55,399 bases of DNA from Deltaproteobacteria bacterium (GTDB lineage: Bacteria > CG2-30-53-67), in the NCBI GenBank assembly GCA_013151235.1, contig JAADIO010000041.1, forward strand, positions 1 to 55,399, written 5' to 3'. Shown here piece by piece: positions 1 to 55,399 of this stretch. The position numbers were made by a program, and so were the translations under genes. Under the pieces are notes generated by a model. That model made no database searches, was not told where the DNA came from, and worked only from the letters and a program-made list of their open reading frames with translations. Within the stretch, counting starts at the first letter, position 1, and every line of letters begins with the position of its first letter.

Positions 1-143
1 CTCCCCACAACAGAGGAAAACTCCCCTGCCCCTTGTCCCTATCCCGCGAAGATACCATCTCCCTTTCTTCTCTCCCTTACGACCTGCAGTAATGAACCGA
101 TATCTTATCATAAAAAAGGTTTCAGGAGCAGGAAAATCGTAAT

Positions 144-307
144 GGGACAGATTCATGCTCAGTGTCAAGGGGCGGTCTGCCCCGGAGGGTCTTGACGAGC
201 CGACCGGAATCGATTTAAATCCCCCTGATAGAAGTCCGACCATGAATCCTGCCCCTGCCGATGAAAAAGGTTGTCGATCACCTGGAGATCGGTCAGGCCG
301 ATTACGT
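144..307 (-). pseudogene. Deletion-eroded remnant of a PHP-domain gene homologous to 5265..6764
   Basis: Four collinear blocks: 144-214 vs 5371-5441 (60/71), 211-230 vs 5593-5612 (19/20), 231-267 vs 5700-5736 (35/37), 267-307 vs 6273-6313 (37/41). No intact ORF. Confidence 0.85.
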
Positions 308-344
308 TGGATCATCCAGAACAGCATTGGACACCTGTGTCTTG

Positions 345-2042
345 CTATCCGGGAGGACCTTTCGACAGTCCAAACCGTGTACGCAGATCATTTTTCTGCG
401 CCCGGTAGCCCTCGGGCGCCAAACGAATAAACCGTTCGGAGACCTTGGCGGCGCCAGCCGGGTTTCCTGTCAGCAGATAGGCCCTCGCCAGGTTGTACAT
501 GGCATCGTAATAGTAGGGGTTGCGCTTCAACGCCTTTCTGTAGGCATCCTCGGCTGCAGAGTAGTCCTTCGATATAAAATAGAGATTCCCGAGATTGTTG
601 AAAACGGGACTCTCGGCTCCGTCAAGTCGTGACGCCCTCTTCAGATATTCCCCGGCCTTTCTGTAATCATTTTTCTTCAGGGCCAGTTCGCTCATGTCGA
701 ACCAGAGTCGCCAGTTGCCCGGATCGATCGATACTCCCTTTTTCAGGCTCTTCTCCGCTCCGGTCAAGTCGTTCCGGTCAATCAGGGCCTGTCCCAGCAT
801 ACCGTAGAAATAGCCATCTTCGGGATATGCCCTGGAAAGCGTACCGAAGAACGAAACCTCATTATCGAAATTCGGTATCCGCTGCATCGTGCCTGCCGCA
901 TACAATACCAGCACCCCTGACACGGCAACGGCGGCCAACATGCCCGGCGAGACAGCGGAGGCATTCTTTAACGTAGAGCGCGCAATGGAGGCGCCGACAA
1001 TGAAGAGCCCGACGGATGGAAGATAACTCATGTGGTCCGCTGATGCGTACAGGCTGTTGATCGGCATGAATCCGAGGACCGGCAGGAGAAAGATGATGAA
1101 CCACAGCCCCCCGAAAAGGACCGTCCGCTCTTTGCGAAGAAAAAAGAGCAGGAACAGGAATGCAACGTCAATCACCACGGAGCCGGAGAAAGATACCCCT
1201 TTGAGGAAATAGAATCCGCTCAGGTGAACAGGCAGAAGGGATATGCGGAGATACTGCGCCAGGTTAACCGGAACATTCACCAGCCAGTCGGCAACCCTGA
1301 TCGACCCGAGGCCGGCCCCCACCCTGCCGATCACGACGCGATGTACGACGACGAAAGCTGCAAGAATGAGCGTATAGATGCTGAAATCTCTCCATCCAAT
1401 CACCGCTCGAAGATCCCGGTTCTTTCCACGCGACTCGTGCAGGTCGACGAGGAGGATGGTTGCGGGGAAGACAAACGCCAATTCCTTCGAACCGAGCGCA
1501 AGGAGGAAGGCGATACATGAAAGCACGAGCGAGACGGCTGGGCTACATCCCCTTTTCCGCCGGATGTAAAAGATCAGCGCCGGCAGAAGAAAGAATGAAC
1601 AGAGTATGTCGGTCCGCCCGGCGATCCATGCGACCGACGGAGCACGGGCCGGATGGGCGGCGAACAGGAGGGCCGAGACCATGGCAATCCAATAAGCGTC
1701 CAGCAGGAACCATATGAGGATAAAGACCTCGAACGAGACCAGACCGTGCATGACGATATTGAACAGGTGATAGGAGAAAGGGGCTCGCCCCGAAAGATCA
1801 TAGTTCATCAGATAGGTTATCGATGTAACGGGACGGTAGTAGGCGGACTGCCTTCCTTGCCCGATCGGACCGAAGGGGCTGGAAAATATCTGCGGGATAG
1901 ACCGGTTCTCATGCACCTTCGGGTCCTTCAGGATCAGGCTGGTATCATCCCAGAGAAACCCGGCACGCAGGTTTCCCCTATAGAGGACGAGTACTTCCAG
2001 CAATATCAGAATGAACCCGGCGATAACCCGTGACGGTTTCAT
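345..2042 (-). CDS. TMTC-like GT-C glycosyltransferase with C-terminal TPR repeats
   Basis: N-terminal TM then GFLWDD acidic motif, YYRP, YHLFNIVMH, LLFAAHP..SVAWIAGRTD, SKE, multiple TM helices and about 4 TPRs (e.g. VFNNLGNLYF, AMYNLARAYL). Start trimmed to ATG 2042; GTG 2051, overlapping the upstream stop, is an alternative. Confidence 0.8.
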   Translation of the reverse strand: MKPSRVIAGFILILLEVLVLYRGNLRAGFLWDDTSLILKDPKVHENRSIPQIFSSPFGPIGQGRQSAYYRPVTSITYLMNYDLSGRAPFSYHLFNIVMHGLVSFEVFILIWFLLDAYWIAMVSALLFAAHPARAPSVAWIAGRTDILCSFFLLPALIFYIRRKRGCSPAVSLVLSCIAFLLALGSKELAFVFPATILLVDLHESRGKNRDLRAVIGWRDFSIYTLILAAFVVVHRVVIGRVGAGLGSIRVADWLVNVPVNLAQYLRISLLPVHLSGFYFLKGVSFSGSVVIDVAFLFLLFFLRKERTVLFGGLWFIIFLLPVLGFMPINSLYASADHMSYLPSVGLFIVGASIARSTLKNASAVSPGMLAAVAVSGVLVLYAAGTMQRIPNFDNEVSFFGTLSRAYPEDGYFYGMLGQALIDRNDLTGAEKSLKKGVSIDPGNWRLWFDMSELALKKNDYRKAGEYLKRASRLDGAESPVFNNLGNLYFISKDYSAAEDAYRKALKRNPYYYDAMYNLARAYLLTGNPAGAAKVSERFIRLAPEGYRAQKNDLRTRFGLSKGPPG

Positions 2043-2047
2043 CGTCG

Positions 2048-2788
2048 TCACCCACCCCTTCCGCTCCGTTTGAATAGCGACTCCGGCGCCGCTTCTACAA
2101 GCATCATGATGTAGCGCCATATCCAGTGTGTATAAATCACGTTCCGTCTCCTCTGCTGCCCCCGGTATATCGACCGTGCCACAGCCTCCGGAGTGGATGT
2201 CAGCAGGGAAGGCAGGTTCATGCCTGCGGTCATCCTGGTCCTGACGAATCCAGGCTTCACCGTCATGACATGCACCCCTGCGCCGTATAGTCTGTTCCTG
2301 AGCCCTGATAGATAGGCGGTGAGCCCTGCCTTTGCCGATCCGTATATGTAGTTGCTCCCCCTCCCCCGGTCACCGGCGACCGAGCTGATCCCGATGATAA
2401 ACCCCTCTCTTCGCCTTTCGAGATCACCGGCAACGATATCGAGGAGACCGGCCACACCGGTGTAATTCGTATTGATAATCCGACGCGCTTCGACCGGATC
2501 GTGCTCGGCTCTTTCCTGGTCTCCCAGGAACCCCACGGCCGAAACCACCCCGAGCGGTTTCTCTCCCAGCCCCTCGTAAAATGCCTCGTGTGAATCAAAG
2601 TCGAGTATGTCAAGTTCCCTCGCCTCGGCCCTGCGTCCGGTCCTCACACCAATGTCCGCCACCAAGGGAGCAAGTGTCTCCCCGGCATCCCGCGCAGCAA
2701 GGATCAGGTCCCAGCCGTGCCGGGCATACTCGAGCGCAACCGCTCTTGCAATATCGCTCTTGGCCCCGATGATCAGCAGAATACTCAT
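2048..2788 (-). CDS. Short-chain dehydrogenase/reductase, DprE2-like (polyprenylphosphoryl-2-keto-pentose reductase)
   Basis: IIGAKSDIARA Rossmann motif, SSVAGDRGRGSNYIYGSAKAG (YxxxK), KPGFVRTRMT. 4-bp overlap with the DprE1-like gene. Confidence 0.85.
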   Translation of the reverse strand: MSILLIIGAKSDIARAVALEYARHGWDLILAARDAGETLAPLVADIGVRTGRRAEARELDILDFDSHEAFYEGLGEKPLGVVSAVGFLGDQERAEHDPVEARRIINTNYTGVAGLLDIVAGDLERRREGFIIGISSVAGDRGRGSNYIYGSAKAGLTAYLSGLRNRLYGAGVHVMTVKPGFVRTRMTAGMNLPSLLTSTPEAVARSIYRGQQRRRNVIYTHWIWRYIMMLVEAAPESLFKRSGRGG

Positions 2789-4083
2789 ATTCCCACCCTT
2801 TCAGACTGGAGCGACCGAAACGTACGGTCCATTCCGTTCTCCTTCCGGAATCGCCTGAACCTGTCTATCATCGGATACCCCTTTTCGAACGTATTCCTCC
2901 TTACGCGTACATCCTTTGCCAGATAGATCCGCCCCCCGTGATCGAGGACGAGTTCGTCAAGCCTGTCCAGAAGCGAAAAGAGTCCCGGCTCGATCTTAAA
3001 ATCGAGCGCAAGGCTGTACCCTTCAAGGGGAAAGGATAGATAGTTGTCGTTTGCCGGTCCGTAAAGTTTCAGGACCGCCAGGAACGACCCTTTGCCGGAA
3101 GCGGATATGGTATCAAGAATCTGTGACAGGCCTTTGTAACTCATCTCCATCGGGAGTATAAACTGGTACTGCGTGAAGCCGTTTCTCCCATAGATCCGAT
3201 TCCAGTGATCTACTGCGTCGAGGGGATAGAAAAATGTGTCCAGATCGACCCTGCTGCGTGATATCCGTCGGCGTATCCTTCCGTAATATAACCCGTTGAA
3301 TGCCCGGACAGTCCGGCTATTCAACATACATGACGGAAGATTGAACGGGACGCCTGGTCTGCGGGACGGCCGGTAACACAAATCTCCGTCATCGGCGAAA
3401 TCTCCGGTCATCAGTAATGCACGCCCAAGCTCCGGCCCACTCGCCAGGCAATCGATCCATGCAACAGAGTAAGGCACCTCCCGATATTCCTTGAAGGCCT
3501 CAAAGGTCTCGCTCAGGTCTTTTGTCTTAATGGTGGTCTGTTCCACATGTACAGAATGGATTCTTTTCATGCGGATCTTCGCGTCGAGTATGACGCCGGT
3601 CAAACCCATGCCTCCGCAGGTCGCGTGGAAGAGTTCGGAATTCATGCCGCTGGAACAGGTAAGGACCTCTCCGTCCGGCGTCATCATCCGGAATTCCACC
3701 ACGCAACTACTGAAACAGCCCGCCACATGGTGGTTTTTGCCGTGCACATCGCTCGCAATGGCACCCCCCACCGTGATCAGCTTGGTGCCGGGAGTGACCG
3801 AGAGGAACCACCCCCGAGGCACAAAAACCTCAAGTATCCCGGAGAGAAGCGCTCCCGCCTGAATGTGGAGAATCCCTTGCTCACGATCAAAGCCGAGAAA
3901 ACAGTCGTGCGGCACAACCTCAATCAGACTCCTCCCGAGGGCACTGTCTCCATAACTTCTTCCGTTCCCCCGCGGGATCATCTCATCGTTTGAATGCATA
4001 ATATCCACGAGATCGCTCTCCCGCTCGAACAGGAGACGCCGACACTCTATTTCAGGATACATCCCCCAGCTCGTACAGAGCAT
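2785..4083 (-). CDS. FAD-binding oxidoreductase, DprE1-like (polyprenylphosphoryl-ribose 2'-oxidase)
   Basis: PRGNGRSYGD, VTPGTKLITVGGAIASDVHGKNHH, GGMGLTGVI, YSVAWID, GGRIYLAKD, FRSLQSER are characteristic of the DprE1 family. Confidence 0.9.
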   Translation of the reverse strand: MLCTSWGMYPEIECRRLLFERESDLVDIMHSNDEMIPRGNGRSYGDSALGRSLIEVVPHDCFLGFDREQGILHIQAGALLSGILEVFVPRGWFLSVTPGTKLITVGGAIASDVHGKNHHVAGCFSSCVVEFRMMTPDGEVLTCSSGMNSELFHATCGGMGLTGVILDAKIRMKRIHSVHVEQTTIKTKDLSETFEAFKEYREVPYSVAWIDCLASGPELGRALLMTGDFADDGDLCYRPSRRPGVPFNLPSCMLNSRTVRAFNGLYYGRIRRRISRSRVDLDTFFYPLDAVDHWNRIYGRNGFTQYQFILPMEMSYKGLSQILDTISASGKGSFLAVLKLYGPANDNYLSFPLEGYSLALDFKIEPGLFSLLDRLDELVLDHGGRIYLAKDVRVRRNTFEKGYPMIDRFRRFRKENGMDRTFRSLQSERVGI

Positions 4084-4147
4084 AAGCTGCTATCCTCATT
4101 ATTCGGTTCGAAGCCGCCGTAGACCAATTCGTCATCATCCGGCAAGT

Positions 4148-5053
4148 TTACAGATAGAGGATCCATGCAAAACAGACAATCCATCCGGCCAAAGTCCACT
4201 GGATGAAACGATCCTTCATTATAATCCTGGTGGGAGAACTGCTATCCTCCATGACCAGCGTAATCTGGAGATAACGGAGAATCCCCAGGATGACGAAAAT
4301 AACGGTGATGTAGAGATAGTGACTGTGGAATTTTTCAACAATATCCTCCGATGTTGTGTAGATCGTGTATGCCACGATCACCACGGACGCCATGATCCCC
4401 ATCGCTGTATTGAGAAAATGGATATTGTAGCCGTCGATAATCTTCCGCATCTTCTCTCCCGTGTCCAGATAGATCAACACATCGTCTCTCCTTTTTGCCA
4501 ATGCCAGGAACAGCGCAAGGAGGAAGGTCATGACAACAATCCATATTGAAAGGGGGATCCCGGTCGCCGCCGACCCGATGAAGAGACGGAGGACGAACCC
4601 GATAGCAATGGTAATAACATCGAGTATTGCAACATGTTTTAGATAGAGGGTATAGGCGATATTCATGGCAGCATAAGCAGCAAGAATGAAAAATGCAACT
4701 GCTCCAAGGATGCTGATCAACCCACCCCCCGCGGCAGCCAACATAGCCATCAGAAAAAACGCCTGCGTGGCGGATGCGGCACCCGAGGCAAGGGGTCGGT
4801 TCCTCTTTTCCGGATGATGACGGTCCTTCTCCATGTCGTGATAATCGTTAAATATATATACAGCACCGGCCGTGAGCGAAAAGGCGGCAAAGGCAATGAA
4901 TGCGTTCCACACAAGCTGGACATTCCCCACCCTGCCGGCGAAGAAAAGAGGTGCAAAGACAAAGAGATTCTTGATATGTTGATAAGGTCGCACTAAAAGC
5001 AAAAAATTCAGTCGGATATTCACTGGATCGGCACATCCCTTAAACGTCGACAA
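4148..5053 (-). CDS. UbiA-family polyprenyl-phosphate phosphoribosyltransferase (Rv3806c-like)
   Basis: RPYQHIKNLFVF, YIFNDYHDMEKDRHHPEKRNRPLASG, GFVLR, LAKRR; multi-TM. Upstream of dprE1/dprE2-like genes. Start uncertain (TTG 5053 or GTG 5023). Confidence 0.9.
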   Translation of the reverse strand: MSTFKGCADPVNIRLNFLLLVRPYQHIKNLFVFAPLFFAGRVGNVQLVWNAFIAFAAFSLTAGAVYIFNDYHDMEKDRHHPEKRNRPLASGAASATQAFFLMAMLAAAGGGLISILGAVAFFILAAYAAMNIAYTLYLKHVAILDVITIAIGFVLRLFIGSAATGIPLSIWIVVMTFLLALFLALAKRRDDVLIYLDTGEKMRKIIDGYNIHFLNTAMGIMASVVIVAYTIYTTSEDIVEKFHSHYLYITVIFVILGILRYLQITLVMEDSSSPTRIIMKDRFIQWTLAGWIVCFAWILYL

Positions 5054-5083
5054 TCAGTCTATTCCCTTGAATGGCAGGATTAG

Positions 5084-5112
5084 ATATTACAGAGAGGCAT
5101 ACAGTCCGTCAA
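5084..5112 (-). promoter_or_regulatory. Putative sigma70 promoter for the ubiA-dprE1-dprE2-GT-C cassette
   Basis: Minus strand TTGACG-N17-TAATAT, about 30 nt upstream of the ubiA-like start. Confidence 0.5.
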
Positions 5113-5264
5113 GAGGAATCCGTTCTGGACTTCCCCCAATTTTCAACGACTTCCTCCCCCTCTCACATTCTCTTTCCCTGGAGAGAGGATACTGAGAAAA
5201 CGACGTTGGTCGCTTCGATTGAGAGAATGGAGATATTTCCCAGAATACTCAATAATGGATACGA

Positions 5265-6764
5265 TCAGAATGGTCTCGCAGGTGCGGTACGTTTGTAGAA
5301 GATCGGATTGGAGATAATGCGGTGTTTCGGCGCACGAATCTCCACACGGATGTACCCCTTGACCCGCAAAGGGATAAATTCATACTCCTCGTCAAGGGGA
5401 AGTCTGCCGCTGAGAGTCTTGACGAGCCGACCGGAATCGATGAGGTCGGCCTCACAGAAGAGCTTTTCCTTTCCTTCGAGATAGACCGAGAGATGAACCT
5501 TCAGCGGCTTTCCCGCGCTCTTCACGGTCTCACCGGCATACGACCAGCTCAATCCGTCTTCGGTCGTGATGGAGAAATCGTCCAGCCGGAACCGATTTGA
5601 ATCCCCCTGATAAACGGCATACATCCGCCCCCTGCGCATGGCGTCAAGCACTGCGTTGCGGCTCTTCTCTTTCACCAGGAAGATGGTCTGTCCACGCCGG
5701 AAGTCCGACCATGAATTCTGCCCCTGCCGGTGAAAATCGAGACCGCAGATCCCCCAGGGGGGGTTCTTGCGTTTTCCCGCGCAATACTGCAGAAGTGTAC
5801 GGTCCCATTCCTTCCCCGGATCCGTCGCATGGATGGTATCTCCGTAGAGGGCTTCAAATCCGGTGTAGCCGTAGGTCCGCACAAGGTCCGATGGATGCGG
5901 CCCGGTATGCATCCGCACGGTCGGCAGGGAGATCCCGGCGATCTCTTTCCGGAAGACAGCCTCCCGGTCCCCGTAATGGGCCTCGGGATGGGCCCAGAAG
6001 GTCATCCCGCCATGTTCACGGACATAGTCAATCAACCGTTGATAGGGTGCAACCCCCTGGTCGCCGTGATAGGGGTCGAAGGGGGAACTCCGGAAAGGCT
6101 GCGCGTCCAGACCGCCGAGAATACCGATGATCAGCAGCACTTTGCCGGCGGTGCGGAAGATCCCCTTCCAGGAGATCAGTACCACACCGGCCAGCAGGAG
6201 CCCAAGGTAGACAAGGAAGCGGGGCAACAGGGCACGGACATTCTCCGTGGAGAAGCCGTTGTCCAGGATCGGAAGGTTGTCGATCACCCGGGGATCGGTC
6301 AGACCGATCACGTGGATATGTTTGCGCCAGTCGTGGGTAACCAGTTCCCCGCTACGGAGGGCCCCGGTCCAGTAATAGAAGGGAGCCGACTCCAGGCCCG
6401 GCACGAGGATGATCTCCGGATGGGCCGCATCGACGGCATCGACACGGGCCAGGTATTTCCGGATCCCTTCCTTCAGAACGGACCTGCGGGAACGGGTGAA
6501 AGAGAAGAGATGGGGAAATGGCGGCAGACCGTAACTCATCGCAATCCGGTCATGGTCGCTCAGAACGATGACATCGACCTGCCGCTCCCGGGCAAGTTTC
6601 ACCAGTTGGTCAAGAGTGTGCGCACCGCTGCTGAATTCCGAGGTATGGACATGAACCACGCCGGTGAGGGAGATCCACCCGCCGGCCTCTCCCGGGATGC
6701 AACAGACAAGGCCCCAAAGGATCAACCCTGCAAGAAAGGCGGTAGACCGTATGACAGTCCTCAT
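5265..6764 (-). CDS. Exported/membrane-anchored PHP-domain metallo-phosphoesterase
   Basis: Signal-like N-terminus, GVVHVHT (HxH), VIVLSDHD, PGLE, WAHP, GLDFH metal ligands, two internal TM segments, C-terminal YIRVEI..ISNPIF. Confidence 0.75.
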   Translation of the reverse strand: MRTVIRSTAFLAGLILWGLVCCIPGEAGGWISLTGVVHVHTSEFSSGAHTLDQLVKLARERQVDVIVLSDHDRIAMSYGLPPFPHLFSFTRSRRSVLKEGIRKYLARVDAVDAAHPEIILVPGLESAPFYYWTGALRSGELVTHDWRKHIHVIGLTDPRVIDNLPILDNGFSTENVRALLPRFLVYLGLLLAGVVLISWKGIFRTAGKVLLIIGILGGLDAQPFRSSPFDPYHGDQGVAPYQRLIDYVREHGGMTFWAHPEAHYGDREAVFRKEIAGISLPTVRMHTGPHPSDLVRTYGYTGFEALYGDTIHATDPGKEWDRTLLQYCAGKRKNPPWGICGLDFHRQGQNSWSDFRRGQTIFLVKEKSRNAVLDAMRRGRMYAVYQGDSNRFRLDDFSITTEDGLSWSYAGETVKSAGKPLKVHLSVYLEGKEKLFCEADLIDSGRLVKTLSGRLPLDEEYEFIPLRVKGYIRVEIRAPKHRIISNPIFYKRTAPARPF

Positions 6765-6824
6765 GGGACGTCCTCGTTCTCTTTCAGAAACTTTTTGACA
6801 AAAGATGGATCTCTCTTCGCCATC

Positions 6825-8345
6825 TTATGCAACCTCCACGGCATCGCGCAAAAGGTCCTGGACGATCCCGCCGTTCCCCGGATATTCGACGACCCGCACC
6901 TTCAGGGTCATAGGGTGAGTCCCCTCCTGCGCCAGTGTATTGTCAAATATGGTTTGCAAGCGTTCGATCAGGTAGCTCATCCCTTCCCCTTCCTCCGGGG
7001 TCATTACCACAAAACTCTCCCCCCCCATGTAGGAGACTACATCGGTGGCCCGGACATTTTCTTCAAAGAATCGTGCAATCCTTTGAAAACACCGTCTCCT
7101 CTCCTCCGGGTCGGAAAAGGCGGAAAGACGGCTCTGCAACCCTTTGAGATCAAAAAGTAGGAGGGCAAAGCTGTGATCACCGTAGCGGTCGCACCGCCGG
7201 ATTTCGTCGATGACCCGTCGGCTCATATATTGAAAACTGGGCAGGCCGGTCTCCCGGTCAACCATGGCCACCTGTTCCGACCGGCGGAGACGTACGGCCA
7301 GTTTCTCTTCGACAAAGCCAAGGGTTTTGAGTGCGAAGAGGATTCCCATGGCAATCAGCGCCAGCATCATCAGAGTGTATTCCGAGGGAATCAGGGTGAG
7401 GACGAAGGCGGTCAGGCCGAGGTGAATACAGAAGAAATAGATCAGGAGGACGACTTTCTTCTCCCGGATACCGAGTCGAACCAGGCGGTGATGGAGATGT
7501 TCCCCGTCGGCGGAGAAGATATTCTTCTTGACCTTGCTTCGACGGATCACGGCCATCAGGGTGTCGAGCACGGGCACCCCGAGCGCAGCGAGGGGGATCA
7601 TGAGGGCCATCATGGTCGCCCCCTTCTGCAATCCCTCAATCCCGACGACAGAGAGGACAAAACCTAAAAACATGCTCCCGGCATCCCCTAAAAAGATCCG
7701 GGCCGGAAAAAAATTATACCGGAGAAATCCGAGGCAACTCCCGGCCAGTACGGCCGTCAGCACCATCCCGGTCAGGTCGCCCCGGTGCCCTGCCACGGCA
7801 AAAAGCGTCAGGGATCCGATGAGGGCGACCCCCGAGGCCAGGCCGTCAAGCCCGTCGATCAGGTTCATGGCATTGACCATGGCCACAACCCAAAGAACGG
7901 TGACGATCCCCCCGGGGACCGGGCCGAGATGAAAATTCCCGCCCAAGGGGTTGGTGAGAAATTCGATTCGGACACCGGCCCAGGCAAGAGAAATCCCGGC
8001 CAGGATCTGCCCCCCCAATTTCCAGCGGGGCCGAAGAGAACGGAAATCGTCGACCAACCCGGTGAACAGGACCAGGGTCCCCCCGCAGAGAAATCCCGTG
8101 ACCGCCTTTTCTTTCATATTCAGGAGATCGGGAAATTTGATCGCCGTAACGAGAAAAACCGCCATGAACCCGGCAAAGATCGCCACACCCCCGAAGTAGG
8201 GGATATTCCGGGCATGGATCTTTCTCCCGCCCGGCCGGTCAACACAGCCGAGCCGCAGGGCAAGATGTCCGGCCACCGGGGTCGTAACAAGAGATGAGAG
8301 CAACGCTCCGGTAAAAAGAAAGAGATAAAAGATCCAGGGGGTCAT
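6825..8345 (-). CDS. wecA: WecA/TagO-like undecaprenyl-phosphate HexNAc-1-phosphate transferase fused to a degenerate GGDEF domain
   Basis: DRPGGRKIH, GLVDD, NAMNLIDGLDGLA, FLRYNFFPARIFLGDAGS, HLHHRL. The C-terminal ~145 aa begin VDRETGL and contain RATDVVSYMGGESF. Confidence 0.88.
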   Translation of the reverse strand: MTPWIFYLFLFTGALLSSLVTTPVAGHLALRLGCVDRPGGRKIHARNIPYFGGVAIFAGFMAVFLVTAIKFPDLLNMKEKAVTGFLCGGTLVLFTGLVDDFRSLRPRWKLGGQILAGISLAWAGVRIEFLTNPLGGNFHLGPVPGGIVTVLWVVAMVNAMNLIDGLDGLASGVALIGSLTLFAVAGHRGDLTGMVLTAVLAGSCLGFLRYNFFPARIFLGDAGSMFLGFVLSVVGIEGLQKGATMMALMIPLAALGVPVLDTLMAVIRRSKVKKNIFSADGEHLHHRLVRLGIREKKVVLLIYFFCIHLGLTAFVLTLIPSEYTLMMLALIAMGILFALKTLGFVEEKLAVRLRRSEQVAMVDRETGLPSFQYMSRRVIDEIRRCDRYGDHSFALLLFDLKGLQSRLSAFSDPEERRRCFQRIARFFEENVRATDVVSYMGGESFVVMTPEEGEGMSYLIERLQTIFDNTLAQEGTHPMTLKVRVVEYPGNGGIVQDLLRDAVEVA

Positions 8346-8349
8346 AATG

Positions 8350-9573
8350 TTATCCGGTCTTCCGGTTTGCGATCACCTTCTCGAAATCGCAGCGCTTCAA
8401 AGATAATTCAGGTACGGCGATCCCTTTTTGCTTCAGGCAAAGATCGTACACCGCAACAATCTCATCGACCATGGTCCCGGCATCAAACTTTTCGCCAATC
8501 CGCCGCCGGGCATTTTCCCCCATCCGAAGCCGCAGGCCCGGATCGTTGAGAAGCCGGAGCATCGCCTCCGCAAGGAGAGACGGTTCCCCGGGAGGAATCA
8601 ATATCCCTGTTTTCCCGTCAACCACGACATCGGGGATCCCCCCGACGGTTGTCGCCACCACGGCTTTCCCGGAGGCACCGGCCTCGAGGAGGACTCGGCC
8701 CATCCCTTCGTAGAAGGAAGGAAGGATACAGAAATCACAGAGGGCCGTGATCTCGGCAATCTTCGTCCGGAATCCCGCGAAGATAACCGATGCCTCGATC
8801 CCGTATTCCCGGACCCGTTCACGCAGGGAGGGTTCCAGGTCTCCCTCTCCCACGAGGAGGAGTTTTACATCAGGATGTTTCTTCAACACACCGGTTATCG
8901 CCTTCAGCGCGACGGTGTGTCCTTTGCCTTCCCAAAGCTTCGAAACAAAACCGATCACCGGGTCCGTCATCCCGAGACCGAGTTCGTTCCGGAGCCGTCC
9001 CTGTTCCGCCCGGTCATACTTACGAAAGGCCTCCAGATCGATCCCGCTGTAGATTTTCGAGTACGCCCCCTCCTGGAGGATTCCTTCCCGTTCCGCCCAG
9101 TCGATCATCGGCTGGGAGATATAGATCATCCGGTCCGCCCATCGGGCGGCCCGCCGTTCCAGTCTTTTAAAAAGAACCCGCCGGATCCACGGTTCATTGT
9201 CGTGGAAGGAAAAACCGTGGACCGTATGGATCACTACGGGGGTCTTTGCAATCTTCCCGGCCAGTCGGCCCAGGAACCCCGCCTTGGAGTTATGGGTATG
9301 GACGACGGTGATCTCTTCCCGGCGCAGAATCCGCACCAGTTCGAAGAGGGCCCGAAGGTCCTTCACCGGATGGAGCGGCTGCACCATGTTCCGCACCTCG
9401 TGAACGGCCATGCCGTTTCCCCGGACAATGTAATTAAGCATCCCCCCCGGGGCGCAGGCAAGAGAAACCTCGAAACGATCCCGGGGCGTCCGTTTCATCG
9501 TCAGGTAGGTGTTGATCCCCGACCCGCTTACGATCGGGAGGGTATGGACGTGCAGGACCTTGATCCGGTTCAT
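8350..9573 (-). CDS. GT4 glycosyltransferase
   Basis: VHTHNSKAGFLGRLA, HTVHGFSFH, LPSFYEGMGRVLLEA (ExxxxxxxE). Confidence 0.9.
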   Translation of the reverse strand: MNRIKVLHVHTLPIVSGSGINTYLTMKRTPRDRFEVSLACAPGGMLNYIVRGNGMAVHEVRNMVQPLHPVKDLRALFELVRILRREEITVVHTHNSKAGFLGRLAGKIAKTPVVIHTVHGFSFHDNEPWIRRVLFKRLERRAARWADRMIYISQPMIDWAEREGILQEGAYSKIYSGIDLEAFRKYDRAEQGRLRNELGLGMTDPVIGFVSKLWEGKGHTVALKAITGVLKKHPDVKLLLVGEGDLEPSLRERVREYGIEASVIFAGFRTKIAEITALCDFCILPSFYEGMGRVLLEAGASGKAVVATTVGGIPDVVVDGKTGILIPPGEPSLLAEAMLRLLNDPGLRLRMGENARRRIGEKFDAGTMVDEIVAVYDLCLKQKGIAVPELSLKRCDFEKVIANRKTG

Positions 9574-10785
9574 TCATGCCACTCCATGTCTGGCAGACCT
9601 GTCCGCAAATTCGACGACATTCGAGTGCGGCAGGGCAGCCTCCGCCCCGCGCAGAGAAACCAGTGGTCCCTCACCTGCGGCGGCAGCCCTCGGCCCTGCG
9701 GCAACAGTTTCCTCCACGACCTTTAAGACCTCCTCCGGACGGATTGACCAGAGGCAGTCCCGGTCCCGGCAATCAAAATTCGTACAAGGGCTGCAGACCA
9801 CTGGATGATAAAGCAGATGATGAAACCCCTCCCCCCCGTAAGGACCATACCGACCCGGCTTGCCCGGTCCGAAGAGGGCCACGACGGGGATCCCGACCGC
9901 CACGGCCAGGTGCATCGGGCCCGTATCGTTCGTAACCACCAGGTCACAGGTTTCGAACAGCGCCGCCAGCTCGGGAAGGGAAAGTTTTCCGGCCAGATCG
10001 ACGGGACGATGGTCCATCTCGGAGATAATCCGTTCTACAACAGGACGGTCGGCCTCACTACCGACGATCAGGATCTCCGCACCGGTCCTTTCCGTCAGCC
10101 GATCGGCAAGGGAGGCGAAATACTCCGCCGGCCACCGTTTATAGACGGCATCGCCCCCGGGGTTCAGGACAATACGAAGGCTTCCTCTTTTCCCCGCCTC
10201 CCCGGCCTGAAGAACCCCGGCGACACGGGAACGGTCTTTATCACTCACCGGAAACGCAAGCCCCTCTCCGGGATCTTCCGCCCCAACGAGGCGGACCACA
10301 TCAAGGTTCAGGTCAACCTCATGACGGGAGGCAAAGGCCGGGTCCTCCCAGGAGTCATCGATTGCGGCATCATAGAAGGTTCCCCGTCCGTCGGTGTTCC
10401 TCCCAACGGAAAATTTCGCCCCCACCACCTGCAACAGCAGCCGGAAGCGGAAGGCACCGCGGCGGGAAAAGAGATGATAGAGATTGACCGCCAGATCGTA
10501 TTGTCTGCTCCGGAGCTGACGGAGAAGATGGAACAACGGCTTGATCTCGGAGAGGACGATCCGGTTCTGCATCCCTTCCGTAGGGATCTCGAAAACATGG
10601 TCCACATAAAGGCATCGCTCCAGAAGAGGAACGCATTTCGGTGTCACCAGAAGATCAATCACCGCTTCCGGGAAGCGTGCCCGGAGAGCACGAAGAGCCG
10701 GTACGGCGAGGATCAGATCGCCGATTCCCGCCGCCTTGATCACCAGAATTCTCCCGGCCTTGCCCGACCATATTTTCGAGATCAT
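9574..10785 (-). CDS. GT9 (heptosyltransferase-like) glycosyltransferase
   Basis: ILVIKAAGIGDLIL, KRWPAEYF, VTNDTGPMHLAVAVG, CSPC..C..C tail. ATG 10785 has an AGGAG RBS. Confidence 0.88.
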   Translation of the reverse strand: MISKIWSGKAGRILVIKAAGIGDLILAVPALRALRARFPEAVIDLLVTPKCVPLLERCLYVDHVFEIPTEGMQNRIVLSEIKPLFHLLRQLRSRQYDLAVNLYHLFSRRGAFRFRLLLQVVGAKFSVGRNTDGRGTFYDAAIDDSWEDPAFASRHEVDLNLDVVRLVGAEDPGEGLAFPVSDKDRSRVAGVLQAGEAGKRGSLRIVLNPGGDAVYKRWPAEYFASLADRLTERTGAEILIVGSEADRPVVERIISEMDHRPVDLAGKLSLPELAALFETCDLVVTNDTGPMHLAVAVGIPVVALFGPGKPGRYGPYGGEGFHHLLYHPVVCSPCTNFDCRDRDCLWSIRPEEVLKVVEETVAAGPRAAAAGEGPLVSLRGAEAALPHSNVVEFADRSARHGVA

Positions 10786-10786
10786 C

Positions 10787-12706
10787 TCAACCCGCTCCTG
10801 TAAGAATACCTTCACGATGGGAGATTCGTTCCCGGTCAAGATAAAGACGGCACCAGACTTCCAGGGAAAGAAGCGCCCAGATCTGGTGCGTCATGACCCG
10901 TTTCCCCTGGAAATGATCGGCGATCATCGTCTCAAGACAGGCGGGCCGGAAAAACCCCCGTGCCGTCGACCGCGGGGCCAGCAGCATCTCCCGCACATAC
11001 CCCTCCAGGTCCCGGCGGAACCAGGAACCGATCGGGACCATGAACCCCTGTTTTTTCCTGTTCAGGATCGCAGACGGCAGGACCCCTTTCATCATCTCCT
11101 TCATCAATCCCTTCAGACGGAGCCCCCTCATCCTGAACGAGGTGGGGAGGGCCGACATGAACTCCACGAGACGGTGGTCGCAGAAGGGAACCCGGAGTTC
11201 CAGGGAATGATTCATGCTCATGGCATCTCCCATCAAAAGGAGGTCCGACGGGAGATAGGTCGTCAGATCGTGCAGCACAACATTCCCGACATAGTCCCCT
11301 CCCCCCAGGCACAGCCGGGCCGCCCGCCGGGCTTCCCCTCCCTCCACCGGCAGCAGTTCCCGGAATTCATCCGTATAGAGGGAGTCTTTCATCTGCGGAG
11401 TCACGAAGGTCGTCCAGTCGAGATAACGCTCCGCCGGATCGGTAAGCCCCCCCCGGGCAAAACGCTTGATCCAGCCGCCGATATTCCGGCTCCGGGTACT
11501 CTCGGGGATCCGCTCCGCGAGGGGCGGGACCACCCCCCTGCGAATCCACGACGGGACACGGTCATAGAGGCGGGAAAGACGCGCCCCTAAATAGCGGGGA
11601 TAGCCGAGAAAAATCTCATCGCCACCGATCCCGCTTAAAGCCACCGTCACAAAACGGCGGGTCTCCCGGGAGACGAGAAAGGTCGGGAGGGCCGAGGAAT
11701 CGGCGAACGGTTCCCCCACGGCTTCGATGATTTCCGGAAGGAGGGAGACCACATCGGGAGCCAGGATAAATTCATGATGATCGGTGCCGAAGGCGTCCGC
11801 CACGATCCGGGCCTCGGCCAGCTCATTATAGGAGGCATCTTCTTCTCCGTAACCGATGGTGAAGGTCTTCACCGGCTCGCTCATGCACTCCGACAGGAAG
11901 GCGACGATACAGGCCGAATCCATCCCGCCGCTCAGGAAGGCACCGAGGGGGACCTCGCTGATCATACGGGACCGGACGGCATCACGCAGCAGGGCAAGGG
12001 CCTGTTCCTTCGCCTCTGCGAAGGAAACCTTCTCCCCGGCCTCAGGCATGGGGGGCGTCCAGTAACGGCGGATGTTGATCTCACCCCGGTGCCAGGTCAG
12101 GCAATGGCCGGGAAGAAGCTTTTGGACGGAACGGAAGATACTCATCGGCGCCGGGACATAGAGAAGGCTCAGGTAGGCATCGACCGCCTCAGTCCTCAGG
12201 GTATTCAGCGATGGGTCGGCGGCAAGGAGCGCCCGGATCTCTGAGGCAAAGAGGAGACGGTCCCCCTGTTCGGCGTAGACCAGCGGTTTGATTCCGAGGC
12301 GGTCCCGGACCAGCAGGAGACGTTCCGCCCTGCGGTCCCAGAGGGCGAATGCGAACATCCCCTGGAGACGGGAAAGGCAGTCCTCCCCGTAATCTTCATA
12401 GAGATGAACGATCACCTCCGTGTCGGAAAAGGTGGAGAACTCATGGCCTCTCCGGACAAGGTCCCGCCGCAACTCCCGGTAGTTGTAGATCTCTCCGTTG
12501 AAGACCACACAGACCGATTTCTCTTCATTGAAGATCGGCTGGTGTCCCGAGGCAAGGTCGATAATCGCAAGGCGCCGCATTCCGAGGGAGACGGAGCGAT
12601 CCAAAAAGACCCCTTCGTCATCAGGGCCGCGATGAAAGATGGACCGGCACATCACCGACAGCAGGGATGGATCAGGCCTGCCCGCAATTCCAACGATTCC
12701 GCACAA
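10787..12706 (-). CDS. asnB: Asparagine synthase (glutamine-hydrolysing) family amidotransferase
   Basis: TTG start gives M-C-G-I (Ntn Cys). HRGPDDEG, RRLAIIDL, FNGEIYN, FLSGGMDS, LSGIGGDE, RKKQGF. Probably a glycan amidotransferase in this context. Confidence 0.9.
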   Translation of the reverse strand: MCGIVGIAGRPDPSLLSVMCRSIFHRGPDDEGVFLDRSVSLGMRRLAIIDLASGHQPIFNEEKSVCVVFNGEIYNYRELRRDLVRRGHEFSTFSDTEVIVHLYEDYGEDCLSRLQGMFAFALWDRRAERLLLVRDRLGIKPLVYAEQGDRLLFASEIRALLAADPSLNTLRTEAVDAYLSLLYVPAPMSIFRSVQKLLPGHCLTWHRGEINIRRYWTPPMPEAGEKVSFAEAKEQALALLRDAVRSRMISEVPLGAFLSGGMDSACIVAFLSECMSEPVKTFTIGYGEEDASYNELAEARIVADAFGTDHHEFILAPDVVSLLPEIIEAVGEPFADSSALPTFLVSRETRRFVTVALSGIGGDEIFLGYPRYLGARLSRLYDRVPSWIRRGVVPPLAERIPESTRSRNIGGWIKRFARGGLTDPAERYLDWTTFVTPQMKDSLYTDEFRELLPVEGGEARRAARLCLGGGDYVGNVVLHDLTTYLPSDLLLMGDAMSMNHSLELRVPFCDHRLVEFMSALPTSFRMRGLRLKGLMKEMMKGVLPSAILNRKKQGFMVPIGSWFRRDLEGYVREMLLAPRSTARGFFRPACLETMIADHFQGKRVMTHQIWALLSLEVWCRLYLDRERISHREGILTGAG

Positions 12707-12760
12707 AATTCCCTCTTTTCCAAACAAAATCAGGGAAGGATAAAAAGAGCTTTCTATTTA

Positions 12761-12789
12761 ATTTTAATACAGTCAGCAAATTTAGACAA
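12761..12789 (-). promoter_or_regulatory. Putative sigma70 promoter for asnB-GT9-GT4-wecA-PHP
   Basis: Minus strand TTGTCT-N17-TAAAAT in an AT-rich spacer. Confidence 0.45.
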
Positions 12790-12827
12790 TATTTTATTAT
12801 CCAAAACATTGACGGGAAAAAGGGGTC

Positions 12828-12909
12828 AAAGGGGTCAAGTCTGCTCTTGGCTCACATTGATCCAGAAAAATTTTTCGTAAGGTAAGTCAAGAGCAGACTT
12901 GACCCCTTT
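12828..12909. repeat. REP/REPIN-like inverted repeat (GGGGTCA class)
   Basis: Arms AAAGGGGTCAAGTCTGCTCTTGGCTCAC (12828-12855) and 12882-12909 match 26/28 as reverse complements. A partial extra AGGGGTCA copy lies at 12821. Confidence 0.8.
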
Positions 12910-12925
12910 ATGGTTGAGATAACGG

Positions 12926-12954
12926 TTGATTTTAAGTATTGTTTAATTTATAAT
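12926..12954 (+). promoter_or_regulatory. Putative sigma70 promoter for the nucleotidyltransferase gene
   Basis: TTGATT-N17-TATAAT, then a GGAG RBS 6 nt before TTG 12990. Confidence 0.55.
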
Positions 12955-12989
12955 TTATATATAGTTATGTTGTTTTATTGGAGTAATAC

Positions 12990-14072
12990 TTGAGATATTT
13001 TACCGTGGCCAACAAGAAGAAAAATCATGAACCGGAGAGACGGCTCATGACCCTCCTGAACCGGATCACCGGACTCGATAGGGAAGCCATCGGAACACTC
13101 CTTGAAAAAGGGCGGGACTGGGATTCTTTTTGCCGGACTTCCGTCGCCCTCCTTGCCGCTCCTCTCTTTTACTGGAACCTGAAACCGTGGGAAGGGCAGG
13201 AACCGATCGCCACCGAACTCATCCCCTTTCTCAGGGAGGAGTACCTGGAGACCCTGGCCCGGAACCTGTATCTCTTTCATGAGTGCGATACCGTCCTGGA
13301 AAAGCTGGCCGGCAAGGGGATCCCCGTCATCCCCCTGAAGGGAGCAGCCCTGGCACGGGACCTCTACCCTTCCATCGCCGTCCGTCCCATGTTCGATATC
13401 GATCTCCTGGTCCGCAGGGAGGATCTTCCCGCCGTCGACGAGGTCCTGCGGAAGAACCGGTACCGTCCCCTGTCCGCTCCGGACCCGGGTAAGGGTTTCA
13501 CTTACGAAAGCCACTACATCAAGGAGACGAAGGCCCCCGTCGTTCTCGAGATCCACTGGAACCTGGGGGAAGAGAACCGCTACCGGCTCGACATCGACGG
13601 GATCTGGAGCCGGGCCGTCCCGAATGCCGGGGGAACCGGCCTTGCAATGTCCGCCGAAGATACGCTCCTCTACCTGGCCCAGCACTTCTTCAAGCACTAT
13701 CTCTTCAAGCGGCTGATCTGGCTCTGCGACATCCACGAGTGGATCGGGCGGGAAGATATCCGCTGGGATCTTCTCATCGAACGGGCACAGTCCCAGTCGA
13801 TCGCCACCTTCCTCTTCTATACCCTGAAGATCTACGAGGACTTTTATGAAACGGACCTTCCCATCCGTCCGGAATCGATCCTGAAGATCGGCCCCCTCCG
13901 CAAAGCCGTCCTGAACGGCTATGTCCGCCGTTTTCCCATGTTCCGCTCCGTGGAAAAGGAGAACTACCTCCGCCAGCGGATCTTCGCCTTCAGTTGCATC
14001 GACCGGATGCCCGACCGTCTACGCTTTACAATGGATGCACTGCGGCGGGACCGGGAACGGCGGTCTGCCTGA
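12990..14072 (+). CDS. Nucleotidyltransferase family protein (NTP_transf_5-like)
   Basis: IPVIPLKGAALARDLYP..RPMFDIDLLV, LEIHWNL, RLIWLCDI. Inverted relative to the cluster. Confidence 0.8.
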   Translation: MRYFTVANKKKNHEPERRLMTLLNRITGLDREAIGTLLEKGRDWDSFCRTSVALLAAPLFYWNLKPWEGQEPIATELIPFLREEYLETLARNLYLFHECDTVLEKLAGKGIPVIPLKGAALARDLYPSIAVRPMFDIDLLVRREDLPAVDEVLRKNRYRPLSAPDPGKGFTYESHYIKETKAPVVLEIHWNLGEENRYRLDIDGIWSRAVPNAGGTGLAMSAEDTLLYLAQHFFKHYLFKRLIWLCDIHEWIGREDIRWDLLIERAQSQSIATFLFYTLKIYEDFYETDLPIRPESILKIGPLRKAVLNGYVRRFPMFRSVEKENYLRQRIFAFSCIDRMPDRLRFTMDALRRDRERRSA

Positions 14073-15195
14073 ACGCTTTGCGGAAGGCCCTGAAAACTTC
14101 ATCCGGGAGAATCCCCCGCATACAATCATGGGTCTTCACCCTGCACCAGCCCCGGTTACAGCCGATACAGGGAAGATCATTCATACGAAAGACATGGTGT
14201 TCCATGCCCTGCGGCCACCATTGAACCGCCTTCGTCGGCCCCATGAAAGAAAAGGTCTTTGTCCCCACGGCACAGGCCAGATGGAGGGGCCCGGAGTTGT
14301 TACAGATCAGAAGATCGAGCCGGGAGAGAAAGACCGCGAAATCCCGCAGGGACGGAAAGGGGGGCGCAACCTCCGGCCTCATCCGCATCCGTTCCTGTAC
14401 CCGGCGGAGAATCTCCCAGTCGGACGGTCCGCCGCAAAGGACAACCCGTGCCGATCCTTTTTCAATCAGGAGATCCGACAGTTCAGCGAAATACTCCACC
14501 GGCCAGCGTTGCGTCCAGTGGGTGCCGCCGGGATGAACCCCGACGAGGGGAATTCCCTCATTTTTCCGGCCCACCGGATGACCCGGCCGGAACGGCTCCG
14601 TGGCGTTACCCGGCAGATCCAGCCGGACTTCCCGGGAGGGATTTTCAACCCCCAGCGGCACGAGGAGCGCAAGGAGCCGATCGACGGTATGTTTTTCACC
14701 GTCCGGTCCCGGCACAACCTCATCGAAGAAGACGCCCCTTCCGTCCTGACCGTAGCCGACGGAATAACCCGATCCGGCCAGTCCGGCAAGAAACGCGGGG
14801 AAGAGCAACCCGTCGGTGTTCAGGTCAATAACAAGATCAAATTCGTTTTCCCGGAGCGACCGGACAAGTCTCCGTATCCCGGTCAATCCTCCCCGACAGG
14901 TACCGACCATGACGTCATCCACCCCGGGACAAAGATCGAAGATTTCTCTGACGGCCGGAGGGCAAAGCACAAGGATTCGGGCGCCGGGGAAACGGCCCCG
15001 CAGGACGGAAACGCAGGGAAGGGAAAGAACGGCGTCCCCGAGCCGCTGCTGGGAAATAACCAGGATCCGTCCGGGAGATTCCGGGAACTTCCTTTTTGGT
15101 CTTCCCGCCCCGCAAAGAACGAGCAGGAAAAGCCCGCCCCTGCGAAGGGAAAGCAGGGATTTCTTCAGGAGGGACCGCATCCGATGAAAGATCAT
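14026..15195 (-). CDS. GT9 (heptosyltransferase-like) glycosyltransferase
   Basis: ILVISQQRLGDAVL, HPGG..QRWPVEYF, ICNNSGPLHLACAVG, CIGC..C..HDCM. Confidence 0.88.
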   Translation of the reverse strand: MIFHRMRSLLKKSLLSLRRGGLFLLVLCGAGRPKRKFPESPGRILVISQQRLGDAVLSLPCVSVLRGRFPGARILVLCPPAVREIFDLCPGVDDVMVGTCRGGLTGIRRLVRSLRENEFDLVIDLNTDGLLFPAFLAGLAGSGYSVGYGQDGRGVFFDEVVPGPDGEKHTVDRLLALLVPLGVENPSREVRLDLPGNATEPFRPGHPVGRKNEGIPLVGVHPGGTHWTQRWPVEYFAELSDLLIEKGSARVVLCGGPSDWEILRRVQERMRMRPEVAPPFPSLRDFAVFLSRLDLLICNNSGPLHLACAVGTKTFSFMGPTKAVQWWPQGMEHHVFRMNDLPCIGCNRGWCRVKTHDCMRGILPDEVFRAFRKAFRQTAVPGPAAVHPL

Positions 15196-16343
15196 GAGGC
15201 CAGGATCTCCTCGTAGAGCAACTCGACCCTGCGTGCATGTTCCCGGAGGCTGAAATATTCCCGGACACGCTCCCTGCCCTTCTCTCCCATACGTAACCGC
15301 AAGGCAGGATCGTCCGCAAGTTTCCGCATCGCATCCGCCAGGGCATCGACATCCCCGAAGGGGACGAGCAGTCCCGTCACGCCATCTTCCACGATCTCAG
15401 GAACCGCATCGACGGCAAAGGCCACGACCGGTTTTCCGCAGGCCATCGCCTCGATGAGGACACGGCCGAAGGCCTCCGTCCGGGAGGGGAGGGCCAGTAT
15501 GTCAACGGAAGACATGACGCCGGGGATATCTTCCCGGTAACCGGCAAAGGTCACGGTACCGGACAATCCCAGACGGGCCGCCTGCCTTTCCAGATCCTTA
15601 CGATAGGGCGTCCGCTCTCCCACGATCAGAAGATGGAGACCGGCACCATCCTCACGTGCCTTCCTGAGCGCCCGGATCAGCTTGTCTCCCCCCTTGTCCG
15701 GCTCGATCCGTCCGATCAGCCCTATGACAACCTTTCCCGGCAGCCCGGAATCAGCCCGTTTCTCCGCCCGCCCGCCTGATTCATAGAGATTCGGGTCGAG
15801 CCCGTTATAGACGACCGTGACCTTCCGGCCTCGATCCCAGGGGAACCGGCCCGCCACGGCACGGGATATGGCAATTACGCGGGACGCCAGGGCATAGAGA
15901 AAACGGTCGTAGACCGGCTCCCTGGACGCGATCCGGACGTGCCAGACGAGGGGAATCCCCGAACACCGGGCGGCAAGCCCTGCATAGAAGGTCGAACGTG
16001 ATGCGTTCGTATGGACTATATCCACGCCTTCTTCCCGCATGACCCGGACCAGGCGCCGGACAACCCCCGCCGCCTTCAGAATATCAAGCCCGCGTAACGT
16101 GCCGAAGGGGATAATCCTGTATGGAACGGCCAGCCGGTCCAAATGCCCGGCAAGCTTCCCGGGCTCCGGAAGAACAACCATCGGGGCGAAACGCGTGCGG
16201 TCAATCCGTTGCAACAGCACGAGGAGGCTCTGTTGCCCCCCACCCGCCATCTCAGCCGTATGCTCCACGAAAAGGATTTTCTTTTTTTCAGGAGGGACAT
16301 CCCCCATTATTTTCTCCATAGTACAACCTTTCGGGAACAACAA
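15192..16343 (-). CDS. GT4 glycosyltransferase
   Basis: GGGQQSL, DIVHTN, LPSRTEAFGRVLIEAMACGKPVV. Start may be ATG 16319 or 16307. Confidence 0.9.
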   Translation of the reverse strand: MLFPKGCTMEKIMGDVPPEKKKILFVEHTAEMAGGGQQSLLVLLQRIDRTRFAPMVVLPEPGKLAGHLDRLAVPYRIIPFGTLRGLDILKAAGVVRRLVRVMREEGVDIVHTNASRSTFYAGLAARCSGIPLVWHVRIASREPVYDRFLYALASRVIAISRAVAGRFPWDRGRKVTVVYNGLDPNLYESGGRAEKRADSGLPGKVVIGLIGRIEPDKGGDKLIRALRKAREDGAGLHLLIVGERTPYRKDLERQAARLGLSGTVTFAGYREDIPGVMSSVDILALPSRTEAFGRVLIEAMACGKPVVAFAVDAVPEIVEDGVTGLLVPFGDVDALADAMRKLADDPALRLRMGEKGRERVREYFSLREHARRVELLYEEILAS

Positions 16344-16345
16344 AT

Positions 16346-17554
16346 TCAGGCTGCAATGATCCGGTTGAGGCGTGATGCGATTCGGCTCCAGGTATACTCC
16401 GAATAGACTCGCTCCCTGCCTTGCCGGCCCAACTGTCGTCGGAAAGTGTTTTCCTTCAAAAGAAACCGTATGGCCCCCGAAAGCGACTCGATATCATCCG
16501 GCGTGACGAGCAGGCCGGTTTCCTCATGTACGACGGCATCCTGAATCCCGCCGGAACGAGACCCGATGACGGCTTTCCCCATGGCGTTCGCTTCCAGATA
16601 GACAATCCCGAACCCCTCCACGTCCCCGTCTTCCTCGATTTCCACCGGGGTCAGCACAAAGAGATCGCACAAGGAATAATAGGCGGGAAGAGATTGTTCT
16701 TCTACAAACCCGGCAAAGATGACCCGGTCTTCGATCCGGAGATCTTTGACCAGGGTTTCCAATCGGCTTCTTTCCGGTCCCTCTCCAACGATGAGATAGA
16801 CCAGTTCCGGGAACTCCGGGGAGAGTTTTTTTACCGCACCGATCACCGTATCATGCCCTTTCCGCTTGACCAGTCTGGAAACCGTCAGGAGAACCGTTTT
16901 GTTACGGATTCCAAGCTGAGCCGCCAGCCGGGACGGGTCCGTATCCGCCGCCCATTTTTCCGGATGGATCCCGTTGGGAACGACAGTGATCCGCTCTCCC
17001 GATATCCCCAATCCCCGAATCGCCTCCGCGGTAAAACGGCTCACCGGCAATATCCCGTCGGCGCGCTGAAAGACCCGAATCATCCAGCGTTTGAAAAATT
17101 TGCTCCGCTGAGGTTCAAGAACATCCAGTCCGTGGGCAAAGACAAAATAGCGAACCCTCAGGAGATGAGACAACAGAAAGGAGACGATCCCGCAAGGGGA
17201 CCAGGTGTTATTCACGACAATCCGGATTCCGTGCCGAACCAGGATGTACACGGCAAAGAGGGTGATCACGACAATATTGCCGATCAAAGAATCCCGCAAC
17301 GGGTATCGGTAGACTCTTTTCCCTTGCAAATCCGGAACATCCCGGTCCATGCCGGGTACGTTCGGAGCGAGTACATAGACCTCGCCCCCTTGTTCCGTAA
17401 GCCCGGCAACGATCCCGAGGGCGTGCTCCGACATCCCCCCCGACATCGGCGGAAAATCAACCGTCACCATCAGGACCCGCTTAGGGTGATTCTGTTGTCT
17501 TCGCAACGGCATTTCAAATCCTTTTTCCTTGAAGGTCCCTTTTCTTTTCGTCAC
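16346..17554 (-). CDS. GT4 glycosyltransferase (PimB-like subgroup)
   Basis: DFPPMSGG, VSRLVKRKGHD, DVEGFGIVYLEANA. Confidence 0.9.
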   Translation of the reverse strand: MTKRKGTFKEKGFEMPLRRQQNHPKRVLMVTVDFPPMSGGMSEHALGIVAGLTEQGGEVYVLAPNVPGMDRDVPDLQGKRVYRYPLRDSLIGNIVVITLFAVYILVRHGIRIVVNNTWSPCGIVSFLLSHLLRVRYFVFAHGLDVLEPQRSKFFKRWMIRVFQRADGILPVSRFTAEAIRGLGISGERITVVPNGIHPEKWAADTDPSRLAAQLGIRNKTVLLTVSRLVKRKGHDTVIGAVKKLSPEFPELVYLIVGEGPERSRLETLVKDLRIEDRVIFAGFVEEQSLPAYYSLCDLFVLTPVEIEEDGDVEGFGIVYLEANAMGKAVIGSRSGGIQDAVVHEETGLLVTPDDIESLSGAIRFLLKENTFRRQLGRQGRERVYSEYTWSRIASRLNRIIAA

Positions 17555-18528
17555 ATCCGAACGATGGAAAAGAGTTCCTTGATTCGGTCTTCATAGGTAT
17601 TCCCGGTCTGGATCTTCCGGAAACCTCTCTCACGGATGGTTTCCCGATCGTCAGGGTGCTCCAGGTAATAATGTATCTTTTGCCGAAGATCCTTTGCATC
17701 CCGATAGCAGATGACTTCGTCTTCCGGTTTCAGATATTTGGAAATTTCCTTCTTTTCATCCACGATCTGAAATCCGCCGCAACCGGCGATATCAAAAAAA
17801 CGCTGGTTCACCCCTTCAATGTCATCGTAATGATGAAGGTTCAGGTTGATTCGTGAAGCGTTAATGACACGGGTATGATCCATCCCCCGGACATCATGCC
17901 CCGTACAATGTCGCCGCATCGGGTCCTCCCCGGAAAGAGTCCGCCATCCGTCTCCCCAGATTTTCAGATCCACGTCGATAAGTCCGCTGAAGTAGGTTTT
18001 TCGAAAGGGATACATGGACCCGATAAAACCGACATCAGCCCCAAAACGTTCCCTCTCCCCCGGCGATAACGCAAGCCGCTTCTGGATCTCCACATCATAG
18101 GCGTGGGCCAGATAATAGACATTGTTCCACCCTGCATTACGGAGCGTACGATTCCAGTAGGGGTTCTTGGTAAAGAAATAATCATAAACCGCGAGGGCAC
18201 CCGCAACGCACGGATAAGCCATCGGCCGTGGATCGGGGAACCAGTTGATCAATGAACACCCTGCAATGCTCCGCGCCGCACGCAGTGTCTCCGGATAAAT
18301 CAATTCCCCTTTTTGCACAAAGATCAGATCCGGCGCCTGATCCTTCACGACGTTCAGCAGACGGCTGTTCATCCTTCGCACAAGGAGTGATCGCAAACCC
18401 GGCGCACGGAGTCTTACCCCCTTTCGGTAATCGAAAACATGAACCTCATGCCCGCACCGTTTCAGCGCTTGTGCCGTGGACCATCCAAAGGAACTGTAGA
18501 AATGCACCGCAACAAGCAATATCTTCAT
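17551..18528 (-). CDS. Glycosyltransferase, CgeB/Glyco_trans_1_2-like
   Basis: PDLIFVQKG, INWFPD, DVGFIGS, INLNLH, NQRFFDIAGCGGFQI. ATG 18528 overlaps the upstream TGA. Confidence 0.8.
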   Translation of the reverse strand: MKILLVAVHFYSSFGWSTAQALKRCGHEVHVFDYRKGVRLRAPGLRSLLVRRMNSRLLNVVKDQAPDLIFVQKGELIYPETLRAARSIAGCSLINWFPDPRPMAYPCVAGALAVYDYFFTKNPYWNRTLRNAGWNNVYYLAHAYDVEIQKRLALSPGERERFGADVGFIGSMYPFRKTYFSGLIDVDLKIWGDGWRTLSGEDPMRRHCTGHDVRGMDHTRVINASRINLNLHHYDDIEGVNQRFFDIAGCGGFQIVDEKKEISKYLKPEDEVICYRDAKDLRQKIHYYLEHPDDRETIRERGFRKIQTGNTYEDRIKELFSIVRM

Positions 18529-19202
18529 TGAGCTTCCGCCTGATTCTCTTGAGGAACCCAATCATGGGACCGGTCGTCCGTGCCGGTTGCTCCGATCCGA
18601 CGGATGATCTTCGCCGGATTACCGCCCACAAAACTCATCGAAGGGACATCCTTTGTCACCACGGCACCCGCCCCGACCACCGCACCGTCACCAATGGTCA
18701 CCCCGGCCAGCACCATCGCATTCGATGCAATCCATACCCCTTTGCCGATCGTAATCGGCCGACAACGAACGACACGCCTCCTGTCTGCATCGAGACATTC
18801 CATATCATGATAGGGTGTGAGAAGCCGGACGTTGTGTCCGAAGAAAGAATGCGGTCCGATGGTGATCGTCGCCGAGTCATCACAGAAGGTGTTCTGAAGG
18901 GCAACGTGATCCCCCACGATCATGTTCCCCCACAAGAAGCGGAACCCCCGGGCAATCGTTACCTCCCGGCCGACATGAATATTGCGTCTTCGAAAACGGT
19001 GGGACATTGGATAAGTGAGCAATCTTCGAATCCACCCGGATAGTTTCACCCACACCGGCCTTTTGCCGGTGAACGATCGTAACCGGTGCGGACCGAAGCG
19101 TTGGCCGCAACTCCGGCAGATCCGGTCATCCCTTTCGTATTCTTCCATAGGAACCATTTTCGTACTTCCACATACAGGGCAACGATCCATCGTTTTCCTC
19201 AT
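18525..19202 (-). CDS. Left-handed beta-helix (hexapeptide) O-acyltransferase with an N-terminal zinc-ribbon-like segment
   Basis: ITIGKGVWIASNAMVLAGVTIGDGAVVGAGAVVTKDVP..VGGNPAKII. N-terminal CPVC-x14-CRSC. ATG 19202 overlaps the flippase stop. Confidence 0.85.
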   Translation of the reverse strand: MRKTMDRCPVCGSTKMVPMEEYERDDRICRSCGQRFGPHRLRSFTGKRPVWVKLSGWIRRLLTYPMSHRFRRRNIHVGREVTIARGFRFLWGNMIVGDHVALQNTFCDDSATITIGPHSFFGHNVRLLTPYHDMECLDADRRRVVRCRPITIGKGVWIASNAMVLAGVTIGDGAVVGAGAVVTKDVPSMSFVGGNPAKIIRRIGATGTDDRSHDWVPQENQAEAQ

Positions 19203-20644
19203 ACACCGGGGGTCGAAACTTTCGCCGGCAGTAATTGCTGAAGGATGTTCCAATCTTCCCGGTCAAAGGTTCGGAGAAACAGGAGAACAATGACATAAAC
19301 CGTGATTCCAAAAGGGATGGACAACAACAGGCTGTATTCACGAACACCATAAACGGCCATTCCCATCATACTGCTCCCGAGGATCGCCCGGAGCATGAAG
19401 GAGGAAATCTTCGGCACATAAACGTACTGCCGCACGGCCTTGTACGTGAGCGTCACCAGAATCACCTCCGTCAAAACGGTTGCCACACTGGCTCCTATAA
19501 ACCCGTAAAAGGGGATCAGGATCAGGTTCATGACAACATTGACCGCCGCACAGATCACCATATTATAGGTTGTGCAAAGTTGCCGGTTGGCGGAATTCAG
19601 GAGATTCCCGAACATCGCCGTCACAAAAGACAAGGCCAGGGTCCAGCTCAGGATCTTCAGGGCCGATGCCGATGCCGCATAGTCGGCCCCGTAGAGCATA
19701 CCGATAATCGGTTCCGCCAGCACCGCCAGTCCGGTCGCCATGGGGAACCCGATGAGAACGGAGTACTTCAGGGACCGTTCAAAAACTTTCTTCATTTTGT
19801 TCCTGTCCGTCTCGAAATATCTCGCGGTCATCGGGAAGAGGGCCTGGCTCAGCGCACCGGGGAGAAACATCAGGACTAGAACAATGTTATACGCCGCATT
19901 ATAATAACCGACCACGGCCATACCGATCATCTTGGAGAGCATCACGGAATCGACGCGGGCAAAGATACGTACGAAAACACTCCCCATTCCGAACGAACAG
20001 CCCTCCCGGACAATTCTCCACCATTGATTGAGATGGAAGCGGAAAAAGATGATTGTAAACCGGGCCCTCAGGATATAAAAGGTCAACACGAAGTGAATCA
20101 CATTGGCCGCCAGTACGGAAAAACAGAGGCCCACAACCCCATAACCGCTCATCAGAACAATGAGCCCGAAGGTGAGGACCAGTACACTACGCAGGACAGA
20201 GAGGATGGAACCGTATTCCATTCGTTCAAACCCCTGGAATACGGAAACCATGAGACCGCTGAAGGAATGAATCAGGTAGGCGGCTCCGAGGATGTAAACG
20301 ATCCAACGAACTTCCGATCCATATCCGAGGAGCCGGGTAATGAATACGATGACCCCCAAGGTCAGCACGGTATAGACCAGTTTCAACGCAAAGAAATCGG
20401 TCAAAATGGACGAGAGTCCTTCCCGGTCTCTGGCAACATCACGAATCAACAATTTCGTCAGACCGAGATCCGCCCAGACCACCAGGATTTCCAGCAGCGC
20501 TTTCGCAAAGGCGTATTTTCCAAAATCGACGGCCCCGAGTTTTCGAGCCACGTATATAACGAGGACAAAGGAAAGCAGATTGATCAGAAGGATTTCCGCG
20601 GAGAGAAAGGAGGTATTTTTCGCAACGCGTCTTAAGGTACCCAT
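19199..20644 (-). CDS. wzx: Wzx flippase (MOP superfamily)
   Basis: RRVAKNT, ARKLGAVDFGKY, DLGL, VGYYNAAY, ALFP, many TM helices. ATG 20644 follows the upstream stop. Confidence 0.9.
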   Translation of the reverse strand: MGTLRRVAKNTSFLSAEILLINLLSFVLVIYVARKLGAVDFGKYAFAKALLEILVVWADLGLTKLLIRDVARDREGLSSILTDFFALKLVYTVLTLGVIVFITRLLGYGSEVRWIVYILGAAYLIHSFSGLMVSVFQGFERMEYGSILSVLRSVLVLTFGLIVLMSGYGVVGLCFSVLAANVIHFVLTFYILRARFTIIFFRFHLNQWWRIVREGCSFGMGSVFVRIFARVDSVMLSKMIGMAVVGYYNAAYNIVLVLMFLPGALSQALFPMTARYFETDRNKMKKVFERSLKYSVLIGFPMATGLAVLAEPIIGMLYGADYAASASALKILSWTLALSFVTAMFGNLLNSANRQLCTTYNMVICAAVNVVMNLILIPFYGFIGASVATVLTEVILVTLTYKAVRQYVYVPKISSFMLRAILGSSMMGMAVYGVREYSLLLSIPFGITVYVIVLLFLRTFDREDWNILQQLLPAKVSTPGV

Positions 20645-20645
20645 A

Positions 20646-22355
20646 TCACGACCGGCTCTCCACAATATGGTTTCCCAGCACCAGAACGTCAACGCTGCCG
20701 GCAAGATAGGATCGGATCGCGTCTTCCGGGGAACAGACAATGGGTTCCTCATGCATGTTGAAGCTGGTGTTGATCACAAGAGGCAGTCCGGTGATCCTTT
20801 TGTATTCTGAAATCAACGAATGATATTTCGGGTTGTCCTGCTGCCGGACAACCTGAGGACGGGCCGTACGATCGATATGAGCAACTGCGGGGGCCGTTTC
20901 AACCTTGGAGTCTTTTACATCATAGGTCATGGTCATGAACCTTCCGGCCACATCCGAAGAGGACCATCCCGAATAATATTCTCCGGCATCCTCTTCCAGG
21001 ATGCTCGGGGCAAAAGGCATGAACTCCGTTCGCTTCAGTCTATCATTCAACCAGTCGTTAATCGATTTATCCGTCGGATCCGCAAGAATCGAACGGTTGC
21101 CGAGAGCACGAGGGCCGAATTCCATTCTTCCGGAGAAACGCCCGATAATTTTTTTCTCTTTCAGCAATTCCGCGGTTCTCCTTTCAGGATGTTCCTCATA
21201 TCGATATCGAAGTTGATGTTTTTCAAGCGCCTTGCGGATCTCTTCATCGGTGAACTCCGGGCCGAAATAAACATTCGGCTGGAAGACGGGAAGAGCTCTT
21301 TCCCCTTGACGCAGGGACTCCCGGGCCCAGGCGTTCATCGCAGCACCGAGAGCGAGTCCACTGTCCGACATGGCCGGCTGGACATAGACCCCGTCCACAC
21401 AGTCCAGCTCACGGATTCTCTGGTTCACCTTGACATTGCCGAAAACACCGCCGGAGAGCACGACATTTCGGATCCCGGTCATTTCTACGGCATCCCGAAC
21501 CATATGGGTCACCGTATCTTCCGTCAGTTGTTGAAGCGCCGCGGCGACATCCGCTTTTTGCACTTCATCGAGCAAATCGTCTACAACGGGGATTTCCCAA
21601 TGGTCATAATCTCTTGCCTTGAAAAGGCGGGGAATGTATTCGGAAAAAAAATCATGGCGCCGATCATCATATCGATTGATACGCTTGAACTTTTCATAAC
21701 AGGTCCCGGCATCCCCATAAGCCGCCAGCCCCGTGATTTTTCCTTCATGACGGGACGGCTTAAACCCGAAATGTTTTGTAATAAAGGTATAGAGAATCCC
21801 GGGGGAATAATACCCGTTGAATTCACGAATCTTTTTCAGGCCCCCCTGACGCCCCGCACTCACGGAACCACAGATAGATGAATCACCAATCCCGTCAAGG
21901 GTAATGACGGTCGCATCCTCCCAGGGGCCGGTATAATAGGCGCTCGACGCATGCGCCTCGTGATGATCAACTTCGAAAATCCGTATCCCCTTCAGGAAGT
22001 CCGGCACAACTCTTTTGATCTTTTTTGCGGTCAATAGTGCGTAGAGTATGCGGTTCGGCATGAGGACGCCGGTCTCCCGGTAGGTCTTATAGACATATTG
22101 CAGCATCTTCCGGGATCGGGCAATCGGAGACAAACCGGCCAGCGCAATCACATCGATCTTTTCCACTGCGATCTTCGAGATCCGCAAAACCTCTTTGATG
22201 GAGAGTACCGGGAAAGCACCTTCACACTTTTTCCGCGTCAACCTTTCCTCTGAGACCGCGGCAACCACTTTCCCATCTTTCACCAGGGCCGCACCGCTGT
22301 CATGTGCCTGGGCGGGGCTATCTGCTGAATATCCCCAAATTCCCAACGTGATCAT
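20646..22355 (-). CDS. Carbamoyltransferase (NodU/CmcH family)
   Basis: HDSGAAL, EERLTRKK, HHEAHA, TLDGIGD, EGKITGLAAYG, EFGPRALGNRSILA, FMPFAP, NTSFNMHEEP. Confidence 0.92.
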   Translation of the reverse strand: MITLGIWGYSADSPAQAHDSGAALVKDGKVVAAVSEERLTRKKCEGAFPVLSIKEVLRISKIAVEKIDVIALAGLSPIARSRKMLQYVYKTYRETGVLMPNRILYALLTAKKIKRVVPDFLKGIRIFEVDHHEAHASSAYYTGPWEDATVITLDGIGDSSICGSVSAGRQGGLKKIREFNGYYSPGILYTFITKHFGFKPSRHEGKITGLAAYGDAGTCYEKFKRINRYDDRRHDFFSEYIPRLFKARDYDHWEIPVVDDLLDEVQKADVAAALQQLTEDTVTHMVRDAVEMTGIRNVVLSGGVFGNVKVNQRIRELDCVDGVYVQPAMSDSGLALGAAMNAWARESLRQGERALPVFQPNVYFGPEFTDEEIRKALEKHQLRYRYEEHPERRTAELLKEKKIIGRFSGRMEFGPRALGNRSILADPTDKSINDWLNDRLKRTEFMPFAPSILEEDAGEYYSGWSSSDVAGRFMTMTYDVKDSKVETAPAVAHIDRTARPQVVRQQDNPKYHSLISEYKRITGLPLVINTSFNMHEEPIVCSPEDAIRSYLAGSVDVLVLGNHIVESRS

Positions 22356-23730
22356 TTTGTGTCCCTCCGACGGAATTGTCCCGGTTTTCAGTGGAATTTT
22401 TTTCAATAAAAGATAACTGAATCACCAAGCCCACCAGAAACCAGAACGGCTCCATGATCCGGACAATGATGAACGTATTGGCCCCGATCGCATGAACAAA
22501 CATGGCCGAACATCCGGCCAGCATCCCCAGCGCCAACCCTTTGGAATAGTCGGACCGACTCTTGCGATAGGCCGACAGAACCTCCCGGAAGAGTACGAGA
22601 AAGAGATACAGGAGGGCAGCAAGCCCTACGAGCCCGAGTTCCACCAACGTCCTGAAATACTGACCGTCGATGAAACCGTATCCGGTGATGCCATAGCCGA
22701 AAAGGGGATGATGGACGAAATCTTTCAGACATTGTTTCCAGCTCTTGACACGGGCCGATGTGGATGGATCCAGCGTCACCCCTTCGACCTGAATCGAATA
22801 GCGCCGGTTTCTTTCAAAGGTATAATGAAACCGTTCCTTGGCACTTTTCGGCGCAAGCAGCGGCGTCAATGCAATTGCCAGTACCGTAAAATAGATCAGC
22901 ACAGTCCTCCGGCGGCTGAAAAAGAGGAAGGTCCCCACCATCGGAATCATGGCGATCCAGGAACTTCGGGAAAGGGTATAGATGAAAGGAATGGTAAAGA
23001 GTGCCGCCAGACCGAGATAAACGGCCTTTTTCTTCTGGGTCCGGACGGTCAGAAAAAACCCGCCGCAAAGGGAAATCAGCAGCAGAAGATATCCGCCGAG
23101 GGTGTTCGGTTCTCCGTTCGCTCCCTCGAAGGGGGCGGACACACGAACACCCGAAGGGATCTGCATCATCCCGTATATGGAAATAAGAACACCCGTGACG
23201 AGGATCGCTGTAACGAACCGGCGCATCTGCGCTTCATCCCTGACATAATTGACGACCAGGAAATAGACGACAAAGTATTCGAGGTACTTCAGAACATAGA
23301 AGAACCCGCTCAAGGGGCGCACCCGTCCGAAAAAAACGCCCAAGAGGGTGGAGAAGGCACAGATGGCGGCATAGAGAAAGAGGGCATGGTTGATCGGGGT
23401 CTTCCGGATCAGCCCCATCTCCTTGAAGAGCGCGGTCCGGGCAAACCAGGAGAGCCCGATAATCACGAGGAGAATATCCTCCACCCGAAGCACCACTTCA
23501 TGACCTGAGCTACCGGCGACCTTGATTTCCGGAGAAAGGAGCATGGAGAAAATCAAGAGATAGAGGGCCGCCTCGATCCTGAGAATCGAGATCACAACGA
23601 TGGCAAAACCGACCGCCATCTTGAGAGCCGTCGCCGTTTCAACCCGGGAGAGGGTTTGAGTCGTTACCACGGCCAGCAGGAAAAGAATAACGTAGAAGAG
23701 ATTGACTTTTGTCCGGTTCGACAGGATCAT
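22318..23730 (-). CDS. Wzy polymerase / O-antigen ligase family protein
   Basis: Multi-TM protein with EPNTLGGY, TLSRSSW, HPLFGYG, LVELGLVGL. Located between wzc and wzx. Confidence 0.8.
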   Translation of the reverse strand: MILSNRTKVNLFYVILFLLAVVTTQTLSRVETATALKMAVGFAIVVISILRIEAALYLLIFSMLLSPEIKVAGSSGHEVVLRVEDILLVIIGLSWFARTALFKEMGLIRKTPINHALFLYAAICAFSTLLGVFFGRVRPLSGFFYVLKYLEYFVVYFLVVNYVRDEAQMRRFVTAILVTGVLISIYGMMQIPSGVRVSAPFEGANGEPNTLGGYLLLLISLCGGFFLTVRTQKKKAVYLGLAALFTIPFIYTLSRSSWIAMIPMVGTFLFFSRRRTVLIYFTVLAIALTPLLAPKSAKERFHYTFERNRRYSIQVEGVTLDPSTSARVKSWKQCLKDFVHHPLFGYGITGYGFIDGQYFRTLVELGLVGLAALLYLFLVLFREVLSAYRKSRSDYSKGLALGMLAGCSAMFVHAIGANTFIIVRIMEPFWFLVGLVIQLSFIEKNSTENRDNSVGGTQNDHVGNLGIFSR

Positions 23731-23868
23731 GGCAACAGATACTCTGAGGGTTCAGGGTTCAAAGTTCGGAAGAGAACGGGCAGGAGACTGCGGGATGCGG
23801 CCGGCTTGCGGTAGTCGGAACGGCAGAGCCGCCGCAATACCTCGAATGCAATCATCCGGAATAAACAT

Positions 23869-26199
23869 TCACGACTGCTGCCAGAACATCCCCATCAGAA
23901 TCAAAAGAGCTGAAATCGTCAACAGGAAAAACTGGAACAGGGACACATGACTTTTCATCACCTTTAGCCTGGCACGCTGCAGCGATTTCTCCAAGCTCTC
24001 CAGCCACGCCTTCTTCCGGTCTTTTGCTTTACTTTCTTCTCCGTAGTATTTGGTCTGATACTGGGAGAGTGGATAATAACCGCTGATCTCGGCCGTAATG
24101 TCGTTTAAAACAATCCCTAAAACATTGGCCCGGACATTCTCCAGGTGCGTCTTGGCCCGTTTCAGGGCATTTCTCGGGATCCGGCCTGCCTGATAAACCA
24201 GGACCACTCCATCGACCTGGGGCGCGAGAATCGCGGCATCGGTGACCGGCAGGATCGGCGGACAGTCCATCAGGACGATATCATACTCTTTGCGAGCCTC
24301 TTTCATGAAATCGGTCATTCCCCTGGAACTGAGAAGTTCCGCCGGGTTGGGAGGGATCCCGCCGCAGGTCAGGATATGAAGGTTCTCCAGACCGGGAGTT
24401 CGCATGATATCATCCATATGGATCTTTCCCATCATCAGATCTGAAATATCCTTGACCGCCTCTCTCCAGGGGGTCTTTCCGAGAATCACGTCGGTCATCC
24501 CCGGATCTTTCGTCACACCGAAGATCTTGAAGATGGACGGCTTCCGGAGATCGCAGTTCACCAGCAAAACCTTGTTTCCCTCCTGGGCCTTGGTAATCGC
24601 CAGATTGGCCACGGTGGTACTCTTCCCTTCTTTTAAGGAGGAACTGGTAAAAAGAATCACCTGGCCCTTCTTCTTCAGGTTGGTAAACTGGATATTCGTC
24701 CGAAGGGTCCGGTAACTCTCCGCTACGGAAGACTTGGGTTTCAGCTGGGTGATCAGGTGGGCATGGCTCCCGAAAAGATCCTCCAACCGGGTTTCCTTGT
24801 CTTTGTTCTTGAGCAAGGTCTCTTTGATCTCGTTCACATCAATGTGCGGGATAACCCCGAGAACCGGGATCTGGAGATACCGCTCCACATCCTCAATGGT
24901 CCCGATAGAAGTATCAAGCGTTTCCCGGACCAGCGCCAGAACGAGTCCTATCATCAGCCCGATGATCAGCCCCACGAAGGTCGTGGACCAGAGCTTGTCG
25001 TTAATCCGGACGCCCCGGTCAGCCGAGCGGATCACGGTGACCTCGTCGGAGTGTTCCTTCTCCCGAATCTGTGCCTCCTGGAGCTTGGTCTGCAACAACG
25101 AATAGAGTTCTTCGTTTACCTTCACGTTTCGCTGAAGCCGGCTCAATTCGATCTCGTACTCTGGCAGTGTCTTGTTCCGTTCCTGCACGGCCGCCACCTG
25201 TTCTTTCAGGAGCTTTTCCCGCTGCGAATAGACCTCGTATTGATTGCGCAGTTCCCGAAGCATTTCCCTCTTGACATCCATGATCTTTTCGTCCAGGGCC
25301 TTGACCTGCGGATGTTCCGTCGTGTAATCGATGAGCAGATTGTTCCGGTTCAGAATCAGATCAACGAGTTTGCTGTTCAACTGGGCCAGGATGCTATTGC
25401 CGGTTTCAATATAGGGACGATCGGAAAGCATATCCCCCAGCGTGGCGATGGACAACTTCTCCAGCCGTTTGATCATCCTCTCCGTTTCGTCGGTCTTACG
25501 CTTTACGGTTTCCAGTTGTGTCCCGACCGTCTCCAGCTTATCCAGGGTCATCCGCACCTCACCATCAAGGGAGACCACTTTATTCTTCTCTTTGAAGTCC
25601 CGCAGGTACCCTTCCGCCGTCCTCAGTTTACGACGAGTATCCAATAGCTGATTCTGGATGAATTCACGGGTCCGTCTGGCCTCATCGGTCCGGCGATAGA
25701 CATGATAGGACCGGTATTCTTCAACGAGGGCGTTCGCAATCCGCTTCGATTGTTCGGCATCATCAGAGGAGACAATGACGTTGATAATGTTCGTATCCCC
25801 TTCCTGTTCCGTCCGGATCTGCCTTTGGACCTTACGCAATACGCCAAGGTAACGATCCGAGGCCTGGATCTCCTTCAGGGTCAGATCCTGCGGGATCAGG
25901 CCCAGAACCTTGCAGGCCCGGGCCACCACCGGGGTACTCTTGATTACCTCGGATTCACTGGCGATGTTATCCCAGGAGTTCCAGCTCAAGGTCTCAAGAA
26001 AAAGGCCGGCCACGGTACGGCTCTGCTCAATCTTGACGCTTGAAGTAGCCTCATAGATTGCAGGTTTCGTCACGGCGAAGAAAAAGCTCAACAGGGCAAT
26101 GAGCAGGGTCGTCATCACGATGAGGCGCTTCCGCTTCAGGAGAATAATCCCGTAATCTCTCAGGTCGAGTTCGTACTGCGAAGTATCGATGGATTTCAT
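23869..26199 (-). CDS. wzc: Wzc-type polysaccharide co-polymerase / tyrosine autokinase
   Basis: Wzz-like N-terminus, coiled coil, YTTEHPQV, ESYRTLRTN, Walker A SSSLKEGKST, NCDLRKP, PPNPAELL, DCPP, and Tyr cluster GYY..Y..YY. Confidence 0.93.
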   Translation of the reverse strand: MKSIDTSQYELDLRDYGIILLKRKRLIVMTTLLIALLSFFFAVTKPAIYEATSSVKIEQSRTVAGLFLETLSWNSWDNIASESEVIKSTPVVARACKVLGLIPQDLTLKEIQASDRYLGVLRKVQRQIRTEQEGDTNIINVIVSSDDAEQSKRIANALVEEYRSYHVYRRTDEARRTREFIQNQLLDTRRKLRTAEGYLRDFKEKNKVVSLDGEVRMTLDKLETVGTQLETVKRKTDETERMIKRLEKLSIATLGDMLSDRPYIETGNSILAQLNSKLVDLILNRNNLLIDYTTEHPQVKALDEKIMDVKREMLRELRNQYEVYSQREKLLKEQVAAVQERNKTLPEYEIELSRLQRNVKVNEELYSLLQTKLQEAQIREKEHSDEVTVIRSADRGVRINDKLWSTTFVGLIIGLMIGLVLALVRETLDTSIGTIEDVERYLQIPVLGVIPHIDVNEIKETLLKNKDKETRLEDLFGSHAHLITQLKPKSSVAESYRTLRTNIQFTNLKKKGQVILFTSSSLKEGKSTTVANLAITKAQEGNKVLLVNCDLRKPSIFKIFGVTKDPGMTDVILGKTPWREAVKDISDLMMGKIHMDDIMRTPGLENLHILTCGGIPPNPAELLSSRGMTDFMKEARKEYDIVLMDCPPILPVTDAAILAPQVDGVVLVYQAGRIPRNALKRAKTHLENVRANVLGIVLNDITAEISGYYPLSQYQTKYYGEESKAKDRKKAWLESLEKSLQRARLKVMKSHVSLFQFFLLTISALLILMGMFWQQS

Positions 26200-26241
26200 A
26201 ATACCTTTCCATATATAGAGAGGTTAATCTTCCGGCTCACG

Positions 26242-28767
26242 TTATTTCGTCAGGGTTCGAACACCCTTTCTATTCAGGTCGATTGTTGTACGCAGGGCCT
26301 CGAAGTTATAGGGAAAGAGTACTAAATCGAGGGCCGGCCTAACCTGTTGCAGGAAATGGCTCAAACCTGCAATCTTCGTTCTGGGCACATAGATGATATC
26401 ATTGTTCCGGAGTGTCAGATTGTCGGAAAGGTCCCCCGTCCGGAAAAAATGCTTGAGATTCACAGGGATCACCTCCGGTCGGGAGATATCTCCCCGAATG
26501 AGCCGCACGCTCTGTACCACGGCATCCTTGGTGAAACTTCCGGCCTGCCCGACGGCTTCAAGAACGTTCATCCCCTCTTTCAGGTCGAAGACCCCGGGAT
26601 TCTTCACCTCACCGAAGACAAAGACCTTGCTGACCCCCGCGGAGGTTTCCGGGATAAAAATCGAGTCCCCCGGATAGACGGGAATATTCTGGGAGAGGTC
26701 GGACTGAAAGATCGCTTTATAGAGATTGACGTAGAGGGTCGTGCCGTTCTTCCGGGTCACGGCAATCTTTTTCAGGTTCGCCGTCGGTTTCGGCCCGCCT
26801 GCAAGAGTCACCAGCTCCACAATCCGGGTCGGTTTTGTCAGGGTATAGATCCCCGGACCGGTCGGTTGTCGGACCAGGGAGTTGATGGCACCGAGAAGGA
26901 TCACCTCCTGACTGTGATGTTCCTTGATGAGAATATCGACGCGGGGGTGCTTGAAATATCGGCTTAATTGCTTCGTCAGCAGATGGTCCAGCTCCGTAAT
27001 CGTCAGCCCGGAAACCTTCAGATCGTCCACCATGGAAAAAGAGAGGGTCCCATCCGGACGGACCGGCACCTCATACTCGTCGGCGCTGAACTGCTTCCAG
27101 AAAGTGATCTTCAGTATATCTCCGGGACCGATCCGGTATTCATTCAGCATCTGATTCTTTTGGAATTCCTTCTGTTTCTTCCGGTCCTCTTCGCCGGGCG
27201 CCAGTCCGTCATCCACGCTGCGCAGATGTGTCACCACCACATCAACACGGCGGTTGGTCACCCCCTTGGCCCGAAGGGCCGCGCTCACCGGTTTCCCGTC
27301 GGCAAAACCGACCGTCGAGATCCGGGAGGACGGAATGGAAACTCTCCCTGCCAACAGGTCCCGGACCGCATCGGCCCGCTTCCTGGAAAGGGCCATGAGG
27401 GAACTCCCGTCGACAACCGATTCGCCGGTCTGGGCATGCCCCTCGATTCGGATACTCTCCACGCTCGGGGAAATCCGGATCAGATGAATCAGTTCCGCCA
27501 GGACGCTCTGTCCGGCGTCGGTGATCTCTATCCCTGTTGTTTTGAAGGGGATCCCGAACCGGGTAATTGCCCGGTAGGGCTTGACCGGATGTTCCGGCTC
27601 CGCAGCGACCGTGGGTCCGGCGGCATGCGCGCCCGTGTGTCGGCCGCCTAACCAGACCTGGACTCCTTCACTGTAGCTTGCCGCGACCAGATCCCGGTTC
27701 CCGTCGCCGTCCACATCGGCTACGGCCAGTCCGTAATAGGAACCTCCCTCCGGCAACTGTCCCTGAGAAAGGAGCCACCCCCCCGCACGGGAGGCAAGCC
27801 AGAGCCGGACACCCCGGGAGTTCACCGAGGTCGCTGCAAGATCCATCCGGCCATCGCGATTAAAGTCAGCCGCATCGACATCCCAGAAAAATCCCCGGTT
27901 CACGGGAAAAACGGCATCCTCCCAACCGCCCTGCCCGTTTCCGTACCAGACGCGTATCCCATGATAATAGGTGGTCGCCGCAATATCGATACGGCCGTCT
28001 CCATTCAGGTCCGCCGCCGTGACCCCCCAGAAATCCCCTTCCTTCGCCGGGGAGGGGAAGGCCGACCAAGCCCCGTCCCCGCTGCCCAGGAAGATCCGGA
28101 TCCCGCCCGGATGACCCCAGGTTGTCCCCACCAGATCGAGTCTCCCATCACCGTTCAAGTCGGTCACAGCAACATCCCGGTAGATATGGGCGGCATCGGG
28201 ACCGATTTCCGCGGTCCAGTTCCCGCGACCGTCCCCCAGCCAGACCTGGAGCCCGCCGTTCTCTTCGCCGGAGCTGTTGGCGCCGATAATATCGAGATGC
28301 CCGTCATGGTTTATGTCAACACATTTCAGGGCATTGTAGCTCCCCAGATCGGCAGGGGAGTTCCCTTTCCACCAGGTGCCGTCTTTTTTCTGAAGGAAGA
28401 CGACCACCCCTTTTAAATCCTGCTGTCCACCGATTATCATATCCAGCCGACCATCACTGTTCAGGTCTCCCAGTGCAATCGCCCGCACATCACCGCTCAC
28501 GGCAGGCCCCCGGGAAGCACGCCACTTACCGTTGCCGTCTCCCATCCAGAGGGCAATCCCGCCGGGGAGAAAGGAACCGGCGGCAAGATCAACAACTCCG
28601 TCACTATTGATGTCCCCCTGCACGACACAATGAAAGTGCCCGGCATGGATGGGGCCGGTTTCCTGCGACCAGAGGAGGGTCTTTCCCGACCCGCTCCCGA
28701 TCGCGGCACAACCCGCAAGAAGCAGGCAGAAAACACAGAACAAACTCACGGCAAGACGACTCACCAT
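26242..28767 (-). CDS. wza: Lipoprotein fusion: FG-GAP beta-propeller + OmpA-like domain + Wza (Poly_export, SLBB)
   Basis: Lipobox LLAGC, seven DxNxDGxxD repeats, IEGH..LSRKRADAV..NRRV, EYRIGPGDILKI..VRPDGTLSF, two SLBB domains, and a C-terminal amphipathic helix. Confidence 0.88.
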   Translation of the reverse strand: MVSRLAVSLFCVFCLLLAGCAAIGSGSGKTLLWSQETGPIHAGHFHCVVQGDINSDGVVDLAAGSFLPGGIALWMGDGNGKWRASRGPAVSGDVRAIALGDLNSDGRLDMIIGGQQDLKGVVVFLQKKDGTWWKGNSPADLGSYNALKCVDINHDGHLDIIGANSSGEENGGLQVWLGDGRGNWTAEIGPDAAHIYRDVAVTDLNGDGRLDLVGTTWGHPGGIRIFLGSGDGAWSAFPSPAKEGDFWGVTAADLNGDGRIDIAATTYYHGIRVWYGNGQGGWEDAVFPVNRGFFWDVDAADFNRDGRMDLAATSVNSRGVRLWLASRAGGWLLSQGQLPEGGSYYGLAVADVDGDGNRDLVAASYSEGVQVWLGGRHTGAHAAGPTVAAEPEHPVKPYRAITRFGIPFKTTGIEITDAGQSVLAELIHLIRISPSVESIRIEGHAQTGESVVDGSSLMALSRKRADAVRDLLAGRVSIPSSRISTVGFADGKPVSAALRAKGVTNRRVDVVVTHLRSVDDGLAPGEEDRKKQKEFQKNQMLNEYRIGPGDILKITFWKQFSADEYEVPVRPDGTLSFSMVDDLKVSGLTITELDHLLTKQLSRYFKHPRVDILIKEHHSQEVILLGAINSLVRQPTGPGIYTLTKPTRIVELVTLAGGPKPTANLKKIAVTRKNGTTLYVNLYKAIFQSDLSQNIPVYPGDSIFIPETSAGVSKVFVFGEVKNPGVFDLKEGMNVLEAVGQAGSFTKDAVVQSVRLIRGDISRPEVIPVNLKHFFRTGDLSDNLTLRNNDIIYVPRTKIAGLSHFLQQVRPALDLVLFPYNFEALRTTIDLNRKGVRTLTK

Positions 28768-28827
28768 AGGATCTTCTCCATCTTTCAGACAGTTGCAAAG
28801 GAATACAAATGACCGGTACTTAATAAA

Positions 28828-28855
28828 ATTCTATCATAGACCCTCAACCTGTCAA
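28828..28855 (-). promoter_or_regulatory. Putative sigma70 promoter of the polysaccharide operon
   Basis: Minus strand TTGACA-N16-TAGAAT with an extended -10 TG. Confidence 0.6.
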
Positions 28856-29044
28856 GAAATTTGTATCGGAATTTTGGCACTTCTCTTGTAAGTGTTATCG
28901 GAACATTTCAATCGGAACTATAGAATCTTTTTCTGAAAGATCTCTTTTTAACAATTCAAACACAACTTCAGTTCCGTCAAAAAACAAACGACGTAAAGTG
29001 TGACGAAGACACTTCCGAAGGAGTTGTACACTCCCGTAATTTTC

Positions 29045-29073
29045 TTGACAAGAATAGGAATTTTAACTAAATT
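29045..29073 (+). promoter_or_regulatory. Putative sigma70 promoter of the gsp operon
   Basis: TTGACA-N17-TAAATT, 33 nt upstream of gspC. Confidence 0.6.
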
Positions 29074-29106
29074 AAAAGAACTTACACGATTTCCGAGGCC
29101 TTCTTA

Positions 29107-29943
29107 ATGAAGAAAGTGAATATCTTCCATCTCGTTCTGACCACGCTGATCATTCTCTTCGTGGCGGATATCTCCATGAAGATAATCAACAGCCGTCTTG
29201 ATCTAGACCTGCCGGAACAGACCACAAAGAAACCGACCTTCTCCGGGGAAAAAACCGTGAAACCCTTTTCCGCCTTCTCCCGAATCGCCGAACGGAAACT
29301 CTTTGAGAAACCGGCTCCTCCCGATACGGAGAAAAACAACCAAGAGGAGGATCTCTCCGATCATCCGCTGACAAACCTGAAGTTGATTCTCAAGGGGACT
29401 GTCGTCAGCACGAAAGGCAACTCCTTTGCCGTTATCGAGGACGAAAAATTGCGATCCCAGGACCTCTATCATATCAATGACAGCATCAGCAGCGGCGTCA
29501 CGATCGCCTCGATCCTGAACGACCGTGTGGTCATCAATCGGAACGGTAACAAGGAATTGCTCCTCATGTTCCAGGAGGACAAAAAAGGTCGTCATACACC
29601 TGCACGATCCGATCGACAAGCCGCGTCGCCGCTGGTCATCAAAAAATCGGAAATCCGGGAGGCCGTCACCGATCTGCGCTCCATCATGCGGGATGTGCGT
29701 ATCATTCCTCACTTCGCATCGGGGAAACGGGACGGATTCACCGTGACTTATGTCCGGAGGGGAAGCCGGCTCGCGGAACTCGGCCTGCTCCGAAACGACA
29801 TTATCAAGGACATCAACGGTACCCCGGCCGGCAATTTCAAGAACATCTTCGAGATCTTCAATAAATACGCCGATTCGGACAGTCTGGATCTCGGGATTGA
29901 ACGAAATAATGAATACATGAACATCAGTTACACACTGGAATAA
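29107..29943 (+). CDS. gspC: Type II secretion protein C (HR + PDZ)
   Basis: N-terminal TM, LKLILKGTVV..AVIED, PDZ-like LGLLRNDIIKDING. First gene of the gsp operon. Confidence 0.85.
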   Translation: MKKVNIFHLVLTTLIILFVADISMKIINSRLDLDLPEQTTKKPTFSGEKTVKPFSAFSRIAERKLFEKPAPPDTEKNNQEEDLSDHPLTNLKLILKGTVVSTKGNSFAVIEDEKLRSQDLYHINDSISSGVTIASILNDRVVINRNGNKELLLMFQEDKKGRHTPARSDRQAASPLVIKKSEIREAVTDLRSIMRDVRIIPHFASGKRDGFTVTYVRRGSRLAELGLLRNDIIKDINGTPAGNFKNIFEIFNKYADSDSLDLGIERNNEYMNISYTLE

Positions 29944-30009
29944 GACAGCCGGCACAGCTCACAGCAATCGCAAAAATCGGGACTCACTATTGACAATCAG
30001 GAGCGGAGA

Positions 30010-32205
30010 ATGAACTTAAAAGGGACAAGAACTTTTTTCTACACGGTTCTGTTGGTCAGCATGATAATCCTCCCATGGGTCCGGACTCCGGTTGTCTCGG
30101 CCGAAGAACTGATCACCATGAATTTCGAAGATGCCGATATACGGATTCTGATCAAATTTATCAGTGAAATCACCCAGAAAAACTTTATTATCGACGACAA
30201 AGTCAAGGGGAAGGTGACCATCATCTCGCCGGAGAAGGTAACCATCCCCGAGGCCTACAACGTCTTCGAATCCATTCTGGATCTGAAGGGATTCACCCTG
30301 ATCCCTGCGGGTCAGGTCATCAAAATCGTCCCCAGTTCCGAGGCCAAGCAGCGGGGCATTCAAACGATTGTAGGCAAGGTTTCCGATCTCGGCGACCGGA
30401 AGGATGAATTCGTTACCCGGATCACCCGGCTGCGGTACGTCAATGCCGATGAGATTGCGACCCTGATTCGTCCCCTCTTCTCCAAGTACGGGAATCTCAT
30501 CCCCTACAAGGAGACGAACACTTTGATCATGACCGACATCAAATCGAACCTGCACCGGATCATGTCCATCATCAATCAACTCGATGTCAAGGGATACCAT
30601 GCAGAGCTCTACGTCATTCCCCTGCATTATGCCTCGGTCAGAACAATCTCGGACCATCTGAACAAGATTCTTGAACAGGGAGGAGCGGGTCTTCGGACCT
30701 CCTCGATTCGCAGGGTCCCTAACCGGCGCCGAAGGTCATTGACCGCGGGGACGGCATCATCCGTCTCGGGCGTCTCCACCTCGGCCAAGATTATCTCCGA
30801 CGAACGGACCAACTCCCTGATCGTCCTGGCCACGAAGAACGACTACGAAACCATTACCAAGCTCGTCGAAAGACTTGATGTCAAAGCCCCCTCCGGAACG
30901 GGACGGGTCAACATCTACTATCTTCAGAACGCCATCGCCGAAGAGGTCGTTGCCGTTCTCAACAAATTCATCACCGGCATCAATGCAGAAAAACAGAAAA
31001 AGGGAGGCCGGGGAGGCACCCGGCTTCCCAGCGAAACGGATATCAAAATCGTTGCCGACAAGGCGACCAATTCCCTCATCATTGATGCCAACCCCCAGGA
31101 TTACAAACAGATCAAGGACGTCATCGAGAAGCTCGACATTCCTCGTGCCCAGGTCCTGATCGAGGCCCTGATCATGGAGGTGCGGGGGAATGACACGATC
31201 TCCGTCGGTGTCGACTGGGAGACCCTTGGCGGGAAGATCGGGAAAGACGACTCCATTGATCGCCTTGGTTTCGGCGGCTCCATGGTGCAGGGAGATCTGG
31301 GGACAACGATCGCCGCTATTAATGCGGGAACCGCTCCTCCGCTGACCGGATTCAACCTCGGGGTCTTCGGAAATTTTATCGAATTCAACGGTCAGAAATT
31401 TCCTACGATCTCCGCCCTGATCAAGGCCGTGGCCAGCCGGTCCGATACGGATATCCTCTCAACCCCCCAGATCCTGACCATGGACAACGAGGAGGCAGAG
31501 ATCAAGGTCGGCGAGAACCGCCCCTTCCTGACCCAGGCCCGGACCGGCGGACAGGGTGTTAATGATGTTTTCCAGACATTCGACTTCCGCGATGTCGGCG
31601 TCACCATGAAGGTGACCCCCCACATCAGCCAGAATGGTTTCGTCCGGTTGAAGCTTTTCCAGGAAATCTCCAACGTCAATGCCCAGGCCACGGAAGGGAC
31701 GGGCGCCACGGCACCGGTCACGACGAAACGGTCCGCCGATACAACCGTTACGGTTCAGAACGGCCACACGATCGTTATCGGCGGGCTGATCGGGAATGAT
31801 GTCACGCAAACGGAGAGCAAGGTCCCCTGTCTGGGCGACCTGCCCTGGATCAAGTATCTCTTTCGTTCGACACGCACGGAAAAGACCAAAACAAACCTGA
31901 TGATCTTTCTCACTCCTCACATCATCATGAACCCCACGGAGGCGGCCCAACTTTCCGAATTGAAGGATCACGAGTTTAAAAAGTACCAGAAGAAAGACGC
32001 CCCGATGGAGCCCAGCAAACATTTTTACGGCCCGGAAGGAACCGCACCGAAGGAAAGTACCACACCGGCCCGGAAGGTGGCCGAGCCAACGGACAAAGCT
32101 GTCCTGCACAGGACCCCCCATCCAACCCCTTCCCCGGCACAGACCCGTCCGGAACCCCGGAAGGACCCGACACCGGAAGAAACACTCCCGGAAGGAAGCA
32201 AATGA
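30010..32205 (+). CDS. gspD: Type II secretion secretin D
   Basis: MNFEDADI, NFIIDDKVKGKVTI, DERTNSLIV, QVLIEALIMEV, ILSTPQILTMDNEEAEIKVG, KVPCLGDLP. Pro-rich tail. Confidence 0.96.
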   Translation: MNLKGTRTFFYTVLLVSMIILPWVRTPVVSAEELITMNFEDADIRILIKFISEITQKNFIIDDKVKGKVTIISPEKVTIPEAYNVFESILDLKGFTLIPAGQVIKIVPSSEAKQRGIQTIVGKVSDLGDRKDEFVTRITRLRYVNADEIATLIRPLFSKYGNLIPYKETNTLIMTDIKSNLHRIMSIINQLDVKGYHAELYVIPLHYASVRTISDHLNKILEQGGAGLRTSSIRRVPNRRRRSLTAGTASSVSGVSTSAKIISDERTNSLIVLATKNDYETITKLVERLDVKAPSGTGRVNIYYLQNAIAEEVVAVLNKFITGINAEKQKKGGRGGTRLPSETDIKIVADKATNSLIIDANPQDYKQIKDVIEKLDIPRAQVLIEALIMEVRGNDTISVGVDWETLGGKIGKDDSIDRLGFGGSMVQGDLGTTIAAINAGTAPPLTGFNLGVFGNFIEFNGQKFPTISALIKAVASRSDTDILSTPQILTMDNEEAEIKVGENRPFLTQARTGGQGVNDVFQTFDFRDVGVTMKVTPHISQNGFVRLKLFQEISNVNAQATEGTGATAPVTTKRSADTTVTVQNGHTIVIGGLIGNDVTQTESKVPCLGDLPWIKYLFRSTRTEKTKTNLMIFLTPHIIMNPTEAAQLSELKDHEFKKYQKKDAPMEPSKHFYGPEGTAPKESTTPARKVAEPTDKAVLHRTPHPTPSPAQTRPEPRKDPTPEETLPEGSK

Positions 32206-33749
32206 TGAACCCGCAGAACAAAAGCATCGGGATGCCCCTTTTGAAGAAAATCCCGGAACCTCAGTTGAGCGAAGAGACACTGAATCGAATCCCCCGCAGT
32301 TATCTCAAACGTTTCCTCCTCTTTCCCTTTTTCGAGGACGACAGCGGAGTCCGGGTGGCGATTTCCGACCCGGCGAACATGGCCCCGCTGTACGACCTGG
32401 GCAAATTACTGCTCAAGCATGTCGAACCCTACACAGCCACGGAGGAGGAGATCAACCGGAGCATCAACCTCTACTTCGGAAGTGCCACCGATACGGCCGA
32501 GCGGGTCATCGACGATCTCTCGGGGGAGGAATTCGAAAATATTGCCGAAGAGTTGGAAGAGGTGCAGGATCTCCTCGATGCCGAAACCGAGGCGCCGATC
32601 ATCAAACTGATCAACCTGATCCTCTACCAGGCCGTAGAGTCCCGGGCCAGCGATATCCATCTCGAACCCTATGAAAAGGACATGCTGGTCCGATACCGGA
32701 TCGACGGTGTCCTCTACGAACGGCTCCAGCCTCCGAAAAAATTTCAGTCTGCTCTGATCTCCCGGATCAAGATCATGGCGAACCTCAACATCGCCGAGAA
32801 ACGTCTCCCTCAGGACGGCCGGATCAAGATCAAGATCGCGAACAAAGAAGTCGACATACGGGTCTCTATCATCCCCACCGCCTTCGGGGAACGTGTCGTT
32901 TTGAGGCTCCTGGACAAGAATGCCACGATCTTCGACCTCGAAGATATCGGCCTCGTGGACCGGAACTATAAACTCTTTTCCCGCATGATCCGGAAGAGTC
33001 ACGGCATCATCTTAGTCTCCGGACCGACGGGAAGCGGGAAAAGCACAAGTCTCTACGCCGCGCTGAACAAGATCAATTCCCCCGACAAAAACATCCTCAC
33101 CATCGAGGATCCGATCGAATACCAGATCAAGGGAATCGGACAGATCCAGGCCAATCCGAAGATCGACCTGACCTTTGCCAGGGGACTCCGGTCCATTCTC
33201 CGCCAGGACCCGGACGTCATCATGATCGGAGAAATCCGGGACTTGGAGACGGCGGAAATCGCCATCCAGGCCTCACTGACAGGACATCTTGTCTTTTCCA
33301 CACTCCACACCAACGATGCCGCCGGAGCGATCACCCGGTTGACCGATATGGGGATCGAGCCCTTTCTCGTTTCCTCCTCAATTCTCGGGATCATGGCCCA
33401 GCGCCTGGTCCGGGTGATCTGCCCGATCTGTAAAGTCTCCTACAAACCGACCCGGGCCGAATTAGAGGAGCTGGGCCTGGATCCGGATCGTGTGAAAAAT
33501 CCGGTTTTTTCACACGGAAAAGGATGCGATCAATGCCTTGAAACCGGATATCACGGAAGGACCGGGATCTATGAACTGATGGTGGCAAACGACAACATCA
33601 ACAAACTAATTATGCAGAATGCAGACTCAAACCGGATCAAGGAAAAATCGGTTCAAAACGGAATGCGAACCCTTCGGGAAGACGGCGCCTATAAGGTCCT
33701 GCAAGGGATCACCACCATTGAAGAGGTCCTTCGGGTCACGCAGGAGTAG
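32202..33749 (+). CDS. gspE: Type II secretion ATPase E
   Basis: RASDIHLEP, EKRLPQDGR, GPTGSGKST, LRQDPDVIMIGEIRD, STLHTN, CxxC..CxxC. Confidence 0.96.
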   Translation: MMNPQNKSIGMPLLKKIPEPQLSEETLNRIPRSYLKRFLLFPFFEDDSGVRVAISDPANMAPLYDLGKLLLKHVEPYTATEEEINRSINLYFGSATDTAERVIDDLSGEEFENIAEELEEVQDLLDAETEAPIIKLINLILYQAVESRASDIHLEPYEKDMLVRYRIDGVLYERLQPPKKFQSALISRIKIMANLNIAEKRLPQDGRIKIKIANKEVDIRVSIIPTAFGERVVLRLLDKNATIFDLEDIGLVDRNYKLFSRMIRKSHGIILVSGPTGSGKSTSLYAALNKINSPDKNILTIEDPIEYQIKGIGQIQANPKIDLTFARGLRSILRQDPDVIMIGEIRDLETAEIAIQASLTGHLVFSTLHTNDAAGAITRLTDMGIEPFLVSSSILGIMAQRLVRVICPICKVSYKPTRAELEELGLDPDRVKNPVFSHGKGCDQCLETGYHGRTGIYELMVANDNINKLIMQNADSNRIKEKSVQNGMRTLREDGAYKVLQGITTIEEVLRVTQE

Positions 33750-33750
33750 G

Positions 33751-33817
33751 AACAGAAACCAGAAATCAGGAATTAGAAACTGGGGATCAGCAATCGGCAG
33801 CCGGCAACAACCGGCAA
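33751..33817 (+). repeat. Degenerate heptamer tandem repeat
   Basis: CAGAAAC CAGAAAT CAGGAAT TAGAAAC ... CAGCAAT CGGCAGC CGGCAAC immediately after the gspE stop. Confidence 0.55.
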
Positions 33818-33818
33818 T

Positions 33819-33861
33819 TTCCGTCTCAAATTCTTTAGATGCAAGGCGCTCGATTTTTGAG
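33819..33861 (+). mobile_element. Truncated copy of MITE-B (left end)
   Basis: TTCCGTCTCAAATTCTTTAGATGCAAGGCGCTCGATTTTTGAG is near-identical to 34121-34163. Confidence 0.7.
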
Positions 33862-33977
33862 TTTGATGATTAACGTGGGAATTACCCAAGGCTTTACGAA
33901 AAGATCCGATCGCCCCGCGCGAAGGTTTTGAGGAGTAATGAAGAACGGTTGGTCATCTTTATTGGGTAACAAACATT

Positions 33978-34110
33978 GATGAAGTCGTAAAAAGTCCGTT
34001 CGACCCTTCGACACGCTCAGGGCGAACGGTGTAAGTCATTGATATTCCGTTCGTGGTGAGCTTGTCGAACCATGAACGGAATCCGAAAAACGACTTTTTA
34101 CGACACCATC
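33978..34110. mobile_element. MITE-A with GATG..GTCGTAAAAAGTC terminal inverted repeats
   Basis: Ends GATGAAGTCGTAAAAAGTC / GACTTTTTACGACACCATC, flanked by direct repeat AAACATT (33971-33977, 34111-34117). Internal REP-like hairpins. Second copy at 55220. Confidence 0.85.
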
Positions 34111-34119
34111 AAACATTAA

Positions 34120-34241
34120 ATTCCGTTTCAAATGCTTCAGATGCAAGGCGCGCGATTTTTGAGGAATGAGGCGTACATTTTGTACGCTGCAGTGACGAGG
34201 AAATCGCAGCAACGCCGCAGATGAAGTATTTGAGACGGAAT
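34120..34241. mobile_element. MITE-B with 20-bp terminal inverted repeats
   Basis: ATTCCGTTTCAAATGCTTCA vs TGAAGTATTTGAGACGGAAT (18/20 inverted). Internal GCGTAC..GTACGC palindrome. Ends 10 nt before the gspF ATG. Confidence 0.8.
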
Positions 34242-34251
34242 CAAAGAGCCT

Positions 34252-35469
34252 ATGGCAGTCTACGAATACAAAGCCCTCAACAAAAAAGGCAAAACCATTA
34301 CGGGGGTCATTGATGCCGATTCCACCCAGGAGGCACGGAGCAAACTCCGGGAAGCGGAAGTCTTTCTGACCGATCTTTACGAAACAACCGCCGTCCAGGG
34401 AAAAAAGAGTTCCGCCAACATCGTCCTTTTTGCTCGAATCCGCCCCATTGAGATCTCGGTCATGATCCGGCAGATCTCCACGTTACTCAACGCGGGGATC
34501 CCCTTAGTGGAAACTCTGTCGGCGGTGATTGAACAGATCGACAATAAGGGCTTGCAAAAAATCATGTCCCAGGTCCGGGAATCAGTCCGGGAAGGAATGA
34601 GTTTTGCCGATGCCCTGTCCCGTCATCCCCGTGCCTTCTCATCATTGATGGTGAATATGATCCGCTCCGGCGAGAGCAGTGGCTCTCTGGACATTGTCTT
34701 GCTCCGGCTGGCCGATTTTCTGGAACAGCAGGTCGAGCTGAAACGGAAGGTCGGATCGGCATTGATCTACCCGGCGGTGACCATCTCGATTGCCCTGATC
34801 GTCCTGCTCTTTCTCCTCATCTATGTCGTCCCGTCGGTGACGCAGATTTTCGCCGACATGAAGCAAACCCTGCCGTTGCCTACGGCAATCCTCATTGTCA
34901 TCAGCCGTTTTACCCAGAACTACTGGTGGCTTTTCCTTTTTCTGATTCTTGCCGTCTTTTCCGGCATGAAAGCCTATACCCGGACCGAGCAGGGACGGAT
35001 CCATTTCGATCGTCTCAAGTTAAAAATGCCTCTCTTCGGATCTCTCGTCCGCAAGATCGCCATCACCCGTTTTTCCCGGACCCTGGGGACACTTCTGAAA
35101 AACGGAGTCCCCCTGCTGAACGCGCTGGACATCGTCAAGAACGTCGTCGGAAACAAGATCCTGGAGCAAACCATTGAAGATGCCCGAACCCATATCGGGG
35201 AAGGATCCACGATTCATGAGCCCTTAAAACGGAGCGGTGTCTTCCCTCCGATTGTCATCCACATGATCTTCGTAGGAGAAAAGAGCGGCACACTGGAGGA
35301 GATGCTGAACAAAGTGGCCGACACCACGGACAATGAGATCAACTCCACCATCAGCACTCTGACCTCCCTGTTGGAACCGATTATGATCGTCGGACTGGCG
35401 CTGGTGGTGGGCTTTATCGTCCTCTCGATTCTGCTGCCGATCTTTGAAATCAATCAATTGATCCGATAA
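34252..35469 (+). CDS. gspF: Type II secretion inner-membrane platform protein F
   Basis: MAVYEYKAL, RQISTLLNAGIPL, GESSGSLD, ALIYP, GEKSGTLEEML, LLEP. Confidence 0.96.
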   Translation: MAVYEYKALNKKGKTITGVIDADSTQEARSKLREAEVFLTDLYETTAVQGKKSSANIVLFARIRPIEISVMIRQISTLLNAGIPLVETLSAVIEQIDNKGLQKIMSQVRESVREGMSFADALSRHPRAFSSLMVNMIRSGESSGSLDIVLLRLADFLEQQVELKRKVGSALIYPAVTISIALIVLLFLLIYVVPSVTQIFADMKQTLPLPTAILIVISRFTQNYWWLFLFLILAVFSGMKAYTRTEQGRIHFDRLKLKMPLFGSLVRKIAITRFSRTLGTLLKNGVPLLNALDIVKNVVGNKILEQTIEDARTHIGEGSTIHEPLKRSGVFPPIVIHMIFVGEKSGTLEEMLNKVADTTDNEINSTISTLTSLLEPIMIVGLALVVGFIVLSILLPIFEINQLIR

Positions 35470-35487
35470 TGAAACAGGAGGTTGCCC

Positions 35488-35922
35488 ATGCTCGACCGGA
35501 AAGGCTTTACCTTAATCGAACTGTTAGTGGTCCTGGTCATTCTTTCGATCCTGGCCACCATTATCGGTCCCAAACTCTTCGGCCGGACGGAAGAGGCCCG
35601 GAGGACCGCCGCTATGGTGCAGATCCGGAATATTGAAAGCGCACTGGCCCTTTATGAACGGGACAACGGAAGTTTTCCCACGACTGAACAGGGCCTCAAA
35701 GCCCTTGTTGAAAAACCGTCGGGCGATCCGGTCCCCCCAAACTGGCACGAGGGAGGATACCTGGACAAAGGGAAGGTCCCGCTCGACCCTTGGCACAATC
35801 CCTATGTCTACCTCTCCCCCGGTGTCCACAGCAAGGAATATGATCTGGAATCCTATGGGGCGGATGGGGAAGACGGCGGCGAAGGGAAGTATGCGGATAT
35901 CGAAAGCTGGAACCTGGAATAA
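35488..35922 (+). CDS. gspG: Major pseudopilin G
   Basis: KGFTLIELLVV, FPTTEQGLKALV, DPWHNPYVY, SYGADG. AGGAGG RBS before ATG 35488. Confidence 0.96.
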   Translation: MLDRKGFTLIELLVVLVILSILATIIGPKLFGRTEEARRTAAMVQIRNIESALALYERDNGSFPTTEQGLKALVEKPSGDPVPPNWHEGGYLDKGKVPLDPWHNPYVYLSPGVHSKEYDLESYGADGEDGGEGKYADIESWNLE

Positions 35923-36463
35923 GCCGGGGCAAGGGGGCTTCACTCTCCTTGAGTTGATCGTCACCCTTCTGCTGATCACCATCGTCCTGAGTTTTACCCT
36001 GCCGAAGATCGGGAATGTCCTTTATTCCACGGACCTCAGGGAGTCGGTGCGGCAATTGCGGGCATTGCTGACCGCGGCCCGAAGCCTGGCCGTCGCGGAA
36101 GGAATCCCGCGACGGATTGTCTGCGATCTTTCCAAAGGAGAAATACATGTTGAACGGGCGGTGTACCACAAAGAAGGCGAAATCGAAACAGTCCGCTACG
36201 AGATGGATTCATCGATCCTGATCCATCGCTATACCCTTCCCCGCCACGTGAAGATCGAAGACGTGATCACCGAAAGCGGTGACAAAATCACGGAAGGAAC
36301 GGCGACCCTCCGCATCGGGATCAACGGCATGATTTTCGGGAACCGGATCCATCTATTGCAGAAAGAGAAACAGTACACACTGGTGATCAATCCTCTTACG
36401 GGGAGAATCACTGTCGAACAAGGTTATACGGAGGAAACCCGGAATGCCGACAACGGGGAATAG
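35891..36463 (+). CDS. gspH: Minor pseudopilin H
   Basis: GGFTLLELIV prepilin motif. Start trimmed to ATG 35891, overlapping the gspG end. Confidence 0.85.
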   Translation: MRISKAGTWNKPGQGGFTLLELIVTLLLITIVLSFTLPKIGNVLYSTDLRESVRQLRALLTAARSLAVAEGIPRRIVCDLSKGEIHVERAVYHKEGEIETVRYEMDSSILIHRYTLPRHVKIEDVITESGDKITEGTATLRIGINGMIFGNRIHLLQKEKQYTLVINPLTGRITVEQGYTEETRNADNGE

Positions 36464-36842
36464 AGGTTTTACCCTGATGGAGGTCATTTTCGCCGTTGCC
36501 ATCATGGGAATCTCTCTCGTCACGCTCCTGAACCTGCAGATCAAGACGATTCGGCTGCAACAGGTCACCAACCATACCGAGGAAGCCACCCTCCTGGCCC
36601 AGGAAATGATGACCCGAAAGATGCTCGAAATTACGAGCAGCCCGTCCATGCCGCAATATTTCGATGAAGGGGATTTTGAGAAAGAGGAGTTTGCATCCTA
36701 TCACTGGGAATATACTCTGTCGGCCACGGATGCCGATTCCCTCTTCCGGATCGACCTGACCGTCTTCTGGAATCCGGAAGACAAGAAAAACAACTCCGTT
36801 ACGCTTTCCAGTTTTGTCACGATGAAGGCGGCCGGCCTATGA
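36444..36842 (+). CDS. gspI: Minor pseudopilin I
   Basis: RGFTLMEVIFAVAI; 132 aa; position in the operon. Confidence 0.88.
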   Translation: MPTTGNRGFTLMEVIFAVAIMGISLVTLLNLQIKTIRLQQVTNHTEEATLLAQEMMTRKMLEITSSPSMPQYFDEGDFEKEEFASYHWEYTLSATDADSLFRIDLTVFWNPEDKKNNSVTLSSFVTMKAAGL

Positions 36843-37498
36843 TCCTTTACCGTTCCGAAAAGGGCCTGACCCTGTTAGAGGTTCTTGTTGCGATCGTGAT
36901 CCTCTCAATTATCCTGGGTGTGATCTATTCCTCTTTCCTGGGAACGACGAGAACGGCCTCGATTCTGGAATCGAGTGAAGATGCCTACCAGACGGCACAG
37001 GCATTCTTCGATATGCTCTCCCGTGAACTACGCGGCACTTATTACCGAAAAGGAAGGACGCCGGCCGGACTCCTCGGTATCGCCTCGGAATCGAGAGAAA
37101 ACCCGACGGATGCCGTCTATTTCCTGACCACCTCGCTGGGGCGGCGTACTCCGAAGAGTACCGACGGAACCCTCGCGGAGGTCGGCTATTTCTTTGATGT
37201 GGACGAGCTGAGCAACACCCGGCATCTGATTAAAAGTATCGACATGACCCCCGACATGGACCTTCGGAAAGGAGGAAAGTTTTATCCTTTAACGGACCGG
37301 GTGAAAAGTCTGAAATTCTCTTATTTCCAGGCCCGGGAGAACAAGTGGTTTGACCAATGGAAGAAACCCGATCTGCCCGACCTGATCCGCGTGGAGCTGA
37401 CCGTCCTCGACGATCAGGACCACCCGATTTATTTTCGGACCACCCTCCAGCCGATGCTGCGCCGGGGTAAAAAAATCAGGGGGAACCCGGTCCCATGA
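36839..37498 (+). CDS. gspJ: Minor pseudopilin J
   Basis: KGLTLLEVLVAIVI; W..QW...LPDLIRVEL. Confidence 0.88.
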   Translation: MILYRSEKGLTLLEVLVAIVILSIILGVIYSSFLGTTRTASILESSEDAYQTAQAFFDMLSRELRGTYYRKGRTPAGLLGIASESRENPTDAVYFLTTSLGRRTPKSTDGTLAEVGYFFDVDELSNTRHLIKSIDMTPDMDLRKGGKFYPLTDRVKSLKFSYFQARENKWFDQWKKPDLPDLIRVELTVLDDQDHPIYFRTTLQPMLRRGKKIRGNPVP

Positions 37499-38481
37499 AA
37501 ACAGACCACGTCAGAGAAGGCAGGCGGCATAATGAGCGGGGGATCGCCCTGATCCTCGTGCTGCTCGTCGTCGGGGCACTTTCCGCTCTGCTTCTTGACC
37601 TGAACTATACCACCCGGATCAACCTCCATCTCGCTGACAATTTCCGGGACCAGACCCGTGCCTCCTTCCTGGCACGGGGAACCCTGGAGGCGGCCATCGC
37701 CCTGTTGCTGGCCGACGAGAACTTTGACTTCGACGATCCCGACAGCCCAGAGGATGCTATTTGGGCCACTCCCAACGTCCACGAAGAAGCAGGAGGCACC
37801 ATCCGGATCCAAATGGCCATTCACGATGAAGATGGAAAGATCTCCATCAACGATACGAAGAATCTTTTCCTGAAGAACTCCACTCAGGCGGGTCGGCTTC
37901 CCGGGCTCGCGCAGAACATCCAGTCCGTCCTTACACTGGACGACACCGTCATGGATTCGATCCAGGACTGGATTGACAGCGATAACGTGGTATTCAATTT
38001 CGGCGCCGAAAACGACTATTATCAATCACTTGATCCACCCTACGAGATCCGTAACGGAGAGATCTGGGACCTGACGGAGCTTTTCCGGATCCAGGGGATC
38101 GATGACCGTATTTATTACGGGGGCACCGAGGAAGTCCCCGTGGGACTCTCCGACATCTTCACCGATATCGGCGGGGATGACAAACCACGGAAGATCAATG
38201 TCAACACGGCTCCCGATGAAGTACTGGTCGCTCTCGGCGATCGATCCTTTGCCGATGAAGTCGAAGCGGCACGACCGATTGAGTCCTCGGCCGACCTGAA
38301 GGGACTCAACGGATATAGTGCCCTCCCCGAAAACATCCGGAAGATGCTCGATGTAAAATCGACCTACTTTTCCGTCGACACCAAAGTCAAAGTCAACCGG
38401 ATTGTGAAATCCGTTTATGCAGTCTTGAAAAGAATCCCAAATAATGATACGGTAAACATCGTCTACTGGCGCGAGGAGTAA
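37495..38481 (+). CDS. gspK: Minor pseudopilin K
   Basis: RGIALILVL (no E5), DEDGKISIN, IQDWIDSD, GAENDYY, INVNTAP. Confidence 0.92.
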   Translation: MKTDHVREGRRHNERGIALILVLLVVGALSALLLDLNYTTRINLHLADNFRDQTRASFLARGTLEAAIALLLADENFDFDDPDSPEDAIWATPNVHEEAGGTIRIQMAIHDEDGKISINDTKNLFLKNSTQAGRLPGLAQNIQSVLTLDDTVMDSIQDWIDSDNVVFNFGAENDYYQSLDPPYEIRNGEIWDLTELFRIQGIDDRIYYGGTEEVPVGLSDIFTDIGGDDKPRKINVNTAPDEVLVALGDRSFADEVEAARPIESSADLKGLNGYSALPENIRKMLDVKSTYFSVDTKVKVNRIVKSVYAVLKRIPNNDTVNIVYWREE

Positions 38482-38490
38482 AGAGCGGAT

Positions 38491-40032
38491 ATGTCAAGAA
38501 TCATTACAGCAATTGAAATCTTCCGGGATGCTCTTTACGGTGTCGAGATCGGCGTGCAGCGGAAGCAGGTCGAAATTCTCCGGTTGATTGAGGAACCGTT
38601 GCGGAAAGATGCACTCACGTCGGAGGGGCTTTCGCTCTTCTTCACGGAGCACCAATTACACAAGGAGGAAGTCATTACCTCCGTGTCCGGAGACATGCTC
38701 ATCACACGAAGAGTCTCCGTTCCGTTCCGGGATCGGGGCAGGATCAACAAGATCCTCCCCTTCGAACTGGAACCTCTCGTTCCCTTCCCCCTTTCCGAGC
38801 TGGAGATCTGTTACCGGGTCCTGGAGCAGGATCGCGACCGAAGCAACCTCCTGGTCTACAGCCTCCCGAAGAAGGTGCTGGATCAACGTTCGTCACTCTT
38901 TGCCGATGCCGGAATTCCCCTTCAAATGATCGGGGTTTCTTCCCTGGCGGCGGCAAATGCACTCTTTACCCTCAAACAGATCGAAAAAAGCAAGACCATC
39001 CTCCACCTTCATGTCCTTCCCGATTTCAGCATCCTCTCCATCTACCGGATGGGCGTGTTGCAACACTTCGTAAATCTCACTTGGGGAGGGCAGGATCTCA
39101 CAAACAAGCTGACGTCCATTACCGGACTGAATGTGGAGACACTTCCGGAACGTTTTTCCTCCCTCACCCCGACGGAAAAAGATGAAATCACCCGTGCCCT
39201 CTCGGGGGGGGAAACCGAAATCGCCTCACAGATACGGAAAGAGTGTAACCTTTACCTGATGCAGCCACAAACGAGCATGCCCGAGACCCTTTATGTGACG
39301 GGATACACTACCGGACTTCCGCTCCTCATTCCGCTCCTTGAGAAAGCCGTTGAGGTGCGGGCCAAAACCCCCGATCCTTTGCCTGCATTGAAACATTCCC
39401 TTGCGGAAGGAACCCCGGGGACGGGTCTGCCGGCCCCTCTCGGTCTGGCTTTCATGTGGATGGGGAAGGATGCTCTGGGGAGCGTATTCCGCAGACAGAA
39501 AACCTCCTTTTTCTCAAGCATCATAAACTCCAAACAGGAACTGCGCCATGCGCTGATCATTGTGGCCATCCTGATCGTGGGATTTTTCACGGACTTTTTT
39601 GTGGGGATCCAGGCAAAAGAATATCACTATCACCGGCTTCAACAGGAAATGCGCCTACTCTTCCATGAGACATTCCCCGATGTAAAAAATATTGTGAATG
39701 AACTGGAACAGATGAAACTGAAGATGAAGGACCTGGAAAAACAGAATGAGATCTTCAAAACTGTTTTCGGAGAGAAACCTTCCGCCCTGGAGGTTCTGAA
39801 TGAGCTGAGTGTCCGGATCCCCAAAGACATTGAACTTGCCATCACGGATTTCACCATTGACGACAAATCGATCCGCTTCACGGGATGGACCGATACCTTC
39901 GAATCGGTGAACAAGATCGAAAAGGAACTCAGAAAGTCAACAATCTTTGTGAATGCCAAGGTCAGCAACGCCAAGGTCGGCAGAAACAAGAGCCGGATCA
40001 ACTTCCAGATATTAATTCCATTCAAGAAATAA
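38491..40032 (+). CDS. gspL: Type II secretion protein L (PilM-like cytoplasmic + PilN-like periplasmic domains)
   Basis: VPFRDRGRINKILPFELEPLVPF, single TM, LEVLNELSVRIP, FESVNKIEKEL. Confidence 0.85.
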   Translation: MSRIITAIEIFRDALYGVEIGVQRKQVEILRLIEEPLRKDALTSEGLSLFFTEHQLHKEEVITSVSGDMLITRRVSVPFRDRGRINKILPFELEPLVPFPLSELEICYRVLEQDRDRSNLLVYSLPKKVLDQRSSLFADAGIPLQMIGVSSLAAANALFTLKQIEKSKTILHLHVLPDFSILSIYRMGVLQHFVNLTWGGQDLTNKLTSITGLNVETLPERFSSLTPTEKDEITRALSGGETEIASQIRKECNLYLMQPQTSMPETLYVTGYTTGLPLLIPLLEKAVEVRAKTPDPLPALKHSLAEGTPGTGLPAPLGLAFMWMGKDALGSVFRRQKTSFFSSIINSKQELRHALIIVAILIVGFFTDFFVGIQAKEYHYHRLQQEMRLLFHETFPDVKNIVNELEQMKLKMKDLEKQNEIFKTVFGEKPSALEVLNELSVRIPKDIELAITDFTIDDKSIRFTGWTDTFESVNKIEKELRKSTIFVNAKVSNAKVGRNKSRINFQILIPFKK

Positions 40033-40090
40033 CGGGATTCTCCTGAAAGGGACGAAATGGCATTGCACCTGTTATCACGGCGGGAATTCG

Positions 40091-40852
40091 ATGAAGGTAA
40101 TTTCCATCATCAACCAGAAAGGAGGGATTGGAAAGACCACAACGGCCATCAATCTCTCGGCTTGTCTTGCGGAATTGGAGCAACGGGTACTCCTGATCGA
40201 TATGGACGCCCAGGCCAACGCCACAATCGGGCTGGATATCGATCCGGCCCGGTGCCGGAAGACCGTATACGATCTTCTGATCAACGAAGAAACGCCCTTC
40301 GAGGATGTCCGCTGCAAGACGATCCTGGATCGACTCGATCTCCTTCCGGGGCACATGGACTTGGCCGGTTGCGACGTTCAACTCGCACAAAGCACCAATC
40401 GTCCTTATCGGCTCGGCCATGCCCTGCAACGGGTGGACGGGGAATATGACTATACCATTATCGACTGCCCTCCCTCCCTCGGGGTGCTCAGTTTGAATGC
40501 CCTTCTGGCGTCGAGCGACATCATTATCCCGACCGAGGCAAAGTATTATGCAACCAAAGGATTCGACATGTTGAACAACATGCTGACCACCATCTCCATG
40601 CAATTAGGACACCGCATCCACCTCATGGGGATTCTGATTACCATGTTTGACAAAAGAACGACCCTGAACCGCATTTTTTATGAACAGATTCATGAATATT
40701 TCGGGGACAAGGTTTTCAAGACACGAATCCCGAGAAACATCACCCTGAGCGAAGCGGAAGTGTACCGAAAACCAATCATCCGATATGCCGCCAATTCGAC
40801 AGGAGCGAAGCACTATCGCCGTTTGGCCATTGAAGTCCTTTTCCATGAATAA
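40091..40852 (+). CDS. parA: Orphan ParA/Soj-family ATPase inside the gsp operon
   Basis: Deviant Walker A NQKGGIGKTT, LLIDMDAQANAT, IIDCPPSLG, TMFDKRT, IPRNITLSEA. No parB adjacent. Confidence 0.92.
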   Translation: MKVISIINQKGGIGKTTTAINLSACLAELEQRVLLIDMDAQANATIGLDIDPARCRKTVYDLLINEETPFEDVRCKTILDRLDLLPGHMDLAGCDVQLAQSTNRPYRLGHALQRVDGEYDYTIIDCPPSLGVLSLNALLASSDIIIPTEAKYYATKGFDMLNNMLTTISMQLGHRIHLMGILITMFDKRTTLNRIFYEQIHEYFGDKVFKTRIPRNITLSEAEVYRKPIIRYAANSTGAKHYRRLAIEVLFHE

Positions 40853-40897
40853 CGGCAACCGGGCCGTCCGGTAAAACATTCAGAAAGTGATCTATCC

Positions 40898-41851
40898 ATG
40901 CCAGACAAAGAAGACGAGCTTCGGAAAAAGACGAAAGAAAATCTTGACCCGAAAGGATGGGAGGCCCTTCTGGAGGGCGTTCCTCCAATCAACACACAAG
41001 CCTCTACACCCGACCCGGCCCCGTCCTCTTCGGAGCGGAAAGAGCATGTTCTCCGGGTCACGGATGAAACCGGTTTGACATCGGAGCAGACCCTCGCTGC
41101 GGAACCCGTTATCCCACCGGAAAAGACATCGGGCAAAGGTGGCGCCGGCGATCATGGGAAGGACCTATCCCGCGGGGAGAGTTCCTCAATGGAAGCGGAG
41201 GAAACGAAGGAGCATCTACAGCTCCCCCCCCCGGACCCGGAAATCAACAAGAAGAATCGATTCTCCCTTCTTGCGGACCGGATCCGCAAATTTCCTCAGA
41301 TCCGGAAGGCCCTGCAGTATTATCAGCACATCAGCCTTCGGGAACAGCGAATGGTGCTGGCCTCGATCCTTTTTCTCATTCTCATCTTTGTCTATTCCTT
41401 GATCCTGGGGCCTCTTATGGATCGCAATGCCCTGCTCAATCGGAAAATTAAAAAAAAGAGGGAAGAGATCACGGAGATGGTTCGTCTGCGATCCTCGGTC
41501 GTGCAGGATCGGGGCGGAATGGACCGGATCCGGAAGATCATCGAACAGCGGGGCAAGGATTTTTCCGTTTTTGCCTACCTGGAACAGTTGGCCACAAAAG
41601 CGGAGATGAAAGACAAGATCATCTACATCAAACCACAGCGGGAAACCCCGGTCGGTCGCTTCAAGGAATCCCTGGTCCAGATCAAACTCGAAAAGATCGG
41701 AATGGAAGCGTTGACGCGATATCTTTATCAGATCGAAACCTCGGAAGACCTTCTCTACATCAAAAACCTTCGGATGAAACAGGGCAAAGAAAGGGGGCAA
41801 ACCGGACTGAACGTCACGCTCTCCGTGGGAACCCTGATTCTGGGAAGCTGA
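40898..41851 (+). CDS. gspM: Type II secretion protein M with a ~130-aa N-terminal extension
   Basis: SLREQRMV + TM, coiled coil, LEQLATKA..IKPQ, LTRYLYQIE..LYIKNLRM (GspM/PilO-like), preceded by a charged/Pro-rich disordered region. Confidence 0.82.
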   Translation: MPDKEDELRKKTKENLDPKGWEALLEGVPPINTQASTPDPAPSSSERKEHVLRVTDETGLTSEQTLAAEPVIPPEKTSGKGGAGDHGKDLSRGESSSMEAEETKEHLQLPPPDPEINKKNRFSLLADRIRKFPQIRKALQYYQHISLREQRMVLASILFLILIFVYSLILGPLMDRNALLNRKIKKKREEITEMVRLRSSVVQDRGGMDRIRKIIEQRGKDFSVFAYLEQLATKAEMKDKIIYIKPQRETPVGRFKESLVQIKLEKIGMEALTRYLYQIETSEDLLYIKNLRMKQGKERGQTGLNVTLSVGTLILGS

Positions 41852-41885
41852 AAGTCTTTTTTCTTCATCCAGTTCCTGGATGGAG

Positions 41886-41924
41886 AAAAAAAGCGGCAGG
41901 GAATTTTTCCCTGCCGCTTTTTTT
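41886..41924. terminator. Bidirectional intrinsic terminator
   Basis: A7-GCGGCAGGGAA-TTT-TTCCCTGCCGC-T7 between convergent gspM and the large surface-protein gene. Confidence 0.92.
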
Positions 41925-41947
41925 ATGACAGTTTTACGACCTCCTTC

Positions 41948-44900
41948 CTACCAGCGCACCTTGCTTCCCTTCCTGCGAAGCAGAGCCAACACAAAGACCG
42001 GAAGGAGAAGCAGAACCACCGCAGGCAGGCCCTCCATCGGGGTGACCGGTGAAGAGGAAAGGGCACACCCCCCCCCNNNNNNNNNCACCGCCACTGCTGC
42101 TGGAGGAACTGGAACCGGACGATGAACTGGAACCGGAACCGGACGACGAACTGGAACCGGCCGAACCGTTCCCCACCTCAAAGGGAGAGAGGCTGGTCAC
42201 ATCAGCGGTGATCGTATGATTGGTGGTGTCAACACTCCTGTTTGTATCCTCAGCGACCCATTCACCACCGGTATAGTGATAGATATGGAGATCACTGGGA
42301 TCAGTAATGGAACTGCTGTACTGCAGTTGGATCGTCACCGACGCCCCGGAAGCAATCGAGTCCGCACTCGGAAGATCAATGTCATAAAGACCACTGGCAG
42401 CCGTGGCATAAGACGGAAGATCCGGCGTCGATTCCGCCAGGAGCGATTCGCCTCGCAGACCGTTCGTACTCAAGCCGTTACTGGACAGAGTGGAGTCGTC
42501 CTTCTGCAAAGTCACCGTCGTAACACCGTCCCCTTCGCCGTCGGTAATGTCACCCGGTTCGAAGAAGACCTTCGACTTGTCCCCCTGCCCCATGCCGACG
42601 GATCCGCCGAGGAGGGCTTCCACCGTCCCCTCATTGAAGGCCGAGGCATTCATGTCGTACTGGAAGGTCTTGGTAATGACGGTATTATCCTTGCCGTAAT
42701 GGGCGGTAAAGGTCACCGTATAGACCGGATCGATGATCGATGCCGGCGGCGTATAGGTGCCGGTAATTCCCATCTTGTCGGACCCCATGGTCGCAGAGAT
42801 CGACCCCTGATCGACGGAAAGGATGTCATCGGCCGAGGCATCATTCAGATAACTCGTGCTGAAGAAAGCGATGGTAAATGTGCCATCACTGTTTTTCTTG
42901 GCCCGTGCCGTAATAATCGGCGGCGTGTCGGTCAGCACGGCATTGTAGGTATCCCCGCCCTGCACCTTGTCGGGCATGACATGAAGCTCGAAGGGGCCGT
43001 CCTCACTGTCATGCACAAGCAACAGATTGTAACTCTTCCCGGTTTCGAGACCGGGGACGGAATAGGCCGTCACTTCCCGTGTGGCATCGTTCGACGTCAC
43101 ACTTCCGAAGATGATGGTATCCATATCGGCGGAGACTGCAACCACCTGGTTAACTTCGCCCATCGTCGGGTAGGTCCCGTCCTCCTTGACGATCGTCCCG
43201 GAAACCGTTTCTCCTTCCGTCAACTCGATCGTGGAAAGGGTATTGCTCCCTGCCGAGATCGTAATATCCCGAACAATCTTCGTGGTATAACCCATACAGA
43301 AGACCTTGAGATTATACTTCCCGGGAACGATCCCGTCAACACTGAAGGTCGTCGTATCAGAGTCGCTCGGCTCTCCGATGAAATCTATTCCGTCCATCGG
43401 ATCGGAATAGACCTCTCCCTGCTTCTGGAGCAGCAGGTAGGGCGCCGGCATGTCCTCATCCATAAAGGGGACCTTCCAAGGCGAACTGCCGGTCTTGTGG
43501 AGCGTACCGGAGAGGGAAGCATTTGCGACGGGCAGTGCGAAATCTATCCCGGTCAGACCGTTCGTCCCGACCTCCACATTTTTTTTCACCTCACCCCAAT
43601 CGACAGGCGCAAAGTCCATAAAATCGGGGCGGGAACCACCGACCACAGTATAATACTTCACGTTGGGATCGACGCCATAGATGGTGTATGCCCCGTTGGA
43701 ACCGGTTGAAGCACAGGCCCAGGTGGATCCGTCTTTTTCATCGTCCGGCTGCGCACAAACATTGACGTTCCCGACGGCACTGCCCGTTGCCGCCGAAGTG
43801 ACGGTCCCGGAAACGGTCACCCCTTCACGAAGTTTCAGAGTCCCGATATCCACGGTCGCCCCTTCCGTATCCGGCACAACGACACCGGCCTTCCGGATCC
43901 CCACATAGTTCTTGGCACCGTTCTGCTTGAAACCATGCTCTGCCTCAATAGTCACCACATAGGTCCCCGCCGGAAGATTGGCCAGACGGAATTGACCGGT
44001 ATAGGTTCCGTTCCCGTCGGTGGTCTCCTGCCCGCTTGAATCGACGGCAATGAAACGGCTTGTCGACCAGGGGTCGTTCCGGGTCTCTCGCCAGCTCCCT
44101 TCCACCCAGGGATGGGCCTCACAACGGATGGAAATCCCGTCATCCGGGGTGATCGCCTCACCGGTCTCCGCATCAACCAGTTTCCCTTCGATATTTGCAC
44201 CCTTTTTCAGGTCCAGGTTTGCTCCCACCACATCGCTTCCGTTGACAGTGATGCTCTTGCTGGCCACGGTATAGTTCGGTGTCCAGGCCTGCACAACATA
44301 GTCGCCGTCCATGACATGGGGCAGAGTGAAGGAGTAGGTCTTGGTCGCTGTAGCTGGATCTGTAGGATCTGTCCAGAAGTCCTTGGAAAAAACCGGAATA
44401 TGCCGTCCCATCCCCGCTTTCTGCGGATGATGCAGTTCGATATCGGCCACCCAGAAATTAGGATCGGAGTTCTGAGGGATCTCGGGCAAGGTCAACGTAC
44501 CTGTAACAGTATAACCATTGGAAAGAGTAAAATCGATTCCGGTTTTTGCCTCTCCCGCAGAAACGGAAACCATCCGGTCATCGGCCGCCACATCGGGCAG
44601 AAAGGCCTGCTGAAAAACATCACCTCCTGTCGAGTGGTCCGTTAATTGTGTAGGAGGCGAAATATTGTAGGCACCCTTGGCAAGACCGGAGATGGTATAA
44701 GTCCCATCGGAGGCAATCTGCCCCATGTACATGGTAGATCCACCCATCATAGCCATTTTCATCGGGATCGCCATGACGCTCTGCCCCACAAGATCATTGG
44801 CAAAGCTTACCGATCCGGAATATCCCGTCTCCAGACTGACCGTCCCGGAGATCGAGGCACCCGTACTCAGGGTAAAATCCTGTCCCGTTGCAGTCTCCCC

Positions 44901-46814
44901 ATTCATGACGGGAATCCGTGCCGTTTCGGTGCCGAAGTTTCCGTCGGGCATCCCCGGCTGCCCCTGAAGCATCTGGGCTGCATTACTGTATTCATTTACT
45001 TCTACAATATACTCCGACGTCCCCAGTCCCGTCAGGGAGTAAGTCCCATCCGATGCAGGCTGTGTCATCACCGGCTCCTGCCAGTCGCCCCAGCCGGACT
45101 TTGTCGCCTTCACCACGACTTTGGACATCTGGACGCCGCTTCCGGAAATCGTACCGGAAATTGCGCCGGAGAAGGGTGCAAAAGTCAGATTGACTCCGGA
45201 GGTCTGACTGTCGGTCGTGACGGTCGCCGTCAACGGCATGGGGGTCTGTTCGTATCCCTCGCCCAAATCGGAATGAATTTCATAGGTCCCGGGATCGAGA
45301 CCTCCGATGGTGTAGGATACACTCTTGTTCGTCCCTCGGGGCACCTGGACATTGGTCCCGCCCCAGCCGCCATCGGATGATCCGGCATCAATCCAGAGGT
45401 TGATCGGTTGGCTGTAATCATCGCCCCCATAGGTCGCATAGGTTGAAGTATCACCGGCGATGATTACGGTTCCGGTGATGCTCCCCCCCTGACTCATGGT
45501 CAGGTTGCCGAGATTCACATCGGCGCCGCTCGTGACCGTCACATCATTCACGGTCGTCGTTTTATAACCCTGAACACGGACCTCCACCGTATAGGTTCCA
45601 GGCAGAGCCGAACGGATGTCAAAGCTTCCCTGGGTGGCGCCGTTATCAATGGACCCGCCACCCCAAGCCATGGTTCCATCGGTGGTGTGGGCGCTGACAT
45701 CAAGCCACATCTGGCCCCCCGTCGAATTGGTAGTAGGAAGTGTGACCGTTCCGTAGATCCGGCTGGCCTTCGAAAGCGTCAGGTCCTTGCTTCCCCCGCT
45801 CGAATCGACGGTGACCGTTACCTCACTGCTCGAATATCCTTCCGCCTCGGCACGCAGATGATAGGTCTTCTGCCCGGAGGTCGGAGGGGTGATATCCACG
45901 GAATAGGAAGCCGTTTGCGAACCCGCCTGAATCGTGGCATTCCCCCAGGTCCACTCGGAGCCATCGTCCGACCAGGCGTTGATGTTGATCATCAACTGGT
46001 TTTCCGTCCCCCCCCATTGATTGGTGAAAGAAGTAAAGGCTGCCGGAATCGTCACCGTACCTGAGATCTGTACCGAAGGGGAAAGAGAAAAATCGATCCC
46101 GGTGACACTGTTCCCCGATGATACAGAGACATCGTTCGGATAGTTGCCGTTCACATATCCGTTCGCCTTGACATCAACATGATAGCTCCCTGCCTTCAAT
46201 CCGGCCACCGTGTAGGTACCGTCTGAGGCGGTAAAGGTCTGTCCCCATCCGTACTGGGACCCGGCATGGACCTCAGCCCCGGAGATCGGGGTCGTCCCGT
46301 CGGTTTCATAGACTGTTCCCGAGATCGAAAGAGAATCGATCGTAACGGAAAGCGACGTATCAGAGGCCTCATCGTTAGTTGTCGTCCAGTCCCCGTCACC
46401 ATCGGTCATAATCTTGATATTATAGACCCCGTTGGGGAGGACATTCCCGTTATTGTCCCTTCCTTCAAACATGAAATCCATCGTCTCATTCTTATTTATG
46501 AAACCATCCATCGTGGTATCGGAGGTCTTCCAGGAATTCGGATCACTCCAGTCAGGTGGCTCAAAGAGACCGTCTCCGTCCGTGTCGACAATCACCCGGA
46601 AGGAGGCATCGACATCCGACGAGAAATGGATAAAAGACTGGTCGGTATTCCCGTCGTTATCGGGGGTAATGGTAACCGTTGAAAGGCTGCCTGCCGTTCC
46701 GGTATCGATCGTAACACCGGAGAGCACTGCACTTGCAGACCCTGCAAAAGCCAGTAAGAGAAACAGACTAAGAACCTCATGAAACAAAAATTGACCGATT
46801 CTTTTCCACCACAT
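41948..46814 (-). CDS. Large secreted surface protein: FlgD-Ig-like domain, tandem carboxypeptidase-regulatory-like beta-sandwiches, C-terminal Gly-Gly-Cys sorting signal
   Basis: Signal peptide (AGSASA), TITPDNDG..FEGRDNNGNVLPNGVY, repeated ISGTV..G.Y...L..G.Y, and a Ser/Gly linker. After the N gap, the alternative frame reads GGGCALSSSPVTPMEGLPAVVLLLLPVFVLALLRRKGSKVRW* (stop 41948), the likely true end. Confidence 0.82.
42077..42085. other. Assembly gap (9 N) in a poly-Gly-encoding C-run, causing an apparent frameshift
   Basis: N run adjacent to C9. Reading frames on either side are discordant for a sensible C-terminus. Confidence 0.9.
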
Positions 46815-46832
46815 GATAAACCCTCCCTGAAA

Positions 46833-47648
46833 TCAATAAAATGATCTTTGTGCCTCCCTGAGTCTTCCTTCCCGCAAAATCTCCTCTCTTTTGTGCTCGT
46901 CTTCTTTTCCTCCCCTGGACACCATGATTGGATAAAGACGGGCGTATTTCTCTGCCTCCAAGACATTCCGCCGGGCCAGGACCCCGCTCCTTAATCCCTT
47001 GAACCTTCGGGCCTGCTTCGCCCGGTAGATGCTCTCCTGCAGCAGCGTTCTTCGTCCGGAAGCAGACTCCCAAAGTGGACGATTCTTTCTTCTTTCAATC
47101 CTGCGGGCAACAGCAGACCGGCTGATTTTCTCATTGCGGGTCAGGATCGCGTCGATTTCTTCACGACTGAATTCCATATCCCGCCTGAACCTTTGATTGA
47201 ATCTCTGAGATGGACGAAGCTGCACAGAAGGGCCTGCATCGGGCTTTCCCCGGGGATAGACACGAATCGACTTCACGGGATGATTCCCGAGAAGATCAAC
47301 AGTTGAGGAAAAGACCATGGCATAACTCTCCCGTCCGATTAATTTTTTGAGCCCCGCTTCCATAGGGAGATCCCTGAAATGAACCGTCCGGGGAAGGTCA
47401 AGGAGTGACTTCTCAACAGAAATGGAGATCCCCGTTTGACGGGCAACCGATTCCATAATGGATTCCATCGTCTCCCCCGTCAGTGTTGCACTCATACAGC
47501 CGGCATGGATGGAAAGAGAAATTCCGGAATACTCAGGGTCCGATGGCCCTGCAGCCGAGAGGGAGGATAAAGAAAAACTCATTGTCATCCCGGCCAGAAA
47601 GGTCGAGAGAAACAGAGCCCTGACGAATAGACGTACAAACCGAGGCAT
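46833..47648 (-). CDS. Exported hypothetical protein with an STN/secretin-N0-like domain and a charged helical tail
   Basis: Signal-like N-terminus; MESIMESVARQTGISISVEKSLLDLPRTVHFRDLPMEAGLKKLI resembles an N0/STN fold. Ends 18 nt before the surface-protein ATG. Confidence 0.6.
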   Translation of the reverse strand: MPRFVRLFVRALFLSTFLAGMTMSFSLSSLSAAGPSDPEYSGISLSIHAGCMSATLTGETMESIMESVARQTGISISVEKSLLDLPRTVHFRDLPMEAGLKKLIGRESYAMVFSSTVDLLGNHPVKSIRVYPRGKPDAGPSVQLRPSQRFNQRFRRDMEFSREEIDAILTRNEKISRSAVARRIERRKNRPLWESASGRRTLLQESIYRAKQARRFKGLRSGVLARRNVLEAEKYARLYPIMVSRGGKEDEHKREEILREGRLREAQRSFY

Positions 47649-47799
47649 GATCCACTCCGGTTGAATAATCATGTATAGGGAAAGCGAGTATTGTGACCCC
47701 GCGCGGATCATAAAAGCCCGGGAGTCTTACACCTTATCGGAGAGAGAGAAGAAGACTTTAGCTTTTTTCAGCTTTACCGGGAGAAAAAGGGCAAGCGGG

Positions 47800-49545
47800 T
47801 CAAGCCCCCTGATGCACTTCAGGCCGAATATCGACAAGAACGGCCTGTACCGAACGCTTTCCATTAAAATCGTTGAAGCGCAGATGGCAGAGGAGATCCG
47901 AGGAGGGCGCAGCCGTGAGAGGGTCGGCATACTTCCCAAGGTTAAATCCGATGACATTCAAAAGACCCTTTCCGCAGGGAACCTGGAAACGAAGGTGTGC
48001 CTCACCAACAATGCATACCGACTGCGGTCTGACGCCGGAGAGTTGAAAAACCGGTTCCGGGTTCCCGATCCCGAAGGGCTTGAGCTTCTCCAGTTCCCCC
48101 AGGAGTTCCGGGGTGACCTGTTCCGGCACGAGGGAATCGTCAATGGAAATTGAAGGAACCAGGGTCTCCGCATCAAGGGTCTCTTCCGCATAATGGTTGA
48201 CCGCATCCCGGAATGCGGGAATCCTTTCCCAGGCCACGGTCAACCCCGCCGCCACTTCATGCCCCCCGAACCCCTGCAGGTACTCCCCTCCGGCTTCAAG
48301 GGCGCGGTAAAGAGAGAACCCGGAGATACTTCGCCCGGAACCTACGCCCATACCATTTTTCCGGGCAATGAGAATCGTCGGCCGATAAAATCGTTCCACC
48401 ATCCGGGAGGCAACAATCCCGATCACCCCCGGATGCCAGTCTTCGGAGGCCAGGACGATAACCTTGCCCTCACTCCCTTCCCGCTCCATCCTTTCCAGTG
48501 CCTCGGCAAAGATTTTCTTTTCAATCTCACGGCGGCGGAGGTTCTCTGTATTAAGCATCGCTGCAAGCTCCTCAACCTCCTCCGGATCGTCGGAAACCAG
48601 CATTCGAAGCGCAAGCATTGCATCCCCCAGTCGGCCTGCTGCATTGATTCTGGGCGCCAGGGCAAACCCGACCTGTCCCGGGGTAACCACAGAACCCCGG
48701 ATTCCCGCGGCATTCACCAGCGCCCGTATCCCCCGGTTCCTGCTCCGCCCGATCTCGGCCAGGCCATGCCGGACCAGGATCCGGTTTTCCCCAACGAGCG
48801 GAACCACATCCCCGATCGTTCCGAGTGCAACCAGGTCGAGGACCTCCCTCAAGTTGGGAAGGTCCCGGCGGCCGTCACTGTTTTTCTCCCGCAGGAGGGC
48901 CCGAACCGCGACCAACAGGGCGAAGGCCAGACCGACGCCGGAAAGCATCGCAAAATGTCCGGCACGGGCCGGCTCCATTTTCGGATTGACCAGATAAGGA
49001 GTCTCCGGCAGCACCTCCGGCGGTTCATGATGATCCGTCACAATCACATCGATCCCCGCCTTCCGGATCTGCGCAATCTCCTCCCTTGCAGAGATCCCGT
49101 TGTCTACGGTAATCAGGAGCTTTGCCCCGGTTTCCACAATCCGGGGAATCACCGCACGATGCAGACCATAACCATCCTTCAACCGGTTCGGAAGAAGGCA
49201 GGTCACATCGGCTCCGAGACGATTCAGAATTCGAACCAGCAGGGCGGTTGCCGTCACACCATCGACATCATAATCCCCGAAGATACAGATCCGGTCTTTC
49301 CTTTCGAGGGCAGCCACCATCCGTTCGGCGGCCGGAACAATTCCGGGGATCTCCAGAGGATTGGAAAGATCGGACAATCCGGCATTGAGATAGATCCGCC
49401 CTTCTTCCCGGCTGGTGATCTTCCGGTGCCGGAGTACGGCCGCAGTCAAAGAGGAGACCCCAAGGGCATCGGAGAGGTCCCGGACCTGTTCTTCATCGTG
49501 TTCGCGGAATTTCCAGTATTTCCCAAGAAGAGAGGTCCGCACCAC
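47800..49545 (-). CDS. recJ: Single-stranded-DNA exonuclease RecJ
   Basis: GDYDVDGVTA, ITVDNG, TDHH, PRINAAGRL, WHPGVIGIVASR, GSGRS, GGH..AAG, PFGIGNPEP. Start uncertain (GTG about 49545, ORF extends to 49650). Confidence 0.96.
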   Translation of the reverse strand: MVRTSLLGKYWKFREHDEEQVRDLSDALGVSSLTAAVLRHRKITSREEGRIYLNAGLSDLSNPLEIPGIVPAAERMVAALERKDRICIFGDYDVDGVTATALLVRILNRLGADVTCLLPNRLKDGYGLHRAVIPRIVETGAKLLITVDNGISAREEIAQIRKAGIDVIVTDHHEPPEVLPETPYLVNPKMEPARAGHFAMLSGVGLAFALLVAVRALLREKNSDGRRDLPNLREVLDLVALGTIGDVVPLVGENRILVRHGLAEIGRSRNRGIRALVNAAGIRGSVVTPGQVGFALAPRINAAGRLGDAMLALRMLVSDDPEEVEELAAMLNTENLRRREIEKKIFAEALERMEREGSEGKVIVLASEDWHPGVIGIVASRMVERFYRPTILIARKNGMGVGSGRSISGFSLYRALEAGGEYLQGFGGHEVAAGLTVAWERIPAFRDAVNHYAEETLDAETLVPSISIDDSLVPEQVTPELLGELEKLKPFGIGNPEPVFQLSGVRPQSVCIVGEAHLRFQVPCGKGLLNVIGFNLGKYADPLTAAPSSDLLCHLRFNDFNGKRSVQAVLVDIRPEVHQGA

Positions 49546-49787
49546 AATCACCCTTTTACGGAAGATAAAATCCCGGATATCCTGTCTGAACAAATAGGGA
49601 CAATATAGACAAGAACTTTGACATATCCGCCCATCTCTCTGGATCGCCATGATCGGGGTCGCAAAATCATCATAAATTAATGCTGTATTATCAACCAGTT
49701 AAAGCAGACACCCATCTTGAACAGTGTAGGCATATATTTTGCAGAACAGGGTCGTAATGTACGTAATCCAAACCTGAAAGGATATTT

Positions 49788-50069
49788 ATGAATACCTTCA
49801 CTTCCGAATCGGGAATACATCGTACGGCACCACAACAGGTCAAAGTCGACAAAGTTATTGATGCCCGCGGAATTTACTGTCCCGGCCCGTTGGTGGAACT
49901 GATTCGAGTAATGAGACTCTCTTCGCCGGGGACAATTTTCGAAGTCCTCTCCTCCGACAGGATCTCGACAAAAGATATCCCGGACTGGGTCAACAGATGC
50001 GGACATGAATATATCGGCATCCGGGAAAAGGCTGATTCCTGGAGTCTTTACATCAGGAAAAACAAGTAG
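49788..50069 (+). CDS. TusA/SirA-family sulfur carrier protein
   Basis: IDARGIYCPGPL (CPxP), EVLSSD..STKDIPDW. Confidence 0.88.
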   Translation: MNTFTSESGIHRTAPQQVKVDKVIDARGIYCPGPLVELIRVMRLSSPGTIFEVLSSDRISTKDIPDWVNRCGHEYIGIREKADSWSLYIRKNK

Positions 50070-50085
50070 GAATTCTCCTGCGGAA

Positions 50086-50586
50086 CTATCGCAGGGCAAA
50101 GAGAACCGTCCCGATCATCCCCAGGGCCGCCAGAAGTTTTACCATCGTGCCGGACACCCTTCCCAAAAATGCACCAACACCGGACCGGAAGGAATGCCTC
50201 AGGTCTCTCTGGGTCGTCCATTCATAGAAAAAGGCCCCGAAAAAAGCCCCGGCAAAAAGACCCGGGAGGGCGCCGATCCCGAAGAAAAGAGGAGCACACA
50301 GGACCGCACCGATGATCCCGCCCACAAGGGACGCAACCGCACCCTTCCGGGAAGCACCAAACCGCTTTGCCCCGGCCATTCCGAGCAGATATTCCAACCC
50401 TTCCGCCGCAACGGCAATCACCGCAAGAACGGCGAGGAGGGTCAGTCCAAGCTTCTCAAAACTGTCGGCGTACCCATAAAGAAAGGATGTAACCAGGATC
50501 AGCCACGTCCCGGGCAAACCGAAAAATATTGCGAAAAATCCAACCAGGAAGAAGAAGAGGAGGAGGATAAATCCGACTGTTTCCAT
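50086..50586 (-). CDS. DUF456-family membrane protein
   Basis: GLPGTWL, GAKRFGASRKG, GAFFGAFFYE; Gly-rich TM helices. Confidence 0.8.
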   Translation of the reverse strand: METVGFILLLFFFLVGFFAIFFGLPGTWLILVTSFLYGYADSFEKLGLTLLAVLAVIAVAAEGLEYLLGMAGAKRFGASRKGAVASLVGGIIGAVLCAPLFFGIGALPGLFAGAFFGAFFYEWTTQRDLRHSFRSGVGAFLGRVSGTMVKLLAALGMIGTVLFALR

Positions 50587-50637
50587 CGTACTCTTTCAGA
50601 AAGAAGCTTGCAGGCCAAAGACGGATCAAGCCTCCCG

Positions 50638-51537
50638 TCAGCCACGAGCCGGCTTGGCAAACTTCTGAAAGATGACCAGGATCGGGCTGGCAATAAAAAT
50701 GGAGGAGTAGGTCCCAACCACAATCCCCACCGTCAGCGCGAAGGCGAAGTCATGGATGACCTCCCCGCCCAGGAAAAGAAGAATGATGACCACAATCAGC
50801 GTCGTTAACGATGTCAGGATGGTCCGGCTCAAGGTCTCATTGATACTACGATTGATTGTCTCCTCATAGGACTCTTTTCGTTTCAGGGCAAAACGTTCCC
50901 GGATACGGTCAAAAACAACGATGGTATCATTGAGTGAATACCCGACAATGGTAAGAACGGCAGCAATAATCGGCAGGGTAAATTCCTTGTTCAGAAGAGA
51001 GAAAACCCCCACCGTGATCAGTACGTCGTGGACCAGGGCCACGATCGCCCCGACGGCAAAACGGAATTCAAACCGTAAGGTAATATAAATGAGGACACCG
51101 AGCATGGCATAAAGGAGGGCAAAGAAGGCCTTCTCCCGAAGATCATGCCCAACCTGGGGACCCACAACACCCACACGATCTACGATAAAAGAATCTTTTC
51201 CAAAGGTTTGGATCAGTCCTTTTTTTATCTTATCGGCGAGTTGATTCCCTTTTTTGGATTGCTCCACCCGAATCATCACTTCATCAGGACTTCCGTATTC
51301 CTGAATCACACTCTCCCCTACGACCTCCTTGAGACTCTCCCGAATTTTACCGATGTCGGCAGGTTCCTTGAACTTCAACTGCATCAGTGTCCCCCCGGCA
51401 AAGTCGATCCCGTAATTCAAGCCTTTATGGACCACGATGGATCCGATCCCAACCAGAATAATCAAAACGGAAACCCCGATGAAGAACACCTTCTTGCTCA
51501 GAAAATCAAAGTTCGTATTGGGCCTGATAATCTCCAT
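50638..51537 (-). CDS. secF: Protein translocase subunit SecF
   Basis: GIDFAGG, VGPQVG, LVHDV, GYSLNDTIVVFDRIRE, GTYSSIFIA. Confidence 0.97.
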   Translation of the reverse strand: MEIIRPNTNFDFLSKKVFFIGVSVLIILVGIGSIVVHKGLNYGIDFAGGTLMQLKFKEPADIGKIRESLKEVVGESVIQEYGSPDEVMIRVEQSKKGNQLADKIKKGLIQTFGKDSFIVDRVGVVGPQVGHDLREKAFFALLYAMLGVLIYITLRFEFRFAVGAIVALVHDVLITVGVFSLLNKEFTLPIIAAVLTIVGYSLNDTIVVFDRIRERFALKRKESYEETINRSINETLSRTILTSLTTLIVVIILLFLGGEVIHDFAFALTVGIVVGTYSSIFIASPILVIFQKFAKPARG

Positions 51538-51591
51538 ATTCCCTCTCCATGTATTTTCAACAATTGAGCAGTTTGATCCAACGAAAGCCGA

Positions 51592-53124
51592 TCAAATACT
51601 GAGGTGCTCCACTTCACGTTTCCCCAGATAGAAAGCAAAAATCACTCGTGTAATAAAGATCGCCGTAAACATACTGGCAATGATGCCGAGACAGAGGGTG
51701 ACGGCAAACCCCTTGACCGGCCCGGTCCCGAACTGAAAAAGGACAAAGGCTGCAATCAGGGTCGTCACATTGGCATCCAGAATCGTACTGAAGGCCTTGT
51801 CATAGCCTCCCTCAACCGAAGAAAGGACCGTCTTGCCCTGACGGAGTTCCTCCCGGATCCGCTCAAAAATAATCACATTCGCGTCCACGGCCATACCGAT
51901 GGTCAGGATAATCCCGGCAATTCCGGGGAGGGTCAGGGTCGCGTTCAACCCGGACAGGGCCGCCATCATAAACAAAAGGTTCAGAATCAGTGCGACATTA
52001 GCGACCAATCCCGCCACTTTATAATAGATCACCATGAACACGACCACAAGGATCCCGCCGATGATGATCGATTTCATCCCCTTCTTGATCGAGTCCTGCC
52101 CCAGGGAGGGACCGACGGTCCGTTCTTCCTCAATAGTGACCGGTGCGGGCAGGGCACCGGCGCGGAGGACAATCGCAAGGTCCTTCGCTTCCTGCAAGCT
52201 GAATCGTCCGGAGATCTGGGCCCGCCCACCGGCAATCCGCTCCCGAATCGTCGGAGCGGAATAGACCGTTCCGTCAAGGATGATGGCCATTCGTTTTTTT
52301 ACATACTTGGCGGTTAACTTGCCAAAAAGCTTGGCGCCTCGCCGGTTAAAAGTCAGGGAGACATAGGGTGCGTTAAAACGATCGTAACTGACGCGGGCAT
52401 CCGTGATGGTATCCCCGGTCATAAGGACCCGCTTCTTCAGAAGCAGCGGGGTCTTGTTGCCCGTCGAATTCCGCTCATAGAGAATCTCATCCTCCATCGG
52501 CATGTCACCCTGAAGCGCACGGTCAACATCGTGTTCCTCGTCAACGAGTTTGAACTCCAGCCGTGCCGTCTTGCCGATCAGCGCCTTGGCGCGTGCCGTA
52601 TCCTTAAGACCCGGCAACTGAATGAGAATCCGGTCCCGTCCCTCCCGCTGAATCGTCGGCTCGGAGACCCCGAATTCATCCACCCGATTCCGGATTGTCT
52701 CCAGGCTCTGATCAATCGCGGTGCGCTTGATCCGTTGAATTTCCTTCGGCTTCAGCGTGAGTGAGATATGGTTTTCGCCGTGCTCCTCCAGATTCAGGAT
52801 CCCGGCATAACTTTCTTCAACCACCTGTTTGATACTTGCAATCCCCTTACGGTCAAGCGTCTCGATATCAAGGACATTGCCTACCTTCTCAACGAGGACA
52901 TAATCGATTCCTTTGTCATCCAGGAGATCCTGAAACTCATCCACCATCCGATCAAGTTCGGAATCGACGGCCTTGTCCACCTGCACTCCCAAGATGAGAT
53001 GCATGCCCCCCTGCAGGTCGAGCCCAAGATTGATCTTATGCCCCTGAACCGGGTAAAGAAAATAAACGGCGGCCAGGATACTGAAAAGGATTACCCCGGC
53101 TCTCCATTGCAACGATTTGTCCAT
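51592..53124 (-). CDS. secD: Protein translocase subunit SecD
   Basis: LGLDLQGG, RNRVDEFGVSEP, VGPSLG, GMAVDANVIIFERIREE. ATG 53124 has an AAGGAG RBS. Confidence 0.97.
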   Translation of the reverse strand: MDKSLQWRAGVILFSILAAVYFLYPVQGHKINLGLDLQGGMHLILGVQVDKAVDSELDRMVDEFQDLLDDKGIDYVLVEKVGNVLDIETLDRKGIASIKQVVEESYAGILNLEEHGENHISLTLKPKEIQRIKRTAIDQSLETIRNRVDEFGVSEPTIQREGRDRILIQLPGLKDTARAKALIGKTARLEFKLVDEEHDVDRALQGDMPMEDEILYERNSTGNKTPLLLKKRVLMTGDTITDARVSYDRFNAPYVSLTFNRRGAKLFGKLTAKYVKKRMAIILDGTVYSAPTIRERIAGGRAQISGRFSLQEAKDLAIVLRAGALPAPVTIEEERTVGPSLGQDSIKKGMKSIIIGGILVVVFMVIYYKVAGLVANVALILNLLFMMAALSGLNATLTLPGIAGIILTIGMAVDANVIIFERIREELRQGKTVLSSVEGGYDKAFSTILDANVTTLIAAFVLFQFGTGPVKGFAVTLCLGIIASMFTAIFITRVIFAFYLGKREVEHLSI

Positions 53125-53339
53125 CCCCGAACTCCTTTCAACCGACCAAAAAGATGAATGCACCGGAAACACAGGAGGATCTTATTGACCCATTCCGTCA
53201 ATCTCCACATTAAATGTCGAATATAACATACGAAAAATCAAAATCAAAGCTAAAATTCAAATTCATCTTTCTTTTCAGAACCTTTACGGGCTGTCCCGCC
53301 AATCCACATCCGAAGAATTTGCCGAAAAGACGGCAGATC

Positions 53340-53666
53340 TCAGGAAGATGCTTTCTCCGAGACCGTCTTCCGGCTGATCGCCGAACGATCCACCTTGATC
53401 TTGACCCGGTCATCAAGCTGCAAGGTCACGATATCGGGGGTGATCGCTTTCAGCTCTCCGTGAACCCCGCCGCTCGTCACCACATGGTCTCCGACCTTCA
53501 AGGCCTCCAGCATCGCCTTGTGCTCCTTCGTTTTCTTCATCTGTGGGCGAATGAGCAGAAAATAGAAAATCAGGACCATCAAAAGGAGAGGAATCATCTG
53601 TTGAAACCCGGCGCCCGCCCGGGCAGCCGGCGCCGCCCCCTCTGCAAATGCAAGTGTAAAAAACAT
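53340..53666 (-). CDS. yajC: Preprotein translocase subunit YajC
   Basis: FYFLLIRPQ, LKVGDHVVTSGG; located between tgt and secD. Confidence 0.96.
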   Translation of the reverse strand: MFFTLAFAEGAAPAARAGAGFQQMIPLLLMVLIFYFLLIRPQMKKTKEHKAMLEALKVGDHVVTSGGVHGELKAITPDIVTLQLDDRVKIKVDRSAISRKTVSEKASS

Positions 53667-53738
53667 GTTCGCCTCCTGTAGGAAAAATGAAAATTAAAAA
53701 ACAGAAATCAAAAACAAATGATATAGAAACACCATGGT

Positions 53739-55163
<1,425 letters not shown>

Positions 55164-55219
55164 TTGGAAAAACCTCCACAGAAGTTGGTCTTACTTTTCA
55201 TTTTTCATCTTTCATTTTT

Positions 55220-55314
55220 GATGAAGTCGTAAAAAGTCGTTTTCCGGATACCGTTCATGGTTCGACAGGCTCACCACGAACGGAATATCAATGACTTACA
55301 CCGTTCGCCCTGAG
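55220..55314. mobile_element. Second, inverted and interrupted copy of MITE-A
   Basis: Near-identical to the reverse complement of 34110-34016. Similarity stops abruptly after CCCTGAG at 55314. Confidence 0.85.
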
Positions 55315-55399
55315 ACATAATGGCTGACAGTTGGCAAAAAAGTGCCTGCCCCTTGCCAACGTGGGTTATGCTGGAAATTATTAACCCCGGCACAGAGCC

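Follow-up and report, generated by a model that had tools for sequence, protein, structure and literature searches.

[quoted passage not shown] The DNA analysed here, a whole contig of 55,399 nucleotides that we call the window, carries a gene for a Soj-type ParA ATPase inside a gsp operon. What does this ATPase do there, and which protein is its partner? The original prediction proposed that it positions the secretion machine through a ParB-like peptide at the N-terminus of GspM. The locus has the following genes.

29107..29943, plus strand: gspC (Pfam T2SSC, 2.8e-22, and a weak PDZ match)
30010..32205, plus strand: gspD, the secretin (Pfam Secretin, 3.6e-53, Secretin_N and GspD N0)
32202..33749, plus strand: gspE, the ATPase (Pfam T2SSE, 2.3e-149)
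34252..35469, plus strand: gspF, the platform protein (Pfam T2SSF, 6.2e-68)
35482..38481, plus strand: the pseudopilin genes gspG, an ORF in the gspH position, gspI, gspJ and gspK (Pfam T2SSG, T2SSI, T2SSJ, T2SSK_1st and N_methyl)
38491..40032, plus strand: gspL-type protein, 513 amino acids (Pfam PilM_2, 3.3e-11, and PilN, 2.4e-07)
40091..40852, plus strand: T2SS-associated Soj-type ParA, 253 amino acids (AAA_31, 2.9e-57, and CbiA, 6.4e-24)
40898..41851, plus strand: gspM, 317 amino acids (Pfam T2SSM, 1.3e-09, on residues 137-202 only)
41934..46814, minus strand: giant secreted protein with CarboxypepD_reg repeats, convergent with gspM and a candidate cargo

Both the ORF coordinates and the Pfam matches place parA between gspL and gspM, as originally described, and these three genes form the end of a complete gsp operon. 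Within the pseudopilin block, the T2SSI match is below the Pfam cut-off, and the ORF in the gspH position is pseudopilin-like, with a prepilin-like leader and no Pfam match. The gspL-type protein consists of a PilM-like cytoplasmic domain fused to a membrane part that resembles PilN and GspL_C. Its GspL_C similarity is weak, and the NCBIfam GspL match (1.7e-05) is below the cut-off. The giant repeat protein is kept downstream of gspM in loci L029 to L031, L051 and L052. Its orthologues end in a tail with Gly-rich, Cys, hydrophobic and Arg/Lys elements, reminiscent of a sorting tag; in the window, a run of 9 N at 42077-42085 puts the C-terminus out of frame.

The ATPase belongs to the Soj type. 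It has the deviant Walker A motif (K-G-G-x-G-K-[ST]) with the signature lysine, the Motif 2 aspartates and Walker B, and its closest solved structures are Myxococcus xanthus ParA (8RAY, 9.6e-62) and Thermus thermophilus Soj. An alignment of 11 ParAs shows no variation at K10, G11, G12, G14, K15, T16, D37, D39 or D125 and almost none at N43; the Motif 2 positions align with D58, D60 and N64 of the M. xanthus protein. The best non-orthologous matches come from distant genomes and reach 46-47% identity, above the same genome's own chromosomal ParA (42%). Across loci, ParA is conserved at 69-90% identity, more than GspL (50-79%) or GspM (46-71%).

Other identities for the ATPase were rejected. With the MinD model TIGR01968 it reaches 45.9 bits where the cut-off is 212.9, and the protein ends with the Soj core, in agreement with the predicted lack of a C-terminal MinD-type membrane helix. 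For TadZ/CpaE, the Walker A strand of our protein begins at residue 2, and its 253 amino acids hold no other Pfam domain. The Pfam matches to CBP_BcsQ (4.3e-14) and VirC1 (1.1e-04) rank far under the AAA_31/Soj-type match, and the corresponding NCBIfam models stay below cut-off.

The original prediction also reported neither a parB nor a parS near this parA, and both absences hold up. Among the genome's contigs, the ParB_N profile (PF02195) matches only on C10 and C52, with none on C22, which is the whole window. A parS consensus gives 0 sites in the window even when as many as 3 mismatches are allowed, whereas in a positive control it picks out two palindromes next to the chromosomal parAB on C10. 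This ordinary parAB and its two parS sites lie on another contig than the gsp locus, which lacks the adjacent parB and parS of a ParABS system.

These results bear on the reading that the T2SS ParA is a paralogue for DNA partition whose place in the operon has nothing to do with secretion. The protein is bona fide Soj-type, is 42% identical to the chromosomal ParA and has chromosomal ParAs as its best solved relatives. Nevertheless, we regard this reading as very unlikely. Not only are parB and parS missing from the contig, but the gene has a fixed position, overlapping gspM in 6/9 genomes, and its product is better conserved than its neighbours. Moreover, a DNA-binding arginine is lost in 9/9 orthologues, and ParA is absent wherever GspM is short.

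The product of the gene after parA is recognizable as a GspM by its T2SSM match (38.9 bits against a cut-off of 27.8), an NCBIfam GspM_XpsM match on residues 254-310, one transmembrane helix, a periplasmic repeat domain and its place after gspL. The cytoplasmic N-terminus of GspM is usually short, a few tens of residues. By contrast, about 135 extra residues precede the family match in this protein, which can be divided into three parts.

40898..40978, plus strand: GspM residues 1-27, a basic N-terminus and the ParB-like motif (L16, K19, G20, W21, L24 and L25, at least 90% conserved in 29 homologues)
40979..41302, plus strand: GspM residues 28-135, a Pro/Ser/Glu-rich linker that in the alignment varies in length and sequence
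41303..41851, plus strand: the canonical part of GspM, with juxtamembrane helices, the transmembrane helix and the periplasmic alpha-beta-beta repeat domain (T2SSM, GspM_XpsM, AF2)

The AF2 model of GspM has helices at residues 3-15 and 18-25, pLDDT below 50 at residues 27-53 and 60-113, and a helix-strand pattern with high pLDDT at residues 150-317. The linker includes a conserved island at about residues 50-64, with D56, E57 and G59 conserved to at least 90%. When residues 1-62 of the tail were looked for on other proteins in the length range of 174-555 amino acids, in a set of 5.8 billion, only 8 matches resulted, all of them to the same GspM family.

Such a tail could in principle be an annotation artefact, with translation from about residue 130-150 and a non-coding spacer upstream. 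The Shine-Dalgarno-like sequence ahead of 40898 is indeed weak, and the Pfam GspM match begins only at residue 137. However, the frame is open in 9/9 genomes, homologues align from residue 1, and the peptide is kept at the amino-acid level while its codons show synonymous third-position changes between genomes. In addition, the parA stop overlaps the gspM ATG in 6/9 genomes, by 8 nt in five and by 4 nt in one. These observations rule out a start downstream of the peptide, so the cytoplasmic extension that the original prediction described stands, and an artefact is hardly credible.

The tip of the tail, ..L-D-P-K-G-W-E-A-L-L-E-G.., is its best conserved segment. The sequence K-G-W-E-A-L-L-E-G occurs in 27/29 homologues, at overall identities down to 42%, while the linker varies freely; the exceptions are P0027, whose peptide has diverged, and P0030, whose N-terminus is garbled. 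The conservation on which the original prediction depended is therefore present, and the peptide is, as far as sequence comparison can tell, under strong purifying selection.

Does this peptide resemble that of ParB? In M. xanthus ParB, the residues L11, R13, L15, L18 and I19 are required experimentally, and about half of chromosomal ParBs have Lys at the R13 position, according to the available text of PMC12462528. GspM K19, W21, L24 and L25 fall in the ParB register and L16 is displaced by one residue, so that 4/5 key positions of the ParA-binding motif match and the proposed likeness of KGWEALL to the ParB peptide is borne out. Measured against L-G-[RK]-G-L-x-x-L-I, an N-terminal helix that combines four hydrophobic residues with a basic one in the centre, the GspM tip is a variant and not the canonical sequence, with predicted ParA binding. 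The chromosomal ParB of this genome reads L-G-K-G-L-S-A-L-I. A ParB-type motif in the first 35 residues, as defined by a search motif written after the three cases had been seen, is found in 3/6410 ORFs of at least 100 amino acids in the whole genome. Each of the three immediately follows one of the Soj-type ParA genes, of which the genome has three (chromosomal, CBM48-ParA and T2SS), so every such ParA gene precedes a gene whose product has a variant of the motif at its N-terminus.

The arrangement gspL, parA and long gspM occurs in 8/8 other genomes of the same family, in 7/7 loci from species-representative genomes and in 3/3 metagenome loci, these being overlapping sets of related organisms. 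More than 588 metagenome stretches matched a search pattern, and the scan gave these 3 loci. In the sister family, four loci (L020 to L023) have no parA, and gspM directly follows gspL; it encodes 176-178 amino acids in the three complete loci. Orthologues of the T2SS ParA (69-90% identity) are found only in the 9 family genomes, with the next best match at 47% or less among 41 genomes. The distribution searches rest on the known tail sequence and see only extensions that resemble it. Within this one family, then, parA in the gsp operon, the extended GspM and the conserved motif go together, as anticipated. Every carrier comes from this family, and its phylum is represented in the collection by only 14 genomes, those covered by the phylum-level search; the co-occurrence is therefore a single evolutionary event in that family and not a set of repeated independent gains.

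The pocket by which ParA binds the ParB peptide is kept in the T2SS ParA as Y60, D61, D90, V96, L130, L135 and L172, whose M. xanthus counterparts are, in the same order, Y81, E82, D110, V116, L150, L155 and L192. Three positions set the T2SS ParAs apart. Position 97 is Q, R or L, as opposed to E in 9/9 chromosomal ParAs and K in 8/8 CBM48-ParAs; its M. xanthus equivalent, E117, is described as invariant among ParA homologues (PMC12462528). Position 132 is V or I where other ParAs have L, and position 167 is T or A where they mostly have L. The smaller side chains at 132 and 167 go together with Trp in place of Leu in the peptide.

The last feature helps to judge whether the GspM peptide instead recruits the chromosomal ParA (Soj), tying the T2SS to the nucleoid or the segregation cycle, while the embedded ParA does something else. 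The peptide P-K-G-W-E-A-L-L is a close variant of that of the genome's own ParB, and the chromosomal ParA would supply a matrix that is otherwise missing, since it keeps all DNA-binding arginines (9/9 at 189, 201, 215 and 218). However, the chromosomal ParA has Leu at 132 in 9/9 cases and at 167 in 7/9, whereas the V132 and T/A167 of the embedded pocket are smaller and fit Trp. The tail and the embedded ParA are also present together and absent together. Recruitment of the chromosomal protein is thus improbable.

The co-fold that had been suggested for the ParA dimer and the GspM N-terminus had a mixed outcome. Two ParA, two ATP, two Mg and GspM residues 1-45 gave a median of 0.58, well above the best of three controls (0.03), but one run was low (0.26, 0.63 and 0.58). 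The mark for such scores is passed by 58/80 solved complexes and 2/110 mismatched pairs, and scores of 0.60 or less come from only 7 of the 80 solved complexes, plus both mismatches that passed. Contact agreement among the runs is at least 39%, and the pLDDT of the partner is at least 46, its fold being uncertain. The models weakly back the pairing of ParA with the GspM peptide, and their score may be driven by resemblance to known complexes of ParA with ParB peptides.

The embedded ParA might also act on the T2SS by a route other than the tail peptide, such as GspE or the PilM-like domain of GspL, with the tail recruiting another factor. The second conserved island of the tail, around D56, E57 and G59, would suit this idea, and TadZ/CpaE and BcsQ function with no peptide of the ParB type, according to PMC11407121. 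However, the best conserved element of the tail is exactly the ParB-type motif, the same motif heads the partners of the two other ParA paralogues, and the co-fold, a weak line of support, scores above its controls. We consider peptide-independent action unlikely.

That ParA and the GspM tail peptide would form a functional pair is well supported by their strict co-occurrence, the gene overlap, the strong purifying selection that the peptide is under, and the resemblance of the two proteins to the ParB motif and the ParA pocket as defined by experiment. We think it fairly probable that the T2SS ParA is a dedicated partner of the secretion machine and that the tip of the GspM tail is its ParB-like effector. 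We infer peptide binding, stimulation of the ATPase and any effect on localisation.

What surface could such a ParA work on? The positions of the DNA-binding patch were counted by hand after aligning the protein with M. xanthus ParA and T. thermophilus Soj, using the residue table in PMC6393308. In the window's ParA, the R189 equivalent is kept (F-D-K-R-T) and the R218 equivalent is Thr (R-N-I-T-L), just as originally read. Among the 9 T2SS ParA orthologues, position 218 (R238 in M. xanthus, R218 in Bacillus subtilis) is T, S or I in all, position 189 is basic in 6 and non-basic in 3, position 201 (the K201 equivalent) is K or R in 4, and position 215 is basic in all. The protein accordingly lacks the canonical DNA patch (R189, K201, R215 and R218 of B. 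subtilis Soj; R238 in M. xanthus), and the M. xanthus substitution R238E abolishes DNA binding. The T2SS ParA clade has gained other basic residues (K151, K156, K207, R226, K227 and R243), and K plus R number 29 in the T2SS ParA, versus 19 in the chromosomal one.

No matrix is evident for this ParA from its sequence, given the lost DNA arginine and the lack of a membrane helix. The original prediction held that GspM is the adaptor by which ParA spaces or polarises the T2SS. Its pairing of the two proteins is well supported, but its classical nucleoid-surfing version is weakened because the R238 equivalent is non-basic in 9/9 orthologues, 3/9 have also lost another arginine of the DNA patch and there is no membrane helix. 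Anchoring of the T2SS ParA to the nucleoid through a non-canonical basic surface is conceivable, though doubtful. Action without a matrix, either by ATP-dependent bridging of GspM tails or in a landmark role like those of TadZ and BcsQ, is a reasonable possibility that still falls short of likely; other modes of anchoring share the rest of the probability. Positioning of the T2SS, above all a nucleoid-based one, is something that we infer.

The proposed mechanism would run as follows. In ATP-bound ParA dimers, two symmetric pockets would lie open where the subunits meet, and each would accommodate one GspM tail by its short helix, K19-G-W-E-A-L-L25. Lys19, which corresponds to R13 or K in ParB, would stimulate ATP hydrolysis, upon which the dimer would fall apart and release the tails. 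With several GspM copies per platform, the machine would present many activating peptides at once, as a multivalent brush with flexible linkers ~90 residues long, comparable to a ParB complex or a McdB-coated carboxysome. The cycle could govern the location or timing of T2SS platforms and their assembly, by spacing, exclusion, clustering or a landmark. A bolder version, which we offer tentatively, is that ParA actively distributes the T2SS. The brush of GspM tails would make units repel one another on a ParA-coated surface, and Brownian-ratchet positioning would yield even spacing or exclusion from a zone. The genome would then run three orthogonal ParA-peptide pairs, with specificity set by positions 97, 132 and 167 against Leu or Trp in the peptide.

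The closest known system is ParA-ParB of M. xanthus, as described in the available text of PMC12462528. Both have a Soj-type ATPase with a deviant Walker A motif, and a partner whose N-terminal amphipathic helix has Lys or Arg at its centre and then G-hydrophobic-x-x-L-hydrophobic. Most of the hydrophobic pocket and of the Tyr/acidic site is kept, and two symmetric sites per dimer imply paired peptides. By contrast, the T2SS partner is an integral membrane part of a secretion machine instead of a DNA clamp, and neither parS nor a CTPase is involved. Trp replaces Leu in the peptide, whose first Leu is shifted by one residue, and the T2SS ParA has lost the equivalents of E117 and of the DNA-binding R238.

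TadZ, a polar landmark, begins with a receiver-like domain, and its nucleotide site is atypical. TadZ/CpaE is a ParA/MinD-family protein in the Tad (type IVc) pilus locus (Perez-Cheeks et al. 2012, via the available text of PMC11407121). Like the T2SS ParA, it is encoded inside the operon of a type IV filament-superfamily machine, and it is thought to place or nucleate that machine. However, the T2SS ParA is a plain Soj-type protein of 253 amino acids with canonical motifs, and the peptide of its partner is of the ParB type.

In adaptor-based ParA/MinD cargo systems, the ATPase is stimulated by a partner whose N-terminal region is charged. As in our case, an orphan A/D ATPase is encoded beside its cargo and the cargo is multivalent. 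Systems of this kind in PMC11407121 are McdA-McdB (carboxysomes), ParC-ParP (chemoreceptor arrays) and PomZ-PomXY. GspM-ParA differs in that the adaptor is an extension of a core machine subunit and not a separate protein, the cargo is an envelope-spanning secretion system, and the ATPase lacks the arginine that usually binds the nucleoid. BcsQ (cellulose secretion) and VirC1 (T4SS substrate recruitment) are also A/D ATPases tied to a secretion apparatus, but their partners and cargo differ. Together with TadZ/CpaE, they are the only secretion-machinery A/D ATPases in the available text of the ParA/MinD review (PMC11407121). Outside subscription-only papers and supplements, we found nothing in print that joins a ParA-type ATPase with a T2SS or GspM.

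In this family, the T2SS probably has a dedicated placement or assembly switch. If the pairing is true, the mechanism of ParB peptide and ParA pocket would extend beyond DNA cargo, with an adaptor that is fused to a core subunit and whose motif is close enough to that of ParB for direct testing of peptide and ParA. The three ParA-peptide pairs in one 2.6-Mb genome would also be a natural experiment on how ParAs avoid crosstalk.

The window spans the whole of contig C22 (55,399 bases). The genome that contains it (2.62 Mb, 99% complete) encodes a complete type II secretion (T2SS) operon on the + strand of the window. ORFs and Pfam matches confirm the gene order originally described, with parA between gspL and gspM.

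Genes of the gsp operon, in operon order, and the convergent neighbor
gspC, + strand, T2SSC
gspD, + strand, secretin
gspE, + strand, T2SSE
gspF, + strand, T2SSF
gspG, an unnamed pseudopilin-like ORF, gspI, gspJ and gspK, + strand, in this order
GspL-type protein, + strand, 513 aa, a PilM-like part and a PilN/GspL_C-like part
40091-40852, + strand, ParA (T2SS ParA), 253 aa, between the GspL-type gene and gspM
40898-41851, + strand, GspM, 317 aa, Pfam match begins at residue 137
41934-46814, - strand, CarboxypepD_reg-repeat protein, 1626 aa, convergent with gspM

The frame of the repeat protein is broken by a run of nine Ns (42077-42085). In orthologues without Ns, the C terminus runs from a Ser/Gly-rich stretch through an invariant Cys (G-G-C-A/S-L) and a hydrophobic helix to an R-R-K tail, a Cys-type sorting tag with a likeness to MYXO-CTERM-like signals. 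The gene is kept beside the gsp operon in five loci (L029-L031, L051 and L052). Given this conserved position, the protein is likely a surface cargo of this T2SS. On the 5′ side of the operon, two genes lie on the opposite strand (23869-28767, -). One encodes a tyrosine-kinase-like protein (776 aa, Wzz/GNVR and AAA_31), and the other an 841-aa protein in which FG-GAP repeats are fused to OmpA, Poly_export and SLBB domains, a combination that is unusual in a polysaccharide exporter.

The original prediction was that GspM has an extra cytoplasmic N-terminal tail, whose tip resembles the ParA-stimulating peptide of ParB. The Pfam match covers GspM only from residue 137, and in each of the family's eight other genomes the homologue aligns from residue 1 (for genome G003 in two segments of a single open frame). 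The gspM frame is open upstream in each of these eight. Across the nine genomes, the peptide keeps its amino acids, and its codons vary synonymously at the third position. A gspM start downstream of the peptide conflicts with the open frame, the alignment from residue 1 and the synonymous codons; judged from these sequences, the tail is translated and is not a spacer. In six of the nine genomes, the end of parA, with its stop codon, overlaps the ATG of gspM (8 nt in five genomes, 4 nt in the sixth).

The peptide is also conserved. We aligned 29 GspM homologues with identities down to 42%, leaving out a 206-aa fragment (P0029). K-G-W-E-A-L-L-E-G occurs in 27 of them; the exceptions are a diverged peptide (P0027) and a garbled N terminus (P0030). 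Residues K4, E5, L8, R9, K10, L16 and K19 through G27 (K19, G20, W21, E22, A23, L24, L25, E26, G27) are at least 90% conserved. The roughly 90 residues that follow vary in length and sequence, save for an island near D56, E57 and G59, which are likewise at least 90% conserved. This second island (41045-41089, GspM residues ~50-64) reads H-x-L-[KR]-V-T-D-E-S-G, and AlphaFold2 models it as a beta-hairpin with low confidence. In the same model (mean pLDDT 68), helices span 3-15 and 18-25, and pLDDT falls below 50 at 27-53 and 60-113. The model also has juxtamembrane helices and a long transmembrane helix, and a periplasmic alpha-beta-beta repeat domain is predicted with confidence. A flexible linker of 90 residues is best explained by a peptide that has to extend away from the membrane.

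The closest solved relative of T2SS ParA is M. xanthus ParA (8RAY, 9.6e-62). In the study that describes it (PMC12462528), ParB residues L11, L15, L18 and I19 are each required for ParA binding. R13, which touches ParA Y81, E82, D110 and E117, is required to stimulate the ATPase; its place is taken by Lys in about half of chromosomal ParBs. The genome's own ParB begins M-S-R-K-V-L-G-K-G-L-S-A-L-I. The predicted resemblance is borne out: GspM K19, W21, L24 and L25 are in the register of the ParB motif, but L16 is shifted outward by one residue, and D-P stands where ParB has G.

We mapped the ParA pocket by hand on the 8RAY alignment, anchored on D60A of the crystallized construct. T2SS ParA has Y60, D61, D90, V96, L130, L135 and L172. 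Position 97 is Q in seven of nine sequences and R and L in one each, versus E in 9/9 chromosomal ParAs and K in 8/8 sequences of a third paralogue. Position 132 is V/I, versus L in both other groups, and position 167 is T/A, versus mostly L elsewhere. Together with the Leu-to-Trp change in the peptide, these two smaller residues could form a bump-and-hole fit that keeps the ParA systems orthogonal.

Three Soj-type ParAs are encoded in each genome of the family, and the gene after each one has a product that opens with a variant of the motif. Chromosomal ParA is followed by ParB (L-G-K-G-L-S-A-L-I), T2SS ParA by the GspM peptide, and the third paralogue, CBM48-ParA, by a degenerate MinD-like protein (L-G-R-G-L/M-E-E-I-S). 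A strict pattern within the first 35 residues matches exactly these three partners among 6410 genome ORFs of at least 100 aa; it was written after the fact and therefore shows specificity, not discovery. A looser pattern gives 19 matches, mostly hydrophobic leaders.

CBM48-ParA (382 aa, contig C9, locus L005:477-2544) lies outside the window, and its C terminus is of glycogen-binding type (AMPK1_CBM 3.8e-11, CBM_48 2.4e-06). The 288-aa CbiA/MinD-like protein after it has a ParB-like motif (L-G-R-G-M-E-E-I-S) at its start. The pair occurs in this genome and in the seven relatives whose locus was compared, and may be a ParA system for carbohydrate-granule cargo.

Public MAGs of this lineage are labeled "uncultured Nitrospirota/Nitrospirae bacterium" or just "bacterium". 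The genome collection holds 14 species-level genomes of the phylum, in two families. The arrangement gspL-parA-long gspM was found in 8/8 other genomes of the window's family, 7/7 species-representative loci and 3/3 metagenome loci, which are overlapping sets. In the sister family, a GspM match was obtained in four of five genomes and begins at query residue 143-145. In these four loci (one cut by a contig end), a gspM of 176-178 aa directly follows gspL, and parA is absent. As the originally proposed test asked, parA, the extended GspM and the motif are present together or absent together in these two families. In sister-family loci L020-L022 (~2028-2876), a membrane ORF of 279-282 aa occupies the gspN position after gspM, where the window's family has the convergent giant protein. 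Orthologues of T2SS ParA (69-90% identity) are confined to the nine genomes of the family; among the 41 genomes searched, the best match after them is 47%. ParA is more conserved than GspL, GspM, GspJ and GspK. The association is a single evolutionary event in one family, not a repeated independent gain.

A search of the genome's contigs for ParB_N gave C10 and C52 only, with none on the window's contig. Using a parS consensus, we found no site in the window at up to three mismatches. As a positive control, the scan recovered two palindromes by the chromosomal parAB on C10. These are identical (C10:46315 and 48912) and are the sole genome matches at up to one mismatch. Chromosomal parA lies at C10 45352-46095, with parB directly 3′ of it. 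An alignment confirms that T2SS ParA keeps F-D-K-R-T and has Thr at the R218 equivalent (R-N-I-T-L). It was examined for a membrane helix and has none, MinD-type or other. The original description was correct on every checkable point.

The original model is weakest on what ParA sits on. The DNA patch of BsSoj is R189/K201/R215/R218, according to a passage of PMC6393308, and M. xanthus R238E, at the R218 equivalent, abolishes non-specific DNA binding (PMC12462528). Among the nine sequences of the T2SS ParA clade, 218 is T/S/I in all, 189 is basic in six (S, D and N in the rest), 201 is K/R in four, and 215 is basic in all. In the two other paralogues, 189 and 218 are always R. A nucleoid-ratchet version is doubtful. 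On the other side stand the reach of the linker and the basic residues acquired by the clade (K151, K156, K207, R226, K227 and R243), whose overall composition is much less acidic than that of chromosomal ParA. Anchoring on the nucleoid through a non-canonical surface and matrix-free bridging or a landmark role are about equally probable, the latter slightly more so, and each is less likely than not.

We co-folded GspM 1-45 with two copies each of ParA, ATP and Mg, using custom alignments. The median score was 0.58 (runs 0.26, 0.63 and 0.58), versus 0.03 for the best of three controls; the score may partly be recall of likeness, because ParA-peptide complexes are known. Runs share at least 39% of contacts, with partner pLDDT of at least 46. 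The mark for co-folds is reached by 58/80 solved complexes and 2/110 mismatched pairs; scores of at most 0.60 occur in just 7 of the 80 and in both passing mismatches. The predicted complex gives the pairing weak support.

ParABS membership does not fit T2SS ParA (no ParB, no parS, DNA arginine lost), and MinD or TadZ identity is ruled out by scores and architecture. The closest likeness is to ParA-ParB at the level of peptide and pocket, and to the adaptor-based A/D ATPase cargo systems McdAB, ParC/ParP and PomXYZ at the level of the system. Among type IV filament machines, TadZ/CpaE comes closest. For secretion machinery, a passage of a 2024 review names TadZ/CpaE, BcsQ and VirC1 alone (PMC11407121). 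In the main text of open-access papers, we found no report tying a ParA-type ATPase to T2SS or GspM.

Comparative evidence supports the ParA-GspM pairing well, and it is reasonably probable. We infer that GspM binds ParA, stimulates its ATPase and may affect localization. ATP-bound ParA dimers would bind GspM tail helices in pairs, and Lys19 would trigger ATP hydrolysis, then release. The multivalent tails of the assembly platform would make the T2SS machine a ParB-like cargo. The pairing is plausibly a spatial or assembly regulator of the T2SS, in which the ParA cycle would set where or when T2SS platforms sit or assemble.
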